From an uncultured virus (IMG/VR IMGVR_UViG_3300044646_002851) (lineage: Duplodnaviria > Heunggongvirae > Uroviricota > Caudoviricetes): 64,000 nucleotides of DNA. Positions 1 through 64,000 of this stretch are shown here, piece after piece. How positions within the stretch are numbered: position 1 is the stretch's first letter; each line of letters starts with the position of its first letter. The position numbers and the translations under genes are program-made. The notes under the pieces were generated by a model, which ran no database searches, was not told the DNA's origin, and worked only from the letters and a program-made list of their open reading frames with translations. The stretch is from the IMG/VR virus record IMGVR_UViG_3300044646_002851. One strand, 5' to 3'.

Positions 1-215
1 CCATTATTAGCATGATAAGATTTTATTCTTCTTGATTCGTTGTTAGATGATAAAATATATTTAGATCCTTGTGCGGTTTCAAAATAATGAGTTAGCGTAG
101 CTCCTGTAGGCGATTTGATTTGTTCTTGTGCATCATCAATAGCTTCATAGTACTGGTTTTCAGTAATGATTCCAGCTAGGTACAGATTGTAGTTCGGATT
201 GTTTTTATTGTACAT
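1..215 (-). CDS. Partial hypothetical protein (runs off left edge) with MYNKNNPNY-x-LYL-x-G-x-ITENQYY N-terminal module
   Basis: Translated by hand from ATG at 215: MYNKNNPNYNLYLAGIITENQYYEAIDDAQEQIKSPTGATLTHYFETAQGSKYILSSNNESRRIKSYHAN...; open to the window edge; not in ORF track. Confidence 0.8.
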   Translation of the reverse strand, partial: MYNKNNPNYNLYLAGIITENQYYEAIDDAQEQIKSPTGATLTHYFETAQGSKYILSSNNESRRIKSYHANN

Positions 216-219
216 GTTT

Positions 220-1314
220 TTACTTTTTTGAATTAAAACCTAAATGTTTCATATCATGATTTACTCCAGAAAAAGCCAATTTTCTAGCAAGTTCCATATC
301 TTTTTTATCACCTTTGACCCATTGTTTGTACATCATATTCCATCTAGGATCTTTTATTTTTTGTGCCATATCTGTAATTGATGTGCCTTGTGGTAGTGGC
401 TTCCTATGCCTAGATTTATCGTATGCGTTTTTTATAAGATGATTTATAGTATTTGTAATTTCACCATCAGATAATGATTTCATTACTTCTTGATTGTATT
501 CAATTTGCTTTATTACTTGACTACAAATCAACTCAGTTTCAGAACTTCCATGCACATCAACTCCTTCATCAGAAGCCATTCCCGAAAATGCTTTTTTACG
601 ATCAACTGGAACAATTTTAAGTTTTGCAATAAAATTATCAACAACTCTTTTTATATCTGGACCTGCATTTTGATCCTTGTAATGAAGCACTAATGTGTCT
701 CTGTGGCTTTTAGCAACATCCTCATCGTTTGCAATTTTAAAAGAAAAATACACATCTTTCAATTTTGTTGTTTTATCAAACTCCGAAGGAAGGAATTTAA
801 CGCTGTCGATAAAACTTTTATGTGAATTTGGTTCAATTGTCCAAAACCATTTGTGAGATTGAAATTGTGTGTCTTTAGGAATCGTTTCGATTTTCCAAAA
901 TTGAGTCCATCCTTTAAATTCTTGTGCTTTCCAAGAAACTTGGTTGTGTAAGTTGACATAATTTATTGCATCTAATCGCATCTTTTTATAATCGCCATCA
1001 TTAAATTTGTCTTTTATTTTGACAGTGTCATAATCTTCTCTAGTTGTTATGTATTTGTACAAAGCGTCTTTTAGATCTTTGTTAAGTTCAGCGTATCTTT
1101 CTAATTTTTCATCTACATCAATACCCGCATCAATTTTATCTTTAACTTTGAACTGCCATTTCATTATATCTATGACTTCTTTTAAGTGATCAGATTTACT
1201 TTTATCTTCGAAATAATTTTCGTTTACTTTGCCTTCCAATATGTCGTAATATTGATTCTCTGTAATGAGACCAGACAAGTAAAGCATGTAATTCGGGTTA
1301 TTTTTATTGTACAT
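220..1314 (-). CDS. Hypothetical protein with the same N-terminal module; central region weakly HopA1/phosphothreonine-lyase-like
   Basis: Start moved to M14 (ATG 1314), which matches the start of the neighbouring gene; HKWFWTI...FSFKI...HRDTLVLHY pattern. Confidence 0.6.
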   Translation of the reverse strand: MYNKNNPNYMLYLSGLITENQYYDILEGKVNENYFEDKSKSDHLKEVIDIMKWQFKVKDKIDAGIDVDEKLERYAELNKDLKDALYKYITTREDYDTVKIKDKFNDGDYKKMRLDAINYVNLHNQVSWKAQEFKGWTQFWKIETIPKDTQFQSHKWFWTIEPNSHKSFIDSVKFLPSEFDKTTKLKDVYFSFKIANDEDVAKSHRDTLVLHYKDQNAGPDIKRVVDNFIAKLKIVPVDRKKAFSGMASDEGVDVHGSSETELICSQVIKQIEYNQEVMKSLSDGEITNTINHLIKNAYDKSRHRKPLPQGTSITDMAQKIKDPRWNMMYKQWVKGDKKDMELARKLAFSGVNHDMKHLGFNSKK

Positions 1315-2551
1315 TGAAGAAATTATCCTTTTCCATTCGATCAAGTTTATCACTTATATCTTTTCCTTTTAATCCAAAGTGTGCGACATCTGCACCAGAG
1401 TATTTAGGCTTATGTTCAAATAATCTCTTAGATTCATCCTCAAATCCGAAATGACTCATGAATGGTTCTATGGACTTATAAGGAACTCTCTTCATTTCTC
1501 TGGATATGTCATGAATTTTGTAGTCGTGGCTCATTGGATTCTTGAACATGTTATATGCTTTTAAAATTATGATCGCAGGAGTAAGAACATCATATTCGAA
1601 CTTGTACTGTATCAACATATCAGACAGTTTCTTATTGGGAGCTTCTTCACTGAGTATGTAAGCAATCATAGCAGGAAGATCGTTATTCATTTGATCCAGA
1701 GGTTCCAATTTTGAAATTTTTATTCTTTCTGGCATGATGTTGTGAATGAGATCCAATTCTTTTAAAGACTTGATAAAATTAGCTGGAGATTTACTTTGCT
1801 TCAAACCAGAAATAAATTCCTTGTTGATTCTTTCCTTGCTGACATTTTCTAAGTTCTTGAATTCGGCTATTGCCATTTTGGTCTTATCGTCAAGATGACT
1901 CATTATATTGTCATCATTGTATCTGTTAAAGAATCTAACCACACGCAAAACTCTAAGTTTGTCTTCGTAGAATCTCTGGAATGGATCTCCTACTACACTT
2001 GTGTGTTTGTTCTTTATGTCTTCGATACCTTTTCCGTGATTATAATCTCTTACTTTTTTGTTTATCGTATCATAGAACAAAGCATTGTAGTTCAAGTCTC
2101 TTCTTTTAGTATCTTCTTCTGGTGTCGCTCCAAATTCTGTTTTTTCTGGTATTCTTGAATTGCCAGAATATACTTCTTTTCTGAAGGTTGCTATTTCAAA
2201 TTCATCTTTCTTCTTTCCTTCCATGTCTTTGACAATGATGGAAAGTACTCCTTGGTCTATTCCCTTCTCGAATATTTCTAATTTAAATCTTCCATTGGCT
2301 ATGGTTGTATTGTGGATTATTTTTCTTGTTTCTTCTGGAAGTGCGTCTGTGGCTAGGTCGTAGTCGTTTATGTCTTTTTTCATGTCGTGGAAGTGATTAA
2401 AGAGATGATCCCTTACAGCACCACCGACTACATAGCAGGTTTTGCCATGTGCTTTCATGATGTGTGCTATTTCTTCTAGTTCCTCTGGAACTGACATGTG
2501 AGTGTCTATAGTTTCTAATTCTTCAGATATTAACCATTGTTTAAAGTTCAT
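1304..2551 (-). CDS. cca: Class II tRNA nucleotidyltransferase (CCA-adding enzyme), no HD domain
   Basis: YVVGGAVRD, DYDLAT, EIATFR, EDTKRRDLNYNAL, RFYEDKLRVLR, VSKERI motifs; N-terminus MNFKQWLISE. Confidence 0.9.
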   Translation of the reverse strand: MNFKQWLISEELETIDTHMSVPEELEEIAHIMKAHGKTCYVVGGAVRDHLFNHFHDMKKDINDYDLATDALPEETRKIIHNTTIANGRFKLEIFEKGIDQGVLSIIVKDMEGKKKDEFEIATFRKEVYSGNSRIPEKTEFGATPEEDTKRRDLNYNALFYDTINKKVRDYNHGKGIEDIKNKHTSVVGDPFQRFYEDKLRVLRVVRFFNRYNDDNIMSHLDDKTKMAIAEFKNLENVSKERINKEFISGLKQSKSPANFIKSLKELDLIHNIMPERIKISKLEPLDQMNNDLPAMIAYILSEEAPNKKLSDMLIQYKFEYDVLTPAIIILKAYNMFKNPMSHDYKIHDISREMKRVPYKSIEPFMSHFGFEDESKRLFEHKPKYSGADVAHFGLKGKDISDKLDRMEKDNFFNVQ

Positions 2552-4916
2552 GGAGGTATTTATCTATGAGTTGTTGGATTTTTAGTGTTTTATTTGTGTG
2601 GTATTGGTTAAGGATTTGTGCCATTTGTTTTTTATTGGGTGAATAATTAAGTAACCAACTAATACTTGATTCAGAAAGTTTGCTTATGTTATATGTTCCT
2701 AGGATTTTTGCTATTTTTTCTATATCTATATTTTTTTCAAGTAAATTTTTAATGCCAAGACTATAAATTTTATTTATATTATTTTTACCTAGTAGTTTTG
2801 CTATTTTTTCTTTTTTTTCTGCATAACTAAATAAATTATAAACATTTCGATCAGAAAGTTCTGTTTTATATTTTATGATTAATTCTGCAATTTTATCTTT
2901 TTCGGTTGAGTTATAAAGCAACTGTTCAACATTATCATCAGAAAGTTCTGTTTTATATTTTATAATAGATTCTGCCATTTTGTCTTTGTAGGTTGCAACA
3001 TTAAGCAAATTTTTAACATTTTTATCAGAAAGTTCTGGTTTTTTGTTTATTATAGATTCTGCTATTTTGTCTTTATCTGTTGCATAATAAAGCAACATCC
3101 CAACATTATTATCAGAAAGTTTTGGCTTTTCATTTATAATTAGTTCTGCCATTTTGTCTTTATCTGTTGCATTAGATGCATTAGCAAAAAATATCCTAAT
3201 ATTATTATCAGTAAATTCTGGATTTTTTACAAATTTTATAATTTTTTCTTTATCCATAGTTTTTACAGCAAAAGCCATTTTGTCCTCTAAACTTAAAGAA
3301 TTGTAATATTCACCTTTGAATTCTTTAATTGCATGTTCAAATTGTTTTTTAGTAAATTTATGATAATTTTTACTTAAAATAAATTCTTTCTTTTGCTCAT
3401 CAGTTAATGTGTCAAAATCAGAATCTTCCATTCTATTTACAATCTTAAGATACATGGGAAATACTTCTGGATGTTTATCATTTTTGGCAGAAGTAAAATC
3501 TTTATTTTCATCATATTGATGTAATCTTTTTTCCCAATCTTCTGGTTTTGTTGTTGTCCAAGTAGATTCGGGTATGCCTTTGCTTACAAGATATTTCTTA
3601 TATTGGTTTATGCTATTGTAACCATTGATGCCAACTTCTGATTCTGAATCTTCTGGATCGGTACTGTGTGTATTTCTAGCATCAACCCATTCAGAATACA
3701 TACCTTCTGGTGAAACACCGGGATTCACATATCGTGCTGGATCATTTTCATCTTTGTTGAAATCAAAAACGAAGTATTGAGTTTGGTGATGTTCTATTCT
3801 GTAAGTAAACCAATGTGCTGCTGAAGTTGAACTAGAAATACACCAAGGGTGACCTTTGCCGTAAATGCGACAAACATCTGGTGCAAGTCCTTTGAACACC
3901 CAAACATTGTTACCTTTGGCAACTAGGTTTTGTTGATGGTTTAATTCTTCTTCTATTGGGTTGAAGTAGTTGCCTTTACTTTTATATTGTTCCAAACTTC
4001 CTTGTATTGAATCTAATTGACTAGTAAATCTACCAAAGTCTGGTGTTTCTAACTTTTGACTTCCTTGAAGTGTGTTTCTGTATAAATTTGGTACTTTATT
4101 TTCAATTTTAAGGGTAATGATTTTCTTTTCGATAAATTTTCTTAATTGTTGCATCATTTTTTTGAGTGAATCTTTGTTTTCGTTCTTGTAATAATCATAA
4201 GTTTGTAATTCTTCTTCTGTGGTATTGAGGATTGTTGCGAAGTGTTTGCGTTGTGCGTCTTCGTCAGTTACTTTTTTTTGTATATTGAATTTAGCTTGGA
4301 ATCTTTGAAATGCGGTTGGTTTGTCTATTAGTGTTGGTTCATCTTCTAGTTCCTTGATAAAAGCATCCAATTCATCTTTTGGTGCTTTTGCTTTAGCCAA
4401 AAGATTCTTGGTGTTTGCATCTATTGCTTCTGTTATGTAAAACCATTCTTTGAAAGAATTTCTTGGTTTTATTCTAAATTCAATTTCATGCATAGGTTCG
4501 CCATTCAGCGAATTTGGTTCATCTAGAAGTATTTCAAACATACCTCTTTTCTCGCCAAGTTTTATGAGTCTATATGATGTAGAAGCTCTAGCATTCATGG
4601 TGAATATTTTATTTCCAAAAGATGTCATTTTTTGATAAATAACAAGTAAATCTGAAAGTGATAGTGATCTTCTGGCTGCTAAATCTATAACTTCAACTTC
4701 TCTTGGTCCATTACAAAAAATGGCATACCAATCATCTTGGATAATACAATCAATTTGTCCATCGCAATCAGCGTAATCAATGACATCATCTATGTCATCA
4801 AAGTCGCCATAGAATTGCATATGTGATGGATAAGCTATTTTTTCAATAGCTTTAACACGATCAAGATTTTTTTGATTGAGTGCGCAGGATTCACGAAGAT
4901 AGTCTGAAATTCTCAT
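2541..4916 (-). CDS. Multidomain phage protein: possible GNAT-like N-terminal domain, WCIS-motif (PcfJ-like) middle domain, C-terminal 29-aa helical repeats
   Basis: NARASTSYRL; internal SFKEWFYITE; CRIYGKGHPWCISS...YFVFD; ELSDxNVxxLLxxAxxKDKxAExII repeats. Confidence 0.55.
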   Translation of the reverse strand: MRISDYLRESCALNQKNLDRVKAIEKIAYPSHMQFYGDFDDIDDVIDYADCDGQIDCIIQDDWYAIFCNGPREVEVIDLAARRSLSLSDLLVIYQKMTSFGNKIFTMNARASTSYRLIKLGEKRGMFEILLDEPNSLNGEPMHEIEFRIKPRNSFKEWFYITEAIDANTKNLLAKAKAPKDELDAFIKELEDEPTLIDKPTAFQRFQAKFNIQKKVTDEDAQRKHFATILNTTEEELQTYDYYKNENKDSLKKMMQQLRKFIEKKIITLKIENKVPNLYRNTLQGSQKLETPDFGRFTSQLDSIQGSLEQYKSKGNYFNPIEEELNHQQNLVAKGNNVWVFKGLAPDVCRIYGKGHPWCISSSTSAAHWFTYRIEHHQTQYFVFDFNKDENDPARYVNPGVSPEGMYSEWVDARNTHSTDPEDSESEVGINGYNSINQYKKYLVSKGIPESTWTTTKPEDWEKRLHQYDENKDFTSAKNDKHPEVFPMYLKIVNRMEDSDFDTLTDEQKKEFILSKNYHKFTKKQFEHAIKEFKGEYYNSLSLEDKMAFAVKTMDKEKIIKFVKNPEFTDNNIRIFFANASNATDKDKMAELIINEKPKLSDNNVGMLLYYATDKDKIAESIINKKPELSDKNVKNLLNVATYKDKMAESIIKYKTELSDDNVEQLLYNSTEKDKIAELIIKYKTELSDRNVYNLFSYAEKKEKIAKLLGKNNINKIYSLGIKNLLEKNIDIEKIAKILGTYNISKLSESSISWLLNYSPNKKQMAQILNQYHTNKTLKIQQLIDKYLHEL
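2790..3230 (-). repeat. In-frame tandem repeat, 87-bp / 29-aa unit, about 5 copies
   Basis: tcagaaagtt recurs at about 87-bp spacing (near 2851, 2938, 3025, 3112); units such as PELSDKNVKNLLNVATYKDKMAESIIKYK. Confidence 0.85.
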
Positions 4917-4990
4917 GTTAAATATGTATTGTTAACACAAATAGATTTTCATTTTTTACACAAATGATTTTATTCTTAGAATATGTCATA

Positions 4991-5629
4991 TTATTTTAGT
5001 TGATAAAATAAAAACTGGTAGCCATTAGAAAGTATAGGGCTGGCAATATCAGTATTTTTAGTATATTTAGTTAATTTGGTTTGTATGTATTCGTGATTTG
5101 TATGACATCTACGCACCACCTCTTGTATATTATCATAATTATTATTAGTAAATAATGTATTTGTCTTATGTCTAATTTGCAACATAATCGATGATATGTT
5201 AGATTCATTGATATTGTTTAAAAATTCATTCAAATAATTGATGTCTGGAAAGTGTTGAATGACTGCTTGACTAATAAACACATCGCATTTAATTTCATTG
5301 AATTTAATTGGCGATAATAATAGTTCATAATTTTTTATATTGTGGTTTTGTAAATTATTTGATGCAAATTTCAATTGTCTTTCTGATATGTCAACGCCAA
5401 TATATTTTTTAATTTGGTATTTTTCATGTAAATGAATGCCAAGATATCCTCCACCTATTCCGTAGTCCAAAATACTTTTGTTTGCAAGCGGATGTATAGA
5501 GTTAAGGTTTACTAAAAAATAATCATCCCAATTTTTCACTAAATTTTCATAACTTATGAGATGTTTGTTTATTGTAAGGTGTGCAAAAGTAGTATCGCAT
5601 GTTTCCCAAAAAGTTTTAAGTTGTTCCAT
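4991..5629 (-). CDS. Class I SAM-dependent methyltransferase
   Basis: ILDYGIGGG, YIGVDIS, DVFISQAVIQHFP. Confidence 0.85.
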   Translation of the reverse strand: MEQLKTFWETCDTTFAHLTINKHLISYENLVKNWDDYFLVNLNSIHPLANKSILDYGIGGGYLGIHLHEKYQIKKYIGVDISERQLKFASNNLQNHNIKNYELLLSPIKFNEIKCDVFISQAVIQHFPDINYLNEFLNNINESNISSIMLQIRHKTNTLFTNNNYDNIQEVVRRCHTNHEYIQTKLTKYTKNTDIASPILSNGYQFLFYQLK

Positions 5630-5661
5630 TATGTAACTCTTAAATTAACATAAATAGATTT

Positions 5662-6009
5662 TTACATAGAAAAAGAGCTTCCGCAACCGCAAGTGGACTT
5701 AGCTTGTGGATTATCTATTTTGAATCCACGAGAATTCATATCATCGATGAAATCTATAGTAGCATCGCCTATGTACATAGCACTTCTTTTATCGACTACT
5801 AATGAAATGCCATTTACTTCATAGGATTCATCTAACTTTTGATTTACTTCTTTTTCTATTGTTATTTTAGATTGGAAACCAGAACAGCCACCACCAACAA
5901 CCTTAACTCTTACATAAAGTTTTCCTTCTGTAATTTCTTGGTTGGTTTTTTCTTCTTCTATTGCAATGTTTATTTCTTTGATTGCTTTTTCTGTTATTTT
6001 AATTGCCAT
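5662..6009 (-). CDS. iscA: HesB/IscA-family A-type Fe-S cluster carrier
   Basis: GGGCSG and C-terminal TCGCGSSF motifs, 115 aa. Confidence 0.93.
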   Translation of the reverse strand: MAIKITEKAIKEINIAIEEEKTNQEITEGKLYVRVKVVGGGCSGFQSKITIEKEVNQKLDESYEVNGISLVVDKRSAMYIGDATIDFIDDMNSRGFKIDNPQAKSTCGCGSSFSM

Positions 6010-6019
6010 TTTATCTTCC

Positions 6020-6763
6020 TTATAGTTTTGGATACAAAAAATTTAGTGCTGTTAAGTCTTCAACATCACGATAACTATTAATAGTTTTATCCCACATATC
6101 CATAGTTCTTTTACAAGCATCAGCTTGTCCACGATTTAATCTTTCGATCCATTCTTGCTTAGACTTATGATAGTAATGGTTTATCTGAATAATATCAGTT
6201 GGTCCATTTGGGTTGAATGGTCCTGAGAATTTTTTCCGATTAGTATCAATAGTCGGTTTATTTGGAGAATGAGGATTAACCATTGCAGACTTTATTTTAA
6301 GATTTATTATAGTTTTTACATGTATATTGGGATTCTTATCTCTAAATGTGAATCTCTTAATGAGACTTTCTGGATTTGGGCTTGGAGATTCTTGCCCTCC
6401 GCTACCAAAAAAAAACCAATTTGGTGATATTCCAGCTGTGTCATCGGCATCAAACTCAGAAAGGAATTCTGATATAGTTTTGTGTTTATGAAGCACAATA
6501 AACTCATCGCAATCAATAATTGCTGCCCAATCGAAATCATTGCGGTACTTAGATGATAGCCAGTTATTATAAACTTGTGGAAGTATATTCTTGCCATTGG
6601 AGTGTAATTTTGTAAGGTAATCTTGTTCGATGTTACAAGTCCAATCATTTTGGTAGATGAATATTTTGTCGAACCCTAATTTGATGTTGTAGTCTAACCA
6701 CTCTTGGATAGTTCTGTCTTCATTCTTAGCGATACAAACAACGCATGTTCTTAGCTTGTTCAT
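6020..6763 (-). CDS. Glycosyltransferase, GT-A fold (GT2-like/GT92-like)
   Basis: CIAKNE...EWLDY...GFDKIFIY; IDCDEF DxD motif; INHYYHKS. Confidence 0.8.
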   Translation of the reverse strand: MNKLRTCVVCIAKNEDRTIQEWLDYNIKLGFDKIFIYQNDWTCNIEQDYLTKLHSNGKNILPQVYNNWLSSKYRNDFDWAAIIDCDEFIVLHKHKTISEFLSEFDADDTAGISPNWFFFGSGGQESPSPNPESLIKRFTFRDKNPNIHVKTIINLKIKSAMVNPHSPNKPTIDTNRKKFSGPFNPNGPTDIIQINHYYHKSKQEWIERLNRGQADACKRTMDMWDKTINSYRDVEDLTALNFLYPKL

Positions 6764-6922
6764 AAATTATCCTCCATGATATTTATGATATTATCTATGC
6801 ACATGTCGTTTGATTAATGCCAATTATAAGACATTAAAGATTGATTATGACTAAAATTTTATATAAAAATTTTCTCTTATGTTAATCTCCTTGATATAGA
6901 AGATAATTTATTGAAATCAATG

Positions 6923-7735
6923 TTACATTATTTTGCTGTGGTTAGATAATATGTCAGTATAATCATTTAATTCTTTGAAAGCAACTAAGAAGCCACTGTT
7001 ATGAGTGAAGTATGCTTTTTTGTTTGGCAAAAACTTCAATTTATCTGTATTGTTGCTAATCATGCGATATCCACCACCTCTGTTATCTTTAGTTAAAATA
7101 ACATCTGCTTCTTTTTTTGAAAGTTTACAATATTTTTTAGTTGGAAGTTCTTCTACTGAAAATCCTTCTTCTATTTTGCAATCAACAACATTCATTATTT
7201 TCAGATTTTTATATTCAGTAAATTTAACGCCATTCTCAATCATGGTTAAAAGTCTTCCAGTGTTCTCAATCAAATGACAAATTGATGCTCCCATTTGTTT
7301 CATTACTGAATATAAGGGATCGCTAACTTCGCCATTTATATTTGAGAAGACACTTATGATTGCTCCGCAAATTGGATTGTTTGAAATTTCCAATACTTCT
7401 TCTGTTGTGTTGAAGAATTTGGCAGCAGCCTTTGGACCATACGAATCCATAATTTCAACAAATTTCAATTGTGGAAATGCAATTCTATATTCTTTTTTAT
7501 AAAAATGATCTAAGATCATTGTGAAAGAACAAATTTCTTCTTTGATATGATGATGGTCGAAATTGTGCATCTCTGGATCAAACGACATTCCTTGATCAAT
7601 CACCCAACAAGATTTATCCTCTAAATGTTCTTGTGTGCATTTGGTTCTAATTGCTCTGCAATTAAGTTTGTGAATTAAAACGCATGTAGCTAGGAAGTCA
7701 TCAGTATGTGCTTTGCCATCGTGAACTATTATCAT
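6923..7735 (-). CDS. MYG1-family (DHH-like) metal-dependent hydrolase/exonuclease
   Basis: VHDGKAHTDD, VIDQG...FDHHH, C-terminal FTHNSGF. Confidence 0.75.
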   Translation of the reverse strand: MIIVHDGKAHTDDFLATCVLIHKLNCRAIRTKCTQEHLEDKSCWVIDQGMSFDPEMHNFDHHHIKEEICSFTMILDHFYKKEYRIAFPQLKFVEIMDSYGPKAAAKFFNTTEEVLEISNNPICGAIISVFSNINGEVSDPLYSVMKQMGASICHLIENTGRLLTMIENGVKFTEYKNLKIMNVVDCKIEEGFSVEELPTKKYCKLSKKEADVILTKDNRGGGYRMISNNTDKLKFLPNKKAYFTHNSGFLVAFKELNDYTDILSNHSKIM

Positions 7736-7746
7736 GAGATTACCTT

Positions 7747-8337
7747 CTATTTTTTAACAAACACCAAAAAGTAAGAATGAAATTTTCTCGCATGTTTCTG
7801 AATCTTGTGATTATGACCAACTACTCTAGTTTTAGCAACAAGAATGAATAGATCTTTTGTATAAAATCCATTTTTTTCAGCTTCATTCATGATGTGTACA
7901 TGGCTGAACCATTGTTTGCCACTACTGACAGTATCTTGACATTTAACAATCAAAACACCATTAGTTTCCAATACTCTATAAAATTCCTTAATACAGAGAT
8001 CATACCATTCCCACAGATCGGCAATATATTTGAATCCATGAAATCTAGTTCCCATTATGCCTGTTGGCTTGTCTTTTGTATGACCGACAATGAATGGAGG
8101 ATCAAACATCAATGATTTTATACTTGAATCATTTAATGGCAGTGTGCTGGCATCAGATTGAATTGTGTCTGGTGTTTGAGGGAATGCATCGAATTTAAAT
8201 TCAGGCTTGGCGATTAAACTTTTTTCATAAAAATTGCCTTTAGAATATGTTGGGTCACATTCTATTCCTTGTGGACAATGCAATGAAATTATATCTTTTA
8301 TAATATCATGCTGATTGTCATTGACTGTTTTGATCAT
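7747..8337 (-). CDS. Putative DNA adenine/N4C methyltransferase
   Basis: CDPTYSKGNFY and MFDPPF catalytic motif; HARKFHSYFLVF; start at M7 overlaps the upstream stop (ATGA). Confidence 0.7.
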   Translation of the reverse strand: MIKTVNDNQHDIIKDIISLHCPQGIECDPTYSKGNFYEKSLIAKPEFKFDAFPQTPDTIQSDASTLPLNDSSIKSLMFDPPFIVGHTKDKPTGIMGTRFHGFKYIADLWEWYDLCIKEFYRVLETNGVLIVKCQDTVSSGKQWFSHVHIMNEAEKNGFYTKDLFILVAKTRVVGHNHKIQKHARKFHSYFLVFVKK

Positions 8338-8609
8338 GATTTGTAATTGTCCCAATCTATATCATCTTGCATTATGATTGGTGTTCCATCTCCGAGATAT
8401 GCTCCACGAATATTATATTCAAAAAATTCTTCAGCATCTTCGTGGTTCATATCTTTGGTCAAATTGCCGATAATTTTTTTATAACTATAAACAACTTTGA
8501 CGCTGTTGAAGCAAGTAGACAGACCCATGATGGCATTATCATGACCATCAATAAACAGAACATTGTCCAATTCGTGTTCGTCACAATAATTGTTTATCAA
8601 ATCTTTCAT
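8334..8609 (-). CDS. Conserved phage hypothetical protein
   Basis: DGHDNAIMG...VVYS...AEEFFEYNIRGAYLGDGTPI, a pattern typical of small phage proteins. Confidence 0.7.
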   Translation of the reverse strand: MKDLINNYCDEHELDNVLFIDGHDNAIMGLSTCFNSVKVVYSYKKIIGNLTKDMNHEDAEEFFEYNIRGAYLGDGTPIIMQDDIDWDNYKS

Positions 8610-8673
8610 TTCATCTCCTTATTGATCAAATGTTTGGAGATGATAACAAAAATATAAACTTTTAACAATTAAA

Positions 8674-9090
8674 TTATTTTTTTTTATTCCAAGAAATTGG
8701 TTTGCTGCCTTTTTTCCTATTAACTGCGGTTTTGTTACAAGCTCCTAGAGTTGGTCTACAAGCAGGATATTTTCTTTCGGTTCCTCTTCCAGCTTTTTTT
8801 CTTCCACACGGAACAAGATTTCCTTTCTTGCTGGCTTTGCAATCGATCCATCCTTTTCCTTTATTTCTATCGAACCAACCACGCAGACCTTTTTCTTTTT
8901 CTGCTTTGAAAGTGTCTTCGTTCATATTTGATTCTTTTTTGGAATTGCCCCAATTAGAAGCACCAACTTTACGACATTTGACTAGCGCACCAGAAGCATA
9001 GGCACTGGGAAAAACCCGATATCTACTTTTGACCTTGTGATAACATGCATCTTTTTCTTCACGCAGTTCTAGCCATTCATTAAATTTCAT
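8674..9090 (-). CDS. Basic Cys-containing phage protein with CTS-like N-terminus
   Basis: MKFNEWLELREE; ACYHKVKSRY..FPSAYASGALVKCRK; GLRGWF; KYPACRP. Confidence 0.75.
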   Translation of the reverse strand: MKFNEWLELREEKDACYHKVKSRYRVFPSAYASGALVKCRKVGASNWGNSKKESNMNEDTFKAEKEKGLRGWFDRNKGKGWIDCKASKKGNLVPCGRKKAGRGTERKYPACRPTLGACNKTAVNRKKGSKPISWNKKK

Positions 9091-9159
9091 ATTATACCTT
9101 CCAATTTTAAGTTTAATTTATTTAGATGTAAGGCTAATGATTATAATCTTAAAAATCAA

Positions 9160-9537
9160 TCAATCATTTATTTTACAATTCCAAATTTTAGAATCTTCAA
9201 CAACATTAGGGTTGTATTTGCTCCAATTCAAAAAATGTCCAAAAATAAAATGACAATTCATTGTTTTGCCTTGGCATAAAGTTATGAGATTTTTATCATC
9301 TAGTTCTCTACTTTCATCAATATGTACTGGAACGATATGATGTACAGTTAAATTTTCTTTTTTCCCACATACTGCGCAAGTTGGATTGTTTTTTATAAAA
9401 TTGTCTCTAGTTTTTTTCCACCGACTGCTTCTGATTGAAAATATTGCTTTTAATTGGTCAACTGATAATGTCGATACCTTTTTTGAAGAGAAGAGATTCC
9501 AAATCATTGAAAAAAATTTTAAAATTATATCTTTCAT
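9160..9537 (-). CDS. HNH endonuclease
   Basis: CAVCG...LTVHHIVP...NLITLC...CH. Confidence 0.85.
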   Translation of the reverse strand: MKDIILKFFSMIWNLFSSKKVSTLSVDQLKAIFSIRSSRWKKTRDNFIKNNPTCAVCGKKENLTVHHIVPVHIDESRELDDKNLITLCQGKTMNCHFIFGHFLNWSKYNPNVVEDSKIWNCKIND

Positions 9538-9674
9538 ATTTTCTTTGATTTGTTGGCAATGCAGTTGTTGACACGAATGCCATTCTTCATTTTAGTTCCC
9601 TTTTTATGATAGCCTTTCCAGCACTTAGCATCTAGAGATTGTCTTTGTTCTAAAAATTCTTTAAATGTTTTCAT
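9534..9674 (-). CDS. 46-aa basic peptide with T4 IPI-like N-terminus
   Basis: Hand translation MKTFKEFLEQRQSLDAKCWKGYHKKGTKMKNGIRVNNCIANKSKKI; its TGA overlaps the next ATG; below the ORF-track cutoff. Confidence 0.8.
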   Translation of the reverse strand: MKTFKEFLEQRQSLDAKCWKGYHKKGTKMKNGIRVNNCIANKSKKI

Positions 9675-9708
9675 TGAGATATTACTTTCATCTTATATAG
9701 TAGAAAAA

Positions 9709-10968
9709 TTATTCATCTTCTTGATCATAATCGACATCAGATTCTTTGTAATATTTTTCAACGGCTTTTATAAGTTTTGAAACTGTGTCTTTTATTCCTT
9801 TACTTCTTGATTTTATTTTATCTTTATCTGCTTTCCACAACGCCAAATATGTTGGCGAATCTTTACTTGAAAAGCCAAAATGTTTTAAAAATACATAGGC
9901 AATAGATTCTGCATCATGTTCGGCTTCTTCACGACTTAAAGATAATTTTTCTGCTACAAAATGCATTAGATTATGAGCGAGTTCATGAACTAATGTTGAT
10001 GCTTTATTGATTCCATCATATTCATTGTTGATATGAATACCATGTGCTGTAGCATATCCGCCCATCGCATAGTCCATTTTATCAAAGCTAATTGGAATCT
10101 TATTTTCTTCTGCGAATTTAATTAGTGCGTTTATAATTCCGGCTAATTCCTCAACAGGTTCATTGCTATCTTGTCTCCAACTATGTGGGTTATATACTGT
10201 TTTTGCGTTCGGCATAACTTCAGTATCGGAAATGTCATAAACATAAGATATGATAAATTTAGTTGGATTTAGTGATTTTATTTTCTTTTCTTCTCCGGTT
10301 GTTTCATCTCTTTCTGTGCGGTAAAAAAACCAAGGTGCAAAAACAATCATACGATTTTTTTCTGCTCCTTCCTTAATCTTTCTTCCTAATTTTGCCCAAT
10401 TAGTTTTGCTTTGTACATCTGTAACTTTGGGATTTTGTGCAAAAATCAACCATTGGTTTCTAGGAGAATATTTATATAGCTTGCTTGACATTTCGAGAAA
10501 GTTTTTTATTAGTTCGCTTTTTTTGGCTTCATCGGTAAGATTTGAAATTTCTTCAATAAGATTATCTAAAAGTTGTTCTATTCTTGATGTCTGTCCAGAT
10601 TTAGCTAAATCTTTTATTTCTTCAAGTTCTTTTTTAATATTCTGATCAACTGTTACTTCACTTGATTTTGTTCCGAGTGCCTTTTCTCTTGGCATAGTCA
10701 TCGGACTTATATCAATTTCAGCATTTTTCAATTCTTCTTTTTGTTTTGAAGAAAGTTTATCAAATGCGAATCTTGGCATGCTCCATGTGTTATCCATTCT
10801 AAAATATCGAAATCCCATATTTTTAAGAATATCTTTTGCATCGAAATGATTGCCAAACAAGACCAAAAAGTCCTTTGTTGGGTCTTGTGTGCTTTTTGGA
10901 TTTGACTTTAAAACTGAATGTATAACACCTTCGGCTATTTTCAACCATTCTTTAAAAGATATAATCAT
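9709..10968 (-). CDS. ArdC-like protein (ssDNA-binding N-domain plus HExxH metallopeptidase) with CTS-like N-terminus
   Basis: YKYSPRNQWLIFAQ, WAKLGRKIKEG, YVYDISDT, TLVHELAHNLMH, AEHDAESIAY, SPTYLALW. Confidence 0.8.
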   Translation of the reverse strand: MIISFKEWLKIAEGVIHSVLKSNPKSTQDPTKDFLVLFGNHFDAKDILKNMGFRYFRMDNTWSMPRFAFDKLSSKQKEELKNAEIDISPMTMPREKALGTKSSEVTVDQNIKKELEEIKDLAKSGQTSRIEQLLDNLIEEISNLTDEAKKSELIKNFLEMSSKLYKYSPRNQWLIFAQNPKVTDVQSKTNWAKLGRKIKEGAEKNRMIVFAPWFFYRTERDETTGEEKKIKSLNPTKFIISYVYDISDTEVMPNAKTVYNPHSWRQDSNEPVEELAGIINALIKFAEENKIPISFDKMDYAMGGYATAHGIHINNEYDGINKASTLVHELAHNLMHFVAEKLSLSREEAEHDAESIAYVFLKHFGFSSKDSPTYLALWKADKDKIKSRSKGIKDTVSKLIKAVEKYYKESDVDYDQEDE

Positions 10969-11013
10969 ATATTCTCCTATTTATCTAGATATATATAAAA
11001 CAAGGAGGTTTTT

Positions 11014-11652
11014 ATGACAGAAACATTAAACAAAATAAAATCATTTTCGCAGCATGGTCAAGATATAATTGTTTTAAGTTGGTTGCGTAAAATTGGCTTT
11101 CTAAACAAAGTTGCGGTTGAATTTGGTGCTAGAAATGGAGTTCAAAATTCAAACATTAGAATGTTTGAAACATTAAATTGGAAGCTATATCAATGGGATA
11201 AATTTTTTCAAAATCAATTCGTCAATAAAGAATCAATTACAGCAGAAAATATAAATCAAATATTTGAAAAGTATGAAGTTCCAAAAGAATTTGACTTTTT
11301 GTCTATCGATATAGATAGCAATGATTATTGGGTATGGAAATCTTTAAACTATGAGGCGAATTTAGTATTAATAGAATATAATCCTAATTTTTCCATAGAT
11401 CAAAGTGTTGCATTAAAATACAATCCAAATGGAGTGTGGAAAAAAAATGTTGCATTTAGTGCTTCTTTTTCTGCGATGGTTAAATTAGGAGAAGAAAAAG
11501 GATACATTCCAATTGGTCATTTGGGTCACGATATCTTATTTTTAAAGAAGTATTTCCTTAAAGATGACGAAATCAAAAACATCAATATAAATCCAGAATT
11601 ACCAAGAAAAATTCATAATCAAAGTGGATATGATCAATTCATAGAAGTTTAA
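11014..11652 (+). CDS. FkbM-like methyltransferase
   Basis: SQHGQD, VEFGA, FDFLSIDIDSNDYWVW, IEYN. Confidence 0.8.
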   Translation: MTETLNKIKSFSQHGQDIIVLSWLRKIGFLNKVAVEFGARNGVQNSNIRMFETLNWKLYQWDKFFQNQFVNKESITAENINQIFEKYEVPKEFDFLSIDIDSNDYWVWKSLNYEANLVLIEYNPNFSIDQSVALKYNPNGVWKKNVAFSASFSAMVKLGEEKGYIPIGHLGHDILFLKKYFLKDDEIKNININPELPRKIHNQSGYDQFIEV

Positions 11653-11656
11653 AACA

Positions 11657-12292
11657 TCATCTATTATCGCCCAAAATATCCGAAACATGAACAAAGCTAT
11701 TTTCTGAACATATTTTCTGATATATTTCACCATCTGACTGTTCGTGTTTATCGTACCAAAAGTCATATTCATTCCAAATATTTTTATGTGCCACCAATTG
11801 CATGCAATCAATATTAAATTTATGAGGAGGCAAGCCAGAAAATGGAACTGCGTGGCGAATGCCTCTTCCAATTAGTCTATGATGTCTAATACTAAATATT
11901 ACAATATTAGACTTCGTTTCATTGATTTTATTGTTAAGTAGTTCAAGAGCATTTCTTTCGAGCAAATTATCAATATTAAATTGAATATAATAATCGCAAT
12001 CAGAATTTTCATAAGCATATCTCATGCACAAATCTCTTGATGAATGCCCCCAATTATTCATTCTTCTTGTAGTTTCAAAGAAATGAAATTTATCTTTAAA
12101 TTTTCCAAAGTCAAATTCATCTTGATAAGATTTAAATTCTTGTATATAAGAATTTTTCTTAGGACCGTCATGACATAAAAAAATTTCATATTCTTGATAT
12201 GTTTGATTTAAAATTGATAAAAGACCATCATATGCTCTGTTTCTTGGAACATGATTTTCGTAATCTACAACAATAATTGCGAACTTAGCCAT
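11657..12292 (-). CDS. GT2-family glycosyltransferase
   Basis: SILNQTY, CHDGP, NWGHSSR, FNIDN, IDCMQ. Confidence 0.8.
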   Translation of the reverse strand: MAKFAIIVVDYENHVPRNRAYDGLLSILNQTYQEYEIFLCHDGPKKNSYIQEFKSYQDEFDFGKFKDKFHFFETTRRMNNWGHSSRDLCMRYAYENSDCDYYIQFNIDNLLERNALELLNNKINETKSNIVIFSIRHHRLIGRGIRHAVPFSGLPPHKFNIDCMQLVAHKNIWNEYDFWYDKHEQSDGEIYQKICSENSFVHVSDILGDNR

Positions 12293-12310
12293 ACTGTAAA
12301 ATAGTAAATA

Positions 12311-14386
12311 CTATTTTTTCCACAATAAATTAAAATCATTTTTTAATTGTCGTGGGTATCTACGCAACATCAAATATGCTGCTTCTTTAGTAACCTGTTT
12401 ATCAAATCCAGCATGATATAAGAATCTTGACAAACAGGCATCTGGCTTATTGAAGCCAGCTTGATCTCTGGTAAATGCTCCATCGCATACTGACAACATA
12501 GATTCCATAGCATTTTTCATGCACTCTACAAGTTCTTCAGTAAATTCTGGAAAAGTAACTCCTCCGGGCGGAAGTTTGTCTATTTCTCTATCTCTCATTC
12601 TTTGAACTCTTTCAATAGCAGCCTTCTGCTCTTGCGATTTTTGTTCAGCTTTTATTTCTTCAACTAAATTATTCATGCGTTGTTGAAATTCTTCTTCTGT
12701 TTCATTTTTGGCAGAAACAGCACTAGCTTTATTCAATTCAATCTTTTGATCAATAGCTTTTTCAAAAAGAGATATTTTAGAAGAAAGCAAATTCAAAATA
12801 TGCTTGTCTAAAACATGATCGCTAACAAGGCGAACAATTTCTACTGGTCTTGTTTGCCCGATACGACAAAGCCTATCTTCTGCTTGTTGATTTAATGCTG
12901 GTGTCCAATCAAGATCAACAAATATTGCTTTCCATGCTTTTGTCAATGTCAAGCCAACACCACCAGCTTGAATAGTCAAGCCAACACCACGCAATTCACC
13001 AGCTTGAAATCTATTGACAATTTTTTGTCTTTCTTCGGACTTAGTATCACCTGTAATTATTTCCCACCCATCTCTCTTTCCAAGTTCAATTATGGGATTT
13101 CGATGTGCAGAGAAAACGATCAAAGGAACTTCTTCCTCTTCGTGCGATTCGACCAATTCCAACATTGCTGGAATTCTGGATGATGCTAAATCTGCTCGCA
13201 AGCCAGCGAATGCTTCAAATGGCGGGAGTTCTTCCATGTCTATAACTTCTTGATACTCATCGTACATATCATCAAGTTTTTTACGCAATTCAGATGAAAT
13301 TCCATTACAAACTAATGTTGTATAGCTTTTCTTTGGCAGATCTGGAAGTACTTCATCTCTGCATCTTCGCAACATTACTCTGCGAAGTAGTTCTGGAACT
13401 AGAACAGTAGGACCATCAAAATCATATCCACCAAAATGATTTTTTCTGCCACCAAACTGATTCATAAAATTCTGCCAAGATCCGAAGACAATTTTCTCAA
13501 GAGTCAATGAAGAGAGAACGCCAAATAAATCAAATGGTCGATTCATTAATGGAGTTCCAGTCAAGCCAATAACTCTATCGGCAATTTTAGCCAATTCTTT
13601 GACTGCTTTGTGTCTTTTTGTGGAGTAGTTTTTGCAGCAATGAATTTCATCACATACAAGTATAAATTCATCTTGTTTTTCAAACTCTGCTGGCAACACA
13701 TCGTAATTAGTGATTACGATTTCTCCACTTTTTGGGAATCGGAAACTTTTTCTACCATTCAAAATAGAAACTTGAAAATCTGGTCGCCACTTAGCTGCTT
13801 CTTCTCGCCAGTTATATTTCAATGCGGCTGGACATACTACCAAAACTGCAGCATTTTTCTTTAAGGCACAAAGAACTTGAATTGTTTTTCCCAAGCCCAT
13901 TTGATCGCCAAGCAAACATTTGTTCATAGTGTTCATGAATCGAACACCTTCAACTTGATATGGAAAAACACTTTTATTGCCGATAGTATCTTTTATATGA
14001 TCAAGTATGTTTTCTTCATTTTCAACATTTGCAGCCATAAGTTCGTCTGCTATTTTCAAGCCCATGTGCTTGGAAATTTCAATGACTCTTGGCAAGTTCT
14101 TAGGTTCAACGCTCACATTCCAGAACTTTCCTTCTTTATTGAATTTAGCTCCATGTAAGCTCTTTACAGCAACCACATGATTTTCATCGTATGGGAAATA
14201 AACATTACCTTCTGCGGTAATTTCCGCCCTGACAGCAGCCACTTCAATGCGAACTGGTACGCATGTTTCACAATAAGTGAACCATTTGTCGCTATCATCT
14301 TGGCAAGCGAATCCAAGGTTTTTGCCAACATCTGCACTGCAAGTGAAGCATTTTTTGGCGAAACGATTTCGTATTGTTCTTTTCAT
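12311..14386 (-). CDS. SNF2/SMARCAL1-like helicase
   Basis: PYQVEGV, GDQMGLGKT, CDEIH, LTGTP, AGGVGLTLT, QAEDRLCRIGQ; N-terminal CxxC motifs. Confidence 0.92.
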   Translation of the reverse strand: MKRTIRNRFAKKCFTCSADVGKNLGFACQDDSDKWFTYCETCVPVRIEVAAVRAEITAEGNVYFPYDENHVVAVKSLHGAKFNKEGKFWNVSVEPKNLPRVIEISKHMGLKIADELMAANVENEENILDHIKDTIGNKSVFPYQVEGVRFMNTMNKCLLGDQMGLGKTIQVLCALKKNAAVLVVCPAALKYNWREEAAKWRPDFQVSILNGRKSFRFPKSGEIVITNYDVLPAEFEKQDEFILVCDEIHCCKNYSTKRHKAVKELAKIADRVIGLTGTPLMNRPFDLFGVLSSLTLEKIVFGSWQNFMNQFGGRKNHFGGYDFDGPTVLVPELLRRVMLRRCRDEVLPDLPKKSYTTLVCNGISSELRKKLDDMYDEYQEVIDMEELPPFEAFAGLRADLASSRIPAMLELVESHEEEEVPLIVFSAHRNPIIELGKRDGWEIITGDTKSEERQKIVNRFQAGELRGVGLTIQAGGVGLTLTKAWKAIFVDLDWTPALNQQAEDRLCRIGQTRPVEIVRLVSDHVLDKHILNLLSSKISLFEKAIDQKIELNKASAVSAKNETEEEFQQRMNNLVEEIKAEQKSQEQKAAIERVQRMRDREIDKLPPGGVTFPEFTEELVECMKNAMESMLSVCDGAFTRDQAGFNKPDACLSRFLYHAGFDKQVTKEAAYLMLRRYPRQLKNDFNLLWKK

Positions 14387-14527
14387 CTTGTCTTGAGCCT
14401 TTCAATAAGCTAAATTAATATCCCTTACTTAGACTGTCTTGCAGTTTGTTGTTTGGGGATGATTTATCTTACCAATTTTTGTACAAATTTAAATTTGGTG
14501 GTACAATAAAATCGAAAGGAATCAAAA

Positions 14528-15736
14528 ATGCCAAAGACTAGAGATAAAAAGGTAAAGATAGAGAAGTTAGAGAAGGATTACCTCGGCAAATTTCCATCTA
14601 TCTACTTTGTGGATAAGGATTTAGCTCCACAAAGTTTTGAGAAAGAAATTAAAAAAGCATATCGAAAATTATTGTTTGGGTTCCAAACTAATAAGAAAAA
14701 TTTAAAAGAAATGTTTTTAATTGAATTCATGAAAAAAATTAAAAAACTTAACATTGACACCGTTCTTGGTGACAACATGAAGGAAATTATAGATTGGGTA
14801 AGCGGGAATGAAATGTTTTTAAGAGCATTTGATATTCAACACGCTCCTGACATGAAAAACAGAAAGCTAGCTCTATTTTTGCATGCAGCAGGAAAGCTAA
14901 GATCATTTTTCATAAAAATGATATGCGATCAAATAAATCTTAGCAAATATTTACCAGATTACTTTGCTAGTTTCGGATTATACAGGAATGGATTTTTTAT
15001 TCGATTTCATCAAGTTCAAAAAGAAAAGACTGAGGGCGGAACAATATACCGACATCATAAAAATTTAACTGTTGATGGTGAGAGTTATGAATTGTGGTTT
15101 TCTAAACATGCTATAGATCGTGTTTTGCAAAGAGTTGGAGAAGAAATTGAATCTCCAATTATAATATTGGGAGAATTTATTTCTCATGCTCCATTTACAT
15201 TCAATGGCTTTGGTGCTATTCAGCACTTGCTTTGTTGCTACATGCCATCACCATTCGGAAAAAAAAGCGAAGTATATGAAGCTGCTGGTATAAACATTAG
15301 TGTGCTTGATGGGCATACTAAAAGCGAAAACTTAATGAAGTATTTGTATTTTCCATTTGTCGTCAAGGGAAATAAAATCATTTGTAAAAGTGCTTTATTG
15401 CCGGGATTTTCTGGTACACCAGAGTATCAAATGAAAGAAGAGTTGTTGAGGGGCTTGCCAGAATCAGAAAGAAGCATGGATATTTATTCAAACGAATTAG
15501 AAGATTCAGACGAACCAGAAGACGATCTAACGGCTTCTCTTAATTCGGAAGATGCTTTAAGGCTTTGTTTGAAGAAGTTTTATGATAGGAACAATGAAAA
15601 TCAAAATGTCATTTCCAGTGAATTTTGTTACATATCTTTAATGTTTCACAAGCATGGTATGCCTCAATATTTTTTGGGTGATTTTGATGGATATCAACCA
15701 ATTATAACTTGTACTAAACAACTTAAACAAAATTAA
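14528..15736 (+). CDS. Hypothetical protein
   Basis: 402-aa ORF with GAAGG SD; FSKHAIDRVLQR; no family recognised. Confidence 0.6.
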   Translation: MPKTRDKKVKIEKLEKDYLGKFPSIYFVDKDLAPQSFEKEIKKAYRKLLFGFQTNKKNLKEMFLIEFMKKIKKLNIDTVLGDNMKEIIDWVSGNEMFLRAFDIQHAPDMKNRKLALFLHAAGKLRSFFIKMICDQINLSKYLPDYFASFGLYRNGFFIRFHQVQKEKTEGGTIYRHHKNLTVDGESYELWFSKHAIDRVLQRVGEEIESPIIILGEFISHAPFTFNGFGAIQHLLCCYMPSPFGKKSEVYEAAGINISVLDGHTKSENLMKYLYFPFVVKGNKIICKSALLPGFSGTPEYQMKEELLRGLPESERSMDIYSNELEDSDEPEDDLTASLNSEDALRLCLKKFYDRNNENQNVISSEFCYISLMFHKHGMPQYFLGDFDGYQPIITCTKQLKQN

Positions 15737-16739
15737 AAATTAATTGAGAGCAAAGTTCTTCTGTGCTTTTCATCCATGATTTTTGAGCCATTTTATTTTT
15801 GTATGTTTCTTCATTTTTATCTGCATGATCAAATGCAATTGATATTGCATGATTTAGATCATCATCAACAAAAACCGTATTGTCATCAGCCAAATCTAAT
15901 GCTCCATTAATTGGATAACCCACAACAGGAGTTCCACAAGCCAATGCTTCTAACATTACTAAACCATAAGTATCAGTCTTAGATGGAAACACAAACACAT
16001 CTGCATTTTGATAATATTCTACAAGTTCTTCTGGTTTTAATTTGCCCATAAAACTAACAGTTGGATACTTTTTTTTAAGTTCTTGTAGTTGAGGTCCATC
16101 ACCAATAGCGATTTTTATATCTGGTAAATTTAATTTGCAAAAATCATCTATGTTTTTTTCTCTAGATATTCTACCGACATAGAGTGCGGTTTTTATGTTT
16201 GATTCTTTCTTTTTTTTGACACAAAATAATTGTGTATCTACACCTTTAGGACATATAGCCTTTTCTTTTTTAATCCAATCCAATTTGTTTGCCAAATCTT
16301 CTGTGCAACAGAAAACCTTTTCAGATTTTTCATGAAACCATTTGAAGTATTTTCTTGTGATCCAAATTGGAACTAGGAGATGTTTTTGAATATATTCTGG
16401 AAACATAGTCAAATAACTTGTAGTGAATTTTATATCATTGCGAATACAGAATTTTCTGGCTTGTATCCCTAAAGTGCCTTCTGTCATGATGTGAACAGCA
16501 AATGATTTATCAAAATATTCTTGTTTAAAATCCAATCCATATGCAAGTTTAACATCATTGGAAAATGGACAATTGAAATAAGGCAAGCCATCTGGAGTTA
16601 TACAAATCAAATCATATCCAAGTTCTGGAATATGTTTGATATAGTTTTTCATGGTTGTGGAAACACCATTTGTGTCAGGTGGACATGTGTCACTCACTAG
16701 AATAATTGTCTTGGTATTTTTCAACGGTAATTTCTCCAT
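15723..16739 (-). CDS. GT4 glycosyltransferase, Agt-like (glycosyl-diacylglycerol synthase)
   Basis: SDTCPPDTNGVSTT, HIMTEGTLG, FTTSYLTMFPEY, LYVGRISREKN, FPSKTDTYGLVMLEALACGTPV. Confidence 0.85.
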   Translation of the reverse strand: MEKLPLKNTKTIILVSDTCPPDTNGVSTTMKNYIKHIPELGYDLICITPDGLPYFNCPFSNDVKLAYGLDFKQEYFDKSFAVHIMTEGTLGIQARKFCIRNDIKFTTSYLTMFPEYIQKHLLVPIWITRKYFKWFHEKSEKVFCCTEDLANKLDWIKKEKAICPKGVDTQLFCVKKKKESNIKTALYVGRISREKNIDDFCKLNLPDIKIAIGDGPQLQELKKKYPTVSFMGKLKPEELVEYYQNADVFVFPSKTDTYGLVMLEALACGTPVVGYPINGALDLADDNTVFVDDDLNHAISIAFDHADKNEETYKNKMAQKSWMKSTEELCSQLIFNFV

Positions 16740-17367
16740 TTTTAATTTTTAAATAAGTTGGTGGTTTTTCGGTCCAGCAACCAGAGTTGAAATATTGATC
16801 CATGTAATTTTCTGGCATATGTGTATGTCCAACACATATAGCATCGCAACCAACTTTTTCTCTATATTTCAATGCTTTAAGTTTAACCTTCTCAATACAC
16901 TTCAAAAAAGTTTTACTACTCATTTTAGCCAATCTAGCCCAATAGAATTCTGAATCAATTTTTTGTAATAGATGATAGGCATAATCGGCTATTCTTGTCA
17001 AGATAGGATAAGAAGTTATAAAATCATCAAATTTATCTCCATGAGTGCAAATTATTTTCTTTTCACCAGAATTGAAAATATATTCTTCATGCACAGTAGA
17101 TCCAAGTAAATGACTTATTATTTCGCACGGACCATCATGATTACCATGAATCCAAATGACTTCAATATCTTGAGATAAATTTCTAATCTTAGATAGAATT
17201 TTAAAATGACTACTTTTCAATCTTCTGAAATCCCAAGAATCAAAAACATCACCATTTAAAATTAATTTTTTAGTATCATGAAGATTATCTAAAAAGTGAT
17301 TCAAAGCCTTTGATTGGCAAACATCACTTCCAAGATGTATATCTGAAATTACTATGGCATCATGCAT
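16690..17367 (-). CDS. Calcineurin-like metallophosphoesterase, PlcP/LpxH2-like
   Basis: ISDIHLG, LNGDVFDSW, GNHD, HGDKFD, GHTH, YFNSGCWTE; overlaps the GT4 start. Confidence 0.8.
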   Translation of the reverse strand: MHDAIVISDIHLGSDVCQSKALNHFLDNLHDTKKLILNGDVFDSWDFRRLKSSHFKILSKIRNLSQDIEVIWIHGNHDGPCEIISHLLGSTVHEEYIFNSGEKKIICTHGDKFDDFITSYPILTRIADYAYHLLQKIDSEFYWARLAKMSSKTFLKCIEKVKLKALKYREKVGCDAICVGHTHMPENYMDQYFNSGCWTEKPPTYLKIKNGEITVEKYQDNYSSE

Positions 17368-17442
17368 GAACTATTTAAGATGTTAATTTTTTATATGAGG
17401 TGAATTTTAAAAAAATTCATCTTATCTTCATCTTTTTCGTAT

Positions 17443-18171
17443 TTATTTTTTGCTATTTTTTCTAATGTTATCAAGTCTTTGGAGATGCTTTTCTTTTGAT
17501 ATGTGAATATGCTGTAAAGTATCATCAACTTCTTTGTGAGCATTTTGCTTGCTTACTTGTTGTTTTTGTTTAAATGTTTTAATTTCTGGATGGAAATCCG
17601 CCTCTTTGATTCTTCCTGTTCTATCCATGATGATGAATGTTACAAGTAATTTTGCTTTACTATCATTCTTTATTTTGCCATCTTGATCGAAAATTATCTC
17701 ATAAAGTTTTCTTGGAAATCCACTTCCGACCTGCAAAGACATATGATTGTCTATAACGAAAAATAGAACTTCCTTTTCCTCTGATGTCAAAGCATTAAAG
17801 AATTCTTTTAGATTACCACTGAGTTGATCAATCATTGGCAAGTAATGATTAGAATTTTCATGACCATGAGATGTTATCTTGCCTGTTTCCTTATCGATTT
17901 TACTTGCAGAGGCTTTGCCAATGTCATGAAACCATGCCGCCAATTTCAAAATTCTTATTTGACTAGAAGTTAAATTCATATCTAAATTTGAAAATATAGA
18001 GTCTGGCTTTGATTTTTCTTTTGAAACAAAATCAAGAGCCAATGGCAATCTGCTTCTTACCATGCGTGTATGTGTGAAAACATCACCTTCCGAATGGTGT
18101 TTTGGGTTTTGCGGTATAGGTTTTAAAATCTGTCGCAAAGATGCTTCATTTATAAAATCTTTAAAATTCAT
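17443..18171 (-). CDS. Stand-alone HD-domain phosphohydrolase (CCA-enzyme-type HD) with CTS-like N-terminus
   Basis: MNFKDFINE; PQNPKHHSEGDVFTHT; AAWFHDIGK; GHE; NHM; D-x-x-GR. Confidence 0.85.
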   Translation of the reverse strand: MNFKDFINEASLRQILKPIPQNPKHHSEGDVFTHTRMVRSRLPLALDFVSKEKSKPDSIFSNLDMNLTSSQIRILKLAAWFHDIGKASASKIDKETGKITSHGHENSNHYLPMIDQLSGNLKEFFNALTSEEKEVLFFVIDNHMSLQVGSGFPRKLYEIIFDQDGKIKNDSKAKLLVTFIIMDRTGRIKEADFHPEIKTFKQKQQVSKQNAHKEVDDTLQHIHISKEKHLQRLDNIRKNSKK

Positions 18172-18223
18172 GCCTTATATATATTGTAAATTTTAATTTT
18201 TTCAAGACTACTATTTTAATTGC

Positions 18224-18403
18224 ATGACTGTTTTCAACCATATAAATGATGTTCAAAAAGTTTTCGAAAATTTAGACATCGATTGGGTCAAAATCACACC
18301 TGAAGAAAAAATAGTCAATTTAAAAATGGCAATTGAAAATATCAATATTCTTTTGTCCATTTGTCACGAAGAATCAAATATCCTTACAAACTATAATTCG
18401 TAA
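18224..18403 (+). CDS. Small hypothetical protein (59 aa)
   Basis: Hand translation MTVFNHINDVQKVFENLDIDWVKITPEEK...TNYNS fills the gap between genes. Confidence 0.55.
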   Translation: MTVFNHINDVQKVFENLDIDWVKITPEEKIVNLKMAIENINILLSICHEESNILTNYNS

Positions 18404-19586
18404 TTGTATTACTTGAATCGCCACCAAATTCACTGAAATTAACAAACACTGCTGGTATATGAATCCTTTTTCTTAATGATTTTTTCTCTCCATATGGTTG
18501 CATTCTCCAATGCCCTCTTCTCCAATGTGGTTTAACATCTCTTCCAGTAGATTCAGAATCTATTATTCTAATGCTCTTCTTTTCATATAATTTGATTTTT
18601 TGATTCAATTCATAAATGATTGGTCTTGTCAAAGCATTTAATTCATTGATCTCTTTATATTTCCCATTATTCTTTTTAAGTAACTTTTCACGATAAGGGT
18701 CAGCAATAGAATTGCATCCAAAATCGCAAGCAAGCATACAAAGATTACACATCGTTCTAAAAATTTGTTTGCATAGAACAAATTCACCAGCTGTCAAATC
18801 CAGTTCAACATCAGAAGATTTTTCAGACATATCTCGATCAAAACAATCATCTAAACTATCGCCTTCTGTCAATTTAACAATTGCGGTAATATCAATGCCA
18901 GAACTCATTGTAATAGCCATGCTCAACATTTTATTTTCTGAACAATGATGAATTACAGCAAAAGATGGTTTGTGATAAATAGTGTTTCGTTCTGGAAGAC
19001 CTAATTTTTTCCGGTCATCATTATTTGATTTTAAATACTGATGAATATCGGTATCATCAAATGGAACCAATCTATTCGATATATAATCAGAAGAAAATTC
19101 GACAATAACAACTGGAAATGGTTGTTCGTATTCTTCGCTAGGAACAGTCAACAATGTGTTTTCTAATGCTTCGCATTTTTCTGTCGATAAAGAAAAAAGC
19201 TTTGGTCCTTCTGAGAAAATTTTCATTCTCAAAAAACAACTCAACAATGAAGAAACACCATTTTGTGCTGCTATATTCAGATATAACACAGCCATATAAA
19301 TGGATGACAATTCAGATTTATCTTGATTTGAAATGGTTGGATCGAATATTTCAAATCTTCTTAGTTCTGCGTTGTATTTTAACATACCCCACTTCTGCAA
19401 AACAATAAACATTTTCTTTATGTCTGCTGGTATTTGATTGGCATAACTACGAAAATTATCAAAACCTGTACCTTTATCTAAGTCTTCAAAAAGTTTTAAC
19501 ATATGTTTGTTAAGGTCATCTTGGAATTCTTTAGATGATCCGAGGCTTGATTTCCAATTGTTATCGTCATTATTTGCAGTATTCAT
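18384..19586 (-). CDS. Hypothetical phage protein with C-terminal HxRRGHWR motif
   Basis: KPHWRRGHWRMQPYG...IPAVFVN; AAGGAG SD. Confidence 0.7.
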   Translation of the reverse strand: MNTANNDDNNWKSSLGSSKEFQDDLNKHMLKLFEDLDKGTGFDNFRSYANQIPADIKKMFIVLQKWGMLKYNAELRRFEIFDPTISNQDKSELSSIYMAVLYLNIAAQNGVSSLLSCFLRMKIFSEGPKLFSLSTEKCEALENTLLTVPSEEYEQPFPVVIVEFSSDYISNRLVPFDDTDIHQYLKSNNDDRKKLGLPERNTIYHKPSFAVIHHCSENKMLSMAITMSSGIDITAIVKLTEGDSLDDCFDRDMSEKSSDVELDLTAGEFVLCKQIFRTMCNLCMLACDFGCNSIADPYREKLLKKNNGKYKEINELNALTRPIIYELNQKIKLYEKKSIRIIDSESTGRDVKPHWRRGHWRMQPYGEKKSLRKRIHIPAVFVNFSEFGGDSSNTITNYSL

Positions 19587-19618
19587 AACTTCTCCTTGAA
19601 ATTAAGAGTACCACGATT

Positions 19619-21406
19619 TTATTGTTTGTAAAGTTTCTTAGTCAACCATCCTATAAATGTACATTCATTTGATGTTGCAATGCTTGTTCCCGCCATAGAA
19701 ATGTCTTCTGATTTCTTTTTCAAATATTCTACTTTTATTTTGAAGTTAGGCATATTGATTGATGCGACTTGGGCAATAAGACCTGACTGAGATTTCAAGA
19801 ATAACAAAATTTTGCCAGTTTTGCCTTTGTGCATTCCCGAAGTAACTTCTACTTCATCTCCAATATTAAGACCAAAATTAGAAGCTTCTATATCATTTTG
19901 AATTTTATTTGCAGATGTTCTATTTGTATTTTTTTGTATTCTTTTTTGAATTCCAATATCTCTTTGTGAAGTTTTGATTTCCAATTCTTCTTGTGGATCT
20001 GTTTTTCTTAAAAATGAAACATTGACAAGATTTTTTTGTTTATTTTTTAAAATGCTTTTTGCATGATCATCCCATAAAATATTTGCCTTCATTCCAATTG
20101 AACCATCTAAATTTCTAGAAAGCAAAAGCTTTTGAATACTTCCAAGTAACTTTTGAGAAATATCAAAAGATTTATCATTGGATATGATCTTATCTCCAAC
20201 TCTCAAATTATATTCTTTTGATTTCTCTGAAAGAATTCTAATATAATCTTTAATTTCATTTCCATGATTTTTAGATGACTTCAAATCTTTAACATCTACG
20301 ATTTCAATTTTACCATCAAAATTTGATTTGCTAGGTTCTGATTGAAATTGAATTTCTGCATACAATTTATTGTCGCCACGGGTTCCATGAAACGATTTTA
20401 TAATTCCATGAAAGAAAAACTCCACATCATTTGATTTCTTTAACTTCACATAATCATCAATGTTAAAATGATCTGGATTTAATCGTGCGTCTTTTGATCT
20501 TTCAAAGCCAATTCTTCTTTTTTCGTCCTTAAACTTTTCATCTCTATTTTCATCTCTAGCCTGTTTATTCTTACTTAATATTTTTTTCTTAAACTTTTCT
20601 AATTTGTTGTTCCAACCAGATATTGATTTTATTGTTTCATTCATTTGCTTCATTGCTGCAATTTTTACTGCTGCCGAACTATTTTCATTCAAACTTTCTG
20701 TTTTTGTAATTCTTTCGCCTTTTTTGTCAGTAATTGTATAAGTTACAGTTTCTGGAACTTTAGGAAATCCATTTGGAACAAATTCATTATCATATACTTC
20801 TCTTTTGACCCAATACCCTTGAATTCCGATGAGTTTGTGTGGGAATAAATTCTTTGAAAACCAAGTATTATAAGTTTTGTCACGAACTACACCTCTACTT
20901 GCATCAACAGCAGTAGAAATATTCCACTGTATACTAATTGGATCAAGAGCTTTCATGTATTGTTCTAATGCCATTTTGACACCAGTAAAAACATTTGCTC
21001 CGACTAGCGTTCTTTTACCATTTTCTATATAACTTGCTCTGATGTCTTGAATTTCATCTCCACGAGCAAATGAAACTGTGACACCATCTTCTGGACGACC
21101 AGTAAATGCAACCTTATAACAAGTTGATATGCCATTAACAGTCTCACAATTGCATGGATCATCCACATTTGAATCATCTGCACAACCATCGCCAATCACA
21201 TTGAAACGAAATATGGCATGTATTGGAGATGATTTTTTTCCACTTTCTATTTCTTTTTTGGTTGGTAGTGGATCTTCCCAATGAGTATCCATAACTTTTG
21301 ATATATCGGCTACAGATTCGAGCCATATAATATCTTCTTCAATACGATGATCTAAATCATACGGATTGGAATACAATTCATTGAAAAAAAGCTTAAAACT
21401 AAACAT
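19619..21406 (-). CDS. Hypothetical protein with C-terminal KOW/SH3-like barrels and CTS-like N-terminus
   Basis: MFSFKLFFNE; FNIDDYVKL, LRVGDKII, LNIGDEVEVTSGMHKGKTGKI. Confidence 0.6.
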   Translation of the reverse strand: MFSFKLFFNELYSNPYDLDHRIEEDIIWLESVADISKVMDTHWEDPLPTKKEIESGKKSSPIHAIFRFNVIGDGCADDSNVDDPCNCETVNGISTCYKVAFTGRPEDGVTVSFARGDEIQDIRASYIENGKRTLVGANVFTGVKMALEQYMKALDPISIQWNISTAVDASRGVVRDKTYNTWFSKNLFPHKLIGIQGYWVKREVYDNEFVPNGFPKVPETVTYTITDKKGERITKTESLNENSSAAVKIAAMKQMNETIKSISGWNNKLEKFKKKILSKNKQARDENRDEKFKDEKRRIGFERSKDARLNPDHFNIDDYVKLKKSNDVEFFFHGIIKSFHGTRGDNKLYAEIQFQSEPSKSNFDGKIEIVDVKDLKSSKNHGNEIKDYIRILSEKSKEYNLRVGDKIISNDKSFDISQKLLGSIQKLLLSRNLDGSIGMKANILWDDHAKSILKNKQKNLVNVSFLRKTDPQEELEIKTSQRDIGIQKRIQKNTNRTSANKIQNDIEASNFGLNIGDEVEVTSGMHKGKTGKILLFLKSQSGLIAQVASINMPNFKIKVEYLKKKSEDISMAGTSIATSNECTFIGWLTKKLYKQ

Positions 21407-21409
21407 GCA

Positions 21410-21631
21410 TTATATATGACATTCGCTCATGGAACGCACATGCTTTTTAAAGATTTCAAATGCTTGATTTAAATTTAAGGCAGAAAAATCCGTATGCAAT
21501 GGTGAAAATTCTTTATTTACATGATAAAAATCATCGTGAAATGTAAAAATTGGAGTTCTTTTAATGTAATCGATCAAAATTTGATGTCTTGTTTTGTCGA
21601 TGCAATTAAGATCATTATATTTGATTTTCAC
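21410..21631 (-). CDS. Hypothetical protein
   Basis: 73-aa ORF packed in a minus-strand gene run. Confidence 0.5.
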   Translation of the reverse strand: MKIKYNDLNCIDKTRHQILIDYIKRTPIFTFHDDFYHVNKEFSPLHTDFSALNLNQAFEIFKKHVRSMSECHI

Positions 21632-21652
21632 TTTTGTTCGCCTTGAGATAGT

Positions 21653-21793
21653 TTACCAATCATCATTTTTTCTTTTCAACCAATTATTATGACAATTTGC
21701 AAAATTTGAAATAAAAAATACAAATATTGCAAATGAAAAGAATACTGTGCCAATAATTCCAAATATAAGACCATTCCAAAACGAAATATCCAT
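21653..21793 (-). CDS. Small single-TM membrane protein (46 aa)
   Basis: Hand translation MDISFWNGLIFGIIGTVFFSFAIFVFFISNFANCHNNWLKRKNDDW; GAAGGA SD. Confidence 0.6.
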   Translation of the reverse strand: MDISFWNGLIFGIIGTVFFSFAIFVFFISNFANCHNNWLKRKNDDW

Positions 21794-21815
21794 TAGCAAT
21801 TCCTTCTAAATATAA

Positions 21816-22133
21816 TTATATAAGACCTTCCATGATACAGTAAAGTGTTTTTTTGTTCAAAAATTTAGGATTTATGTGTTCTGGAATTTTTATATTACGA
21901 AAATAATATTCAATTTGACCATCTGCAGTAAGATGCAAACCATGCTTAAATCCATGACTATACCATGTTGCAGAATCTCTTGTGATAACTGCTGGTTCAT
22001 CATCAGAATGAAGTAAACCGTCTTCATCATATATTTTTTTGGGAGATCCAAAAGGATATTCGATAAAGCATGGTGTTATGCGATCATTCCAACCTTCTAA
22101 CATTTCATCCATGAATTTTCTACCTTTCAACAA
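21816..22133 (-). CDS. Hypothetical phage protein
   Basis: GLLHSDDEPAV...WYSHGFKH beta-hairpin repeat motif common in viruses; start may be M8 (22112). Confidence 0.6.
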   Translation of the reverse strand: MLKGRKFMDEMLEGWNDRITPCFIEYPFGSPKKIYDEDGLLHSDDEPAVITRDSATWYSHGFKHGLHLTADGQIEYYFRNIKIPEHINPKFLNKKTLYCIMEGLI

Positions 22134-22147
22134 TTAGATCGAGAATA

Positions 22148-22432
22148 TTAAACCAAAAAATCAGAACTTGCAATAGAAGAAATTAATGCAAATTTCTTTT
22201 TATATTCATCGTTCTGTAACTTCAAATTTTCATGAAGTTCTTTATGTTGTTCAAACTCTTTAGATAATATTTTTTGTTTTTGTTTTTCTTCTTCAATATT
22301 CTTGTGCAACATTTCATTATCATCTGCAGCAAAAGAAAGCTCTTTCTCTAACTCGCTAATTCTAAATTGTAATGATTCAAATAAAGTCAAATCATCACTC
22401 TTTTTCATAAAATTCTTGATTAATGTGAACAT
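22148..22432 (-). CDS. Coiled-coil hypothetical protein
   Basis: Start moved to ATG 22432 behind GGAGGTG SD; heptad-rich. Confidence 0.6.
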   Translation of the reverse strand: MFTLIKNFMKKSDDLTLFESLQFRISELEKELSFAADDNEMLHKNIEEEKQKQKILSKEFEQHKELHENLKLQNDEYKKKFALISSIASSDFLV

Positions 22433-22598
22433 ATTCACCTCCATTGTTAATGGAGTGTGTTTCTTTATTTTTCTTACGAAAATCATAAGGACAATGCTTG
22501 CAGTCACTCTTGCAACATTTTCCTCTTTTGAGAAGAAATGCTTCGGTCAACACCATTAGACCAGACGCATTATAATAAAAGTCTAAACCTTCTTGCAT
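22395..22598 (-). CDS. Small Cys-rich protein (DUF5522-like)
   Basis: DFYY...G.MVLTEAFLLKRGKCCKSDCKHCPY. Confidence 0.75.
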   Translation of the reverse strand: MQEGLDFYYNASGLMVLTEAFLLKRGKCCKSDCKHCPYDFRKKNKETHSINNGGEYVHINQEFYEKE

Positions 22599-22614
22599 TA
22601 TTTATATATTTCCA

Positions 22615-22643
22615 TTGCAACAAAAAAAAATATCTATTATTAT
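22615..22643 (+). promoter_or_regulatory. Sigma70-type promoter
   Basis: TTGCAA (22615-22620), 17-nt spacer, TATTAT (22638-22643), upstream of the 22682-tRNA-dam unit. Confidence 0.5.
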
Positions 22644-22681
22644 GTGTGAAGTTGTAAGCAAGTTTCAAAGGGAATTAACTG

Positions 22682-22966
22682 ATGACATTGATCCATTGTG
22701 CATTTTGTTTGTTACTAGCAACTTTGGCGATTCCATTTGCAGTCGCCACTTTAAATGCTTATCATGGTTTAGAAAAATTTTCTCTTGTTGATTTGTTACA
22801 ACATGGATTGATCATATTAATTGTTTCATTTCCAATCATCAATATCACTGCAGCTTTTGAAGTTTACTTTCATGAAACAAATATATTTTCATATGTCTCT
22901 GGAATATGTAGCTCCATATTTATTTCGACATACTTTGCTGACATTAATTTAAATTCAAAACTATAA
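22682..22966 (+). CDS. Membrane protein (about 3 TM)
   Basis: Three hydrophobic segments in 94 aa. Confidence 0.65.
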   Translation: MTLIHCAFCLLLATLAIPFAVATLNAYHGLEKFSLVDLLQHGLIILIVSFPIINITAAFEVYFHETNIFSYVSGICSSIFISTYFADINLNSKL

Positions 22967-22969
22967 AAT

Positions 22970-23045
22970 GCGAGGATAGTGTAAAGTCAGCACAGGATTT
23001 AAACCAAAGTCTTAGTGGCGGTTAAATTCCGACCTCCTCGCTCCA
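22970..23045 (+). tRNA. Non-canonical tRNA-Gly-like gene (ACC in an 8-nt loop), CCA encoded
   Basis: Acceptor GCGAGGA/TCCTCGC + U73 + CCA; D-stem GTGT/GCAC; anticodon stem GGATT/AGTCT with loop TAAACCAA; T-arm GGCGG-TTAAATT-CCG(A)CC. Confidence 0.75.
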
Positions 23046-23066
23046 AATATAAAATAGGATATCAAT

Positions 23067-23927
23067 GTGTCGCTAATACGATATCCGGGTGGCAAAAATA
23101 AAATAAAGAATAAGATTTTAGATTCAATTATAAATCTAGAATCTTTTCATTCTATGGAATATAGAGAGCCATTTTTTGGCGGAGGAAGCATAGGTCTTGC
23201 TCTTATTGAACATGGAATAAAAAACATATGGATAAATGATCGTGATCCAGCAATTGCTTGTCTTTGGACAAGTGTATTGATAGAACCAAATTCTCTCATC
23301 AAAAAAATACAATCATACAAACCAACTGTAGAATCATTCTTTTCAATACGAGAAGAATTATTGGCAATAGATGAGATTCCAAAAGAAACATCAAACATCA
23401 TTGACATTGGATTCAAAAAATTTGTAATTCATCAAATTTCTTTTTCTGGTCTTGGAACTAAATCGGGCGGACCACTTGGCGGTGTCGAACAAAAATCTGA
23501 ATATAAAGTAGATTGTCGCTGGTCTCCTATTCACTTTTGCAAGAAGATAGAAAAATTTCATTCACTTTTCAAAAAAGTTAAAGTTACTCATGATTGTTGT
23601 ACAAATTTTGACTTTGAAGTATTATTGAAAAATAAGTCAAAGAACTATTATTCTTACATAGATCCACCATACTTCCACAAAGGAAATGATCTATATCAAT
23701 TTGGGTTTTCTTCTTATGATCACTTAAGATTAAGTAAGTGCTTGAAATCAAGTAATGCCAAATGGATTCTTTCTTATGATGACTGCAAAGAAATAAGAAG
23801 TCTATATGAATGGGCTTGTGTTCAAGAGATTGATGTGAATTACACTATCGCAAGTCAAAAAGACAATGTGACAGGTAAAAAATCATCTTCTAAGAAAGGC
23901 GAATTGATAATAAGGAGGTGCGTTTAA
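23067..23927 (+). CDS. D12-class (Dam-like) N6-adenine DNA methyltransferase
   Basis: RYPGGK, EPFFGGGS, WIND, YIDPPY, WILSYDD. Confidence 0.9.
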   Translation: MSLIRYPGGKNKIKNKILDSIINLESFHSMEYREPFFGGGSIGLALIEHGIKNIWINDRDPAIACLWTSVLIEPNSLIKKIQSYKPTVESFFSIREELLAIDEIPKETSNIIDIGFKKFVIHQISFSGLGTKSGGPLGGVEQKSEYKVDCRWSPIHFCKKIEKFHSLFKKVKVTHDCCTNFDFEVLLKNKSKNYYSYIDPPYFHKGNDLYQFGFSSYDHLRLSKCLKSSNAKWILSYDDCKEIRSLYEWACVQEIDVNYTIASQKDNVTGKKSSSKKGELIIRRCV

Positions 23928-24553
23928 TGGAAGGCATGTATTATCCAAACTCAGGTCATATTGAAACTGTTAAAGAATGGTTCAATGGTCATGAAATAGA
24001 AGTTCACAAAATAAAAGTAGATGGTAAAAATTATGAGGCTTGTGATGAAGCTTCAAAAAGCTGGTGGACAAAAAATAAAAAGGGCGGAGAATGGAATCCG
24101 GGTTTGTTGAATAGTCCATACGATCCAAGGAAAACAGAAAGAGTTGGAATTCTTGGAGAAATGGCTTTTGGAATCATGACTGGTTTGCCAGTCAATCTAG
24201 CATTTAAAGAATTTGGAAACACTACAGATTTTGATGTTCTGAAATACACATTAGATGTAAAAACTGCAGCCAAAAACTATGGAGCAGCTTTAGTTAGATG
24301 CGTTGATGAGTATGGTAGAATTATGCCATTAAACAATGACATATATTCATTTGCATATTTAGAATTCGAAGACAGAGAAGCAAAAGAAGCTATTATTGCT
24401 CATGTTGGATATCAAACGAAAAGTGTATTAAGCTCTAGACCGATTGTTCCAGCAAGAAAGGGATCTCATAAAAATTATGAAATCCCTTATCATGAATTAA
24501 AAACAATGTCTATGTTTATGTCTGTTTTTCAAAAATACCAATGTATTAGCTGA
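23918..24553 (+). CDS. Putative PD-(D/E)xK nuclease
   Basis: GILGEMAF helix, then TDFD...LDVKT; translationally coupled to the methyltransferase. Confidence 0.6.
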   Translation: MRLMEGMYYPNSGHIETVKEWFNGHEIEVHKIKVDGKNYEACDEASKSWWTKNKKGGEWNPGLLNSPYDPRKTERVGILGEMAFGIMTGLPVNLAFKEFGNTTDFDVLKYTLDVKTAAKNYGAALVRCVDEYGRIMPLNNDIYSFAYLEFEDREAKEAIIAHVGYQTKSVLSSRPIVPARKGSHKNYEIPYHELKTMSMFMSVFQKYQCIS

Positions 24554-24617
24554 CTTTAATCAACAGTTATTTTTTTTTTTCATAAAATAAAATACATTTA
24601 ATTGACTTATATAAATT

Positions 24618-25250
24618 ATGAACATAAATATTGAACCATTTTATTGTTACATAAAAAAAGAACATCTTTTTGGATATGAAAGTAATTTCGAAGAACATGA
24701 ACTGGTATGTGTATTCGCAGCCAGAAGTGTTGCAAATAGAGCATTGTTATTTCATTGCATGACAGAATCTGGAATGCAAAGAGCAAATGTTCCTATTTCC
24801 GCTTTAGTTCATAAGACTGATGCTCCCAAAATAGATTTAGATTATCTTCAACTTTGGAATTGTTTTGGCAATGAGATTAATGTTTGCAAATTCGATTATC
24901 TTGTTAGTTGGAGATGTCAAATTGCCATGAAAGACAAGTCTATGCATTGGGCGACTTATATGATGACATTTGATTGGGAAAATAACAATTTTAGCTTAAC
25001 TCCAAATGATTATAAAAATGCACATTTGTTAAAATTAGATAATGGGTGTTTTGCATTGCAGCCAAATAATAGAATATTTTGGAAAGATTCAAATTTTGTA
25101 ACAAAACCACTTGATCCTAAATCTACTCCAAAATATAAAGTTGATAAAGAAATTTTTGTATGTGAAAAAAGTGATCGATGGACAAGTGAAGATACAGATT
25201 GTTTTTATTACGACATTATAAAAGCAGATGAGAATTCGCAGTCAATTTAG
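24618..25250 (+). CDS. Conserved phage hypothetical protein
   Basis: LQLWNCF...YMMTFDW...KNAHLLKLDNGCFALQPNNRIFW pattern. Confidence 0.7.
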   Translation: MNINIEPFYCYIKKEHLFGYESNFEEHELVCVFAARSVANRALLFHCMTESGMQRANVPISALVHKTDAPKIDLDYLQLWNCFGNEINVCKFDYLVSWRCQIAMKDKSMHWATYMMTFDWENNNFSLTPNDYKNAHLLKLDNGCFALQPNNRIFWKDSNFVTKPLDPKSTPKYKVDKEIFVCEKSDRWTSEDTDCFYYDIIKADENSQSI

Positions 25251-25899
25251 AAAAGTCTTTTTTAGAAAAACCTTTTTCTCTTAATTCTTTCTCTATTTTA
25301 GACGCAATAGGATGAGCATTTTCATAGCTCATTTTTCTATCACGCATCAAAATCATTTCTGCATACTCATGAGCAAGAATGAAAGCTGCTTCATCTTTTT
25401 CTTCTTCTTCCAACCAAATTTCAGATTTTGAAATCCAATTATAAACATATCCATGACCGCCCTGAGAAAAATCAGTCTTATGACGATCTCTGACAGCTTC
25501 TCCATTTACAAAATAAACATTAATTTTTCCTTTTGAATCATTTAAAACACAATATTTTTTAAGCTTTATTGATAAAGGATTATTCTTTCTTACATCTTTT
25601 TCTTTTTTTAAACCATGATCATAAGCTTTTTGAGAATCTTTTTTCTTAGATATCATTTTTAAACGAGCAGAAACACCTTTGAGTAATTCTGGTATCTCAC
25701 GCTTCTTTATGCTATTATCAATCCAAATCTCATTATTCTTTATTGATTTTGGAAAATCTTCGTGAACCGCAATTGTGCAAAATTCTTGATTTTCTAAAGA
25801 TGATGATCTAAACTTTTTTGAATCTACATAGACAATTTTCTTACCTTGATATTCTTTTGGCTTTGCAGATTCTTCAATAATCCAATTTTTAAATTCCAT
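25216..25899 (-). CDS. Hypothetical protein with HExxE zincin-like motif and CTS-like N-terminus
   Basis: MEFKNWIIEE; DFSQGGHGYVY..I...EIW; LAHEYAE...YENAH; the N-half looks like a degenerate copy of the C-half. Confidence 0.6.
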   Translation of the reverse strand: MEFKNWIIEESAKPKEYQGKKIVYVDSKKFRSSSLENQEFCTIAVHEDFPKSIKNNEIWIDNSIKKREIPELLKGVSARLKMISKKKDSQKAYDHGLKKEKDVRKNNPLSIKLKKYCVLNDSKGKINVYFVNGEAVRDRHKTDFSQGGHGYVYNWISKSEIWLEEEEKDEAAFILAHEYAEMILMRDRKMSYENAHPIASKIEKELREKGFSKKDFSKLTANSHLLL

Positions 25900-25904
25900 A
25901 ATAC

Positions 25905-26651
25905 TTATTTAGGCAAAGAAAACAAATTATTTACAAGTTCCTTTGTGTTTAAATCAGGATGAGCAATTCCTTCAGATCTTTTATCGACACGATGATGAGG
26001 AAAATTTCTATTTATAAAGGAGGATTCATCGGCATTGTCATATCGTAGATGTGCCGTCAATCTAACTTTATCAGAATTATTACATCCTGATCTATGAATC
26101 AAAAATGTGTTAAATATCAATATGTCTTCACGATCCATAACAACTGGAACAAACTTACTTTCATCGAAAGAAGATTCACTCAAAACTGTATCATCCTTTT
26201 GCTCTAAGTTACCAAATAAATGACTTCCGGGAATTACTTCTAAATATCCCATAGATTCATCTAGTTGAACTAAAGGTATCCAAACAGTAACTCCATCTAT
26301 ACTTCCTTGCATAGATGGCCAATCTTGATGTGCTGGTACTTTCCAATACATGTCATTCTTGGCGAGATTTTTATGGCTATAAGAAAGCAATGGTCTTGTG
26401 TTAATGACTGGATTTTTTAAACCCAAGTCTTTAACAATATTGACAATTGATGGTAGAGTTATAAGTTTATTCACAGAAATCAAATATTGGCTTATATTTG
26501 CTGCTCCTAAAAAACGATTAAAATCATTTTGATAAATTTCAAACAAATCAATTTTAAACAAATTGTGAATATCATTTGCGATTTCATTTAAAAGCTTTTT
26601 TTTGATAGCTTTTTTTACTAATAAGTACCCATTTTTCTGGTAAGATGTCAT
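25905..26651 (-). CDS. PhyH-family 2OG-Fe(II) dioxygenase
   Basis: PAHQDW, TVWIPL, LEVIPGSH, LIHRSGCN...RL. Confidence 0.9.
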   Translation of the reverse strand: MTSYQKNGYLLVKKAIKKKLLNEIANDIHNLFKIDLFEIYQNDFNRFLGAANISQYLISVNKLITLPSIVNIVKDLGLKNPVINTRPLLSYSHKNLAKNDMYWKVPAHQDWPSMQGSIDGVTVWIPLVQLDESMGYLEVIPGSHLFGNLEQKDDTVLSESSFDESKFVPVVMDREDILIFNTFLIHRSGCNNSDKVRLTAHLRYDNADESSFINRNFPHHRVDKRSEGIAHPDLNTKELVNNLFSLPK

Positions 26652-26686
26652 TTTGGCTCCTGATGAATAACCTAAATGAGTCTACG

Positions 26687-27268
26687 ATGATGAGAAATAT
26701 ATGTGTAATAGGTGGCACTTCGAATATCGGAGAGGTGATTTGCAAATCGCTTTCTGATTCTTACAATGTAGATAAAACCAATTCTTTGACATGTGATGTT
26801 CGTGATGAAAAAAAAGTTATTGATTACTTTCAAGGAATTGATTCGCTTTATGGTCTTGTTTATTGTTCTGCTTTAAAAAGCGAATATGACGCATTAGATG
26901 ATCCAAAAGAACTAGAAAGACTTCTTTCTGTCAATTTATTTGGTGCAATTTATTGTTTACAACAAGCAGCAAAAAAAATAAAAATAGGAAAAATAGTTGT
27001 CATTGGAAGTGTTGATGGAACATTTGGTAATTATAAAAAAACTATGTACGCTGTTTCGAAAGCTGCGCTGCATGAATACACAAGATGTTTTGCCTCTCAA
27101 GTGAAAGATAGAATTGAAGCAATTTGTCTTGTTCCCGGCACAATATCTAGCGATAATGACAAACAGGCAATTGCCAATTTCATAAAGTGCTTCATGGACA
27201 ACTCAATAACTAATATACACGCACAACTAATTAGAATGGACAAAGGAAACCATACATTCCCATTATGA
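26687..27268 (+). CDS. SDR-family oxidoreductase
   Basis: VIGGTSNIG, VNLFG, S...YAVSK; start moved to M15. Confidence 0.88.
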   Translation: MMRNICVIGGTSNIGEVICKSLSDSYNVDKTNSLTCDVRDEKKVIDYFQGIDSLYGLVYCSALKSEYDALDDPKELERLLSVNLFGAIYCLQQAAKKIKIGKIVVIGSVDGTFGNYKKTMYAVSKAALHEYTRCFASQVKDRIEAICLVPGTISSDNDKQAIANFIKCFMDNSITNIHAQLIRMDKGNHTFPL

Positions 27269-28047
27269 ACTGGAAATTTTTAAAAAAATATTTGTCTTTT
27301 GAATTTGAAAAATATGGCTATAAAAGTCATGTTCAATTACCAACTTTTCACGATGGCTGGTTATATTTTGGCATTCGAAACAATGAAAATATAAGCCACA
27401 TAGCAAGAATTAAAAATGATAATTTCGAAACATTTTTAAGTCCAAATTTTGATTTTGACAAAAAAGGAATTATGCCTTCTTGTTTTTGTGAAGATGCATT
27501 TTTTTATACTGGATTTGTAGAACAAAAAAACAATCATTACACACAAAACATTTGTGTTTTAATTGAAGGTTCTAGATACTGTGTATTAACAGCAGAGCAA
27601 GATGAAAGCTTTTTGGTGAATTCTGCATTTGTTATAAATGATAATTCAACATATAAGATGTGGTATGTTTCTGGTTATGATTGGGTTGGAAAAAAGCCTT
27701 TGTATAGAATAAATTATGCAGAGTCTAAAAATAAAATTAATTGGGATGTGATAAAAAAGAATGTCATTCCTAAATTAGATTCATTTGAATCTCCTTCACG
27801 ACCATTTGTTTTAAAGACGGGAAAAAAATATGAAATGTATTTTTCCTCTATGAATTTAAATTCAAAAAGTAATTATAAATTGCAATATGCAGAATCTAAT
27901 GATTCTCTGAATTGGGAAAGAGAAAAGATATCAATCGCAACTGAAGAAAATATGCTTTGTTATCCTTTTGTTTTAAATAGAAATTTTATGTTTATAAATG
28001 GGAGTAATTACGGAGAAAAAACTATACTTTTATATGAAAGAGAATAA
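27265..28047 (+). CDS. Beta-propeller glycoside-hydrolase-like protein (GH32/43-like) of glycan clusters
   Basis: SHVQLP; repeated MWY...YRINYAES and MYFS...YKLQYAES...W blades; YPFV...NGSNYG. Confidence 0.6.
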   Translation: MNWKFLKKYLSFEFEKYGYKSHVQLPTFHDGWLYFGIRNNENISHIARIKNDNFETFLSPNFDFDKKGIMPSCFCEDAFFYTGFVEQKNNHYTQNICVLIEGSRYCVLTAEQDESFLVNSAFVINDNSTYKMWYVSGYDWVGKKPLYRINYAESKNKINWDVIKKNVIPKLDSFESPSRPFVLKTGKKYEMYFSSMNLNSKSNYKLQYAESNDSLNWEREKISIATEENMLCYPFVLNRNFMFINGSNYGEKTILLYERE

Positions 28048-28049
28048 TT

Positions 28050-28835
28050 ATGCTTCACAATCATGAAGTGCCAAACTATATGCTCATAGGTGTTCGTAAG
28101 GGGGCGACAAGTTGGATTTGGAAACAGTTAGATCAACATCCAGATATCGAAACTCATCCCAAAAAAGAAATACATTTTTTCAATAAATTTTACCATAAAG
28201 GAATTGCTTGGTATAAAAAACAATTTAAATGGAAAAAAAAAGTAATTATAGATACCACACCAGACTATTTCGAAGAAACTTGTGCAGAAAGAATAAAAAC
28301 CCATTTTCCGAAAATTAAAATGATGGTTTCTTTAAGAAATCCAATAGAAAGAGCTTTTTCTCATTTCAAATTCGCCAAATTTTTAAACGCAACAAAATCA
28401 AACTTTAAAATACTGTGGAAAAAAGACTGGCTACAAATACGAACAAGAGGTTTGTATGATAAGCATCTTTATTGTTTTTATGATAGATTCCCAAAACAAA
28501 ATTTGTTGATCATGTTTAATGATGATATAAAAATAAATAGTGAAAATTTTTCAAATAAAATGTATGACTATATGAATGTCACAAGAATAACAAGTGAATT
28601 TAGAGATATGCGTTGGATGCCCGGAGAAAATACTTGTTGGACAAAAATAGAAGGTCAAAAAAAAGATTATGAAAAAAGATATGAAAAATATAAAGAATAC
28701 AATAAAAAAGAAATTTTAAACAATGATGATTTCAAAATGATGTGTGATTATTACGAAGAATCAATTAAAAATCTAGAAAAGATTGCAAACAGAGATTTTT
28801 CTAATTGGTTAAAAATAGAAAATATAGAATGCTAA
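28050..28835 (+). CDS. PAPS-dependent sulfotransferase
   Basis: IGVRKGATSW (5'-PSB), KEIHFF, LRNPIERAFSH (3'-PB). Confidence 0.9.
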   Translation: MLHNHEVPNYMLIGVRKGATSWIWKQLDQHPDIETHPKKEIHFFNKFYHKGIAWYKKQFKWKKKVIIDTTPDYFEETCAERIKTHFPKIKMMVSLRNPIERAFSHFKFAKFLNATKSNFKILWKKDWLQIRTRGLYDKHLYCFYDRFPKQNLLIMFNDDIKINSENFSNKMYDYMNVTRITSEFRDMRWMPGENTCWTKIEGQKKDYEKRYEKYKEYNKKEILNNDDFKMMCDYYEESIKNLEKIANRDFSNWLKIENIEC

Positions 28836-29647
28836 CCAAAAATTAATTTCATTCTATCGTATAAATCTTTGCAAACATGATCAGGATCATATTCCCATAG
28901 TTTTTTATTATAAACACCAGCATTAACAAATCCGTCAAATTCAATACTCTTAGCAGTCTTAGAAAATTTATACAAATCAATTTGACCATCTAATGGCATG
29001 ACTCTATTTCTGTCCATATGCATTTCTCTGTTAATATTTTTATCTGCGTCACTTATGTGCAAAACTGATATTTTATTTTTATCGTATCCCAAAAAATCGT
29101 CCGCTTCTCCTCCGCTTTTCCACAAATGATAAGAGTCAATAATCATAGTTCCTTCTGCATTTACATCATCAATAAATTTTTTACATTTTAAAAATGTATC
29201 AATCTGTTTTGTTTGACCCATAAATTCTATACTTGGCAAACATCCAATTGATTTTCCCAATTCTAAAAGTTCATTAAAATAATCTACACCTTGTTGCCAT
29301 GAACCAAAATGATTGCGATGACTAAAGGCTGGTGTTGCTATTATCCACTTTGCATTTATGGAAGCAGATAATTCCATTCTTCTTTTGCATTCATCAATAA
29401 TGTCTTCATGCTTATCAGAAACGCCCATTAACTCTCCATCATTTTCAAACCATCCTACGATTTGTTCGACTGCTGGTATCTGAATATTATGATCTTCACA
29501 ACATTTTACTATGTCTTTCGAATTTTTAAATTTCAATTCATCAATCCAAGGTTCAATAGCAACAAATTTATTTCTACTTGCAATTTTTATTTTTTCAAAA
29601 ATATCAATATCAAAAGAAAGCATAGCTGTATTAATACAAAATTTCAT
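28832..29647 (-). CDS. Sugar-phosphate isomerase/epimerase (xylose-isomerase-like TIM barrel)
   Basis: IEPW, SIEFMG, IDSYH, LHISD, RVMPLDGQID. Confidence 0.85.
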   Translation of the reverse strand: MKFCINTAMLSFDIDIFEKIKIASRNKFVAIEPWIDELKFKNSKDIVKCCEDHNIQIPAVEQIVGWFENDGELMGVSDKHEDIIDECKRRMELSASINAKWIIATPAFSHRNHFGSWQQGVDYFNELLELGKSIGCLPSIEFMGQTKQIDTFLKCKKFIDDVNAEGTMIIDSYHLWKSGGEADDFLGYDKNKISVLHISDADKNINREMHMDRNRVMPLDGQIDLYKFSKTAKSIEFDGFVNAGVYNKKLWEYDPDHVCKDLYDRMKLIFG

Positions 29648-30429
29648 ATTTTTCTACCCATCCAAAGTTGTTGTTTGAAATCAACCAAGTTAAATTTTTT
29701 AACATCACCAGTATAAGTCCGATTAGGACAAAATTTGTCTATCGATCTACCCATGTCTATAAAAGAACACTCTTGGTTTGTAGTTTTAAATCTAAGATTA
29801 TAGACAAGCCAAGCAGAAAATAATTCTCCAGCCTGTATAAGTACATATTTTTTCCCGTGAGCATTAACAATCTTCAAAATATCATTCATAACTTCTAATC
29901 GTTTTTCATTTCTAGATGAATCAAAAAATAATTGATAAAAATTAAAATTTGGAAATTCCAATGTAATTTTCAATTCCTTTAAATGATCAAACCCAACAAC
30001 AATTACTTCATTATTTTTAATGTGATCAAAAAATTTACTTATAGTTTTATCGAGTACATATTTTTTCCAAATACCTCCAAAGTGTGGTTGGTATTTTTCC
30101 GGTATCGATTTAATGATAATTTCTTCTAATTCTTCATGTATTTTTTTATTGGTTTGATAAGGGTCATCATCATTAACAGCCAATATAATATCCGTCTTAT
30201 CTATGTTTTTTATAATTTCCTTTACTTCATCAATTAATTCTTTGTCATGATGTTTTTTGAATTTTGATTCCCAAAATTGTTTTCCAGCCAATAATTGCCA
30301 CCATGCATGATTCATTTTTATGAAATGTAAATTTTTATTTTTTATAATATCAATATAATATTCAACCTTAGGTGCGAATACCTTAACAATACCTCCTCTA
30401 AGAACAAAATTATGTTCGATTTTTAACAT
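29644..30429 (-). CDS. Hypothetical protein (weakly GT-D-like)
   Basis: VIVVG, LIQAG, FIDMGRSID; located in the glycan cluster. Confidence 0.5.
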   Translation of the reverse strand: MLKIEHNFVLRGGIVKVFAPKVEYYIDIIKNKNLHFIKMNHAWWQLLAGKQFWESKFKKHHDKELIDEVKEIIKNIDKTDIILAVNDDDPYQTNKKIHEELEEIIIKSIPEKYQPHFGGIWKKYVLDKTISKFFDHIKNNEVIVVGFDHLKELKITLEFPNFNFYQLFFDSSRNEKRLEVMNDILKIVNAHGKKYVLIQAGELFSAWLVYNLRFKTTNQECSFIDMGRSIDKFCPNRTYTGDVKKFNLVDFKQQLWMGRKI

Positions 30430-30437
30430 TTTTATCC

Positions 30438-31091
30438 TTATATTTTAACTTCGCTAATTTCTTTTGTTCTTTTCGCTGGAATACCCATATAAACACCCCC
30501 TTCTAAATCTATACTTTTAACCACGGAAGCACTTTGCCCAACTAATGTATTTGGTGCAATACTTATAGAATCACGAATTGTAGAACTAGATCCAATAAAA
30601 CAAAAATCTCCAATACTAATGTGTCCTGCAATATTGCAATTACTTGATATAAAAACATTATTACCTATTTTGCCATGATGACCAACATGAGTTAAAGACC
30701 AAATAATATTGTTGTCTCCAATTTCACAAAATGGTTGAATGTTAACATTTTCAAATATGAAACAATTTTTTCCTATTTTTGAATTGCTTACAGTAGCTGA
30801 ACTATGAATGTAAGTAATAAATTCATAACCTTTTTCTTTTATTTTATTACAAACATTAAATCGCAACTTATTCATTTCTGATGCATAAAGTGGTGCAAAA
30901 AATTGATGATTATCTTTTGGATATGAATTTTCTATTTCTTCAAAAGGAACGACTGGAAGTCCACAAAAGTTATTTTCTTTGATATAGGCTCCATCCAAAC
31001 AAAAAGCTACAACCTTATGGTCAGAATCATTTGTAAGATAATAATGAGCCAATTGAGACATATCACGATTTCCAAATATAACAACATTCAT
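30438..31091 (-). CDS. NeuD/PglD/VioB-family sugar acetyltransferase
   Basis: N-terminal Rossmann-like domain, hexapeptide repeats, HVGHH, YMGIPAK. Confidence 0.9.
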   Translation of the reverse strand: MNVVIFGNRDMSQLAHYYLTNDSDHKVVAFCLDGAYIKENNFCGLPVVPFEEIENSYPKDNHQFFAPLYASEMNKLRFNVCNKIKEKGYEFITYIHSSATVSNSKIGKNCFIFENVNIQPFCEIGDNNIIWSLTHVGHHGKIGNNVFISSNCNIAGHISIGDFCFIGSSSTIRDSISIAPNTLVGQSASVVKSIDLEGGVYMGIPAKRTKEISEVKI

Positions 31092-31101
31092 CTAAAGATC
31101 C

Positions 31102-32004
31102 TTATTCGGTCCACTTGCAATCTTCTGGATTAATACAGAGCCAATCAGAAACGACATCTAATTTTTCTTCAAATTCATTATAAGCCAAATTGCATTTTTT
31201 CAATTTCAACTTTCGAAATGATTCTGGCAAACTTTTTAAATTGTTTGAGTAAAGGCTAATTTGTTCTAAATTTTGAAGATCGCCAATATTTTCTGGTAAC
31301 TTGCATAATTTATTTTTATGAATTCTCAAAGCTTGAAGACTTTGCAAGGCACAAATACCATCTGGTAGATAACGCAATTTATTTGCAACTAAAGACAACC
31401 ATTTTAATTTTTTCCATTTGCAAATATCATCTGACAATTCAGTTATCTTACTCAAACCCCAAGAAAAGAATTCGATGTCTGGAAGTGAAAATATAAAATT
31501 TGGAATTTCTTGAATTTGATTCAAGTATAAATTTAAAAATTGTAACTTCTTACAACCAAAGATGGCATCGACATTAGTCAATTTGTTCTTATGAATCTTT
31601 AGAACTTTTAATTCTTTAAATTCAGATATCCAATCTGGAATAGATTCCAAATTGTTGACCCCTAAATTAAGATATGACAAATTACAAGATTTAATCCATT
31701 CTGGAACTTCACACATATAATTAGATGCAAGATCTAGATGTTCAATATTTGGCAAATCCATTTCTGGAACAAAACTCAATCTATTTTTTCTTAGATTCAA
31801 TGACTTCAAACTTTTCAATTTATTGACGAGATGTAATACATATTCTTTTTCAATTCTAGGGAGTGTTCTGAATGAACCAATAAAAGTTTCATCATTACTG
31901 GTAAAATCAGCTTTTATGCATCTGTCCATTTCAGTTGTGAATGTAGCAGATGGAGCATATCTTACGATTTCTTCAATGATGTCTAAATCAGACATGTATT
32001 CCAC
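31102..32004 (-). CDS. Leucine-rich-repeat protein
   Basis: About 9 LxxLxLxxNxLxxLP repeats. Confidence 0.9.
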   Translation of the reverse strand: MEYMSDLDIIEEIVRYAPSATFTTEMDRCIKADFTSNDETFIGSFRTLPRIEKEYVLHLVNKLKSLKSLNLRKNRLSFVPEMDLPNIEHLDLASNYMCEVPEWIKSCNLSYLNLGVNNLESIPDWISEFKELKVLKIHKNKLTNVDAIFGCKKLQFLNLYLNQIQEIPNFIFSLPDIEFFSWGLSKITELSDDICKWKKLKWLSLVANKLRYLPDGICALQSLQALRIHKNKLCKLPENIGDLQNLEQISLYSNNLKSLPESFRKLKLKKCNLAYNEFEEKLDVVSDWLCINPEDCKWTE

Positions 32005-32731
32005 CCTTTACCAACCATCTCTCTCCTAAAAATGCTGTTCTGCCATGAAGAAGTTCTTCGTCCTTGAAAAATAAAGCTTCGCCAAACTTAAGTTTTACAG
32101 ATTGACATAAATCTCCACCAACAATGTAAGATTCTAAGAAGTTGTGAAATTCATTTCTAATAGGAACATCATTGCACCTGTAATAATTCCATGTCAACTT
32201 ATTGTCTGACAAAATTGGTCGTGATTTGAAATCATCTCCCTTACTATGAATTACTTCTGTATTTTTAATTTTATTCAGCAGTTTTTTATCGTATATTTCA
32301 ATATATTTCTTTAATTCTTCAAGCAAAATAAAAGTTGTGCTGCCGCCATATAAAGATTCTTTCATGCAAAAGAAATATGTTGTGTTTGGAGCTTTAGACT
32401 CATAAGAACCATCGGTATGCAATGGTTGCCTAGTGTTGCTATAACTAAAGCTTTCGCTTTTTTTATTCGAAGGATATTTAATGTCGGTAAATAAACTACC
32501 TGTTTTATTTCCTTCTGAGTCTTCTTCCATAGGAGCAGGTTTTCCGATTCTTTTTGCACATTCCGACCAATAGTCAGAAATAGAAAATGATTCATCAGAA
32601 AAAATATAAGATAAAAGCATTCTGTTCGGCTTCACATGAATATATTTAACATCATCTTCAAGCAAAGCATCTTGAATATAATGTCCTGCAATAATTGGAT
32701 TCTCAGGAATTGCGATTTCGCAGTGCTTCAT
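31988..32731 (-). CDS. TauD/TfdA (CAS-like) 2OG-Fe(II) dioxygenase
   Basis: PLHTDGSY, GGSTTF, LLHGRTAF..RWL. Confidence 0.85.
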   Translation of the reverse strand: MKHCEIAIPENPIIAGHYIQDALLEDDVKYIHVKPNRMLLSYIFSDESFSISDYWSECAKRIGKPAPMEEDSEGNKTGSLFTDIKYPSNKKSESFSYSNTRQPLHTDGSYESKAPNTTYFFCMKESLYGGSTTFILLEELKKYIEIYDKKLLNKIKNTEVIHSKGDDFKSRPILSDNKLTWNYYRCNDVPIRNEFHNFLESYIVGGDLCQSVKLKFGEALFFKDEELLHGRTAFLGERWLVKGGIHV

Positions 32732-33128
32732 ACAAACCTTCCTTCCATTTGTTTAATGCATCCCACCGAACAACAGGAATAACATCCAAAGAAAAACCAG
32801 AAAAAAATTTATTCCATCTCAATGAACGCAAATGTTTTTCAATAATGATTTTAGATCCAAATGTGAAATCATCATATCCATAATAGTTTCCTATTTCGCA
32901 AATAACAAAAAATTTATCATTCAACTTTATATTCAACAAATAATCTTCCATATCATGAGGCAACTCTTCGTCTCCATATGTTGGACATATAAACAATATA
33001 ACATCTGCCCATATAGTCGGATTATCTCTTACAGATTTAACTTCGCCATCAAAGTGAAATGCAATATCTTCAGCAGTCTTCTTATTGGAGTCGTAAATTA
33101 TTTGCATTTCCATAAAACAAACTTTCAA
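32703..33128 (-). CDS. Flavodoxin-like protein
   Basis: IIYDSNKKTAEDIA, CPTYGDEELP, EIGNYYGY. Confidence 0.75.
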   Translation of the reverse strand: MKVCFMEMQIIYDSNKKTAEDIAFHFDGEVKSVRDNPTIWADVILFICPTYGDEELPHDMEDYLLNIKLNDKFFVICEIGNYYGYDDFTFGSKIIIEKHLRSLRWNKFFSGFSLDVIPVVRWDALNKWKEGLYEALRNRNS

Positions 33129-33708
33129 TAATTGAAATAGGATCTTGATAACTTGTATCTATAAAATTTAATTTAATGCCATTTTCTTGAAATTTAATCT
33201 CATCATATAAGGATCTACCTCCGGGCAAATTACAATATTCATCAGCTTGAAATAATTTACACAATTGTAAGATTCTATCTTCGCCTTTTTTATCAGAAGG
33301 ATAGTTGCTAGAAAATTCAAATGCTGTTTTGACATTCAAAATTTCAGCCACCATCTTTAAAGAATCACAATTCAAGTGCGATAACATATCATATTTTTCA
33401 TAATCTTGATAAGACCGAAATACGATATTTTCTTTTATTTTATTCCCATACAGATGAACGAAAGATTTTAAGTGGCTATCTACCCATCCATGACATATTG
33501 AAATTTCATTTATTTTTGCAAATTGATATGCTTTGTTGATTGGTACTGTAATATATGTTGGTGTTTTTTTATTGATCTTATTTCGGTTAATCCATCCTCT
33601 TCGGATATATTGAACATCATCCAAAAAAACAAATAAGTCAACATTAGCCATAAGCTGAAAATATCCAGCATATGGAAAAAAATATGGCTGCATTATTGCT
33701 AATTTCAT
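33082..33708 (-). CDS. WbqC-like protein (proposed glycyltransferase family)
   Basis: MKLAIMQPYFFPYAGYFQLM, FVFLDDVQY...WINRN, Y.NLPGG..LY. Confidence 0.92.
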   Translation of the reverse strand: MKLAIMQPYFFPYAGYFQLMANVDLFVFLDDVQYIRRGWINRNKINKKTPTYITVPINKAYQFAKINEISICHGWVDSHLKSFVHLYGNKIKENIVFRSYQDYEKYDMLSHLNCDSLKMVAEILNVKTAFEFSSNYPSDKKGEDRILQLCKLFQADEYCNLPGGRSLYDEIKFQENGIKLNFIDTSYQDPISIIESLFYGNANNLRLQ

Positions 33709-34298
33709 TTTATTTTGAATTTTTTGGATAAGTCTGGATATTCTGGTGATCTAATTTCAAAATCTTTAAGATATGAAGCCAAAACTAAGCCCCTAGAAGC
33801 TTGCTCAGGTGTCATATACATATTCCAACCAACCATATCAAATACTTCTTGCTCCATTAAAGGAATTTCTTCCCTGCCTTCGTATCTTGCTCTTTTAAAC
33901 CATTTTGCCGCCTCTACATTATCAGTAAATATCATCCCGCCTTTTCCTATATTTAAAATTTTATTAGCACTAAAAGAAACACATTGGAATGTTCCAGAAG
34001 CATACATATTTCTTGCAAGTTTACATGCGGAATCATAAATCGGGTAAGGTTTAAGTTGATATGACCCTTCCCAAGTATAATCTTCAAACTCAACCTCTGC
34101 TCCGGCATGAATGACTACACATGGAACCGAAATATAAGTTCTAGATGGTAAAATTACCTTTTTTGCTTTTAAGTAATGTAAACAAAGAAATAGTGCATTG
34201 GTACAGCTATCGATAGCAACAGCAAAAGGGCTATTTACAAAATGTGCCATTCTTTTTTCAAAATCTTGGACGACATTATATGGATTCATAAAATTCAT
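33705..34298 (-). CDS. Short DegT/DnrJ/VioA-type PLP-dependent sugar aminotransferase
   Basis: DSCTNAL, PSRTYISV, YDSA, SFSANK..IGKGG (PLP lysine), GWNMYMT; start moved to M17 (M20 also possible). Confidence 0.85.
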   Translation of the reverse strand: MNFMNPYNVVQDFEKRMAHFVNSPFAVAIDSCTNALFLCLHYLKAKKVILPSRTYISVPCVVIHAGAEVEFEDYTWEGSYQLKPYPIYDSACKLARNMYASGTFQCVSFSANKILNIGKGGMIFTDNVEAAKWFKRARYEGREEIPLMEQEVFDMVGWNMYMTPEQASRGLVLASYLKDFEIRSPEYPDLSKKFKIK

Positions 34299-34384
34299 TA
34301 TATACAAATTATTTTCATTGTTAAAGATAATATTTGAAAGAATCATTCGTAAATAGATTTATAATATTTTTACGAGGATTTTTT

Positions 34385-36349
34385 ATGGCTACTTATTCTT
34401 TTTATGAATTTTCTAATTACAAAAAACGATCTGATGTTTTTGCTTTTTTAGATTCTTACTCTGGAACAATCAACGAATCTGTTCTTCAAGAGCTTTATAC
34501 CAATTTTGGCTATGATGATGTCGTAAATGAAGCTTGGGGTGATTGGTTGAATAAAGCCAAAGGAATGGCACAAAATGTAGCAGCAGGAGCAGCGAATGTG
34601 GTGGCAGGAGCAGTTAAAGGTGCAAAAGATTTTGGACAAGGGTTCGCACAAGGGTCACAACAAGGTTATAAAGACACAAGAACCGAAGAAGGCGTAAAGA
34701 AAATTGAGAATATAGCAGCTAAAGTTGGCGAACTTAGCAAAGCATTTACCCAAAAATATAAGATTGATCCAGTTACAGCAGCTATCATCATTTCATCTGG
34801 TGCAACTGGCGGTCTTGGTGCAATACCAATGACGGCATTAGCAATTGGATTAAGAAAAGGTAGTGCTTGGCTTGCTGGTAAAGGTATGGATGCAGCTTGG
34901 AAAAAAGCAACTGGGAAAACACCAGCAGAATTAGATCAAATGTGGCAATCAAAAATTAACGCTCCTAAGGCAGCACCAGCAGCGGCTGGAGCAAAGCCAG
35001 CAACTCCACCACCAGTTCCAGCAGCGGGAGCAAAGCCAGCAGCACCAGCACCAGCACCAGCGGGAGCAAGACCAGCGGGAGCAAGACCAGCAACTCCACC
35101 GCCAGTTCCAGTAGCAGCTGGAGCAAGACCAGCCGCAAAACCAACAGCACCATCTTCTGATCAATTCCATTACGAAATGTTTAAGAGACCAAAAACATCA
35201 TTTGCTACTTTCCTAGAAAATAAAGATGCCGATTTATATAAAAATATAATTGATGAAGGAATGTGGGATAATGCAAAAGGATTTTTAACTGGTGCTTTAA
35301 ACAAGGGTGCAGATATAGCTAAAGGTTATGCCAAAGATATTGGAGATCAAGGATTTGCAAAAGCAACTGGATCATTGGTTGGTAAAGGTGCTGGTCAAGC
35401 TGCGGGAACTTTTGTGAACTTAGGTTCTGTTCTTGGAAGTAGTTTGAAAAATGCAGCATCGTTTATGGCTAACAATCCTGTCAAAACAGGAACAATGATG
35501 ATGGCTATTGCTGCTGGATCTATGATTGGAAGCTATGGAACTCAAGCAATCAATGGTTTCATTAACAAACCATCTCCAGATCAAGTTCAAGAATTAACTG
35601 CAGTCGCAAAACAAGCTGGAGTTCCAGACAGCGAAATACAATCAATGCATCAAGATTCTGGATATTCTGGTAGTGGTGGTGATTTTGGCGATGCTAATGA
35701 TACCGCATCTTCTGGAACTGGTGGCGATTTTGGTGCAAAAGACACTTCATATTCTGGTAGTGGTGGCGATTTCGGTGGTGGCAAAAACATTCCAGATAAG
35801 CGATGGATTGATAGCGATGGAATTGAAGATAGTAGCACGACTGCTCCGGGTGCAGGAGAATACCTACCTAAAAATGCCCAAGACACTTCGTATTCTGGAA
35901 CTGGTGGCGATTTTGATACCTCATCTTCTGGAACTGGTGGTGATTTTAGTGCAAAAGACACTTCATATTCTGGAACTGGTGGCGATTTCGGTGGTAGCAA
36001 AAACATTCCAGATAAGCGATGGATTGATTCGGGAGATGATACTACGGGTGGAGGAGAATTTATACCATCAAAAGACACTCAAACTTATTATGCAAATAAA
36101 GATACTAATTATAAAACAATGCCTACTGTTGGTAGTCCAGAAGACATTGCAATGAAAAAATCTTTTTTACCAAATAGTGATAATCCCGATTTTATAACTA
36201 CGCCTCCTGAAGCTGACGATTTTATACCTAAAGATCGATCCTATACAGGTAATTACAATCAAACGCCAAAGGTAGGAAAGGCAGGAGATGCTTGGGCAGC
36301 TGCAGAAAGAGCCAAAGATGCTGCAAGAAGATCTTATTTTGGTAACTAG
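34385..36349 (+). CDS. Large low-complexity protein with Ala/Pro-rich linker, GGDF repeats and CTS-like segments
   Basis: Start at M18 behind GAGG SD; MATYSFYEF, internal TSFATFLE; hydrophobic Gly/Ala-rich helices. Confidence 0.7.
   Translation: MATYSFYEFSNYKKRSDVFAFLDSYSGTINESVLQELYTNFGYDDVVNEAWGDWLNKAKGMAQNVAAGAANVVAGAVKGAKDFGQGFAQGSQQGYKDTRTEEGVKKIENIAAKVGELSKAFTQKYKIDPVTAAIIISSGATGGLGAIPMTALAIGLRKGSAWLAGKGMDAAWKKATGKTPAELDQMWQSKINAPKAAPAAAGAKPATPPPVPAAGAKPAAPAPAPAGARPAGARPATPPPVPVAAGARPAAKPTAPSSDQFHYEMFKRPKTSFATFLENKDADLYKNIIDEGMWDNAKGFLTGALNKGADIAKGYAKDIGDQGFAKATGSLVGKGAGQAAGTFVNLGSVLGSSLKNAASFMANNPVKTGTMMMAIAAGSMIGSYGTQAINGFINKPSPDQVQELTAVAKQAGVPDSEIQSMHQDSGYSGSGGDFGDANDTASSGTGGDFGAKDTSYSGSGGDFGGGKNIPDKRWIDSDGIEDSSTTAPGAGEYLPKNAQDTSYSGTGGDFDTSSSGTGGDFSAKDTSYSGTGGDFGGSKNIPDKRWIDSGDDTTGGGEFIPSKDTQTYYANKDTNYKTMPTVGSPEDIAMKKSFLPNSDNPDFITTPPEADDFIPKDRSYTGNYNQTPKVGKAGDAWAAAERAKDAARRSYFGN
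35655..36030 (+). repeat. In-frame S-G-[ST]-G-G-D-F repeats plus a 107-bp near-identical duplication
   Basis: 35706-35812 versus 35922-36028 (offset 216 bp); six SG[ST]GGDF units. Confidence 0.9.
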
Positions 36350-36364
36350 AAAGGTAAAGTAACA

Positions 36365-36730
36365 GTGAAATTCAAAGAATGGTTAAAAAGAGAAATGGCA
36401 TCCTTTATGATTCCTGATAGTTTACACCTAACAGTTCCAATTGGTGATAATTTAGAAAAAGTTATTGGCGTTGATATGTTTTTTGAAAAAGATCCAAAAA
36501 CAATCGATAAGTTTAGCAATACTGTAATGAATCAAGGGTCAAAGTTTATTGCAAAAGTTCCTCACGGAAATAAGTATTTTGTCTACAACGGACTTGATGG
36601 AATATTAGATCATTTAATATCAAAAGATGAAGCGGAAGAATTGGAACAAGGAGAATATAACCTTCTTGATGATAATTGGTGGAAAAAAGCCATGGTAATT
36701 GGATCTGATATGCAACCATTAGATGTCTAA
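36365..36730 (+). CDS. Hypothetical protein with CTS-like N-terminus
   Basis: MKFKEWLKRE (GTG start). Confidence 0.7.
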   Translation: MKFKEWLKREMASFMIPDSLHLTVPIGDNLEKVIGVDMFFEKDPKTIDKFSNTVMNQGSKFIAKVPHGNKYFVYNGLDGILDHLISKDEAEELEQGEYNLLDDNWWKKAMVIGSDMQPLDV

Positions 36731-36778
36731 ATTCATAATCATAGCATATATATAAAAGAATCAATTAAGGAGAACGAC

Positions 36779-37363
36779 ATGGCAGACTCTATGTATCATC
36801 AAAGAATAGGACTTACCTTCAAAAACAGGTATCCAGAGATATTTGATTATTGTTCCAAAATGAAGAACGGCAATGTAAAAATAATGTCTTTCGGATGTTC
36901 GATTGGAACTGAATGCTCAGATCTAAGGACTTATTTTCCAGATGCCACCATAGTTGGTGTGGACATCAATGAAAAACTATTGGAGATAGCAAAAAAAAGA
37001 AACCCAAACGAAAAAACAATCTATGACACGAGTACTGAAGCCCATAGCGGTTTCGACTTCATATTCTGCATGACTGTCCTTTGCAGCTACCCAAAAACAA
37101 GAAACCTTAAAAACTGCGAAGAAGTATATCCTTTCTCGAAATTCGAGGAAACAGTCCTTTCTCTGGTTGGGAAATTAAATGACGAAGGAAGTATCGTTAT
37201 ATGCAATTCGAACTTCAGATTCGCAGATGTCAGTTGTGCCTCTTCATTCGAGGCGATATCTATTGAAAACAAGAAACCAATCATAAATGTTCCTAAATTC
37301 GACAATCAAAACAACATATGTGAAGAAGACTATCCGTTCTGTATTTTCAAAAAAACTAAGTAG
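36779..37363 (+). CDS. Class I SAM-dependent methyltransferase
   Basis: MSFGCSIGTE, IVGVDIN, FDFIFCMTVL; AAGGAG SD. Confidence 0.8.
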   Translation: MADSMYHQRIGLTFKNRYPEIFDYCSKMKNGNVKIMSFGCSIGTECSDLRTYFPDATIVGVDINEKLLEIAKKRNPNEKTIYDTSTEAHSGFDFIFCMTVLCSYPKTRNLKNCEEVYPFSKFEETVLSLVGKLNDEGSIVICNSNFRFADVSCASSFEAISIENKKPIINVPKFDNQNNICEEDYPFCIFKKTK

Positions 37364-37371
37364 GAGTTAAA

Positions 37372-38859
37372 ATGGCAGATAATCAACTTTGGTCATGGGG
37401 AGAGGGAAATGGAGGACAATTAGGAGATGGAACGGAAGTAAACAAATCGTCTCCTGTTCAAGTCTCTGGTTCCAACTCCAACTGGAGAAGCGTTTTTAGT
37501 GGTATTTTTCATACTGTTGGCATCAAAAAAGACAACACCCTATGGATTTGGGGTGCTAATTATGCAGGACAATTAGGAAATGGAACCATCGACAATAGCT
37601 CGTTACCGATACAAATTGGAGAATCTAATTGGAGCCAGTCTTCATGTGGCGCTTTCCATACAATAGCAATAAAGACTGATGGAACGCTATGGTCTTGGGG
37701 CGAAGGTTCGTTTGGCGAACTCGGAGACGAAACAACAACAGATAGATCTTCACCAGTACAAGTCGGCAACCAAACGACTTGGAAGCAAGTTTCGAGTGGT
37801 GTTTTTACTGTTTCAGCAATAAAGACCGATGGAACGCTTTGGTCTTGGGGCGAAGGTCTTTCTGGACAAGTAGGGAACGGAGAAACAGGAGTATGGAGTT
37901 CGCCAGTACAAGTCGGCAACCAAACGACTTGGAAACAGGTTGCTAATGGCTATAATCACACCGCAGCAATAAAGACCGATGGTACGCTATGGGCTTGGGG
38001 AGAGAACGAATTAGGTCGATTGGGAGATGGAACCCAAACAGACACATCGTCTCCGATACAGATTGGGAACGAAACAAACTGGAAGCAAGTGGATTGCGGA
38101 GCCTCACATACCGCTGCGATAAAAACGAACGGAACTCTTTGGGCTTGGGGCGAAGGTACGAATGGACAATTGGGAAATGGACAGACAAATTCTTTTTCTT
38201 CCCCGATACAGGTAGGAAACGGAAGCAATTGGTCGAAGGTTTCCTGCGGATCAGACTTTACCTGTGCTGTTAAGACCGACAAGACCATGTGGGCTTGGGG
38301 AGAGAATTATAATGGTAAATTGGGAGATGGAACCACAGAAGACAAATCATCACCAGTCCAGATAAGTGGCGACAAATATTGGGGAGATGTGGATTGTGGC
38401 TCTTACCACGCCATGGCTATAACTGGAAATACTCCAGTAAGGTTCAATTTCATACATCCGACTTATAAATTCGAAGTGGTAACATATACGCCAGAAAGCC
38501 TTATAGCTCTGGCTCCTTATCCAGACTCATTGGAGCATCTAACGCTGAACTTTCAGGCTCAGGAAGTAGTCATCAACAACAGAAGGTATAAGCATGGAGA
38601 TCAGTTCACGGAATCAGGATCAAAAGCCATACGAATCAAACAATTGTATGTTGATTCCAGCGATCCAGTACTGAAGATAGTTTGTGATGCTGGTTACAGA
38701 TTTGAGAATAATAGATGCGTTCTTGATTGCCTTGAAAGCGAAACGGCATGCGGTGGCGTTTGCTACGACCTTCTTACCGATAATGACAATTGCGGAGAAT
38801 GCGGCAATGTTTGCGATAGTGGATTTGCATGCGTAGATGGAGTTTGCACAGCAACATAA
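37372..38859 (+). CDS. RCC1/BLIP-II repeat beta-propeller with Cys-rich C-terminal domain
   Basis: Seven ~50-aa AIKTDGTLWxWGxxxxGQLGxG..SSPVQ repeats; CGGVCYDLLTDNDNCGECGNVC tail. Confidence 0.9.
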   Translation: MADNQLWSWGEGNGGQLGDGTEVNKSSPVQVSGSNSNWRSVFSGIFHTVGIKKDNTLWIWGANYAGQLGNGTIDNSSLPIQIGESNWSQSSCGAFHTIAIKTDGTLWSWGEGSFGELGDETTTDRSSPVQVGNQTTWKQVSSGVFTVSAIKTDGTLWSWGEGLSGQVGNGETGVWSSPVQVGNQTTWKQVANGYNHTAAIKTDGTLWAWGENELGRLGDGTQTDTSSPIQIGNETNWKQVDCGASHTAAIKTNGTLWAWGEGTNGQLGNGQTNSFSSPIQVGNGSNWSKVSCGSDFTCAVKTDKTMWAWGENYNGKLGDGTTEDKSSPVQISGDKYWGDVDCGSYHAMAITGNTPVRFNFIHPTYKFEVVTYTPESLIALAPYPDSLEHLTLNFQAQEVVINNRRYKHGDQFTESGSKAIRIKQLYVDSSDPVLKIVCDAGYRFENNRCVLDCLESETACGGVCYDLLTDNDNCGECGNVCDSGFACVDGVCTAT

Positions 38860-38862
38860 CAA

Positions 38863-39567
38863 TTAAATTTCTTTAAAATCTGAGTCAAAAAAAGAGAAAT
38901 CTTTGTAAAAGAAATCATACATTATTTTTTTTGCAAAGATTTCTTCATTATCATCCTCTTGGAATATTATTTTTGCTGGTATTCCTATTGTTCCAGCCAA
39001 GTTTGCGATTTCTGCATCGATACCAAAATAATACGAACAAGAAAGAATTGTGTGCGAAATTCTTCTGGTGTCATCAAAATGATGAAGTCTATTTTTAAAA
39101 TACTTTTTTGTTTTTAATCCGCCAACACAAATTGAATCTATACCTCCAAATTCATTTACGATTTTATTCATTTCGATTTCTGACATTAGTTGATTTAGTT
39201 GAAAGCAAGAAGATGTGTTTTTGCTATAAAACCTCAACTTGTTTAGTGGCAAAAATACACTTTCAATTTTTTTATCAATTATAAAATTTTTGTATCCAAT
39301 TCTTTTTGGTTCATACTTTTTATAATATTCTAAATCTAAAATATCAGAATATTTAAATGGCGAAAAAGATTCCGCTTGATGCAATGACATTTTCACATAA
39401 TTTAATACTGTTGCATAAGAAAATATTATGAAAAAATCTCTTAGTGTTCTAGCATTTGAACTAGCCACAGATATTCTTATGCTATTCTCAATGGCATAAG
39501 AATATAATGAATTCAAAGCTATCAAAGTTTCAGAAAAATTTAAGTTATGAAAATAAACATTGTTCAT
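38863..39567 (-). CDS. Degenerate GT9-like glycosyltransferase paralogue
   Basis: Aligns by eye with its neighbours; NFSET and YFGIDAEIANLAGT replace HLGD and FFGIDSGMSHLAGS. Confidence 0.55.
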   Translation of the reverse strand: MNNVYFHNLNFSETLIALNSLYSYAIENSIRISVASSNARTLRDFFIIFSYATVLNYVKMSLHQAESFSPFKYSDILDLEYYKKYEPKRIGYKNFIIDKKIESVFLPLNKLRFYSKNTSSCFQLNQLMSEIEMNKIVNEFGGIDSICVGGLKTKKYFKNRLHHFDDTRRISHTILSCSYYFGIDAEIANLAGTIGIPAKIIFQEDDNEEIFAKKIMYDFFYKDFSFFDSDFKEI

Positions 39568-39584
39568 GACTTATATATCGCTTT

Positions 39585-40316
39585 TTATTTTAGAATTTTT
39601 CTATAATGCATTCTCAAACTTGGATACATGTGGTTGTACCAATCTTGGACACTTTTTGCATGATAATTTCCTTGAATAACTACATCTCCAGATACTCCCA
39701 AAGAACCAGCAAGATGTGACATTCCACTATCAATTCCAAAAAATCCTTGAGATCCCAAAAGAAATTTACTTTGTTCGAATAAATTTGAAAAATGAACTTT
39801 TACATCAGGCAAATATATTTTTGTTTCTGGTCTGCCAATATAATATGAATTCTCGTTACCAAATAATTTTATTATGTTTTTAATTTCAACGAAATTAAAA
39901 TGTAGCTTTTTAGGACCACAAGAAAAAGAGTTTAATTGAAAACATTTATAATCTTTTTTATAAATATTACCAAGTTTGTTTTTAGGCAAAATGAAATTAT
40001 TGATTTTGATTGGTTTGATAGTCATACTTCCTATTGGCTTTTGACACCAACCACCAACACAAAAATCATTTTTAAATATATTTGAAAATGTAAATGGATA
40101 TTTCAATAATAAACTAAATTTCGATAGTTCAATTCTTTCATCATAATCAAAAATATCTAAAAGTTGTTTTGCAGCTAAATTTTTAGTATAAACATTTGCA
40201 TAAAAATTTTCTTGAATAGCCAAGCTATAAATTGCATTGATAAAGTTGATTGTATCTCCAAGGTGCATATTGCACAATATAAAAGATTCCATTCTTTTAT
40301 TCATGTTAAACCTCAA
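39585..40316 (-). CDS. GT9-like (heptosyltransferase-type) glycosyltransferase
   Basis: HLGDT; FFGIDSGMSHLAGSLG. Confidence 0.7.
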   Translation of the reverse strand: MRFNMNKRMESFILCNMHLGDTINFINAIYSLAIQENFYANVYTKNLAAKQLLDIFDYDERIELSKFSLLLKYPFTFSNIFKNDFCVGGWCQKPIGSMTIKPIKINNFILPKNKLGNIYKKDYKCFQLNSFSCGPKKLHFNFVEIKNIIKLFGNENSYYIGRPETKIYLPDVKVHFSNLFEQSKFLLGSQGFFGIDSGMSHLAGSLGVSGDVVIQGNYHAKSVQDWYNHMYPSLRMHYRKILK

Positions 40317-40423
40317 TTGTTATTTAAAAATAAACTAAAACAACAATACTAATTTAAACACATACATAATATTTACATTTTGATGTTCGATTATTTAATG
40401 ATAATGTTTCCAATTGAAAAGAT

Positions 40424-40891
40424 ATGAATAAAAATTATTGGTCTATTGAACTGTCGCATCCGTATTCGCCATCTTACGAAGATGTAAATACATATAAAGA
40501 CAATAGAAAAAAAGGAACTACCCTTTTACTTGGATGCACTCATAAATTGTTATCATTGAGCGACTTTCAGATGGACATAGATCCTTGGTATGAAGCACCT
40601 ACTGTAATTGTCAGAGATTGGATCGATAATGATAATTTCTATAACAATATGATTGGCGATGGAGTTTTGAACTTTACTAAAGATTTGACAGAAAAAATCA
40701 TCAAAATGTCTCAAAGATATACCGAGGCTTTAATTGTTAGATGTTTCAATAAGAAATTACCAAATATGAAAATAGCAAATTATTTCCCAACAGAAAACGA
40801 CTTTGCATTGAAACCAAGTAAAATCTTAAAACATCAAGATTACAACTTTTTTATATGGAATTTTAAAAATGAATCAAATGGAAGAATCTGA
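40424..40891 (+). CDS. Hypothetical protein (methyltransferase-like fragment)
   Basis: TLLLGCT, DIDP, IGDGVLNF. Confidence 0.5.
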   Translation: MNKNYWSIELSHPYSPSYEDVNTYKDNRKKGTTLLLGCTHKLLSLSDFQMDIDPWYEAPTVIVRDWIDNDNFYNNMIGDGVLNFTKDLTEKIIKMSQRYTEALIVRCFNKKLPNMKIANYFPTENDFALKPSKILKHQDYNFFIWNFKNESNGRI

Positions 40892-41897
40892 TCTTAAAGT
40901 AACCTTAGAAAAATTCGAAATAGGTCAATGGTCGTATAAGCCTAATTTCAACATAATTTCTAAATTTCCAATCATGAGCAAAGAATGTCTTCGAAAAGTA
41001 GAAATGAAAAAACATCTATTTACATGCAGCACATCTGGATCTACAGGAGAACCAGTATCGGTAGAAAAAACATATGAAGATTACATTTGGTATATGGCAA
41101 CTACAGTAAGAGAATTTATTTGGCGTAAGTGGGATTTCACAAAAAATGTCGCAATAATTAGAGGCGACAATAAGGTGGAAGATTTAGAAACTTGGGGACT
41201 GCCAAAATTTATAGCACCGATACAAGGCATGACATACAAAATGAATTTTGCACCTATAAGTGCCATTCAATCTTGGTTAGAAGAAAAAAATCCACATTAT
41301 ATTCATTGTTATCCATCTATTTTAAAACAAATCGATTTATCCAAAATAACAAATCTAATTGATGTTAAAGGCACAGGAGAATTGGGCGGAACTATGTTTT
41401 CATCTGAAGAATGTGGAACTATAGCAATACAATGTCCTGACAACAAAAACAATTATCATGTTATGGAAAATCAAATGGTCGAAGTCGATACTGATGGTGG
41501 TATGATTATAAGTACTATGACAAACCCTTACATTAAAAGATATAAAAATGGCGACCATATAGAGCTTGGTGAATGCACTTGTGGAAGAACATTACAAACT
41601 ATTACGAAAATAAATGGAAGAGTAAGAAATATGTTTGTGCTTCCAAATGGTGACAAAAAATGGCCATTGATTGGAAGCAGAGACTACCATAGCAAATTTG
41701 GAATTAAAAGGTACAAAGTCGTTCAGACAAAAATAGACGAAATCGAACTGCAAATAATTTGCGAGCCACTTGGAGAAAAAGAAAAAGAATTAAGGGAGTT
41801 AGTGTTGGAGTGGCTGCAATCGCCAGTAAATATAATTATCAAATATGTTGATTCTTTCCCGAATTATAAACATGAAGAATTTATTTCCTTGATATAA
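40869..41897 (+). CDS. Phenylacetate-CoA-ligase/CapK-like adenylate-forming enzyme
   Basis: STSGSTGEP, FSSEECG.IA.QC, RYKNGD, GRVRN. Confidence 0.85.
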   Translation: MNQMEESDLKVTLEKFEIGQWSYKPNFNIISKFPIMSKECLRKVEMKKHLFTCSTSGSTGEPVSVEKTYEDYIWYMATTVREFIWRKWDFTKNVAIIRGDNKVEDLETWGLPKFIAPIQGMTYKMNFAPISAIQSWLEEKNPHYIHCYPSILKQIDLSKITNLIDVKGTGELGGTMFSSEECGTIAIQCPDNKNNYHVMENQMVEVDTDGGMIISTMTNPYIKRYKNGDHIELGECTCGRTLQTITKINGRVRNMFVLPNGDKKWPLIGSRDYHSKFGIKRYKVVQTKIDEIELQIICEPLGEKEKELRELVLEWLQSPVNIIIKYVDSFPNYKHEEFISLI

Positions 41898-42638
41898 TCA
41901 AATTTGATTCTTTAATATTTTTCTGCTATAGACACGCAATGTTGGATACATTATTCCGTAAGCCTGAGAAATGCAATCAGTAAAATTATTACTTAATCCT
42001 TGAACAACTATATCTCCAGAAACTTTTAAAGATCCTGACAAATGTGACATTCCACTATCGACTCCGAAAAATGATTTGCAGCCTAATAGAAATTTACTTT
42101 GATCGATCAAATTTGCAAAATTAACTTTTATATCTGGTATTGAAATTCTTGTTCCGACATTGCTAATGAAATAAGAATTGCCATCATCAAATATATTTAA
42201 TATTTTTTTAATTTCATAAATATTAAGTCGTGGCTTTGCAAACCAATGAGACCTTGAATTTACTTGATAGCATTTATATTCTTTTTTATCTTGTTGTGGC
42301 AATTTGCAATTTGGGAGTTTGAAACTTTCTAAATAACCAGATTTAAAGGTACTTGCTCCAAATCTTCTGCCAGTCCAAGCCGCTTTGTTTTTTGTATTTA
42401 AATATTGCCCTACGGTAAAATGATAAGGTAATCCGAGAGTTCTTTTGACAATTTCTATCTTATCTTGATAATCAAAAATTTCCATCAATTGTCTTCCGAC
42501 AATATGTTGATTGTAATGTATTTTTGCTTTAAAACCATGTTGCAATGCAAGATTATAAATTATATTTGTGCATGCAATATTATCACCAAGATGAATTGGA
42601 CCAAGATTAAATAATTCTACTTTTTCTTCTTGTATCAT
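41898..42638 (-). CDS. GT9-like glycosyltransferase
   Basis: HLGDN; FFGVDSGMSHLSGSL. Confidence 0.7.
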   Translation of the reverse strand: MIQEEKVELFNLGPIHLGDNIACTNIIYNLALQHGFKAKIHYNQHIVGRQLMEIFDYQDKIEIVKRTLGLPYHFTVGQYLNTKNKAAWTGRRFGASTFKSGYLESFKLPNCKLPQQDKKEYKCYQVNSRSHWFAKPRLNIYEIKKILNIFDDGNSYFISNVGTRISIPDIKVNFANLIDQSKFLLGCKSFFGVDSGMSHLSGSLKVSGDIVVQGLSNNFTDCISQAYGIMYPTLRVYSRKILKNQI

Positions 42639-42727
42639 AAATAAACCTCAATCTATATATAAAATTATAAATATAGTTAAATATGAACATGAAATATAAT
42701 ATGTTTTTGAGATATAATGTTGATTTT

Positions 42728-42931
42728 TTAGATCAAATAATCAACATTTTTAGACTTGTTGATAAAAGATTCTATTTTAAAAGTACAATTACCACAAAAA
42801 TTAAGAGATTTTCCATCAACCTTGACAAAGGTAGAATAATCATACACAGATAAATCAGATGCATCTGCCAAACATGATTTATTGCAAATGTCACAAATGA
42901 CCAATGAAATTTTATCTTCAATTTTAATCAT
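42728..42931 (-). CDS. Small Zn-finger protein
   Basis: CDIC...FCGNC. Confidence 0.6.
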   Translation of the reverse strand: MIKIEDKISLVICDICNKSCLADASDLSVYDYSTFVKVDGKSLNFCGNCTFKIESFINKSKNVDYLI

Positions 42932-43247
42932 TGAATGCCTTCAATAAACAAAAGCCAACAAAAATAACAAACAATCCAATTAGTTGCATATAATTTAGTT
43001 TAAATTGAAAAATAAATATTGGAAGTATGTAACCTACAAACATTATCATTAAATCCCAATACGCACTATTTAAAAGTATGCTTTCTTTATTTGGTAGATT
43101 TTTAACTAAAGTAAACCATAGAAAAGATGAACATATATTTAAAAAAAGATTAATCCATATAAAATGTTTGGATAACCTTATAGATTCTGTAAAAGTCATC
43201 AACATAATGGCTATGTAAAAAACAGAAGCAATAAGATAATAGATCAT
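42924..43247 (-). CDS. Small 4-TM membrane protein (DMT/SMR-like)
   Basis: Four hydrophobic helices; QLIGLFVIFVGFCLL. Confidence 0.65.
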   Translation of the reverse strand: MIYYLIASVFYIAIMLMTFTESIRLSKHFIWINLFLNICSSFLWFTLVKNLPNKESILLNSAYWDLMIMFVGYILPIFIFQFKLNYMQLIGLFVIFVGFCLLKAFND

Positions 43248-43252
43248 TATCC

Positions 43253-44368
43253 TTATATATAAGGATTGTTTTCACATATTTTCTTAACTTCGTTAACAGG
43301 TTTTATATCAAGTTTTTCTTTACATTGCTCAATACTAAATCCAAGTTCTTTAAATTCTCCCATTCTTATCAATTGATCTAAATTCATATCTTCAACTTCA
43401 CCTTCCCAATCACCTAAAAATCTCTTTCTTATACTGCAATTTGGATTGTCGAAATTCCTTACATATTTAAATCTACTTGGTCTCTGTTTTAATGCATCAT
43501 CAATTTTTTCAATATCATTTGCTGTCATGAAAAATGCAACTTGCTCATAATTGTTATAAACTCCATCCATGCAGTTCAAAATAGAATCAAATGTGAATTT
43601 GATTCCCATGTTATTTCCACCATGATTACTTTCGCCAATAATGCATTTTCTTTTATCAAAATAATTATCAAAATCTTCAAGTAGCACAATGCACTTTTCT
43701 GGTATTTGACTAAACAAATACATGATGTCCATATTTGTGAATTCTGGAACAAAAGTTATTATGACTATTGGCAAATTATATTTAACAGACAAATATTTGA
43801 TAAAAGAAGTTTTGCCATTTCCGGGTTTGCCATAAAGTATAGCTCCTGTTTTCATAAGGCTTCCATCAGCCACTTTGCTTACTTCTTCTTCAATGTCTTT
43901 CCATAATAGTTCATCTATTATTGGTTTATCTGCAATTTTTATTGATCCGATTTTGTCAGTATACCAAGGAGTTGCAACCAATACTGGAACTCCAAATAAA
44001 TTCAATTGTATTTTTTTCAATTCATCTTCTAAAAATCTTTTAAGTTCTCCGTAAGACCAACGCAAGCAAGTGATTGTAGTTGTTAAATCTTTTCCTTGAA
44101 ATCCTGCTTGTAATAGTCTTTCGCCATGAGACAAATAAAATGTTGGAACTCCTTTGAATTTCAAAAAAGCTCTATAAATGACAGGGTGTCTACTTTCAGT
44201 GAAAAACTCTTCTTCTACGATAAATTTTGGGCAAGTATCAACTATTTCGTATAAAGTTCTAAATGTATTGTTATCTACCCTTATTTCCATAAAAACGATA
44301 TAACGCATAAAAGCCCAAATTCCAACTAAACTTCCGCCTATTGCAATGATAGCTGTAAACCAATTCAT
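43253..44368 (-). CDS. Membrane-anchored AAA+ ATPase, BCS1-like
   Basis: N-terminal TM; GAILYGKPGNGKT; LLEDFD; ILNCMDG; MTAN...IDDALKQRPSRF. Confidence 0.82.
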   Translation of the reverse strand: MNWFTAIIAIGGSLVGIWAFMRYIVFMEIRVDNNTFRTLYEIVDTCPKFIVEEEFFTESRHPVIYRAFLKFKGVPTFYLSHGERLLQAGFQGKDLTTTITCLRWSYGELKRFLEDELKKIQLNLFGVPVLVATPWYTDKIGSIKIADKPIIDELLWKDIEEEVSKVADGSLMKTGAILYGKPGNGKTSFIKYLSVKYNLPIVIITFVPEFTNMDIMYLFSQIPEKCIVLLEDFDNYFDKRKCIIGESNHGGNNMGIKFTFDSILNCMDGVYNNYEQVAFFMTANDIEKIDDALKQRPSRFKYVRNFDNPNCSIRKRFLGDWEGEVEDMNLDQLIRMGEFKELGFSIEQCKEKLDIKPVNEVKKICENNPYI

Positions 44369-44441
44369 AAGATCTGCTCCAAAAAGAATATTTTAATTAT
44401 ACATCCATTAAAAACGAATTGCAAACTCCATAAATAAGGAA

Positions 44442-44843
44442 ATGGAGAATAATATGAAAAGTATAAATGAATTTAAGGCTGGAAATAAGATAAAAGGTTT
44501 TGTTGGTAAATTATTTGAAGCAAGGCAAGTTGCTCATTCAGCACATCTCCAAACAAAAAGTTATTCAGAACACAAGGCTCTTGGTCACTTTTATGAAGGT
44601 TTGCTAGATTTGTCAGATTCATTTATTGAAACATATCAGGGTCAATATGGAATTGTTACTGGTTATGATTCGTTAAGTGTAAAAGTTCCAGATAGCATAG
44701 AAAAATACCTCGAAGACTTTGCTGGTGAAGTTAAATCTGCTCGTAAAAATTTAGATGAGGATGATACTCATTTGCAAAACATGTTAGACGAAGTTTTAGG
44801 ATTAATTTATTCGACCTTATACAAAGTAAAATACCTCAAGTAA
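44442..44843 (+). CDS. Ferritin-like four-helix phage protein (DUF5856-like)
   Basis: HLQTKSYSEHKALGHFYE...DSFIETYQGQYG...LQNMLDE. Confidence 0.75.
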   Translation: MENNMKSINEFKAGNKIKGFVGKLFEARQVAHSAHLQTKSYSEHKALGHFYEGLLDLSDSFIETYQGQYGIVTGYDSLSVKVPDSIEKYLEDFAGEVKSARKNLDEDDTHLQNMLDEVLGLIYSTLYKVKYLK

Positions 44844-44851
44844 AATTTAAG

Positions 44852-45937
44852 ATGTTTTACTCAATAAATAATAATATATTTTATTCAATTTGGATTTACA
44901 TGAAAAATAGGAAAATAGCAAATAGCGATTATATAAAAAGAAAAATCAATCAATCATTGCAAAAAAAAATAATATTAAATGTAAAAATACCCAAAAAAAT
45001 ATTTTTAGAATCACACAATCATGATTGTAAAAGAAAAAAAGAAAGTTTATTTTTAACAACCATACCATCAAAAATTACAAGACTTGATTTGCCAGAAGAT
45101 GGTAGTTTTAATGCTGGAATATTAGATTTAGGCAATAAAATATTATGCGTCTATAGACCAAATGAATATGAATTCGTAGCTTGTTTTTTAAATTATGAGT
45201 ATAAAGTCATAGATGATTTTTATTATAAGTTCAAAATGTATGGTGTTACCGATCCAAGGATAATTAAAACTCCTGACAATAAAGTTTTGATGTCTTATTC
45301 TATGAAATTTGATAATTATAATGTAGAAAGCATTGCGGGAACAATTATCATGGATCTAAATAAATCAGATCATGAAATTTTTGAAGATAAAACAATTAGA
45401 ATAAGCCCAAAAGAAATTACAAGTAGACAAAAAAATTGGATGCCTTTTGTTCATGAAAAAAAATTATACTTTATTGCAAACATATATCCACATGAGATTT
45501 ATGAAGTTCACACAGGAAGCGTCATAAAATCACAAAAAAAATATATAACATCATTTAAAAATAAATGGTTTATACAAACTGGATTAAGAGGTAATACAAA
45601 TGCAGTTCTCTTGCCAAATGGTAATTATTTGACAACATTCCACACAGTCGCAAGAGACGGAAATTTACATTATTATGATAATGGATTTTATATTTTTGAA
45701 GGCAAACCACCATATAAAATAACACATATGTCTGAAAAAACATATTTAAAAGCAGAAGATGCCACAGAACCTCATTATAGAAAATCTGGTCTTATACTGT
45801 GTGCATTTCCAGTCGGAATGATTCTTAAAGATAACAAAGTTATTATAAGTTATGGCGACAATGATTCTTGTGTAAAAATACTTGAATCATCCTTAGATAA
45901 TGTCATGAGCATGATGGTTAAGGTAAACGACAAATAG
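44852..45937 (+). CDS. GH130/PH1107-like beta-propeller glycosidase or phosphorylase
   Basis: FNAGI, DPRI, QKNWMPF, LRGNT, FPVG, ISYGDND. Confidence 0.7.
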   Translation: MFYSINNNIFYSIWIYMKNRKIANSDYIKRKINQSLQKKIILNVKIPKKIFLESHNHDCKRKKESLFLTTIPSKITRLDLPEDGSFNAGILDLGNKILCVYRPNEYEFVACFLNYEYKVIDDFYYKFKMYGVTDPRIIKTPDNKVLMSYSMKFDNYNVESIAGTIIMDLNKSDHEIFEDKTIRISPKEITSRQKNWMPFVHEKKLYFIANIYPHEIYEVHTGSVIKSQKKYITSFKNKWFIQTGLRGNTNAVLLPNGNYLTTFHTVARDGNLHYYDNGFYIFEGKPPYKITHMSEKTYLKAEDATEPHYRKSGLILCAFPVGMILKDNKVIISYGDNDSCVKILESSLDNVMSMMVKVNDK

Positions 45938-45949
45938 ATCAAAAATTTT

Positions 45950-46549
45950 TTATTCCTGTTTTTCAAAGTAAAAGCTATAACCTTCCCATCCAGAACCATA
46001 AACGGCTCTTTCTGGTGAATTATCATCCGAAGTATGAAATAATTTTATTCCTTTTGATGCAGTAAATTCATCTACGGCTCTTTTTACATTATAGCTTTCA
46101 TCAGGTCCAGCGGCATAGTCATGACCAGCAAAAATTCCACCCTTCTTAATCTTAGGATACCAAATGTTTAAATCGTTGAGACAACCTTGATAACTGTGAT
46201 TTGCATCTAAATAAATAAAATCAATATGGTTATCATAAAACTTATTTACAGCAACATTTGACCACATTTTTAAAAATGAAACATGTTTGTGATTCTTAAA
46301 ATCTCTTAAAACTTGGTGATATCTTTTAATTTGAACTTCGTTCGATAAATTACATGGATCATTGTATCCTTCACTTTGATTTTCCCAAAAATCAATTGCA
46401 AATAACTTTTGACATGTTTTCCAAGAATCAACAATTTGCTTTGTGAAGTGACCTGCTGCAACGCCAATTTCTACTCCAATCCCATTTGGAAATTTTTTAT
46501 CGATGTATTCAAGTAGTTCCACTCTATTTTTAAAATTTTCACTTAACAT
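45950..46549 (-). CDS. Methyltransferase (Methyltransf_24-like)
   Basis: GVEIGVAAG, DFIYLDANHSY, GGIFAGHDY. Confidence 0.88.
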   Translation of the reverse strand: MLSENFKNRVELLEYIDKKFPNGIGVEIGVAAGHFTKQIVDSWKTCQKLFAIDFWENQSEGYNDPCNLSNEVQIKRYHQVLRDFKNHKHVSFLKMWSNVAVNKFYDNHIDFIYLDANHSYQGCLNDLNIWYPKIKKGGIFAGHDYAAGPDESYNVKRAVDEFTASKGIKLFHTSDDNSPERAVYGSGWEGYSFYFEKQE

Positions 46550-47645
46550 AATACCTCCCGTTTGTCCAAGAATCGTTATAAATATCTACTTTTTCTTGAA
46601 TTGTTTTGCCTTTCATATCTTCTGTTAATATTTGTAAGTTCCTGCCTATTTTATATTTAGGTATAATAGTTGATTTATAAGAACTTTTATTTCGAATAAA
46701 TTCATAAGCTTCAGAAAAATCATTATGCCAAATGATAGAAGACAAATGACATGTTTTGCATATCCATATTTGATCTTCTTCAAAAATTTCTATTTCTCCT
46801 TTTTCTATTCTATTTTTTATATCAAATCTATTTGGCTCATGAATGCAGTGCGCTCTATCACAAGCCTCACATGGCTTTTTAAATACATGATCAGGAACAA
46901 TATTAGATCTACCAGAGTGTGATCCATAATAATGATGTAATCTGAACATTTTTTTAGAAAATCTTGCACAACGAGACCCAAATTTTCTTGCTCTTAAGCA
47001 AAAATCCTGATCTTCCCAATGCTCATTATTTGTAAATACTTCATCACAACCATTAATTTCCAACCATTCATTTCTAAAAATCATATAATTACCATAACAA
47101 TTAAGTGGCATTAATTTTGCTGGCTCATTGATTTCGGCACATTCTGTCCAAGAGCATCCAGATTCATTTATCTTTGGAATAGAATTCCAATTAACATTAT
47201 CGCTATTCATGTTCCAAATAGAAATAGAATGCCCCGTATCTGGATGAATATCATTTATATTTTTAGGTTCGCAATTGTGAAAATAAAAATCGCAATTAGT
47301 AGTTGATTCGGCACAAATTTTTGTGAAGTCTGGTGTTACAAATCTCCAACAAGACAATCTTACTATTCTATTTGATTCCGAATACATATATGGTGCATTA
47401 AATATTGCACAATCTAATCTTTTGGCTATATTCAAATTAGGCTTGTAAGGAACATGAATGATGTTTAATTTATAATGATTTGCATATTGCGGAATAAGAT
47501 CTTTTCTTTTAGAGTAGTGAGGGTCTATAACATAAACATCAAAATCTTTATACTTTTGTTCAGACAGGCATTTCAACTGTGCTTTAAAAAGATAATCTCC
47601 TTCAAAGAAGAAGGATGGTGTCATTCCTACTGTAAGATTTATCAT
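46539..47645 (-). CDS. GT-A-fold glycosyltransferase (GT2/GT7-C-like)
   Basis: QKYKDFDVYVID, INGCDE...WEDQDF..R, LHH. Confidence 0.7.
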   Translation of the reverse strand: MINLTVGMTPSFFFEGDYLFKAQLKCLSEQKYKDFDVYVIDPHYSKRKDLIPQYANHYKLNIIHVPYKPNLNIAKRLDCAIFNAPYMYSESNRIVRLSCWRFVTPDFTKICAESTTNCDFYFHNCEPKNINDIHPDTGHSISIWNMNSDNVNWNSIPKINESGCSWTECAEINEPAKLMPLNCYGNYMIFRNEWLEINGCDEVFTNNEHWEDQDFCLRARKFGSRCARFSKKMFRLHHYYGSHSGRSNIVPDHVFKKPCEACDRAHCIHEPNRFDIKNRIEKGEIEIFEEDQIWICKTCHLSSIIWHNDFSEAYEFIRNKSSYKSTIIPKYKIGRNLQILTEDMKGKTIQEKVDIYNDSWTNGRYYVK

Positions 47646-47789
47646 AATAAGTTATTTATGTAAGCTAAAGCAAAAAAAATTATAAGTAAAAAATAAAAAC
47701 ATATGATATAATAATGATGAAACTAATTCTTAATTGGGCAATAAAAGGTGTCCTTCCAACTTTTTATAAGTTTGGTAAATCAACAAATA

Positions 47790-48410
47790 ATGATATTTTC
47801 TAAATTTCTTAAAAATGAACACAAAAAAATTCTTGGTTGGTGCGATGAAGATAAGGCACAAAAATTTTATGATATTATTACAGAATCTAAAGCTAAATTA
47901 TGTGTAGAAATTGGAGTTTTTGGAGGTTCTTCTTTGATTCCACAAGCTCTTGCAATGAAACACAATAATGATGGAATCGTAGTTGGTATCGATCCTTGGA
48001 CACATGATGCTGCGTTAGAAGACATGGAAACAGATGAGAGTAGAGAGTGGTGGTCAAAAATAAATCTAAATGAAATTTATGAAAATTTTATCAGACAATT
48101 AAAAAATTATGAAGTAGATTCATTTTGTAAAATCTATAAAGATAAATCAGAAAATGTAATAAATGAATTTAAAGATGAATCTATTGATATTTTACATATT
48201 GATGGAAATCATTGTGAAAAAATTTCTTATCAAGATTCTGTGAATTATTTTCCAAAGGTTAAAAAGGGTGGCTACATATTCTTTGATGATATATTTTGGA
48301 GTGAAGACAGAAAAAATATATCAACAGAAAAAGGTTTAAATTATTTATTACAATATTGTGAAAAGGAATGTATTGTTGGAAAAGATTGTGTGGTTTTAAG
48401 AAAGAAATAA
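47790..48410 (+). CDS. Methyltransferase (Methyltransf_24-like)
   Basis: GWC, VEIGVFGG, GIDPW, ILHIDGNH, GGYIFFDD; start moved to M15. Confidence 0.88.
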   Translation: MIFSKFLKNEHKKILGWCDEDKAQKFYDIITESKAKLCVEIGVFGGSSLIPQALAMKHNNDGIVVGIDPWTHDAALEDMETDESREWWSKINLNEIYENFIRQLKNYEVDSFCKIYKDKSENVINEFKDESIDILHIDGNHCEKISYQDSVNYFPKVKKGGYIFFDDIFWSEDRKNISTEKGLNYLLQYCEKECIVGKDCVVLRKK

Positions 48411-48416
48411 TATAAA

Positions 48417-49244
48417 GTGATTATAAAACCGAAAAGAATTAATTGGCAAATACAAGTCAATATTCCAGACAATATAGGCGTTGCAGATTTTACGCCATTA
48501 TCAATTCGCAATCAACCAAATCTAAATGTTGTAATATCAACATGCAAAAGAGAAAATAGTTATATACATCAATTGCTAAGTACCATGATGCTTGGTAGTT
48601 CATCTACATTGAAAATAAATCTTGTTGTTTCTGGACAAGATAGTTCTTATCTTGATTGTTATAAACATTTGCCGAATATAAAAATTCATACATGTCCTGA
48701 TTCCGAATGGGATGTTATAAAAAATTTACCAAGTAAATTCAAAGCAAGTTATAATTACATTAAATGTCTTATGATAAACGAACATGAAAACAGTTTGGTA
48801 TTTGAAGATGATGTGATATTTCAATATGATTGGGTAAGAAAATTTTACACATGCCTAACAGATATAGAAAATGATGGGAACTCAAAATACATATTCAGTC
48901 TATTTGCATTCAATAAATGCAATAGTCAAAAAAATTACTTTTTAGTTCCAAAGCTTAGTTGGGCAGGAACACAAGCGATATACTATCCAAAATCAGTTCT
49001 GAAAAATATTGAAAAATATCTTCTAGATGTGACAAATTCTGTAAGTAGAACACAAATTGAACCAAGCAATCCTTCTTTTTTACATGCGTATGATATGATT
49101 ATCAAAGAGTATTGCATGTTAGAAGATATAAAAATCTATATGCCAGTTGAATCTTTAATTCAACATATCGGAAAGGTTACTGCTGGCGGAACTGGCGAAA
49201 ATATCATTAGTAGCCAAGTGTTCTATAATTCAAATAACAGTTAA
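48417..49244 (+). CDS. GT-A-fold glycosyltransferase
   Basis: ISTCKRENSY, LVFEDDV, SLIQHIG. Confidence 0.7.
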   Translation: MIIKPKRINWQIQVNIPDNIGVADFTPLSIRNQPNLNVVISTCKRENSYIHQLLSTMMLGSSSTLKINLVVSGQDSSYLDCYKHLPNIKIHTCPDSEWDVIKNLPSKFKASYNYIKCLMINEHENSLVFEDDVIFQYDWVRKFYTCLTDIENDGNSKYIFSLFAFNKCNSQKNYFLVPKLSWAGTQAIYYPKSVLKNIEKYLLDVTNSVSRTQIEPSNPSFLHAYDMIIKEYCMLEDIKIYMPVESLIQHIGKVTAGGTGENIISSQVFYNSNNS

Positions 49245-49248
49245 ATAC

Positions 49249-49692
49249 TTATTTTTTGTCTATGTTATACTTTTCCTTCAAATATGCAAGTATGATTTCT
49301 TGCTCAGTATCCATATCTTTATGTTTATCGTAAAGGTCTTGATAAATTTTTTGAATGTTTTGATATTTCTTTCTTTTCTCTTTAATTGGAAATTCTACTT
49401 TATAAGAAATCTCATCTGATAAATTAAAAGAATCCAAAAATTCTGCGTATTCTGTTGCCAAAGAAATTCTTTTTTCTGCATATTTCAAAACCAAAGAATC
49501 AACATTTTTTGTAGACATACTTCTAATTTTTGCAATAGTTTGTTTTATTTCTAAAGCTGCGGTATTTGGCTTTGCATTAATCGCTTTGTTGAAGTTGTGA
49601 ATGATATCATTGAAACCAATCCAATAACTCTTAGTCGAAATCTCTTGCTCTGGTGTAATCGCAAAAATAGTTAAAGCAAATATCAAAATCAT
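49249..49692 (-). CDS. Hypothetical exported helical protein
   Basis: Short hydrophobic N-terminus; AAGGAG SD. Confidence 0.55.
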   Translation of the reverse strand: MILIFALTIFAITPEQEISTKSYWIGFNDIIHNFNKAINAKPNTAALEIKQTIAKIRSMSTKNVDSLVLKYAEKRISLATEYAEFLDSFNLSDEISYKVEFPIKEKRKKYQNIQKIYQDLYDKHKDMDTEQEIILAYLKEKYNIDKK

Positions 49693-49835
49693 GTGTAATC
49701 TCCTTTGAAACTTTAAACTCCCTCATTAATTTATTTTATCAAAAATTTCAAAAGATTAAAGAGATATATATTTAAAATTATAAAAATATTATAATTTTGT
49801 AGGAAAAATAATAACTTCAAACAAATCGTATAATT

Positions 49836-50504
49836 ATGTTTAAACCCGGACCTTTATACAAAAAAAGAAAAGAAATAATGGCAGAATTAAAATCAATGCC
49901 ATTAAAAACTGGCGACATATTTTATAATGGGTCTAATGTTCGTGGACCATTAGGAATTCCTTTTGCTAAACTAATACAATTATTTACCGAATCAAAGTAT
50001 TCGCATGCAACAATTATGCTTGTTGAAAATGGAGAATATTATGCGATTGATGTTTGTGATTATGGCACTAGAAAGTTAAGGATGATTGATTGGTTTGACA
50101 ATTGGTATGTAGAAGATTTTTGCATTTTCAGATTCAAAGAAAAAAAAGAAGAAGATGAAGAAAGATTTGAAAAAGCCATTTATAAATTTTTAGAAGAAGA
50201 TTTAGATTATGATTTTAACTTCAAAAATCCAAACGCATATTATTGTACTGAATCTGTAAAAAGAATGTGTTCTGAGGTAGGTTACGATTTGGGTGGGTCA
50301 TATTTAGTAAAAGACATAGTTCCAAAATGGTTCTATCCAATTCTTTTATTTGGATCACTAATAACAAAAATAGTTTCAAATGCATCTCTTCCGACTGACA
50401 TTCCTATATCAATTGTTGGCAATGAAAATAAAGGGATGATGGCTAGTTCCCTAACAAAAAAAATACTCGAATATGATGGTGCAAAATTTGAAAAATTCAT
50501 TTAA
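49836..50504 (+). CDS. Permuted papain-like amidase (YaeF/YiiX, NlpC/P60 superfamily)
   Basis: LKTGDIF, YSHATI (His before Cys), YDFNF...YYCTE. Confidence 0.8.
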   Translation: MFKPGPLYKKRKEIMAELKSMPLKTGDIFYNGSNVRGPLGIPFAKLIQLFTESKYSHATIMLVENGEYYAIDVCDYGTRKLRMIDWFDNWYVEDFCIFRFKEKKEEDEERFEKAIYKFLEEDLDYDFNFKNPNAYYCTESVKRMCSEVGYDLGGSYLVKDIVPKWFYPILLFGSLITKIVSNASLPTDIPISIVGNENKGMMASSLTKKILEYDGAKFEKFI

Positions 50505-50979
50505 ATTCATATTATTTATTCTTATTTTTATTTGTGGTTGTCCAAGCCACAAAAATAATGATTGGAAGGATATAGTTGTTGAAAATCAAAATGAAAAAAT
50601 TGAAAAACCAGTCGAAAAGCCAGTCGAAAATCACAACGCAAAGTTGTTAATTCTTCACAATAAACAAAGAGAATTAAAAGGAAGAACTGGTCTTGAATTG
50701 AATAAAAATTTGATTAAATATGCACAAAATCATGCAGAATGGATGGCTAAAAAAAATAATTTAAAACATTCTGATATTGATGTTTTGATGGGTGAATGGC
50801 ATACGGCTGGAGAAAATATAGCTTGGAATCAAGAAGATGAAGAAGAGGTTACAACGGCATGGATGAATTCATCTGGTCATAGGGCAAATATTTTAAATAG
50901 AAACTTCAGTAAAGTAGGATTTGGCGTTGCTGCAGCAAAAGATGGAAGCTTATATTGGTGTACTGTGTTCGCTGATTGA
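50473..50979 (+). CDS. CAP/SCP-domain lipoprotein
   Basis: Lipobox-like FICGC; HN..R, AQNHAEWMA, GENIA, WMNSSGHRANIL, YWCTVF. Confidence 0.88.
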   Translation: MMVQNLKNSFKFILFILIFICGCPSHKNNDWKDIVVENQNEKIEKPVEKPVENHNAKLLILHNKQRELKGRTGLELNKNLIKYAQNHAEWMAKKNNLKHSDIDVLMGEWHTAGENIAWNQEDEEEVTTAWMNSSGHRANILNRNFSKVGFGVAAAKDGSLYWCTVFAD

Positions 50980-51411
50980 TATCATTTTCAAATACAAAAT
51001 ATTAGGTGGTTCTGTATAATAGAACTTTATGTAAGGACAAATCCAAGTTTGTTGTCCTGCCATTACGCCCTGCAAGTTTTCACTATAAACATCATAAAGC
51101 CATCCATCATATAATGGTTCTTTGTAGCCCAATCTAACATCGCATGATGGAAAATAATTATTTGAAACAAGCAATACAAATCCATTTTCATAGTCTGCCA
51201 TGTTTTTGCTTTTGCAGCCTAGATTTATAAGTCTATCTGCGCCTACAACAACAGGAGATAATGATGCATCAGTAATTTGTGCTGGTGCAAAATCATATGT
51301 TTTTCCACCCTTTTCAAAAAACCACCTACCACTAGACTTAGAAACTTTAAAAGCATTTATTCCAAGCTTTTCTAAGTCTGATCGATTATCTGTTTCTGGA
51401 AAAATTCCCAT
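50950..51411 (-). CDS. Hypothetical protein (DUF6717-like)
   Basis: W.F, VVGADRLI, FP, WICPYIKFYY..PP..LY. Confidence 0.6.
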   Translation of the reverse strand: MGIFPETDNRSDLEKLGINAFKVSKSSGRWFFEKGGKTYDFAPAQITDASLSPVVVGADRLINLGCKSKNMADYENGFVLLVSNNYFPSCDVRLGYKEPLYDGWLYDVYSENLQGVMAGQQTWICPYIKFYYTEPPNILYLKMISISEHSTPI

Positions 51412-51412
51412 T

Positions 51413-51838
51413 TTAACTACCCTTAATATCGTGATAATTTATTCTTGTTGTAACATTTACATCTTTAGCTGGCTTCCCATAAATTTTCACAGCGTATTGT
51501 TTCTTCTTGTACAAAATGTGAAAAATAAGAGTTTCACATTCCAAATGTTTATTTCTGGTGGAAAATGCAACATCAACAACTTCGATTTTTTTGGTTTTGC
51601 ACAAATCCAAAAACATTCCTATGTGAAACATAAATCCAGAAAAAGAAACTTTACCATCTCTAGATCCACCAACAATTTCTTTTTTGCTAGGGCAAAAAAG
51701 CAAATGTGTAATTCCACTTTCTTCATCATAATTTTCAGCATTATGATAAGTTACATCTTTTTTCTTGTTGTTGTTAAAATCCCAACATTTAACAACAATC
51801 TTTGTAATCTTTTCTACATCTTGATTTTCTAAACTCAT
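51413..51838 (-). CDS. Hypothetical protein
   Basis: Start moved to ATG 51838 behind AGGAG SD. Confidence 0.65.
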   Translation of the reverse strand: MSLENQDVEKITKIVVKCWDFNNNKKKDVTYHNAENYDEESGITHLLFCPSKKEIVGGSRDGKVSFSGFMFHIGMFLDLCKTKKIEVVDVAFSTRNKHLECETLIFHILYKKKQYAVKIYGKPAKDVNVTTRINYHDIKGS

Positions 51839-51848
51839 ATAAAAACTC

Positions 51849-52082
51849 CTAAAAAGGTAATTCTTGTTCTTCCTGTTCAAATAAAATTGGAGCAGATATT
51901 CGATAATCAGAAGCAATGTTGTTTAAGATGTTTTGCCTCACCATTGGAGAGACAGATTTCAAGGCAACAATAAACATATCAATCAATACATTGGCTTCAT
52001 CTTCACAACTGGAAGATGCTGATTTTGAGACTTTGGTCAGAAAATCAATTATTGACTTTCTTTCATTTATATCTTTTCTCAT
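51849..52082 (-). CDS. Hypothetical protein
   Basis: Ends with EQELPF acidic tail; start at M9. Confidence 0.6.
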   Translation of the reverse strand: MRKDINERKSIIDFLTKVSKSASSSCEDEANVLIDMFIVALKSVSPMVRQNILNNIASDYRISAPILFEQEEQELPF

Positions 52083-52145
52083 GTTGAAACGCCACCTTGC
52101 ACTCAAATTAAGTATACCTCAAATCGAAACAACATAAATCTAATT

Positions 52146-52994
52146 TTACCAAGAAATTAATTCGAAATTATGCAAATCGTATTTGTAATCAAAAATTTTA
52201 TGATGAAGTATCTCTGCGAATACAGCAGGACTTACCAATTGATGAGCATCACACATCTGCCAATTTTCTTTAGCAATTTCTTCTACTTTGTGAACAAATA
52301 TCGCTTTGCCAAGATAATCTTTAATGTTCTGAATTTCTTTTTTGCAAGTTGTAGAAATAATTTTTTTTCTCTCTAGGAAATCAAGCAATTTAACCAATTT
52401 GTCAGAAGCATCAACCCATTCTGGATTAGATGGTGAAATCAAATCTATGATGTATAGATTTTCGTTTTTTTCTAGATAAGAAAAAACGAATCTCAAATTA
52501 TGAAAATATTGTCTATCTTCACTAAATCCCAAGGTCGAGACGATTTGTGCAACATCATCTTTAGCATCAGTCAGACTTAAATTTTGGTGTAAAATAGCTT
52601 GAAATCTACAATACCTTGAACAATCAACAATGTCTAATTCACCTGTCCAACTAACATCGAAATTATCTTCTATGCTATAATTGAAAAGCTTCATTGCCAT
52701 AGAATTAGGTTTAACATCAACAACAGACAAAACATTTCCAACAGAATTTTTTGTTATGTCACCATCAATGCAAAGTGCAAATGAATCTATTTTTGCAGCA
52801 CTCCTAAGAATCCTAATGGTGTTTTCAATTATTGAATTGTCTTTAAACAAAATAATAGCAGAGCATATGTTGTTTCTTCCAAAGACAACATATGAAGGTA
52901 TTACTGCAGAATGGCTGTGTTCGCTCCAAAACTCTTTAAAAGTCTTGGCGAACTCAAAAACATTCTTTTGTTTTTCGTCTTGTAATTTGAACAT
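52146..52994 (-). CDS. Hypothetical protein
   Basis: 282-aa ORF with AAGG SD. Confidence 0.65.
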   Translation of the reverse strand: MFKLQDEKQKNVFEFAKTFKEFWSEHSHSAVIPSYVVFGRNNICSAIILFKDNSIIENTIRILRSAAKIDSFALCIDGDITKNSVGNVLSVVDVKPNSMAMKLFNYSIEDNFDVSWTGELDIVDCSRYCRFQAILHQNLSLTDAKDDVAQIVSTLGFSEDRQYFHNLRFVFSYLEKNENLYIIDLISPSNPEWVDASDKLVKLLDFLERKKIISTTCKKEIQNIKDYLGKAIFVHKVEEIAKENWQMCDAHQLVSPAVFAEILHHKIFDYKYDLHNFELISW

Positions 52995-53058
52995 AGTCCT
53001 TATGCTTTTGGTTTAACTTCCATGATTATACATTATTTTTTTATCAATAATCAATAAA

Positions 53059-53964
53059 TTATTCAGCATTTTTGTCAATCTGCTGTCGCAAAATGCCAAA
53101 TGCTTCCCTTAAATTGTTAGTAATTGACATTTTACTGTACGGTTCATTAGTTCTAGGATTTATGTTATTTTCTGCCATTCTGCTTTGCCAGCCCCAAGAA
53201 TCATGCATGTATGCCATAACGCAATCTTTTTGCAGCTTTGTGAGTGGAGCAGATTCAATGTCTATTTTTTGAATTTCTTTTGATTCCTTAGCCACAGGAT
53301 CATTGTTATCATTTTTGCATTCTGTGTCTATTCTGGCTATGTTTGTCGCTTGCATCTGTTGAACAAGGTTATTTCTTTGTTTTTTACTCAATTCCATTGA
53401 ATCCATAATTTCATTTATAGTCAAATGTGGATTCTGTGACCTTTCATTTTCAAAAGAAATCCGAAGAAAATTCCAACGATCAGGCATAGTAATCAATTGT
53501 TGCATTCTAGATTTGCCCTGCAATGAACGAAATCTTTGAAATGCTCTCTTCAAATATTGAATTAAAGATTTCTCTGGATTAGTGAACAAATAAATTGAAT
53601 TCAATGCCTTCAAAATAAAATCTTGAAGCAAATCTTCATTACCTTTACACCACTTGGCGAATAGACCATGATAGCCTTCAATGAGGGAAACTTCGATGGT
53701 TTTCCCATCTAGAAATTGATGATTCACATTTTTGGGAGCAATAATATCACTCAAGTCGCCTTGTAAATCTGCGTGTAAATGTTCTGGTATTTCAGACAAG
53801 TTAGGTTTTCCAGAAAGTACACTTTCTCTAAATTCCACCCTATCATTTCTTGCAACCAAATCGGTATACTTCTTTAATATTTTGGCACTTATTGCGAGAT
53901 GACTTTTGATGTAGTCACGATGTTCGTTAGAAAGAATTAGACTCTTAATCTTGTAGTTAGACAT
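53059..53964 (-). CDS. Divergent sigma-70-like protein
   Basis: Region-2-like EDLLQDFILKALNSIYLF...LIQYL; region-4-like LTKLQKDCV...YSKMSITNNLREAFGILR. Confidence 0.5.
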   Translation of the reverse strand: MSNYKIKSLILSNEHRDYIKSHLAISAKILKKYTDLVARNDRVEFRESVLSGKPNLSEIPEHLHADLQGDLSDIIAPKNVNHQFLDGKTIEVSLIEGYHGLFAKWCKGNEDLLQDFILKALNSIYLFTNPEKSLIQYLKRAFQRFRSLQGKSRMQQLITMPDRWNFLRISFENERSQNPHLTINEIMDSMELSKKQRNNLVQQMQATNIARIDTECKNDNNDPVAKESKEIQKIDIESAPLTKLQKDCVMAYMHDSWGWQSRMAENNINPRTNEPYSKMSITNNLREAFGILRQQIDKNAE

Positions 53965-54220
53965 AGTAGTTCTCCGTATGCAGTCAGTTAGTAAAAAGTT
54001 AATTCGTTAGTACAATACTAATGTAAGTTTTTGTTTAAAATAGTCAATAGTTTTTTACAATATAGTTTAATAGTTTTTAAAAAATTGACCTCATAAGTTA
54101 TTGTCATTTAAAGACTTATTGATTTTAAATGAAATTCAAAATATCTACAATTTACTATTCTAATCATATGTAAAATTTGATTGTTTTTGATTTAAACACA
54201 AAAATGAATATGGATTTAAA

Positions 54221-54616
54221 ATGAATATAATTCACCTTATAGAGTTTTCAGAATCAAAAATCATAAGCTTTGATTTTGATGACACCTTATGTTCTGATGG
54301 CAAAAAGAATGAAATAATGATAAGCAAATTGATAAATCATCACAAAGATGGCGATAAATGTATTATCGTTACTGCAAGAGATCCAGAACACGAAAAAGAT
54401 GAATGGATTCAAAAAAACGAACCAAAACGAACCAAAGTTATAGATTTTGTAAAAAAACATAATTTGCCAATATCAAAAATTATTTTTACAAACCATAAGC
54501 CAAAAGGTCCAATCTTGAAAAGCCATAATGTTTATATGCATTTCGATGATAAAGATGAAGAAATTGACTCTGCTAACAATAATGGAATAAAAACAATTAA
54601 AGTTGAGAAGAAATAA
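54221..54616 (+). CDS. HAD-superfamily phosphatase (PNKP-like)
   Basis: SFDFDDTL, IVTAR, K, HFDD. Confidence 0.82.
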   Translation: MNIIHLIEFSESKIISFDFDDTLCSDGKKNEIMISKLINHHKDGDKCIIVTARDPEHEKDEWIQKNEPKRTKVIDFVKKHNLPISKIIFTNHKPKGPILKSHNVYMHFDDKDEEIDSANNNGIKTIKVEKK

Positions 54617-55305
54617 TGGAAAGAGTTGAATTAAGAGAAGGAAAGATACCAGTAATAGTCTTTGCTCCACATGGGTTTAATGGCAATGATGAAAATACTT
54701 CAATTATGGCTCGCTCTATTGCAAAAGAAATAAATGCATACGCAGTTATAAACAAAGGATGGGAAAGATCAGATGTTGTAAATTGTTTTGACGATAAAGC
54801 CGATTGCAACAATGTTGAACATTGCCATGAAGATGTTGTAAAAGATGAAGTTCTTGATCCATTGATTCGATTCATAACAAAAGCCAAAAAAAATCATGGA
54901 ACTGCTTTCTTGTATAACATTCATGGGATGAGTGATAGGCATCGTAAAAAAGCACAAGATAAGATGGATGTTGTTATTGGCTTTGGCGATGGCGATCCAC
55001 CAAGTTTCAGTATGGACATTTGGAGAAAAGATTTTTTTGTTTCAAAACTAAATGTTTTGGGAATTAATGCATACGAAGGTAAAGCTGGTGGAAATATGTC
55101 TGGTTGGAGTAGGAATAATATGAATCAGTTATTTCGAAAATGGTATCTTGACAGTAATGTTCAAAGTCTTCAGATAGAAGTGACCCATGAATTAAGATCA
55201 GATGTCACTATGGCATTAATCACTAGTGATTATCTTGCCACTTGTATGCTCGAACTAATCAATATTACTAACTTTAGCACTTCTGAAAAATTCAAAAAAT
55301 ATTAG
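54616..55305 (+). CDS. N-formylglutamate-amidohydrolase-like Zn hydrolase
   Basis: FAPHG..DENT, DCN, NIHGM, SLQIE. Confidence 0.65.
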   Translation: MERVELREGKIPVIVFAPHGFNGNDENTSIMARSIAKEINAYAVINKGWERSDVVNCFDDKADCNNVEHCHEDVVKDEVLDPLIRFITKAKKNHGTAFLYNIHGMSDRHRKKAQDKMDVVIGFGDGDPPSFSMDIWRKDFFVSKLNVLGINAYEGKAGGNMSGWSRNNMNQLFRKWYLDSNVQSLQIEVTHELRSDVTMALITSDYLATCMLELINITNFSTSEKFKKY

Positions 55306-55769
55306 GGCTTAATATTATTGTCGATAAATATTTTATCTTCTGATGGAATTTCAATATTTTCTGGCATTCTGTCAAGCGACCAATCATGATTCAACAAAAT
55401 GAATTTTTTATTTGGGTTTTGTTTATTTAAGATTGAAAAGTTTTCATTGTGACTAATTCCAAGAAGATTGAGTTTTCTCGAATTTTTTTTAAGTTGTTCT
55501 TCGATAACATCTATTCTTTCTAAAGAACTTTTGTCAACTTCCTTGCCTTCGTAATGATTTTTATTTTTTTCAACTTTAAAATGACTTTCAACCCATAATC
55601 TAAATCCAGAAACTTTTTTATATCCATATAATCCAGCCAAAAAAACCAATAAAGCAAAAACAATAAAAATCAAGAATCCACTAACTGATTTTTTGGTTTG
55701 TTTCACAATAATAATTGGTTGTATTTTATCTGCCAATTGATTATTCAGATCGATTTCCCATTGTTCCAT
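55302..55769 (-). CDS. Single-TM membrane protein
   Basis: GFLIFIVFALLVFLAGLYGY TM followed by a coiled coil. Confidence 0.65.
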   Translation of the reverse strand: MEQWEIDLNNQLADKIQPIIIVKQTKKSVSGFLIFIVFALLVFLAGLYGYKKVSGFRLWVESHFKVEKNKNHYEGKEVDKSSLERIDVIEEQLKKNSRKLNLLGISHNENFSILNKQNPNKKFILLNHDWSLDRMPENIEIPSEDKIFIDNNIKP

Positions 55770-56685
55770 TCTTCTCCTTGATATGACTCAATAATGACCT
55801 TGGAATAAAAACAACAGTAGAATCTCCAATTTTACATTCTATATGATCTTTAAAAACAAATAGAGATTCTAAAATCATATTCTTTCTAATGTTGCCAACA
55901 TATTCGGTGTTTTTATCAGCTTTATCAAATATAGATTTTGCCGAAAAAGATCCATCTCTATTCTTATATACAGACAAATCACTTGATGTTTTCACCGATA
56001 ATTCAGAAAAAATTTCCATTTCTTCTTTTTTTTGTATATTCATTTTCCAAGGCTTGGTTAATCTTATTCTTTCTTTTTCAACAATTTCATGTAATTGCTT
56101 TTTATTCTTTCCCCTATTTTTATCATATATTTTTCGTAAAGAAGCCAAATCAACAATACGCATATTTGAATGACCTTTAAGACTATTACAAATGCTACAC
56201 ATTGTTTGATAGTTACTATGTATATCCATGCCACCTAATGATTTTGGTTTTATATGATCTTTGGTCAAAAGAATAAGCTTTCCATTAGCCTGTGCATATA
56301 AATTAAAATAAGGACTTTGATCTGTTAGATTTTTCTCTATAAAAACTTTTTTACCCTCAATGCCACAACAAACACATTTATTATTTTCTTTAAACAAGAA
56401 GTATCTATGATGGTTCATCTTTGCTAAGAAATTTTTCTTTCCAATTTTTACCTTATAAGAATTGTTTTTATTGTGAATTTTATTTTTTATAAAATTCCAA
56501 GAAAACTCTTTTAAAGCTTTTGCTTCTCTTCCGAAAGATTTACTTGTAATTTCAATCTCGAAGCGAGGAATATCAGATTTAGACAGCAAGTCATTAATGG
56601 TTTTAATGGCTTGCTGTTCAATTTTATCCTTTGATAATTGAGATTTTATTTTCCACTTTAGATGTGCATTAATCTCATACTTCAT
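55741..56685 (-). CDS. HNH-domain protein
   Basis: CVCCG...LTKDHIKPKSLGG.D..SNYQTMCSICN..KG. Confidence 0.82.
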   Translation of the reverse strand: MKYEINAHLKWKIKSQLSKDKIEQQAIKTINDLLSKSDIPRFEIEITSKSFGREAKALKEFSWNFIKNKIHNKNNSYKVKIGKKNFLAKMNHHRYFLFKENNKCVCCGIEGKKVFIEKNLTDQSPYFNLYAQANGKLILLTKDHIKPKSLGGMDIHSNYQTMCSICNSLKGHSNMRIVDLASLRKIYDKNRGKNKKQLHEIVEKERIRLTKPWKMNIQKKEEMEIFSELSVKTSSDLSVYKNRDGSFSAKSIFDKADKNTEYVGNIRKNMILESLFVFKDHIECKIGDSTVVFIPRSLLSHIKEKNGTMGNRSE

Positions 56686-56939
56686 GAAAACTCTTCATTC
56701 ATTACATCCGCTTCAGCCTGAGAGTATAAAAGCTCATAAACCATTAATCCACAATAGGCGGTAAGTAATTTATTTTTAGAAGTTTGTGAAAAAGACTTAA
56801 TCCATTTGCTTACAAGAGGATTTACTTCTTCGATTTCCAAAAGTCTTTTTTTAATATACTCATAATCATCGGCATTTTGTAAATTTCCAATAAGAGAATA
56901 TGTCGTTTCTGTTTTAACTACTGGCAAATATTTTTGCAT
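56682..56939 (-). CDS. Hypothetical protein
   Basis: 85-aa ORF, stop overlaps the next start. Confidence 0.6.
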   Translation of the reverse strand: MQKYLPVVKTETTYSLIGNLQNADDYEYIKKRLLEIEEVNPLVSKWIKSFSQTSKNKLLTAYCGLMVYELLYSQAEADVMNEEFS

Positions 56940-56946
56940 AAATAAC

Positions 56947-57834
56947 CTAATTGATTTTTATCAAGGTGTAATCATTGAATACCTGCTGCATCTGAAAGTC
57001 TGGAAAACCTTTACCATATGGTGGTCGTATAATTCTCGATGCAACGATCTTTGTATTTTTAAAGAATTCTTCGACAGGTGATTTGACTACATCGTGAGAT
57101 ACTATCTTAAATTTAGCCCTCTGAAACCACTTGGTATTATCTGCCAATGGATGATATGTTTTTTGTTTTATGTCATTTTCCAAACCAATTTGCTTTAATT
57201 CATCTTCAGTGAATACAAGTTGCACAAATGCTTTGTTTAACTTGCGATATTGATGAGTTCCATGTCTGGAAGTAATTGGATGACATCGAACATATACCTT
57301 AGAATTCTCATCCATCAATTCACGCAATGAAGACAAAATCGCAACTGGATCATCCGCATGATCCAAAACATCATATAAAACTATAGAATCATATGGAGCA
57401 TTAGCCTTTACCTTTTCAAAGTCGGTAGTTAACAAAAAATTTCCATCTTCTTGATTCCAAGTGAAATTTTCAGATGTTTTAATGTCATATCCAATAGACT
57501 TTTTGGCTCCTAATCCAGCCACATGCTTAACAACATGACCTTCTCCGCATCCAAAATCCAAGAAACTTTTTCCATTTAATTCCAAGCCAAGATAGGAGAC
57601 AATTCCATCTGCTCTTTCGATTTTGTCTTTTTCATTTTCTTCACAAATCAAAAAATCAGGTGCAGCTTGCGGCCAACTTTCAGAATTCAAAAGTTTTTTA
57701 AGCTCTTCAAAAACATCTTTGCTATCTAATTCTGGTGATTTATTTCTCACTTCTGATGCAGTAACAACACCATTCTCTTCTTTTAATATTTCTAAAACTT
57801 CTTCGAGCTTTTTTATAATTTTGCCAACATCCAT
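56947..57834 (-). CDS. Class I SAM-dependent methyltransferase
   Basis: FLDFGCGEG, IGYDI, YDSIVLYDVLDH. Confidence 0.85.
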   Translation of the reverse strand: MDVGKIIKKLEEVLEILKEENGVVTASEVRNKSPELDSKDVFEELKKLLNSESWPQAAPDFLICEENEKDKIERADGIVSYLGLELNGKSFLDFGCGEGHVVKHVAGLGAKKSIGYDIKTSENFTWNQEDGNFLLTTDFEKVKANAPYDSIVLYDVLDHADDPVAILSSLRELMDENSKVYVRCHPITSRHGTHQYRKLNKAFVQLVFTEDELKQIGLENDIKQKTYHPLADNTKWFQRAKFKIVSHDVVKSPVEEFFKNTKIVASRIIRPPYGKGFPDFQMQQVFNDYTLIKIN

Positions 57835-57878
57835 AAATCAATCTCCATAGTTATTCATACATCTATAATAGATAGATT

Positions 57879-58499
57879 ATGAAATTATTTATTGTAAATA
57901 GCAGCATTTGTTTGCTCAAAAAAATTATTGAAAAAGGGTTCATGAGAAAGGTTAATTTGTGTAAAATTAACAATGATAGATGTAAAGATATATCCCTTGG
58001 AACTAATAAGTTTATATATCACTTGGCAAATAATGATTATCTTATTGATGAGGATTTTGTTGGTGTTGCGGATGCTTCGTGGAATATGAAATTCAAAAAC
58101 ACATGTAAAATGCAATATTTAAATGCTGCGACATTCAATAATGATGTAATCTACAGTCCGTGCGTTAGCATGACATGGTATGATGATAGTATTGTGAAAA
58201 TGCCAGAAACAAAAGAATTGATGGATGATGTTTTAAATAGAAACTCATTTTCAAAAAAATATGAAACAAGTATATTTAGCAATAATTTTGTTTGTCATAA
58301 AGATATAATGAGAAAATACATTGTTTGGTTTGCTGATAATTTTGATTATTTTTTTGATAAGTATAAAAATACATTCATTGGAAAAATGAAAAACAAAAAC
58401 GGTTTCTTTTACGAAAGATTAACATCAATTTACTTTGCAAATCAAGACTATAAGGTTGAACCAATTTTAAGTTCAGAAAATTATTTCAAATTAATTTAA
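57879..58499 (+). CDS. Glycan-related protein (DUF4422-like)
   Basis: DFVG, NNFVCHK...Y..W, GFFYERL. Confidence 0.5.
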   Translation: MKLFIVNSSICLLKKIIEKGFMRKVNLCKINNDRCKDISLGTNKFIYHLANNDYLIDEDFVGVADASWNMKFKNTCKMQYLNAATFNNDVIYSPCVSMTWYDDSIVKMPETKELMDDVLNRNSFSKKYETSIFSNNFVCHKDIMRKYIVWFADNFDYFFDKYKNTFIGKMKNKNGFFYERLTSIYFANQDYKVEPILSSENYFKLI

Positions 58500-58951
58500 G
58501 ATTCAATTTTTTTTATCACTTTTCTTTGATTCTCTCTTTCCTGCATGTAATAAGATATGCCCTTGCGTATTTGTTCTTCTTTATCTGCAGAAACACTACC
58601 AAATTTTATATGATCGCTAATTCTAATGAATTTAGCCATAATATCATTATCATATCCAAACAAACTTAATTCTCTAATTCTTGAATTAACTTCACAAACA
58701 ATTTTATTTTCGATTTCTTGATCTGTCATTTTTGCCAAACTAAGATCAACAAGTGCTGGAACTCTTCTAATTTTTTCCCACAGCCATATGGGAATTACCA
58801 AGGTGTGTCCATCCCCTTCGCTTTTTTCTACCTCAATTTCAGACAAATCAAGGTAGATGTTCTTATCATCAAAGCATTGATGGTAAATTTTATAGGACTC
58901 GCCAGAAAGCAATATTTTCTTTGTTCCCATGAAAATAAAAGAGATAACCAA
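58496..58951 (-). CDS. Hypothetical protein
   Basis: 151-aa ORF; start may be M8. Confidence 0.55.
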   Translation of the reverse strand: MVISFIFMGTKKILLSGESYKIYHQCFDDKNIYLDLSEIEVEKSEGDGHTLVIPIWLWEKIRRVPALVDLSLAKMTDQEIENKIVCEVNSRIRELSLFGYDNDIMAKFIRISDHIKFGSVSADKEEQIRKGISYYMQERENQRKVIKKIES

Positions 58952-59011
58952 TAAGATATTGCTTGATAAAAATTTGAATATTTTTTTTTACAATCTTATG
59001 ATTATATTAAG

Positions 59012-59356
59012 ATGGGGAAAAAAATAACAAATTGGTTGAAAGAATACAAATCTACACTTTCTTGTGTATATTGCGGAATAAGCCATCCAGCACTAATTGA
59101 CTTTCATCATAACGATCCAGAACTTAAAAAAAACAACATATCATCACTAAAATCTAAAGACGAAATTATGAAAGAGATAAAAAATTGCACAACTGTGTGT
59201 GCTAATTGTCATAGAAAATTACATTCCGGGGTTATTTTATGCCTTACAAAGATCCAGAAAAAAGAAAAGAGTATTCCAAAAAATATAACAAATTATGGTA
59301 TCAAAACAACAGACCAAAAAGATTGGAACAAATCAGGAAAAGAAAAAAAAATATAA
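59012..59356 (+). CDS. HNH-like Zn-binding nuclease
   Basis: CVYCG..HPALIDFHH...EIKNCTTVCANCHR. Confidence 0.8.
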   Translation: MGKKITNWLKEYKSTLSCVYCGISHPALIDFHHNDPELKKNNISSLKSKDEIMKEIKNCTTVCANCHRKLHSGVILCLTKIQKKEKSIPKNITNYGIKTTDQKDWNKSGKEKKI

Positions 59357-59568
59357 GAAAACAATTAAATGAATATAAAATAGAAAATAAATGTTTCAAA
59401 TGCAAAGAAGATCATCCAGCAGCTTTAGATTTTCATCATATTGAAGATAAGAATTTTTTGGTAAGCAAAATGATAGGTGATGGATATAGCATAAATTCTA
59501 TTATGAATGAGGTAAAAAAATGCATGCTGCTCTGTGCTAATTGCCATAGATTAGAACACTACAGATAA
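59239..59568 (+). CDS. HNH-like Zn-binding nuclease (paralogue)
   Basis: MPYKDPEKRKEY...CFKC..HPAALDFHH...EVKKCMLLCANCHR. Confidence 0.85.
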   Translation: MPYKDPEKRKEYSKKYNKLWYQNNRPKRLEQIRKRKKNIRKQLNEYKIENKCFKCKEDHPAALDFHHIEDKNFLVSKMIGDGYSINSIMNEVKKCMLLCANCHRLEHYR

Positions 59569-59592
59569 ACACAAAGCAGCAGCATATGATTT

Positions 59593-60342
59593 TTAACTAG
59601 CGATTTCGGCAAAAATATCATTCAAATCTTTAATGCTTTTGCTCTTAGCATTGAAAAATCCTGTAGATTTTTCCTTGTTTACAAGTTTAAACAATTTAAA
59701 GAATGCTATGCATTTGGTTGCATGATGCATTTTAATCTTTGGCAAAGTAACATCACGATAAGATCCAGATTTGCCATATTTCTTAACAGATCTAAAACAA
59801 GAAACCAATGGCTCTATCTGAAAGTAATCCAAGCTTTTAACAAAATCAAACATATCCCGCACAACATCTAATCCTATGTAATTGTTGTGGTACTTTGTAG
59901 CAAGTACAAGAAATTCTCCAGAAACAAAAAATCCATTCTTAGATGACTTGGAAGGTTTGATAGATTTTTTCTTAGGATCATTATTCTTGATGGGCTTTTG
60001 AGTGTCATCAAATTCACTCTTCCAAACTTTAATCTTATCTTTAAGACCATCAACAATGTGCTGACATTCTTTTCGAAGAACATCATCAAAACTAATAATT
60101 GTTTTGTTTTTGGCGATAGCCATATCAATGTCACTACATTCCATTAATGTGGTGATAGCATGATTTACCATCGACTTTCTATTGTTTTCGAAACAATCAA
60201 TAATGTTTTTTTCTATAGTAGAAGCGACATCATCAATAGCTTGCATACAAATAATTATTTCCGAGACAACAGCCTTTTCATTGTCGGCATTAACATTGTC
60301 AATTGCAGATTCATCAATAGATGAATTTAATACATCAGCCAT
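59593..60342 (-). CDS. Hypothetical protein
   Basis: 249-aa ORF with TAAGGAG SD. Confidence 0.65.
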   Translation of the reverse strand: MADVLNSSIDESAIDNVNADNEKAVVSEIIICMQAIDDVASTIEKNIIDCFENNRKSMVNHAITTLMECSDIDMAIAKNKTIISFDDVLRKECQHIVDGLKDKIKVWKSEFDDTQKPIKNNDPKKKSIKPSKSSKNGFFVSGEFLVLATKYHNNYIGLDVVRDMFDFVKSLDYFQIEPLVSCFRSVKKYGKSGSYRDVTLPKIKMHHATKCIAFFKLFKLVNKEKSTGFFNAKSKSIKDLNDIFAEIAS

Positions 60343-60366
60343 GAAAACTACTCCTTAAGAAAAATT

Positions 60367-60393
60367 GACCAGTCGCCAACATAACGACTGGTC
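60367..60393 (-). terminator. Hairpin, probable intrinsic terminator or mRNA stability element
   Basis: GACCAGTCG-N9-CGACTGGTC perfect 9-bp stem followed by AATTTTT on the minus strand, just after the 60405 stop. Confidence 0.6.
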
Positions 60394-60404
60394 GAGAACC
60401 AAAA

Positions 60405-61295
60405 TCAGTTAAAAGCACTCGTGCCAAGAATGTCAGCAGCAGCACTAATCTTTCGATTGCTTTGCTCAACAGGATTGTCATTGATGGCAAATTTAGCGTA
60501 GCTTGGATAAGATACTGGAATTAACAAACTAAATATGCCGAGCAATTCATCGGAAGATCGTGCGTAATTACAAACCCTTTCAAGAAATCCAGTCCTAACT
60601 GTAACGCCACTATCACGCTGAATCATGGCTATTTTTTCATCGTCAGTTAAGGGTTCAAATGTTCCAGCAATTTTTGCAGATAGAAATGCTGCGAGTTTTC
60701 GACCCGCACTTTTTTCAACATCTGTCGCCAAAACAAATTCACGATTAGATCCAAAATGACCATTCAAAAGATCGCCAATTGGTCGGACACCAATGACAGG
60801 GTTCAACATTAGCTCGTTATGAACCAATTTTTCAGAATCGCTAGAATGCAAGCCAACATCACAAAAAGCTGCTATGTAAACAGATTTTGCATCTTGACCA
60901 TCAAGAACTTCTGGCAATCTAACCTTAAATTTATCGGTAAACAACCAAGAAGCGATATGATCTTCTTTGCCGTCCTTATCTATCGCCAATTGCGGGTTAG
61001 AAGGACGATTACGAGCCTCATAAAACTTAGCCACATATTCTTGCAAACAAATGTTATTTAGAGCATCTTTGCTCATCTCAAGTCTCTGAAGGACTGGTTC
61101 AGATAAAGTTTTAGCTTCAACCCACTGTCTAAAAATATCCTTACCATGTTCGTTAAAATCAATTCGCCACTTTTGAGCCTTGCCTTTAGCCACTGGTGCT
61201 ATTGCAGGGAGTGATGCGACCAAAGAGTCTAAAATACTTGTTACGCTTTGCACTACTGTGTTAGAGGCTTCTGCGGATTTGGATTTCTTTGCCAT
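60405..61295 (-). CDS. Hypothetical protein
   Basis: 296-aa ORF, AAAGGA SD, somewhat higher GC. Confidence 0.7.
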   Translation of the reverse strand: MAKKSKSAEASNTVVQSVTSILDSLVASLPAIAPVAKGKAQKWRIDFNEHGKDIFRQWVEAKTLSEPVLQRLEMSKDALNNICLQEYVAKFYEARNRPSNPQLAIDKDGKEDHIASWLFTDKFKVRLPEVLDGQDAKSVYIAAFCDVGLHSSDSEKLVHNELMLNPVIGVRPIGDLLNGHFGSNREFVLATDVEKSAGRKLAAFLSAKIAGTFEPLTDDEKIAMIQRDSGVTVRTGFLERVCNYARSSDELLGIFSLLIPVSYPSYAKFAINDNPVEQSNRKISAAADILGTSAFN

Positions 61296-61430
61296 GATAC
61301 ATAGTTCCTTTCGAGCAAAATCATTTTTTACAACAAGCCCATTGCTGTTGTTGAAATAAGCTTATTGCAAAAAAGAAAACTGTAAAGTAATTTTTAAAAA
61401 ATACATAAAAACGACATAAGTCTTTATGAA

Positions 61431-62303
61431 TCAATGATTTGAGATTAAAATTGTCTGTTCGCCCATTAAAATATAACTTTGAAGAAATGAAGCGTGTGGC
61501 AAATCAAGATCATTTAACACTTTAATTAATTCATTACCTTCTTCAATTTGTCTTTTTAAAATATCATAATTTTTTTTGTCTAAAAGCAACTTTATCATAT
61601 CAACACAATCATAATATTTTAAAATTACAGATTCACTCATTGATTTTGGATCAAGATAAAAATATTTCAAAATTTTTTCTACAAAATCGTTGTAATGCAA
61701 TTGACCATTGGTGTGATGCATCCATCCAGCACACATTAAATTTATCTTATCATTATAATTGAGATTTGGATCATATGCCATTTCTTGTGTTGTAGACATC
61801 AAATGAGATTTGACGGTAATATCATCAAACAAAAAATCATTTTTATGAAAAGCCAAAGAATTATATTTAGCGTAATGAATGTCTTTGTGTAAAAACAATT
61901 CAGAAACATAAACTGAACAATTTTTACAAGAAGCGTCACCATTAATTTTATCGCCATTATTCTTAAAAGTGTGCGAACAAGAAGAAACTATTTTATATTT
62001 ATTGAAAGCAGCTTTTTCCGCTTCTTCTAAATTTATACCATATCCTGTAATCCAAATTCTTTGTTTTTGCCATTTTTCAAAAATAAAAACATCTGGCATA
62101 CTTATGTTTTCTGGAATGGGATGAAAGATTGCAAAAAGATATTTGTAATCGACATCCTTTTTGGTCTTCATTTTTCCTTCTTTTATGTAAGAAATATCAC
62201 TAGTCGATATTTTCACAAAAGAATCTGACGACCAAGGATAAACGCAAGAATAAGTGCCACCATCATATTCAACATTAGACAACATATTCTTTACCATTGT
62301 CAT
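61431..62303 (-). CDS. Hypothetical protein
   Basis: 290 aa; CSH...CKNC; possible degenerate HD-like C-terminal half (AGWMHH). Confidence 0.55.
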   Translation of the reverse strand: MTMVKNMLSNVEYDGGTYSCVYPWSSDSFVKISTSDISYIKEGKMKTKKDVDYKYLFAIFHPIPENISMPDVFIFEKWQKQRIWITGYGINLEEAEKAAFNKYKIVSSCSHTFKNNGDKINGDASCKNCSVYVSELFLHKDIHYAKYNSLAFHKNDFLFDDITVKSHLMSTTQEMAYDPNLNYNDKINLMCAGWMHHTNGQLHYNDFVEKILKYFYLDPKSMSESVILKYYDCVDMIKLLLDKKNYDILKRQIEEGNELIKVLNDLDLPHASFLQSYILMGEQTILISNH

Positions 62304-63234
62304 TAATTGTTTCCCTCATATAAAACAAAAACTTTTCTTTCAATTGTCTAACTCTCTCTTTGGTAATTCCAAGCCTTCCGCTTATTTCTTCTAAATTTTT
62401 CCTTTTCCTTCCATTTAAGCCGTAATATTCTTCGACAATTTTAATTTGTCTTCTTACATCTTTATGCTGAAATCTAAATTTGACTAAACGAATAATCTTA
62501 TTGATATAAAGTGCATTTTCTTTTTGATGTAATTCTAATTCAAAATCTTCATTAGAAGCAGCAGCATCTTCGCAAATTTCATCAGATGTAAAATAATTTT
62601 CTATTGTATAAACCACTGGTTCTGCTTTCATTTTTCTTAGCTTAATTCCACGAAAAAAATTGTTTTTTATAACCCAAATACAATATGTTGAAAATTTATT
62701 TCCAAGTGTATAATTGAAATAATCTACACTTTTTATCACATCAAGAAAAGCATCAGATAATGAAAATTCAGAATTACATTCATGTGCTTTATTGTATGTG
62801 TTTGTGTTTCTTTTGAAATCATTCGTCAAAATATAAGATGCTAATCGAAAATTAGAATTAGCTATTTGATTTCGAATATTCAAATAGTTTTGTAGCATTC
62901 TTTCAATTTCTCGCACTATTTTTATAGTTGGCTTTTGCTCACTAATAAAATCAATTAGCTTCTTGCATTGATATTTGTAATAATTCATTTTTTTAAAAAG
63001 ATGATATTCTTGCTCTTTGGTAAGCAATGGCTCTTCATAGAAAGGTCGCATTTCTATAGTTTTGTTTTCTTTTCTTAAATTATCTGACTTGATTTTTTCT
63101 TTTTCAAAAATATCTTTATTTGGGATTTCTCCCAATATGTGATCTATTTTTTCTTTATTGTCAAAGTCTGGATGGTAAAAAACCTTTATATTCAAATTAA
63201 GCAACGATTCTACTCTTTTTGAAATCTTTCCCAT
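62275..63234 (-). CDS. Sigma-70 family RNA polymerase sigma factor
   Basis: PLLTKEQEYHLFKKMNY (region 1.2), NFRLA, SVDYFNYTLGNKFSTYCIWVI (region 2), LEEISGRLGITKERVRQL (region 4.2). Confidence 0.9.
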   Translation of the reverse strand: MGKISKRVESLLNLNIKVFYHPDFDNKEKIDHILGEIPNKDIFEKEKIKSDNLRKENKTIEMRPFYEEPLLTKEQEYHLFKKMNYYKYQCKKLIDFISEQKPTIKIVREIERMLQNYLNIRNQIANSNFRLASYILTNDFKRNTNTYNKAHECNSEFSLSDAFLDVIKSVDYFNYTLGNKFSTYCIWVIKNNFFRGIKLRKMKAEPVVYTIENYFTSDEICEDAAASNEDFELELHQKENALYINKIIRLVKFRFQHKDVRRQIKIVEEYYGLNGRKRKNLEEISGRLGITKERVRQLKEKFLFYMRETINDNGKEYVV

Positions 63235-63268
63235 AACTTTATATTCCCTTTATAAAAAAGTCATAGGT

Positions 63269-63299
63269 ATAGTTTATTTTATAAAATAAACTATTGCAA
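63269..63299 (-). promoter_or_regulatory. Sigma70-type promoter with an embedded perfect 26-bp palindrome
   Basis: Minus strand TTGCAA-N17-TAAACT; ATAGTTTATTTTA|TAAAATAAACTAT at 63269-63294. Confidence 0.6.
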
Positions 63300-63306
63300 G
63301 AAGATT

Positions 63307-63678
63307 TTACTCATATAAATCTTTTCCATCCAATTTATTTATTATTTTTTTACGAACTAGATCTGTTGCTGTTTCTAAAATTTTTATAGATAAGGCTGGT
63401 GGGATATGAAAGCAATCTACAAATATGCCTTTATTAGTTGCTTTTACCAGTATGACAGAATTGAGTTCTCTATTATTTATCTCATGGACTATTTGATCCA
63501 TTGTCGCTAATTCAAGATATTCTTTAAGATTTTTAGATTTGTCTGATTTTAATGTCTGTATTTCAATCACTAATTTTGAAATACAGAGATATGAGATTGA
63601 TATCAATAAAAGGAAAAGACATATAGTTAAAAAAAATATCGCATTCACATTCACCTCGATGACCAAAAAACCCCGCAT
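63307..63678 (-). CDS. Single-TM membrane protein
   Basis: Hydrophobic N-terminal helix; true start may be a few codons downstream. Confidence 0.6.
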   Translation of the reverse strand: MRGFLVIEVNVNAIFFLTICLFLLLISISYLCISKLVIEIQTLKSDKSKNLKEYLELATMDQIVHEINNRELNSVILVKATNKGIFVDCFHIPPALSIKILETATDLVRKKIINKLDGKDLYE

Positions 63679-64000
63679 TCCTTGTACTTTGATATGTCTC
63701 GCAAATAAATATAAGCTTCTGCCGTTTTGCGATGTAAAACTTGGAATGTTTTATTATGTACTGGTAGCTGGAACAAATTTATTTCTTCTAAATTAATTAA
63801 TTCCCTAGAATACATTTCATGTGCCACACCCTCAATTTTATCTAATTTATCTATGCATTCATCGTTTACTTCATATAGTTCTCCATAAATTTTTCTTCCT
63901 GATGCAATTTCGGGCTTGGCGTGTATTAATCCCGGAAAACCAGATAGATCAAATAATGCATAATTATCGGTAGTTCTAGCCACACCAATATATCTTTGGT
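63651..64000 (-). CDS. Gamma-glutamylcyclotransferase (AIG2-like), partial
   Basis: FPGL, IYGELYEV...LDKIEG...Y.R; frame open to the right edge (QRYIGVART...). Confidence 0.8.
   Translation of the reverse strand, partial: QRYIGVARTTDNYALFDLSGFPGLIHAKPEIASGRKIYGELYEVNDECIDKLDKIEGVAHEMYSRELINLEEINLFQLPVHNKTFQVLHRKTAEAYIYLRDISKYKECGVFWSSR

Follow-up and report, generated by a model that had tools for sequence, protein, structure and literature searches.

What kind of gene is a 76-nt tRNA-like sequence that keeps the acceptor end of tRNA-Gly but departs from it in the D-loop, the anticodon loop and the T-arm? Such a sequence is present in a 64,000-nt stretch of DNA from an uncultured virus (IMG/VR IMGVR_UViG_3300044646_002851; the whole 64-kb stretch is called the window below). 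It could be a working tRNA, the remains of one, or an RNA that carries glycine for a purpose other than translation. An initial annotation proposed that the element had kept the determinants for charging and lost those for translation, and that it served as a dedicated glycyl donor or a decoy.

The window appears to be a section of the genome of a huge freshwater bacteriophage. Most of its ORFs had no family match, and the recognisable genes included those for a tRNA nucleotidyltransferase, an SNF2 helicase, a weak sigma-70-like protein and several DNA methyltransferases, as well as a sugar-modification cluster. A giant-virus origin was rejected on the basis of PHROG matches and of Shine-Dalgarno-like motifs upstream of 26 of the 61 window genes. 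All sampled words of positions 22000-24000 were found in 19 lake or freshwater DNA runs, which may include the source sample; contigs from the lake metagenome runs reach 95 kb. Completeness ratings of 5% for the nearest viral record (G001, 23 kb) and 19% for a distant 84-kb relative suggested a phage genome of roughly 450 kb, of which the window represents about one seventh. The features relevant to the element are as follows.

1304..2551, - strand: phage tRNA nucleotidyltransferase (CCA-adding or poly(A) polymerase family; PF01743 E 4.4e-24, phrog_2244 E 5e-40)
22682..22966, + strand: 94-aa ORF, stop codon 3 nt 5' of the element, hydrophobic by eye
22970..23045, + strand: tRNA-Gly-like RNA gene, 76 nt (sequence, fold, Rfam, ARAGORN at 80%, covariation)
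22970-22976 with 23035-23041, + strand: acceptor stem of the element, 7 bp without mismatch (G1:C72, C2:G71, G3:C70)
22979-22993, + strand: D-arm, 4-bp stem GTGT/GCAC and 7-nt loop AAAGTCA
22995-23012, + strand: anticodon arm, 5-bp stem and 8-nt loop (23000-23007, TAAACCAA)
23013-23016, + strand: variable region, 4 nt
23017-23034, + strand: T-arm, 5-bp stem and loop TTAAATT (23022-23028)
23042, + strand: discriminator T (U73), followed by encoded CCA at 23043-23045
23067..23927, + strand: D12-class (Dam-like) N6-adenine DNA methyltransferase, start 21 nt 3' of the element
23918..24553, + strand: 211-aa protein, its gene having a 10-nt overlap with that of the methyltransferase

The 94-aa ORF had no match in Pfam, PHROG, NCBIfam or PADLOC, and no strong promoter-like or terminator-like site was found between it and the methyltransferase gene. 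The methyltransferase itself was well matched (PF02086, E 7.7e-21; phrog_56, E 2.7e-42; best PADLOC match PD-Lambda-5_B, E 7.1e-62). The 211-aa protein had 382 relatives and no family match; in a Foldseek search with its AlphaFold model (pLDDT 91.2), the top rows were restriction endonucleases, none of them significant (best E 0.16), and, going by this model, the protein is probably a restriction-endonuclease-like nuclease. NCBIfam matches of the tRNA nucleotidyltransferase were all under the curated cut-offs. Its sequence suggests that the phage can maintain tRNA 3' ends with an enzyme of its own, which is given here as context only.

The minimum free energy fold of the element was exactly the cloverleaf (-23.4 kcal/mol, z -3.35), with equal stability reached by 1 of 200 shuffles. 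All 21 stem pairs were standard, and the G+C content was 47%, compared with ~30% for the window. The acceptor stem, U73, CCA and the CC at positions 35-36 reported in the initial annotation were all seen in the sequence, and the same was true of the 8-nt anticodon loop without U33, in which CC is followed by AA (TAAACCAA), and of the bulged A, which lies at 23032 in the 3' strand of the T-stem (CCGACC). The described loss of G18G19 held for the pair, but one G is still present in the D-loop, which different aligners place at either G18 or G19. Compared with a canonical elongator tRNA-Gly, the element has the acceptor stem, U73, C35 and C36, and it lacks the 7-nt loop with U33, the regular T-stem, TTC and G18G19.

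Scoring with ARAGORN and Infernal/Rfam, which had been suggested as a check, placed the element below threshold in both. ARAGORN at default settings reported zero tRNAs across the whole 64-kb window; with thresholds lowered to 80%, it returned the element as a 'possible pseudogene' with a score of 87.9. No Rfam family matched it at gathering thresholds, and the tRNA family RF00005 scored 19.2 bits against a gathering score of 29. The corresponding E of 0.14 was computed for 301 nt and 4227 families, and becomes ~0.007 by arithmetic for one family over the whole window. Our own covariance models (R1 and R2) found one copy only in the window. The structure of the element exceeds chance expectation. 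The idea of an att site was also considered and dropped, as no repeat of the element was found elsewhere in the window.

To trace the origin of the element (genome_contigs, one genome per species, 185,579 prokaryote species), we scanned with a pattern that combined its acceptor stem with U8 A9 G10, a TTCRA T-loop and U73. There were 27 matches, all of which were tRNAs according to ARAGORN: the 17 bacterial ones were without exception tRNA-Gly and the 10 archaeal ones without exception tRNA-Cys. The element shares with the 17 tRNA-Gly genes a short D-loop of 7 nt and the 3' side of the anticodon loop (NCCAA), and has one additional base each in the anticodon loop and the T-stem. Judged by these shared sequence features, the element is a derivative of tRNA-Gly.

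The acceptor pattern had two matches in viral contigs, one of which was a clear homologue (L045:3001-3071). Its acceptor stem and D-stem are those of the element, and the 3' strand of its T-stem contains the same bulged A. Its anticodon loop also has 8 nt (TATTCCAA, with an extra A before UUCC) and agrees with that of the element in the first two and the last four bases. In an alignment of the window, its close relative L001 and L045, 52 of 76 columns were invariant. The anticodon stem, however, had changed on both sides in 5/5 pairs between the element and L045 with pairing kept, and this provides the covariation in related phages that had been proposed as a check. Overall, 98.4% of the cells in the three-row alignment were paired, a value reached by 4 of 500 shuffles, while sliding the partners gave 40-56%. 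The L045 element folded as a cloverleaf (z -3.70) and was not detected by ARAGORN at default settings. It keeps the D-loop GG and the anticodon-loop UUCC, and is therefore less altered than the window element. By eye, a G+C-rich hairpin followed by a T run is visible 3' of it.

The third member was an annotated tRNA-Gly of Salinibacter phage B2_17 (L056:3106-3178), which ARAGORN at default settings likewise failed to detect. Its T-arm differs from that of the element by 1 loop base and includes the bulged A. The acceptor stem is unlike that of the element yet fully paired, so that its differences are compensated; the anticodon loop has 7 nt with G at position 33, and GG is present in the D-loop. 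In the model-fitted alignment, the window, L001, L045 and B2_17 were the only rows with a base in the bulge column; the column was empty in the two canonical tRNAs (L046 and L058), and one further sequence (L049) was too poorly aligned there to judge. The T-arm common to the window, its close relatives L001 and L002, L045 and B2_17 consists of 5' GGCG(G), a TTCAA loop and the bulged A before the acceptor strand. The window strain has TTA in place of TTC within this loop.

Among these homologues, the acceptor/T-arm helix was the best conserved part. C35, C36 and U73 were kept in all three lineages, and C35, C36 and A37 were kept while the normal U33/7-nt loop was missing in each of them. The disturbance at U33 and the bulged A are thus common to diverged lineages with compensated stems, which argues against random decay as their origin. 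On the basis of the aligned sequences, the element is a member of a small phage family of tRNA-Gly look-alikes that keep the positions read by GlyRS, and whose members are altered in features that the ribosome and EF-Tu need. Compared with L045 and B2_17, the element has A at both U33 and U34 and a single D-loop G instead of GG; in sequence, it is the member that has drifted further from a working tRNA.

We found no family member beyond these three lineages, either in the genome scan or in another three viral scans. Apart from L045, which it recovered a second time (as L048), a D-arm pattern matched only ordinary phage tRNAs of Trp, Gln, Pro and SeC-like type and an unannotated tRNA-like sequence (L049), indicating that the D-arm of the element is of a common phage tRNA type and is no family marker. 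Searches of INPHARED by blastn, with the element and the B2_17 tRNA as queries, gave no useful match.

We further examined close relatives of the window. Two metagenome contigs (L001 and L002) covered the same locus at ~96% identity to the window and had the same non-canonical gene. The element was identical in the two contigs and differed from that of the window at two positions:

23009, + strand: strain-specific G at position 40, A in the relatives, so that U30:G40 replaces U30:A40
23024, + strand: strain-specific A at T-loop position 56, where the relatives have the universal C56 and hence the canonical TTCAATT

The claim of a lost TTC is therefore correct for the window, where TTAAATT is present, and does not extend to the family: with TTCAATT in both relatives, the loss is a recent C-to-A change of the window strain and not a design feature. 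The allele itself is real and no assembly error, since contigs of 3 lake metagenome runs (which may include the source sample) were identical to the window over 22000-24000. A canonical tRNA-Gly at this locus in close relatives, which the initial annotation had named as the mark of a pseudogene, was not found; both contigs are equally non-canonical, with 21/21 pairs standard. The L001 version of the element scored 22.2 bits with RF00005, also under the cut-off of 29. Between the window and its close relatives, 2 of 76 columns were variable in the element and 115 of 3163 in the region, a divergence too low for selection to be detected. L001 and L002 differed from each other by 1-6% in the flanks and not at all in the element, which is weak evidence.

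Other records added little to the element itself. Contig L003 was syntenic, but ended inside the ORF just before the element site; a homologue of the 94-aa ORF begins at this cut end. In L004 and L005 the neighbourhood of the element was missing, and L004, G001 and G002 had no match to covariance model R1. In viral_contigs, we found no match to an exact 25-mer carrying the TTAAATT allele, no match to a loops-only pattern and no relative of a 595-aa neighbour protein. A conserved 98-aa neighbour was found in one distant viral contig (L005), which lacks the element, and in none of genome_contigs. A search with the methyltransferase identified L006 and L007 at ~50% identity, with no element upstream in either. 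The L007 record contains an ordinary array ~10 kb off, with 11 tRNA matches over the Rfam cut-off. A metatranscriptome run (X20) contained 10% of the words, and its contigs spanned only 22000-22342, short of the element, plus one poor 36-nt piece.

The neighbourhood of the homologues pointed to a possible partner. The L045 RNA gene and a gene encoding a 208-aa Mom-family protein are convergent, with an overlap at the 3' end of the latter. This protein matched PF25680 (E 1.2e-28), phrog_1384 (E 2.7e-43) and the PDB entry 8bv8, 'Methylcarbamoylase mom' (E 2.6e-7). Tblastn with it as a query found Mom-like genes in 91 INPHARED records, 8 of which were picked for host diversity and examined along with L045; these nine loci are a non-random sample.

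L045, viral contig: tRNA-Gly-like gene, convergent with Mom and overlapping its 3' end
L056, Salinibacter phage B2_17: non-canonical tRNA-Gly 33 nt after a Mom-like gene, same strand
L058, Microbacterium phage Pickles13: canonical tRNA-Gly(ccc) 33 nt after a Mom-like gene, opposite strand
L057, Arthrobacter phage BarretLemon: unannotated tRNA-Gly(UCC)-like gene (3095-3164) overlapping the 3' end of a Mom-like gene
L055 and L059-L062 (phiEf11, Polaribacter, SerPounce, Geobacillus and Vibrio K460): no tRNA-like gene seen beside Mom

A tRNA-Gly or tRNA-Gly-like gene was thus located within 35 nt of Mom at 4 of the 9 loci examined. The five negative loci were searched with ARAGORN at 80% over a span beginning 60 nt before and ending 320 nt past the end of Mom, and with R2 over the whole loci. 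The D-loop of the BarretLemon gene lacks GG and contains the stop codon of Mom. The genes of the window, L045, B2_17 and BarretLemon all escaped ARAGORN at default settings. The tRNA-Gly of Pickles13 is similar to the element in being phage-borne, with a Gly-type acceptor and U73, and lies beside a Mom-like gene as do the L045 and B2_17 members. However, it is canonical, with a 7-nt loop containing U33, a regular 5-bp T-stem and an ARAGORN score of 113.9 at relaxed thresholds, whereas the element and its L045 homologue were negative with default ARAGORN and fell under the Rfam cut-off.

According to the main text of Silva et al. (Nat Commun 2026, PMC13219725), Mom of phage Mu moves glycine from Gly-tRNA-Gly to the N6 of adenine in double-stranded DNA, and the glycyl product rearranges to carbamoylmethyl-adenine; all three E. 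coli tRNA-Gly isoacceptors work, and glycine on tRNA-Ala is not used. The Mu system, as this text describes it, gives a known use of glycyl-tRNA-Gly in phage DNA modification; before this work, it was not known where the modifying group came from. It differs from the present loci in that any host isoacceptor can be the donor, whereas L045 and B2_17 have a phage tRNA-Gly-like gene within 35 nt of Mom. Since Mu Mom accepts all host isoacceptors, a private donor is in principle unneeded. The main text of PMC13219725 describes neither a phage-encoded donor nor adjacency to a tRNA, and full-text searches for Mom combined with tRNA-Gly gave only this paper and its preprint.

In contrast to Mu, the window has no Mom gene. 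Pfam found no Mom match among 65 window proteins; tblastn of the L045 Mom protein against the 64-kb window gave a best E of 0.77. An HMM built from nine Mom family members, which themselves score E 1e-57 or better, had a best E of 1.6 among 110 window frames of at least 90 aa, and hhalign of the Mom family with ORFs neighbouring the element gave at most 3.6% probability. Location beside a Mom gene (PF25680) was therefore seen for L045 and B2_17 and not in the 64-kb window. The 211-aa protein was considered as a hidden Mom/GNAT and rejected, as hhalign with the Mom family gave 0.1% and its weak fold matches were to restriction endonucleases. The Fem family was absent from the Pfam matches of the 65 window proteins, and no other recognisable enzyme that uses aminoacyl-tRNA was found in the 64-kb window. 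A WbqC-like protein (33082-33708), 10 kb from the element, was a candidate tRNA-dependent transferase; WbqC genes occur in tRNA-ProX operons (PMC10404621). The best match of its model (pLDDT 94.6) was BshC, followed by pantothenate synthetase and TyrRS-type folds, all weak (best E 9.9e-3). It was dropped as a partner because the modelled fold suggests an ATP-using ligase and not a GNAT transferase.

The reading that we favour, with a probability of about 0.5, is that the element is a phage-encoded glycyl carrier that is kept from translation. It would be co-transcribed with the adjacent genes, its 3' end would be processed back to the encoded CCA, and host GlyRS would charge it with glycine. 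Used poorly in translation, the charged RNA may then supply a tRNA-dependent transferase with activated glycine reserved for that enzyme. In L045 and B2_17, this transferase would most likely be the adjacent Mom-family GNAT enzyme; the glycine that it places on adenine N6 would become carbamoylmethyl-adenine and protect phage DNA from restriction. In the present phage, the partner would be encoded outside the window in the ~450-kb genome, or would come from a family not recognised so far. That the RNA is charged, is excluded from translation and acts as a donor in this phage is inferred. We put forward more tentatively, at somewhat short of an even chance, the fuller proposal that a translation-insulated glycyl carrier feeds Mom-type DNA hypermodification, that the T-arm with the bulged A serves both as a handle for the transferase and as a barrier to EF-Tu, and that the element is still working with a partner located elsewhere or unrecognised. 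The earlier step from non-random loss to a glycyl donor gains from the recurrence of the U33 disturbance and the bulged A in covaried homologues beside Mom, and from the use of Gly-tRNA-Gly by Mom described in the main text of PMC13219725; it is weakened by the lack of Mom or a similar enzyme in the window.

Among the background to this step, the initial annotation had named non-proteinogenic tRNA-Gly species of staphylococci. According to PMC7826273, these species (NP1-NP3) are glycyl donors for FmhB, FemA and FemB in peptidoglycan synthesis; the same paper describes dedicated non-translational aminoacyl-tRNA donors as detected so far in staphylococci alone and the NP lineage as staphylococcal only. 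NP tRNA-Gly and the element both keep the GlyRS identity set (G1-C72, the second acceptor pair, U73, C35 and C36) and are both altered in the D and T regions. Both are also tied to a GNAT-type aminoacyl-transferase outside translation, although for the element this tie is a proposal. Each specific feature of the comparison failed. NP tRNA-Gly, as this source presents it, has TGC or TGT for TTC, whereas the element has TTA and its relatives TTC; its T-stem contains the weak pairs A49-U65, U50-A64 and A51-U63, in place of which the element has G-C, G-C and C-G and a bulged A; and it is chromosomal, whereas the element is phage-encoded. The 8-nt anticodon loop without U33 distinguishes the element from NP tRNA-Gly, and the Fem transferases served by NP tRNAs have no counterpart in the window, where no Fem gene was found.

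Because Mom is missing from the window, a serious rival is that the element derives from a Mom-linked tRNA-Gly carrier in a lineage that lost or replaced Mom, and is now an orphaned, functionless RNA in slow decay. We consider this unlikely, though it is the strongest of the alternatives. It agrees not only with the missing Mom gene but also with a degeneracy of the element greater than that of the other two members (AA at U33/U34, one D-loop G), with the C56-to-A and A40-to-G changes of the window lineage, both of which are mildly destabilising, and with scores under threshold in every detector. Against it stand the 21/21 intact stem pairs, the 47% G+C of the element in a 30% G+C genome, and the preservation of all GlyRS identity positions and the CCA; the identity of the element in L001 and L002 despite flanks differing by 1-6% also speaks against decay, if weakly. 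Moreover, the window makes up no more than about one seventh of the estimated genome, so a partner may be encoded outside it. The further departures of the element (AA for U33/U34, the single D-loop G and C56 to A) fit either a carrier freed from translation or a relic in early decay.

It is still less probable that glycine is irrelevant and that the element acts in processing, stability or as a decoy, i.e. as an RNase P or RNase Z site, a protective mRNA end, or a sponge for a host tRNA-targeting factor. Its position is suited to such roles: two ORFs of the same strand flank it at distances of 3 nt (5') and 21 nt (3'), with no strong promoter-like or terminator-like site between them, and the acceptor/T-arm helix, which these enzymes recognise, is better conserved than the rest. 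But the transcript settings differ among the members, as the L045 gene is convergent with Mom and overlaps it, and the B2_17 gene follows Mom on the same strand. Neither the retention of C35, C36 and U73 in all three lineages nor the recurring Mom neighbourhood is explained in this way.

Frameshift-suppressor tRNAs with 8-nt anticodon loops exist, and the element could by this precedent be an unusual tRNA-Gly that decodes a four-base codon or shifts the frame through its 8-nt loop (UA + NNCC + AA). An 8-nt loop that agrees with it in the first two and the last four positions is indeed present in L045. We regard such a decoder as very improbable: U33 is missing on the four-base reading, the bulge lies in the region of the T-stem that EF-Tu contacts, and the B2_17 loop has 7 nt with G33, so that a length of 8 nt is not what the family conserves. 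Finally, a chance resemblance in an intergenic cluster of G+C-rich hairpins, to which the sub-threshold scores of all detectors might point, has a negligible likelihood given the cloverleaf z of -3.35, the exact acceptor stem in 17 bacterial tRNA-Gly genes and the compensated stems in distant homologues.

For the window, the alternatives are a Mom-like partner in the full genome or an element that is the fossil of such a partnership. For phage genomes in general, a sub-threshold tRNA-Gly gene beside a GNAT gene may be a genomic marker for tRNA-dependent modification, and such genes are overlooked by tRNA finders and annotation, as illustrated by the unannotated gene of BarretLemon. If true, the proposal would link non-translational aminoacyl-tRNA donors with Mom DNA modification, and phages would bring their own carrier of activated glycine for an anti-restriction modification of their DNA.

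Two phage loci with a Mom-like gene, retrieved by a tblastn search of INPHARED with the Mom protein of a viral contig, each carried a tRNA-Gly or tRNA-Gly-like gene that was not detected by ARAGORN at default settings:

L057:3095-3164, Arthrobacter phage BarretLemon (NC_031252.1), unannotated tRNA-Gly(UCC)-like gene overlapping the 3' end of the Mom-like gene gp71
L056:3106-3178, Salinibacter phage B2_17 (OR896349.1), annotated tRNA-Gly, 33 nt downstream of a Mom-like gene labeled "hypothetical protein"

The BarretLemon gene has an acceptor stem starting with GCG, U73 and the T-loop TTCAATT, and its D-loop, which lacks GG, contains the stop codon of gp71. The same Mom-like gene was present in 22 Arthrobacter phage records in the tblastn listing, the RNA gene itself being seen at the BarretLemon locus. 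In the B2_17 tRNA-Gly, position 33 is G and the T-stem has a bulged A.

Additional tRNAs and tRNA-like sequences were observed in other viral sequences:

L046:2998-3073, (-) strand, viral contig, tRNA of regular appearance with a CTA anticodon (amber-suppressor type), labeled "Pyl" by ARAGORN
L049:230-299, (+) strand, viral contig, tRNA-like sequence lacking annotation, within a phage tRNA array (26.8 bits with our covariance model R2)
G004 14064-18986, tRNA array in which 11 matches exceed the Rfam cut-off for tRNA

The CTA tRNA, which adjoins a tRNA-Arg(tct), has the Gly-type acceptor stem, U73 and CCA in common with the 76-nt tRNA-Gly-like RNA of the window. The L049 sequence, not detected by ARAGORN, has a D-arm of the common phage type and an irregular T-arm. 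G004, the record of L007 (a contig retrieved through the methyltransferase, at ~50% identity), is another huge-phage fragment (73 kb, completeness rating 17%), and its array also contained four sub-threshold tRNA-like matches (26.2, 23.9, 15 and 9.6 bits).

Several protein-coding genes of the window were also examined:

23067-24553, (+) strand, Dam-like methyltransferase (PD-Lambda-5_B-like) and 211-aa nuclease-like protein, translationally coupled
21816-22112, (-) strand, 98-aa protein with no family match
33082-33708, (-) strand, WbqC-like protein (PF08889, E 1.4e-50)

Inspection of a protein alignment by eye suggests an acidic-residue/lysine nuclease motif in the 211-aa protein, and the two coupled genes resemble a restriction-modification pair carried by the phage. 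Between strains of 96-98% identity (metagenome contig L002 versus the window), the locus has a mosaic structure: two genes 65 nt apart in the window (24553-24618) are separated by ~1.1 kb in L002 (5757-6858), and two or three window genes (26645-27268 and 28050-29647) have no counterpart there.

The 98-aa protein retains 66-77% identity in L003, L004 and L005, which are very distant relatives and in which the adjacent 595-aa protein is just ~28-50% identical. Among these huge phages it stands out as a small protein of unusual conservation.

The neighbors of the WbqC-like protein, within 30438-34346, include a DegT aminotransferase and a hexapeptide acyltransferase. WbqC genes occur in tRNA-ProX operons together with GT4 and LmbE genes, according to the legend of Fig. 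2 in PMC10404621. In a Foldseek comparison, the AlphaFold model of the WbqC-like protein (pLDDT 94.6) matched BshC, a bacillithiol synthase, best (E 9.9e-3, probability 0.89); this hints at a ligase joining an amino acid to an amino-sugar. The WbqC, GT4 and LmbE set resembles the BshA/BshB/BshC enzymes.

Follow-up and report, generated by a model that had tools for sequence, protein, structure and literature searches.

The window analysed here, a 64,000-nucleotide stretch of DNA from an uncultured virus of the Caudoviricetes (IMG/VR record IMGVR_UViG_3300044646_002851), carries a minus-strand run of eight co-oriented, overlapping or abutting genes at 28832-34346, in which wbqC overlaps the DegT-like gene by 4 nt. 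This arrangement, described in the initial annotation, was borne out, and profiles matched the WbqC, TauD-like, LRR and PglD-like acetyltransferase genes. The operon extends past 30438, with a 261-aa gene followed by a TIM-barrel gene. The gene cluster is real, and it is far beyond chance because the same gene set recurs in bacterial loci and in 40 viral loci (several of the 40 are identical copies, so not all are independent). The features are as follows.

33705..34346, minus strand: mini-DegT (PF01041, 6.7e-23, in two stretches; 213 aa from the first ATG)
33082..33708, minus strand: WbqC family protein, 208 aa (PF08889, 1.4e-50), a proposed amino-sugar N-aminoacyl (amide-forming) enzyme
32703..33128, minus strand: small flavodoxin-like protein, 141-aa ORF, a weak call (TIGR01753 and Flavodoxin_1, sub-threshold)
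31988..32731, minus strand: TauD/TfdA-family Fe(II)/2-oxoglutarate dioxygenase-like protein (PF02668, 1.6e-10)
31102..32004, minus strand: leucine-rich-repeat (LRR) protein inside the operon (LRR_8, 1.6e-22)
30438..31091, minus strand: NeuD/PglB(PglD)/VioB-type hexapeptide sugar N-acetyltransferase (TIGR03570, 7.3e-46; Hexapep, 1.7e-17)
29644..30429, minus strand: 261-aa protein of no family, co-oriented and beginning 8 nt past the acetyltransferase gene
28832..29647, minus strand: xylose-isomerase-like TIM barrel (sugar isomerase/epimerase-like; PF01261, 1.2e-15), the last gene of the operon
27265..28047, plus strand: GH130-like protein ("unk260"), of a family travelling with wbqC
25905..26651, minus strand: PhyH-family dioxygenase (PF05721, 1.3e-15), recurring near wbqC
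22970..23045, plus strand: tRNA-like element, the presumed "odd tRNA-Gly" (RF00005, 19.2 bits); membership of the cluster not shown

The first gene had been called an aminotransferase. Its DegT family held, but the protein is not full length; it is a conserved short form with 35 viral homologues of 195-223 aa, and its reading as a truncated gene was rejected on this ground. The start at 34298 given in the initial annotation yields 197 aa, agrees with the relatives and is the probable one. Compared with full-length DegT proteins, it lacks the C-terminal domain entirely, about 40 aa internally and about 35 residues at the N terminus, while it retains the lysine (SFSANK) and the aspartate (YDSA) for PLP. 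The protein aligned with full-length DegT in hhalign (97.9%, E 5e-13), its AF2 model reached a pLDDT of 94.1, and the best Foldseek matches of the model were sugar transaminases (E 3.6e-12, TMq 0.74). Mini-DegT is thus confidently predicted to have the fold of a sugar-transaminase PLP domain. One whole domain short, it may not be a competent transaminase.

The flavodoxin reported previously is present as a gene, but its identity as a flavodoxin is weakly supported: the 141-aa ORF scored 22.2 bits with TIGR01753 (1.5e-4; cut-off 123), and its match to Flavodoxin_1 of Pfam had an E of 0.034. Its likelier start is an internal ATG at about 33107. The positions of this gene and of the LRR gene are each kept in 5 of the 40 viral loci. 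The TauD-like protein, which shows LHTDGS and LLHGR motifs in its translation, exceeded the PF02668 cut-off (41.8 bits against 27) and is encoded in 7 loci; the acetyltransferase, with 156.3 bits against a TIGR03570 (NeuD/PglB/VioB) cut-off of 160.8 over residues 3-207, is encoded in 25. The 261-aa protein had no family match in profile searches that included Pfam and NCBIfam, and weak relatives occur in 5 loci. Outside the operon, the PhyH gene recurs in 21 loci and the GH130-like gene in 32; the GH130-like product has a weak beta-1,2-mannobiose phosphorylase match (4.8e-6) and belongs to the same family as a 315-aa neighbour of bacterial wbqC (hhalign, 99.8%). Neither a sugar nucleotidyltransferase nor a 4,6-dehydratase was found among the family matches across the window. 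It contains one sulfotransferase gene, and a close relative (locus L184) lacks both this gene and the TIM-barrel gene.

The WbqC model has a compact predicted fold related to the Rossmann core found in BshC and in class I aminoacyl-tRNA synthetases. BshC was the nearest structure, far above other structural neighbours, and covered 201 of the 208 residues. A comparison with tRNA-dependent transferases had been suggested: the fold is synthetase-like, and no cyclodipeptide synthase was among the best 50 structural matches in either of two lists. The homology of WbqC and BshC is not significant at the sequence level; hhalign gave no match with a single BshC sequence and 10.6% probability (E 0.0029) with a BshC alignment from 30 loci. 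When the two consensus sequences were compared by eye, MQPYFFPYxGY of WbqC aligned beside GQQAGLLTGPLY of BshC, and DDVQY beside DEVNH. An NLPGGR loop, conserved in the WbqC alignment after the last Rossmann strand, could be a phosphate binder. The mycothiol Cys ligase MshC and class I synthetases carry ATP-binding signature motifs, whereas WbqC does not; the anticodon-binding domains of the synthetases are also absent from WbqC.

BshC (PDB 4wbd; PF10079), the Cys-adding bacillithiol synthase, is itself much larger: its about 540 aa include insertions and a dimerisation domain that forms a coiled coil. According to passages of PMC5790435, it adds Cys to GlcN-malate from "an unidentified activated form", and the reaction has never been reconstituted in vitro, which is blamed on a missing cofactor, substrate or protein. 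The proposed acceptor of WbqC is instead a nucleotide sugar. Aminoacyl-tRNA-dependent transferases reviewed in PMC12945691 comprise Fem/GNAT-fold enzymes, cyclodipeptide synthases, LanB-like PEARLs and synthetase-like enzymes; WbqC does not appear among them in the review's abstract. Our literature search found no functional study of any WbqC protein.

A short DegT occurs in 35 of the 40 viral loci, in 28 directly upstream of wbqC. Of 80 bacterial loci, 77 had a recognisable wbqC ORF. A full-length DegT directly precedes it in 46 of the 77 and lies at most three genes away in 54, among polysaccharide genes for flippase, ABC exporter, RmlA, dehydratase and glycosyltransferases. ATP-grasp genes are neighbours in three of the 77 loci, and a single protein (P0121) is a WbqC+ATP-grasp fusion; the fusion and these neighbours indicate that activation could be performed by another enzyme. 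In Vibrio phage PG28, a PIG-L deacetylase gene is followed by WbqC and accompanied by a GT4, a set that mirrors BshA/BshB/BshC.

The closest described counterparts are O-antigen modules. The E. coli O121 cluster runs rfbB-rfbA-DegT-WbqC-GNAT and contains no other activating enzyme; its antigen carries N-acetylglycyl-Qui4N (PMC3210612). The O123/O186 cluster runs DegT-WbqC-hyp324-GNAT-MaoC, and the O123 antigen carries N-(3-hydroxybutanoyl)-D-alanyl-Qui4N, according to a title cited in PMC7685785. The modules of E. coli O121/Shigella dysenteriae 7 and O123/O186 share with the phage operon the order DegT, WbqC, N-acyltransferase, the overlapping start and stop codons and the WbqC Pfam family. 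Their products are aminoacyl-Qui4N sugars, for which the WbqC step is putative. O121-type modules are chromosomal, with a full DegT and a GNAT, whereas the phage-borne operon has a one-domain DegT of about 200 aa and a hexapeptide VioB/PglD-type acetyltransferase. Unlike these modules, the window lacks rmlA/rmlB, flippase and polymerase genes, and its operon contains TauD-like, flavodoxin-like and LRR genes. The O121 cluster also has a hexapeptide "serine O-acetyltransferase". Its GNAT could in principle be the glycyl-step enzyme, and the assignment of WbqC by elimination is not airtight.

The "odd tRNA-Gly" of the initial annotation most probably refers to the tRNA-like element at 22970-23045. 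As stated there, it is about 10 kb away: it sits on the opposite strand, 10.0 kb from wbqC and 7.4 kb from the near edge of the cluster, and the intervening genes run in both directions. Its designation as tRNA-Gly was not confirmed. A standard ARAGORN run called no tRNA in the window, and neither did Rfam at the gathering score or at E<=10 over the whole window. The element surfaces only with relaxed ARAGORN settings or with Rfam on 201 nt (RF00005, 19.2 bits, E 0.093); its Rfam scores of 19.2 and 22.2 bits are both below the gathering score of 29. Its cloverleaf folds with an MFE of -23.4 kcal/mol (z -3.33), and a perfect 7-bp acceptor stem is followed by UCCA (a U73 discriminator and encoded CCA). 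The stem includes G1-C72, C2-G71 and G3-C70, which together with U73 serve as identity elements of bacterial tRNA-Gly. In a comparison with 53 distinct phage tRNAs, the nearest was a tRNA-Gly(gcc), at 70% identity. The anticodon loop is abnormal, having 8 nt (UAAACCAA) and no U33, and would fit a tRNA excluded from translation.

The element was found only in three metagenome contigs, the DNA of which is 91-98% identical to the window, and co-occurrence with wbqC in them is uninformative because all carriers are this similar. The copies show two differences: one changes a U-G pair to U-A, keeping the pair, and the other makes the T loop canonical. The proposed co-occurrence across phages was not found: a covariance model of the element (E<=1) had no hit in the 39 other WbqC-bearing viral records, three of them at least 90% complete, or in loci L001-L006. 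The sensitivity of the model extends to an unrelated phage tRNA with a shared acceptor stem, which scored 40.3 bits. One of 40 viral loci has a canonical tRNA-Gly at most 10 kb from wbqC, and none of 80 bacterial loci has one in its 8-kb flanks; the 4 tRNAs in the 1.15 Mb of these bacterial loci, none of them Gly, represent no enrichment; 30 further bacterial loci had no tRNA in their 1.5-kb flanks. In Actinobacteria, one predicted operon holds an atypical tRNA-Pro (tRNAProX), its dedicated synthetase ProRSx, GT4, WbqC, LmbE and murG (PMC10404621). Its authors read the atypical tRNA-Pro as mistranslating and not as a donor for sugar modification. That tRNA and synthetase lie inside the operon, whereas here the element is 10 kb off on the other strand, with no synthetase gene.

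It had been proposed that WbqC is a tRNA-dependent glycyltransferase and the element its dedicated non-ribosomal glycyl donor. Non-proteinogenic tRNA-Gly species feed FemXAB in staphylococci, and a Fem-like enzyme glycylates an amino sugar in a tRNA-dependent manner in BD-12 biosynthesis. The intact acceptor end of the element, its likeness to tRNA-Gly(gcc), its anticodon loop and its retention in three contigs favour such a role, as do the synthetase-like fold of WbqC without HIGH/KMSKS, the tRNAProX operon and a CCA-adding enzyme encoded in the window. However, the element is sub-threshold, lies outside the operon and is restricted to near-identical contigs; canonical tRNA-Gly was present in three of the eight most complete viral records and not seen in five (two rated 100% complete); tRNAs show no enrichment at bacterial wbqC loci; and the E. 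coli O121 cluster, for all that O121 makes a glycyl sugar, contains no dedicated tRNA. The proposal is not supported, and we consider it very improbable. The element is an independent feature of the phage lineage, not a demonstrated part of the system. WbqC may in general still depend on tRNA.

WbqC might instead be an MshC/PanC-type amide ligase that depends on ATP, itself activates the amino acid as an adenylate and passes it to the sugar amine without tRNA. The ADP in BshC crystal 4wbd (according to the entry title), the NLPGGR loop, the sufficiency of O121-like clusters without a further activating gene and the lack of any tRNA or synthetase gene adjoining wbqC in 110 bacterial loci are consistent with this mechanism. 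We nevertheless regard it as unlikely, since HIGH-like and KMSKS-like motifs are absent from the WbqC sequence and the family consensus, BshC was never active in vitro according to PMC5790435, and self-activation by WbqC would leave the tRNA-Pro/ProRSx/WbqC operon difficult to account for. It is distinctly less probable that WbqC performs no aminoacyl transfer, acting in sulfation or other tailoring or as a non-catalytic DegT partner, while the operon yields an N-acetylated amino sugar comparable to dTDP-Qui4NAc. DegT and a VioB-type acetyltransferase together make up a complete known pathway (VioA and VioB are named in PMC7685785), and three sulfotransferase families recur near bacterial wbqC, in 7, 5 and 2 of 77 loci, which may overlap. 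However, both E. coli wbqC serogroups checked carry aminoacyl-Qui4N with no sulfotransferase in the cluster; BshC is the standout structural neighbour; and WbqC+GNAT fusions, which form a cluster of 383-aa proteins, fit aminoacylation followed by acetylation.

The preferred reading is that WbqC aminoacylates a DegT-made amino sugar, which is then N-acetylated. The O121 and O123/O186 clusters and products and the BshC-like model support this part of the earlier proposal, but glycine would be an extrapolation from O121, nothing in the window indicating it. Mini-DegT, as a PLP enzyme, would convert a keto-sugar nucleotide to an amino sugar; the host or another part of the phage genome would provide this nucleotide. 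WbqC would form the amide bond between an amino acid and the new sugar amine, and the VioB/PglD-type acetyltransferase would cap the free alpha-amine, by analogy with N-acetylglycyl-Qui4N of O121. The TauD-like, flavodoxin-like, LRR, 261-aa and TIM-barrel proteins may serve lineage-specific tailoring or targeting. As donor, aminoacyl-tRNA from the ordinary cellular pool is slightly preferred, though at less than even odds, over self-activation with ATP, a somewhat doubtful route. WbqC has a synthetase fold without HIGH/KMSKS, like cyclodipeptide synthases; if WbqC is tRNA-dependent, the shared logic would be that a Rossmann domain of synthetase type no longer activates with ATP and accepts ready-made aminoacyl-tRNA instead. 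As a whole, the best explanation, in which our confidence is about even, is that the phage operon is a version of the bacterial DegT-WbqC-acetyltransferase cassette of O-antigen and capsule loci. With the same evenly balanced confidence, it may serve a very large phage as an auxiliary operon for sugar tailoring, by which an amino sugar would be made, aminoacylated and acetyl-capped.

The stretch is AT-rich (GC about 30%) with a high coding density, and its genes matched PHROG families for tRNA nucleotidyltransferase, DNA helicase and sigma factor, among others. The nearest viral record (G001) is a 23-kb fragment rated 5% complete, in which both WbqC and tRNA are absent, and a cassette-bearing relative is a viral contig of 458,813 bp rated 91% complete. 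Taken together, these data suggest that the window comes from a phage whose genome is very large. Many glycosyltransferases, methyltransferases and dioxygenases and one sulfotransferase are encoded outside the gene cluster studied here. A CCA-adding enzyme gene lies at 1304-2551 on the minus strand (PolyA_pol head domain, 4.4e-24; phrog_2244, 5e-40), in a window without a canonical tRNA gene.

The cluster consists of eight tandem minus-strand genes, in which neighbours overlap or are separated by 10 nt or less.

Genes of the WbqC operon, in order of transcription
33705-34346, minus strand, DegT-like protein (Pfam, 6.7e-23)
33082-33708, minus strand, WbqC (Pfam, 1.4e-50)
32703-33128, minus strand, 141-aa ORF, weakly flavodoxin-like (sub-threshold profiles)
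31988-32731, minus strand, TauD-like protein (Pfam, 1.6e-10)
31102-32004, minus strand, LRR protein (LRR_8, 1.6e-22)
30438-31091, minus strand, hexapeptide acetyltransferase (NeuD/PglB/VioB, 7.3e-46)
29644-30429, minus strand, 261-aa protein without a name (ORF)
28832-29647, minus strand, xylose-isomerase-like TIM barrel, last gene of the operon

The initial annotation had described a co-oriented cluster at this place; the cluster is real, and its gene names, compared with Pfam and NCBIfam, are mostly correct. The acetyltransferase narrowly missed the cut-off of TIGR03570 (156.3 against 160.8 bits, over residues 3-207 of 217) and scored 62.7 bits with Pfam Hexapep, above the cut-off of 27. The TauD-like protein passed the cut-off of PF02668 (41.8 against 27 bits) over residues 58-135 only, and LHTDGS and a C-terminal LLHGR, corresponding to the HxD...H iron ligands, were read directly from its translation. 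The label "flavodoxin" is weakly backed, since the 141-aa ORF fell below the cut-offs of both PF00258 (14.7 against 25 bits, E 0.034) and TIGR01753 (22.2 against 123 bits); a flavodoxin-like fold is possible for this ORF. Divergent from the operon lies a plus-strand gene (34334-36349) whose 671-aa product is of low complexity, with stretches rich in Ala and Pro, repeated SG(S/T)GGDF and no family match; it is followed on the same strand (37372-38859) by a gene whose product combines RCC1 repeats with a STIG1-like cysteine-rich domain at the C terminus. The GC content rises locally to about 36% around these genes.

The operon is a phage variant of a known bacterial DegT-WbqC-acetyltransferase cassette. 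This cassette is widespread: a genome scan returned at least 599 confirmed matches, it was present in 31 of 401 genomes in a sample of one phylum, and WbqC relatives were found at 40 viral loci, some of which are identical copies from different samples, so that the viral counts overstate independence. A short DegT gene was present in 35 of the 40 viral loci, immediately 5' of wbqC in 28, and an acetyltransferase in 25. A GH130-like family, whose member in the window (27265-28047, plus strand) encodes a protein that weakly matches beta-1,2-mannobiose phosphorylase, occurred in 32 of the 40 viral and 14 of the 77 bacterial wbqC loci. PhyH dioxygenase genes were found in 21/40 viral loci, TauD-like genes in 7/40, and flavodoxin-like and LRR genes in 5/40 each. 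For the bacterial comparison the best 80 of the scan matches were used, and the wbqC ORF was recognised in 77 of them. A full-length DegT gene lay directly upstream of wbqC in 46/77 and within three genes in 54/77. A 321-aa family without a Pfam match accompanied wbqC in 39/77, a hexapeptide transferase in 20/77, an SDR family in 11/77, an AMP-binding enzyme in 7/77, three sulfotransferase families in 7, 5 and 2 loci, respectively, and an ATP-grasp enzyme in 3/77; the surroundings contain flippase, ABC-exporter, RmlA and dehydratase genes. These neighbourhood counts indicate that the phage operon is a reduced form of a bacterial cassette for surface polysaccharides.

When the wbqC gene of the window was used as a query against complete E. 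coli genomes, 23 genomes were matched, with two types of cluster. The O121 cluster has the order tviB, epimerase, rfbB, rfbA, DegT, WbqC, a 140-aa GNAT, wzx, GT2, a hexapeptide "serine O-acetyltransferase", wzy, asnB, GT4 and GT4, and the O121 antigen contains Qui4N bearing N-acetylglycyl (PMC3210612, citing Parolis 1997). The O123/O186 cluster has the order rfbB, rfbA, wzx, DegT, WbqC, a 324-aa hypothetical protein, GNAT and MaoC dehydratase; a title in the reference list of PMC7685785 gives the O123 sugar as 4-{N-[(S)-3-hydroxybutanoyl]-D-alanyl}amino-Qui. By elimination, WbqC is the obvious candidate for the aminoacyl step in both O121 and O123/O186, although this elimination is not airtight. 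The 324-aa hypothetical protein is a member of the 321-aa family (41% identity). This family (for example at 9712-10686 of locus L216 and 8696-9661 of L067) is the second commonest wbqC neighbour, has no match in Pfam or NCBIfam, and shows a distant likeness to DegT (hhalign 30.8%) and a lysine motif similar to SPRKFFGVPDGG. Its absence from O121 (glycyl) and presence in O123 (D-alanyl) suggest a possible action on the amino-acid moiety.

Fusions of WbqC to GNAT domains (383 aa; a 66-member cluster in the Atlas, with Uroviricota as its most frequent assignment) and one 677-aa WbqC-ATP-grasp protein (P0121) were also found. The search for longer fusions gave WbqC with ATP-grasp only, and none with a synthetase or DegT; two long ORFs in GC-rich loci were rejected as ORF-calling artefacts. 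The Atlas feature search yielded nothing usable beyond PF08889. In the cultured Vibrio phage vB_VpS_PG28 (MT735630), positions 5324-10589 of the locus encode a PIG-L/LmbE deacetylase, WbqC, an unnamed protein, a methyltransferase, a second WbqC-like protein and a GT4, placed between recombination genes and ParB/terminase; the arrangement follows the logic of BshA/BshB/BshC, and tRNA genes are absent from the whole 12-kb locus. The two kinds of fusion and this row of genes fit a scheme in which an amine is exposed, aminoacylated and then acetylated.

The first gene of the operon had been called an aminotransferase, and this holds for the family and the PLP residues but not for the full two-domain architecture. 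The protein passed the cut-off of PF01041 (81.9 against 19.8 bits), and its PLP lysine (SFSANK) and aspartate (YDSA) align with SFHATK and YDAAHA of full-length DegT. However, it is 197-213 aa long, against about 360-390 aa in two domains for a normal DegT enzyme, and only profile positions 22-94 and then roughly 170-260 are covered. Alignment with solved sugar aminotransferases gave two blocks with about 40-55 middle residues skipped; the C-terminal domain is missing, with nothing beyond approximately residue 260 of the full-length enzymes. The 35 viral homologues from loci L001-L039 are equally short (195-223 aa), keep the PLP lysine and aspartate and lack the same parts. The mini-DegT is therefore a conserved short family and not the result of damage. 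Its family profile matched full-length DegT with an hhalign probability of 97.9%, and the AF2 model (pLDDT 94.1, pTM 0.91) superposed in Foldseek on GDP-perosamine synthase, ArnB, PseC and DesV (E to 3.6e-12, TMq about 0.7). The profile match, the model and its superposition support a genuine compact PLP domain, a putative transaminase.

The WbqC protein scored 172.6 bits with PF08889 (cut-off 21.3), residues 7-186 covering positions 1-186 of the 218 in the profile, and it keeps the invariant family residues Q7, P8, Y9, P12, Y13, G15, Y16, W39, N43, C150, Y158, N160 and G164. Among the control genomes, Caulobacter vibrioides and Bacteroides thetaiotaomicron also gave PF08889 matches. In our literature search PF08889 was found in no paper, and among the titles naming WbqC no study of its function was found. 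The AF2 model from a 45-sequence alignment (pLDDT 95.0, pTM 0.90) had BshC of B. subtilis (4wbd) as its best Foldseek match in the PDB (E 1.3e-3, prob 0.99), with tyrosyl-tRNA synthetases and pantothenate synthetase next in rank, and re-examination of the top 1000 Foldseek matches agreed with these BshC and synthetase neighbours. The structural neighbours, with their scores, were class I LysRS (11.4), GluRS (8.9), TyrRS (8.7), CysRS (7.8), MshC (7.1), and pantothenate synthetases and cytidylyltransferases (about 7). The top 50 entries of each of the two structural lists included neither cyclodipeptide synthases nor other aminoacyl-tRNA-dependent transferases.

WbqC and BshC have a common fold across the whole Rossmann core. 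At the level of sequence their homology was not significant (hhalign 0.13% with one BshC and 10.6% with a BshC alignment from 30 loci), and at E<=0.01 the WbqC protein matched PF08889 only and not PF10079 of BshC. When the two consensus sequences were compared by eye, MQPYFFPYxGY of WbqC stood at the place equivalent to GQQAGLLTGPLY of BshC, and a second shared motif paired DDVQY of WbqC with DEVNH of BshC. The HIGH and KMSKS motifs are absent from both the WbqC sequence and the family consensus. The proposal that WbqC aminoacylates an amino sugar has gained structural and comparative support.

The other part of the initial annotation was a non-canonical tRNA-Gly about 10 kb from wbqC. ARAGORN with default settings found no tRNA gene in the whole window, and Rfam found no tRNA there at the gathering score or at E<=10. 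In relaxed modes (introns, -ps80/-ps90, mitochondrial) ARAGORN made 19-38 calls, mostly spurious, and only the call at 22970-23045 recurred across modes. This 76-nt element sits on the plus strand in the spacer ahead of a Dam-type methylase gene and scored 19.2 bits with RF00005 (gathering score 29) when 201 nt were searched. The cloverleaf is its minimum-free-energy fold (-23.4 kcal/mol, z -3.33), which none of 200 shuffles matched or beat. The 7-bp acceptor stem, GCGAGGA with UCCUCGC, is perfect, and U73 and an encoded CCA come after it; the T stem is bulged and the T loop is UUAAAUU. The anticodon arm can be drawn in two ways, as a 5-bp stem closed by the 8-nt loop UAAACCAA or as a 7-bp stem closed by the 6-nt loop AAACCA; U33 is absent, and the anticodon was read by relaxed ARAGORN as "aac" or, in mitochondrial mode, as four-base "aacc".

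Bacterial tRNA-Gly identity resides in G1-C72, C2-G71, G3-C70, U73, C35 and C36, and the acceptor stem and discriminator of the element agree with these identity elements. Among 53 phage tRNAs the closest was a tRNA-Gly(gcc), with 70% identity. The element falls below tRNA thresholds and has an abnormal anticodon loop; the label tRNA-Gly is reasonable but unproven on these sequence features. A metagenome scan with the acceptor pattern recovered three contigs (L182-L184) that have 91-98% identity to the window in the DNA common to both and therefore represent the window's own phage lineage. These contigs keep the element with two changes, of a U-G pair to U-A and of the T loop to the canonical UUCAAUU. 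The latter lifts the Rfam score to 22.2 bits, still below 29 in the L184 copy, in which default ARAGORN also called no gene. The pair-preserving change and the change of the T loop to a canonical form argue that a genuine RNA gene is maintained here, which may be a decoy, a non-ribosomal tRNA or a tRNA of the quadruplet or frameshift type.

The three contigs also differ from the window in their surroundings. Each carries non-window DNA at window position 24571, as an insert of about 1 kb in L184 and, in L182 and L183, as a stretch of about 0.7-1 kb that continues up to the end of the contig, and L184 is without the SDR gene and also without the sulfotransferase and TIM-barrel genes (window 26690-27265, 28049-29593). 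These differences indicate that the tailoring island is modular even inside one lineage.

The initial annotation had linked the WbqC operon to this element, and outside the window's lineage the two did not co-occur in the data examined. L184 keeps both the operon and the element, but its identity to the window is too high for this pairing to be informative on a functional link. An exact search with 24 nt of the element gave no match in viral contigs, and the covariance model of the element matched none of the 39 other WbqC-carrying viral records at E<=1 (three of them at least 90% complete) and none of loci L001-L006, while detecting an unrelated phage tRNA with the same acceptor stem at 40.3 bits. 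The acceptor-stem pattern had a sole match in viral contigs, on the unrelated phage contig L121, and this candidate was rejected. It is a suppressor-type tRNA (8121-8196, minus strand, anticodon cta, called "Pyl" by ARAGORN) that adjoins a tRNA-Arg and whose acceptor stem, U73 and CCA are identical to those of the window element.

With ARAGORN, five of the 40 viral loci were found to contain tRNAs, and one contained a tRNA-Gly, 9 kb from wbqC within a tRNA array. A canonical tRNA-Gly was present in three of the eight most complete viral records and was not seen in the other five, of which two have a completeness rating of 100%. In the 80 bacterial loci (1.15 Mb; the best 80 of at least 599) there were four tRNAs, none for glycine and none adjacent to wbqC, and 30 further wbqC loci from the 401-genome sample, whose phylum is probably not Actinobacteria (loci GC 27-70%), had no tRNA within 1.5 kb. 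There was thus no bacterial enrichment.

These results bear on the donor of the aminoacyl group. An aminoacyl-tRNA-dependent WbqC would be a Rossmann domain of synthetase origin in which activation with ATP was lost, as it was in cyclodipeptide synthases, and the fold of WbqC, that of a class I synthetase minus the ATP signatures, follows the same logic as in those enzymes. The donor of BshC has likewise resisted identification. BshC transfers cysteine to the amine of GlcN-malate, and a 2018 review states in its account of this enzyme that the reaction "has yet to be reconstituted in vitro" and that the activated form of Cys was unidentified at that date (PMC5790435); our literature search found no later reconstitution of BshC. 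A further point in favour is a predicted operon in which atypical tRNA-Pro genes and a dedicated ProRSx are accompanied by WbqC, GT4 and LmbE (JBC 2023, PMC10404621). As described in that paper, this operon parallels BshA/BshB/BshC with a private synthetase and tRNA, a comparison which is ours and not that of its authors. On the other hand, the BshC crystal contains ADP, MshC and PanC, which are structural neighbours of WbqC, use ATP, and a WbqC-ATP-grasp fusion exists. The abstract of a 2026 review lists cyclodipeptide synthases among the aminoacyl-tRNA-dependent enzymes and does not list WbqC (PMC12945691).

Dependence of WbqC on aminoacyl-tRNA is entertained only tentatively, and the same holds for ordinary aminoacyl-tRNA as its donor. 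Self-activation of the amino acid by WbqC with ATP appears slightly less likely still. In the fullest form of the tRNA-dependent proposal, the element would be the glycyl donor, with its Gly-type acceptor identity, encoded CCA and 8-nt anticodon loop without U33. It is highly improbable that the element serves WbqC as a dedicated donor, and there is equally little to recommend the combined proposal that WbqC, and by extension BshC, form an aminoacyl-tRNA-dependent family of sugar-amine transferases with the element as a dedicated, translation-shielded glycyl donor.

The main interest of the locus lies in the donor question of WbqC and BshC and in the mini-DegT. The co-occurrence data lend no support to a phage tRNA that supplies glycan aminoacylation. 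With the BshC/class I synthetase fold and without the ATP motifs, WbqC offers a testable route by which glycyl and alanyl groups may be placed onto O-antigen amino sugars, and the question of O-antigen aminoacylation is thereby tied to the old puzzle of the cysteine donor of BshC. Very large phages carry a slimmed form of a host pathway for tailoring surface glycans, in which DegT is cut down to a minimal domain of about 200 aa.
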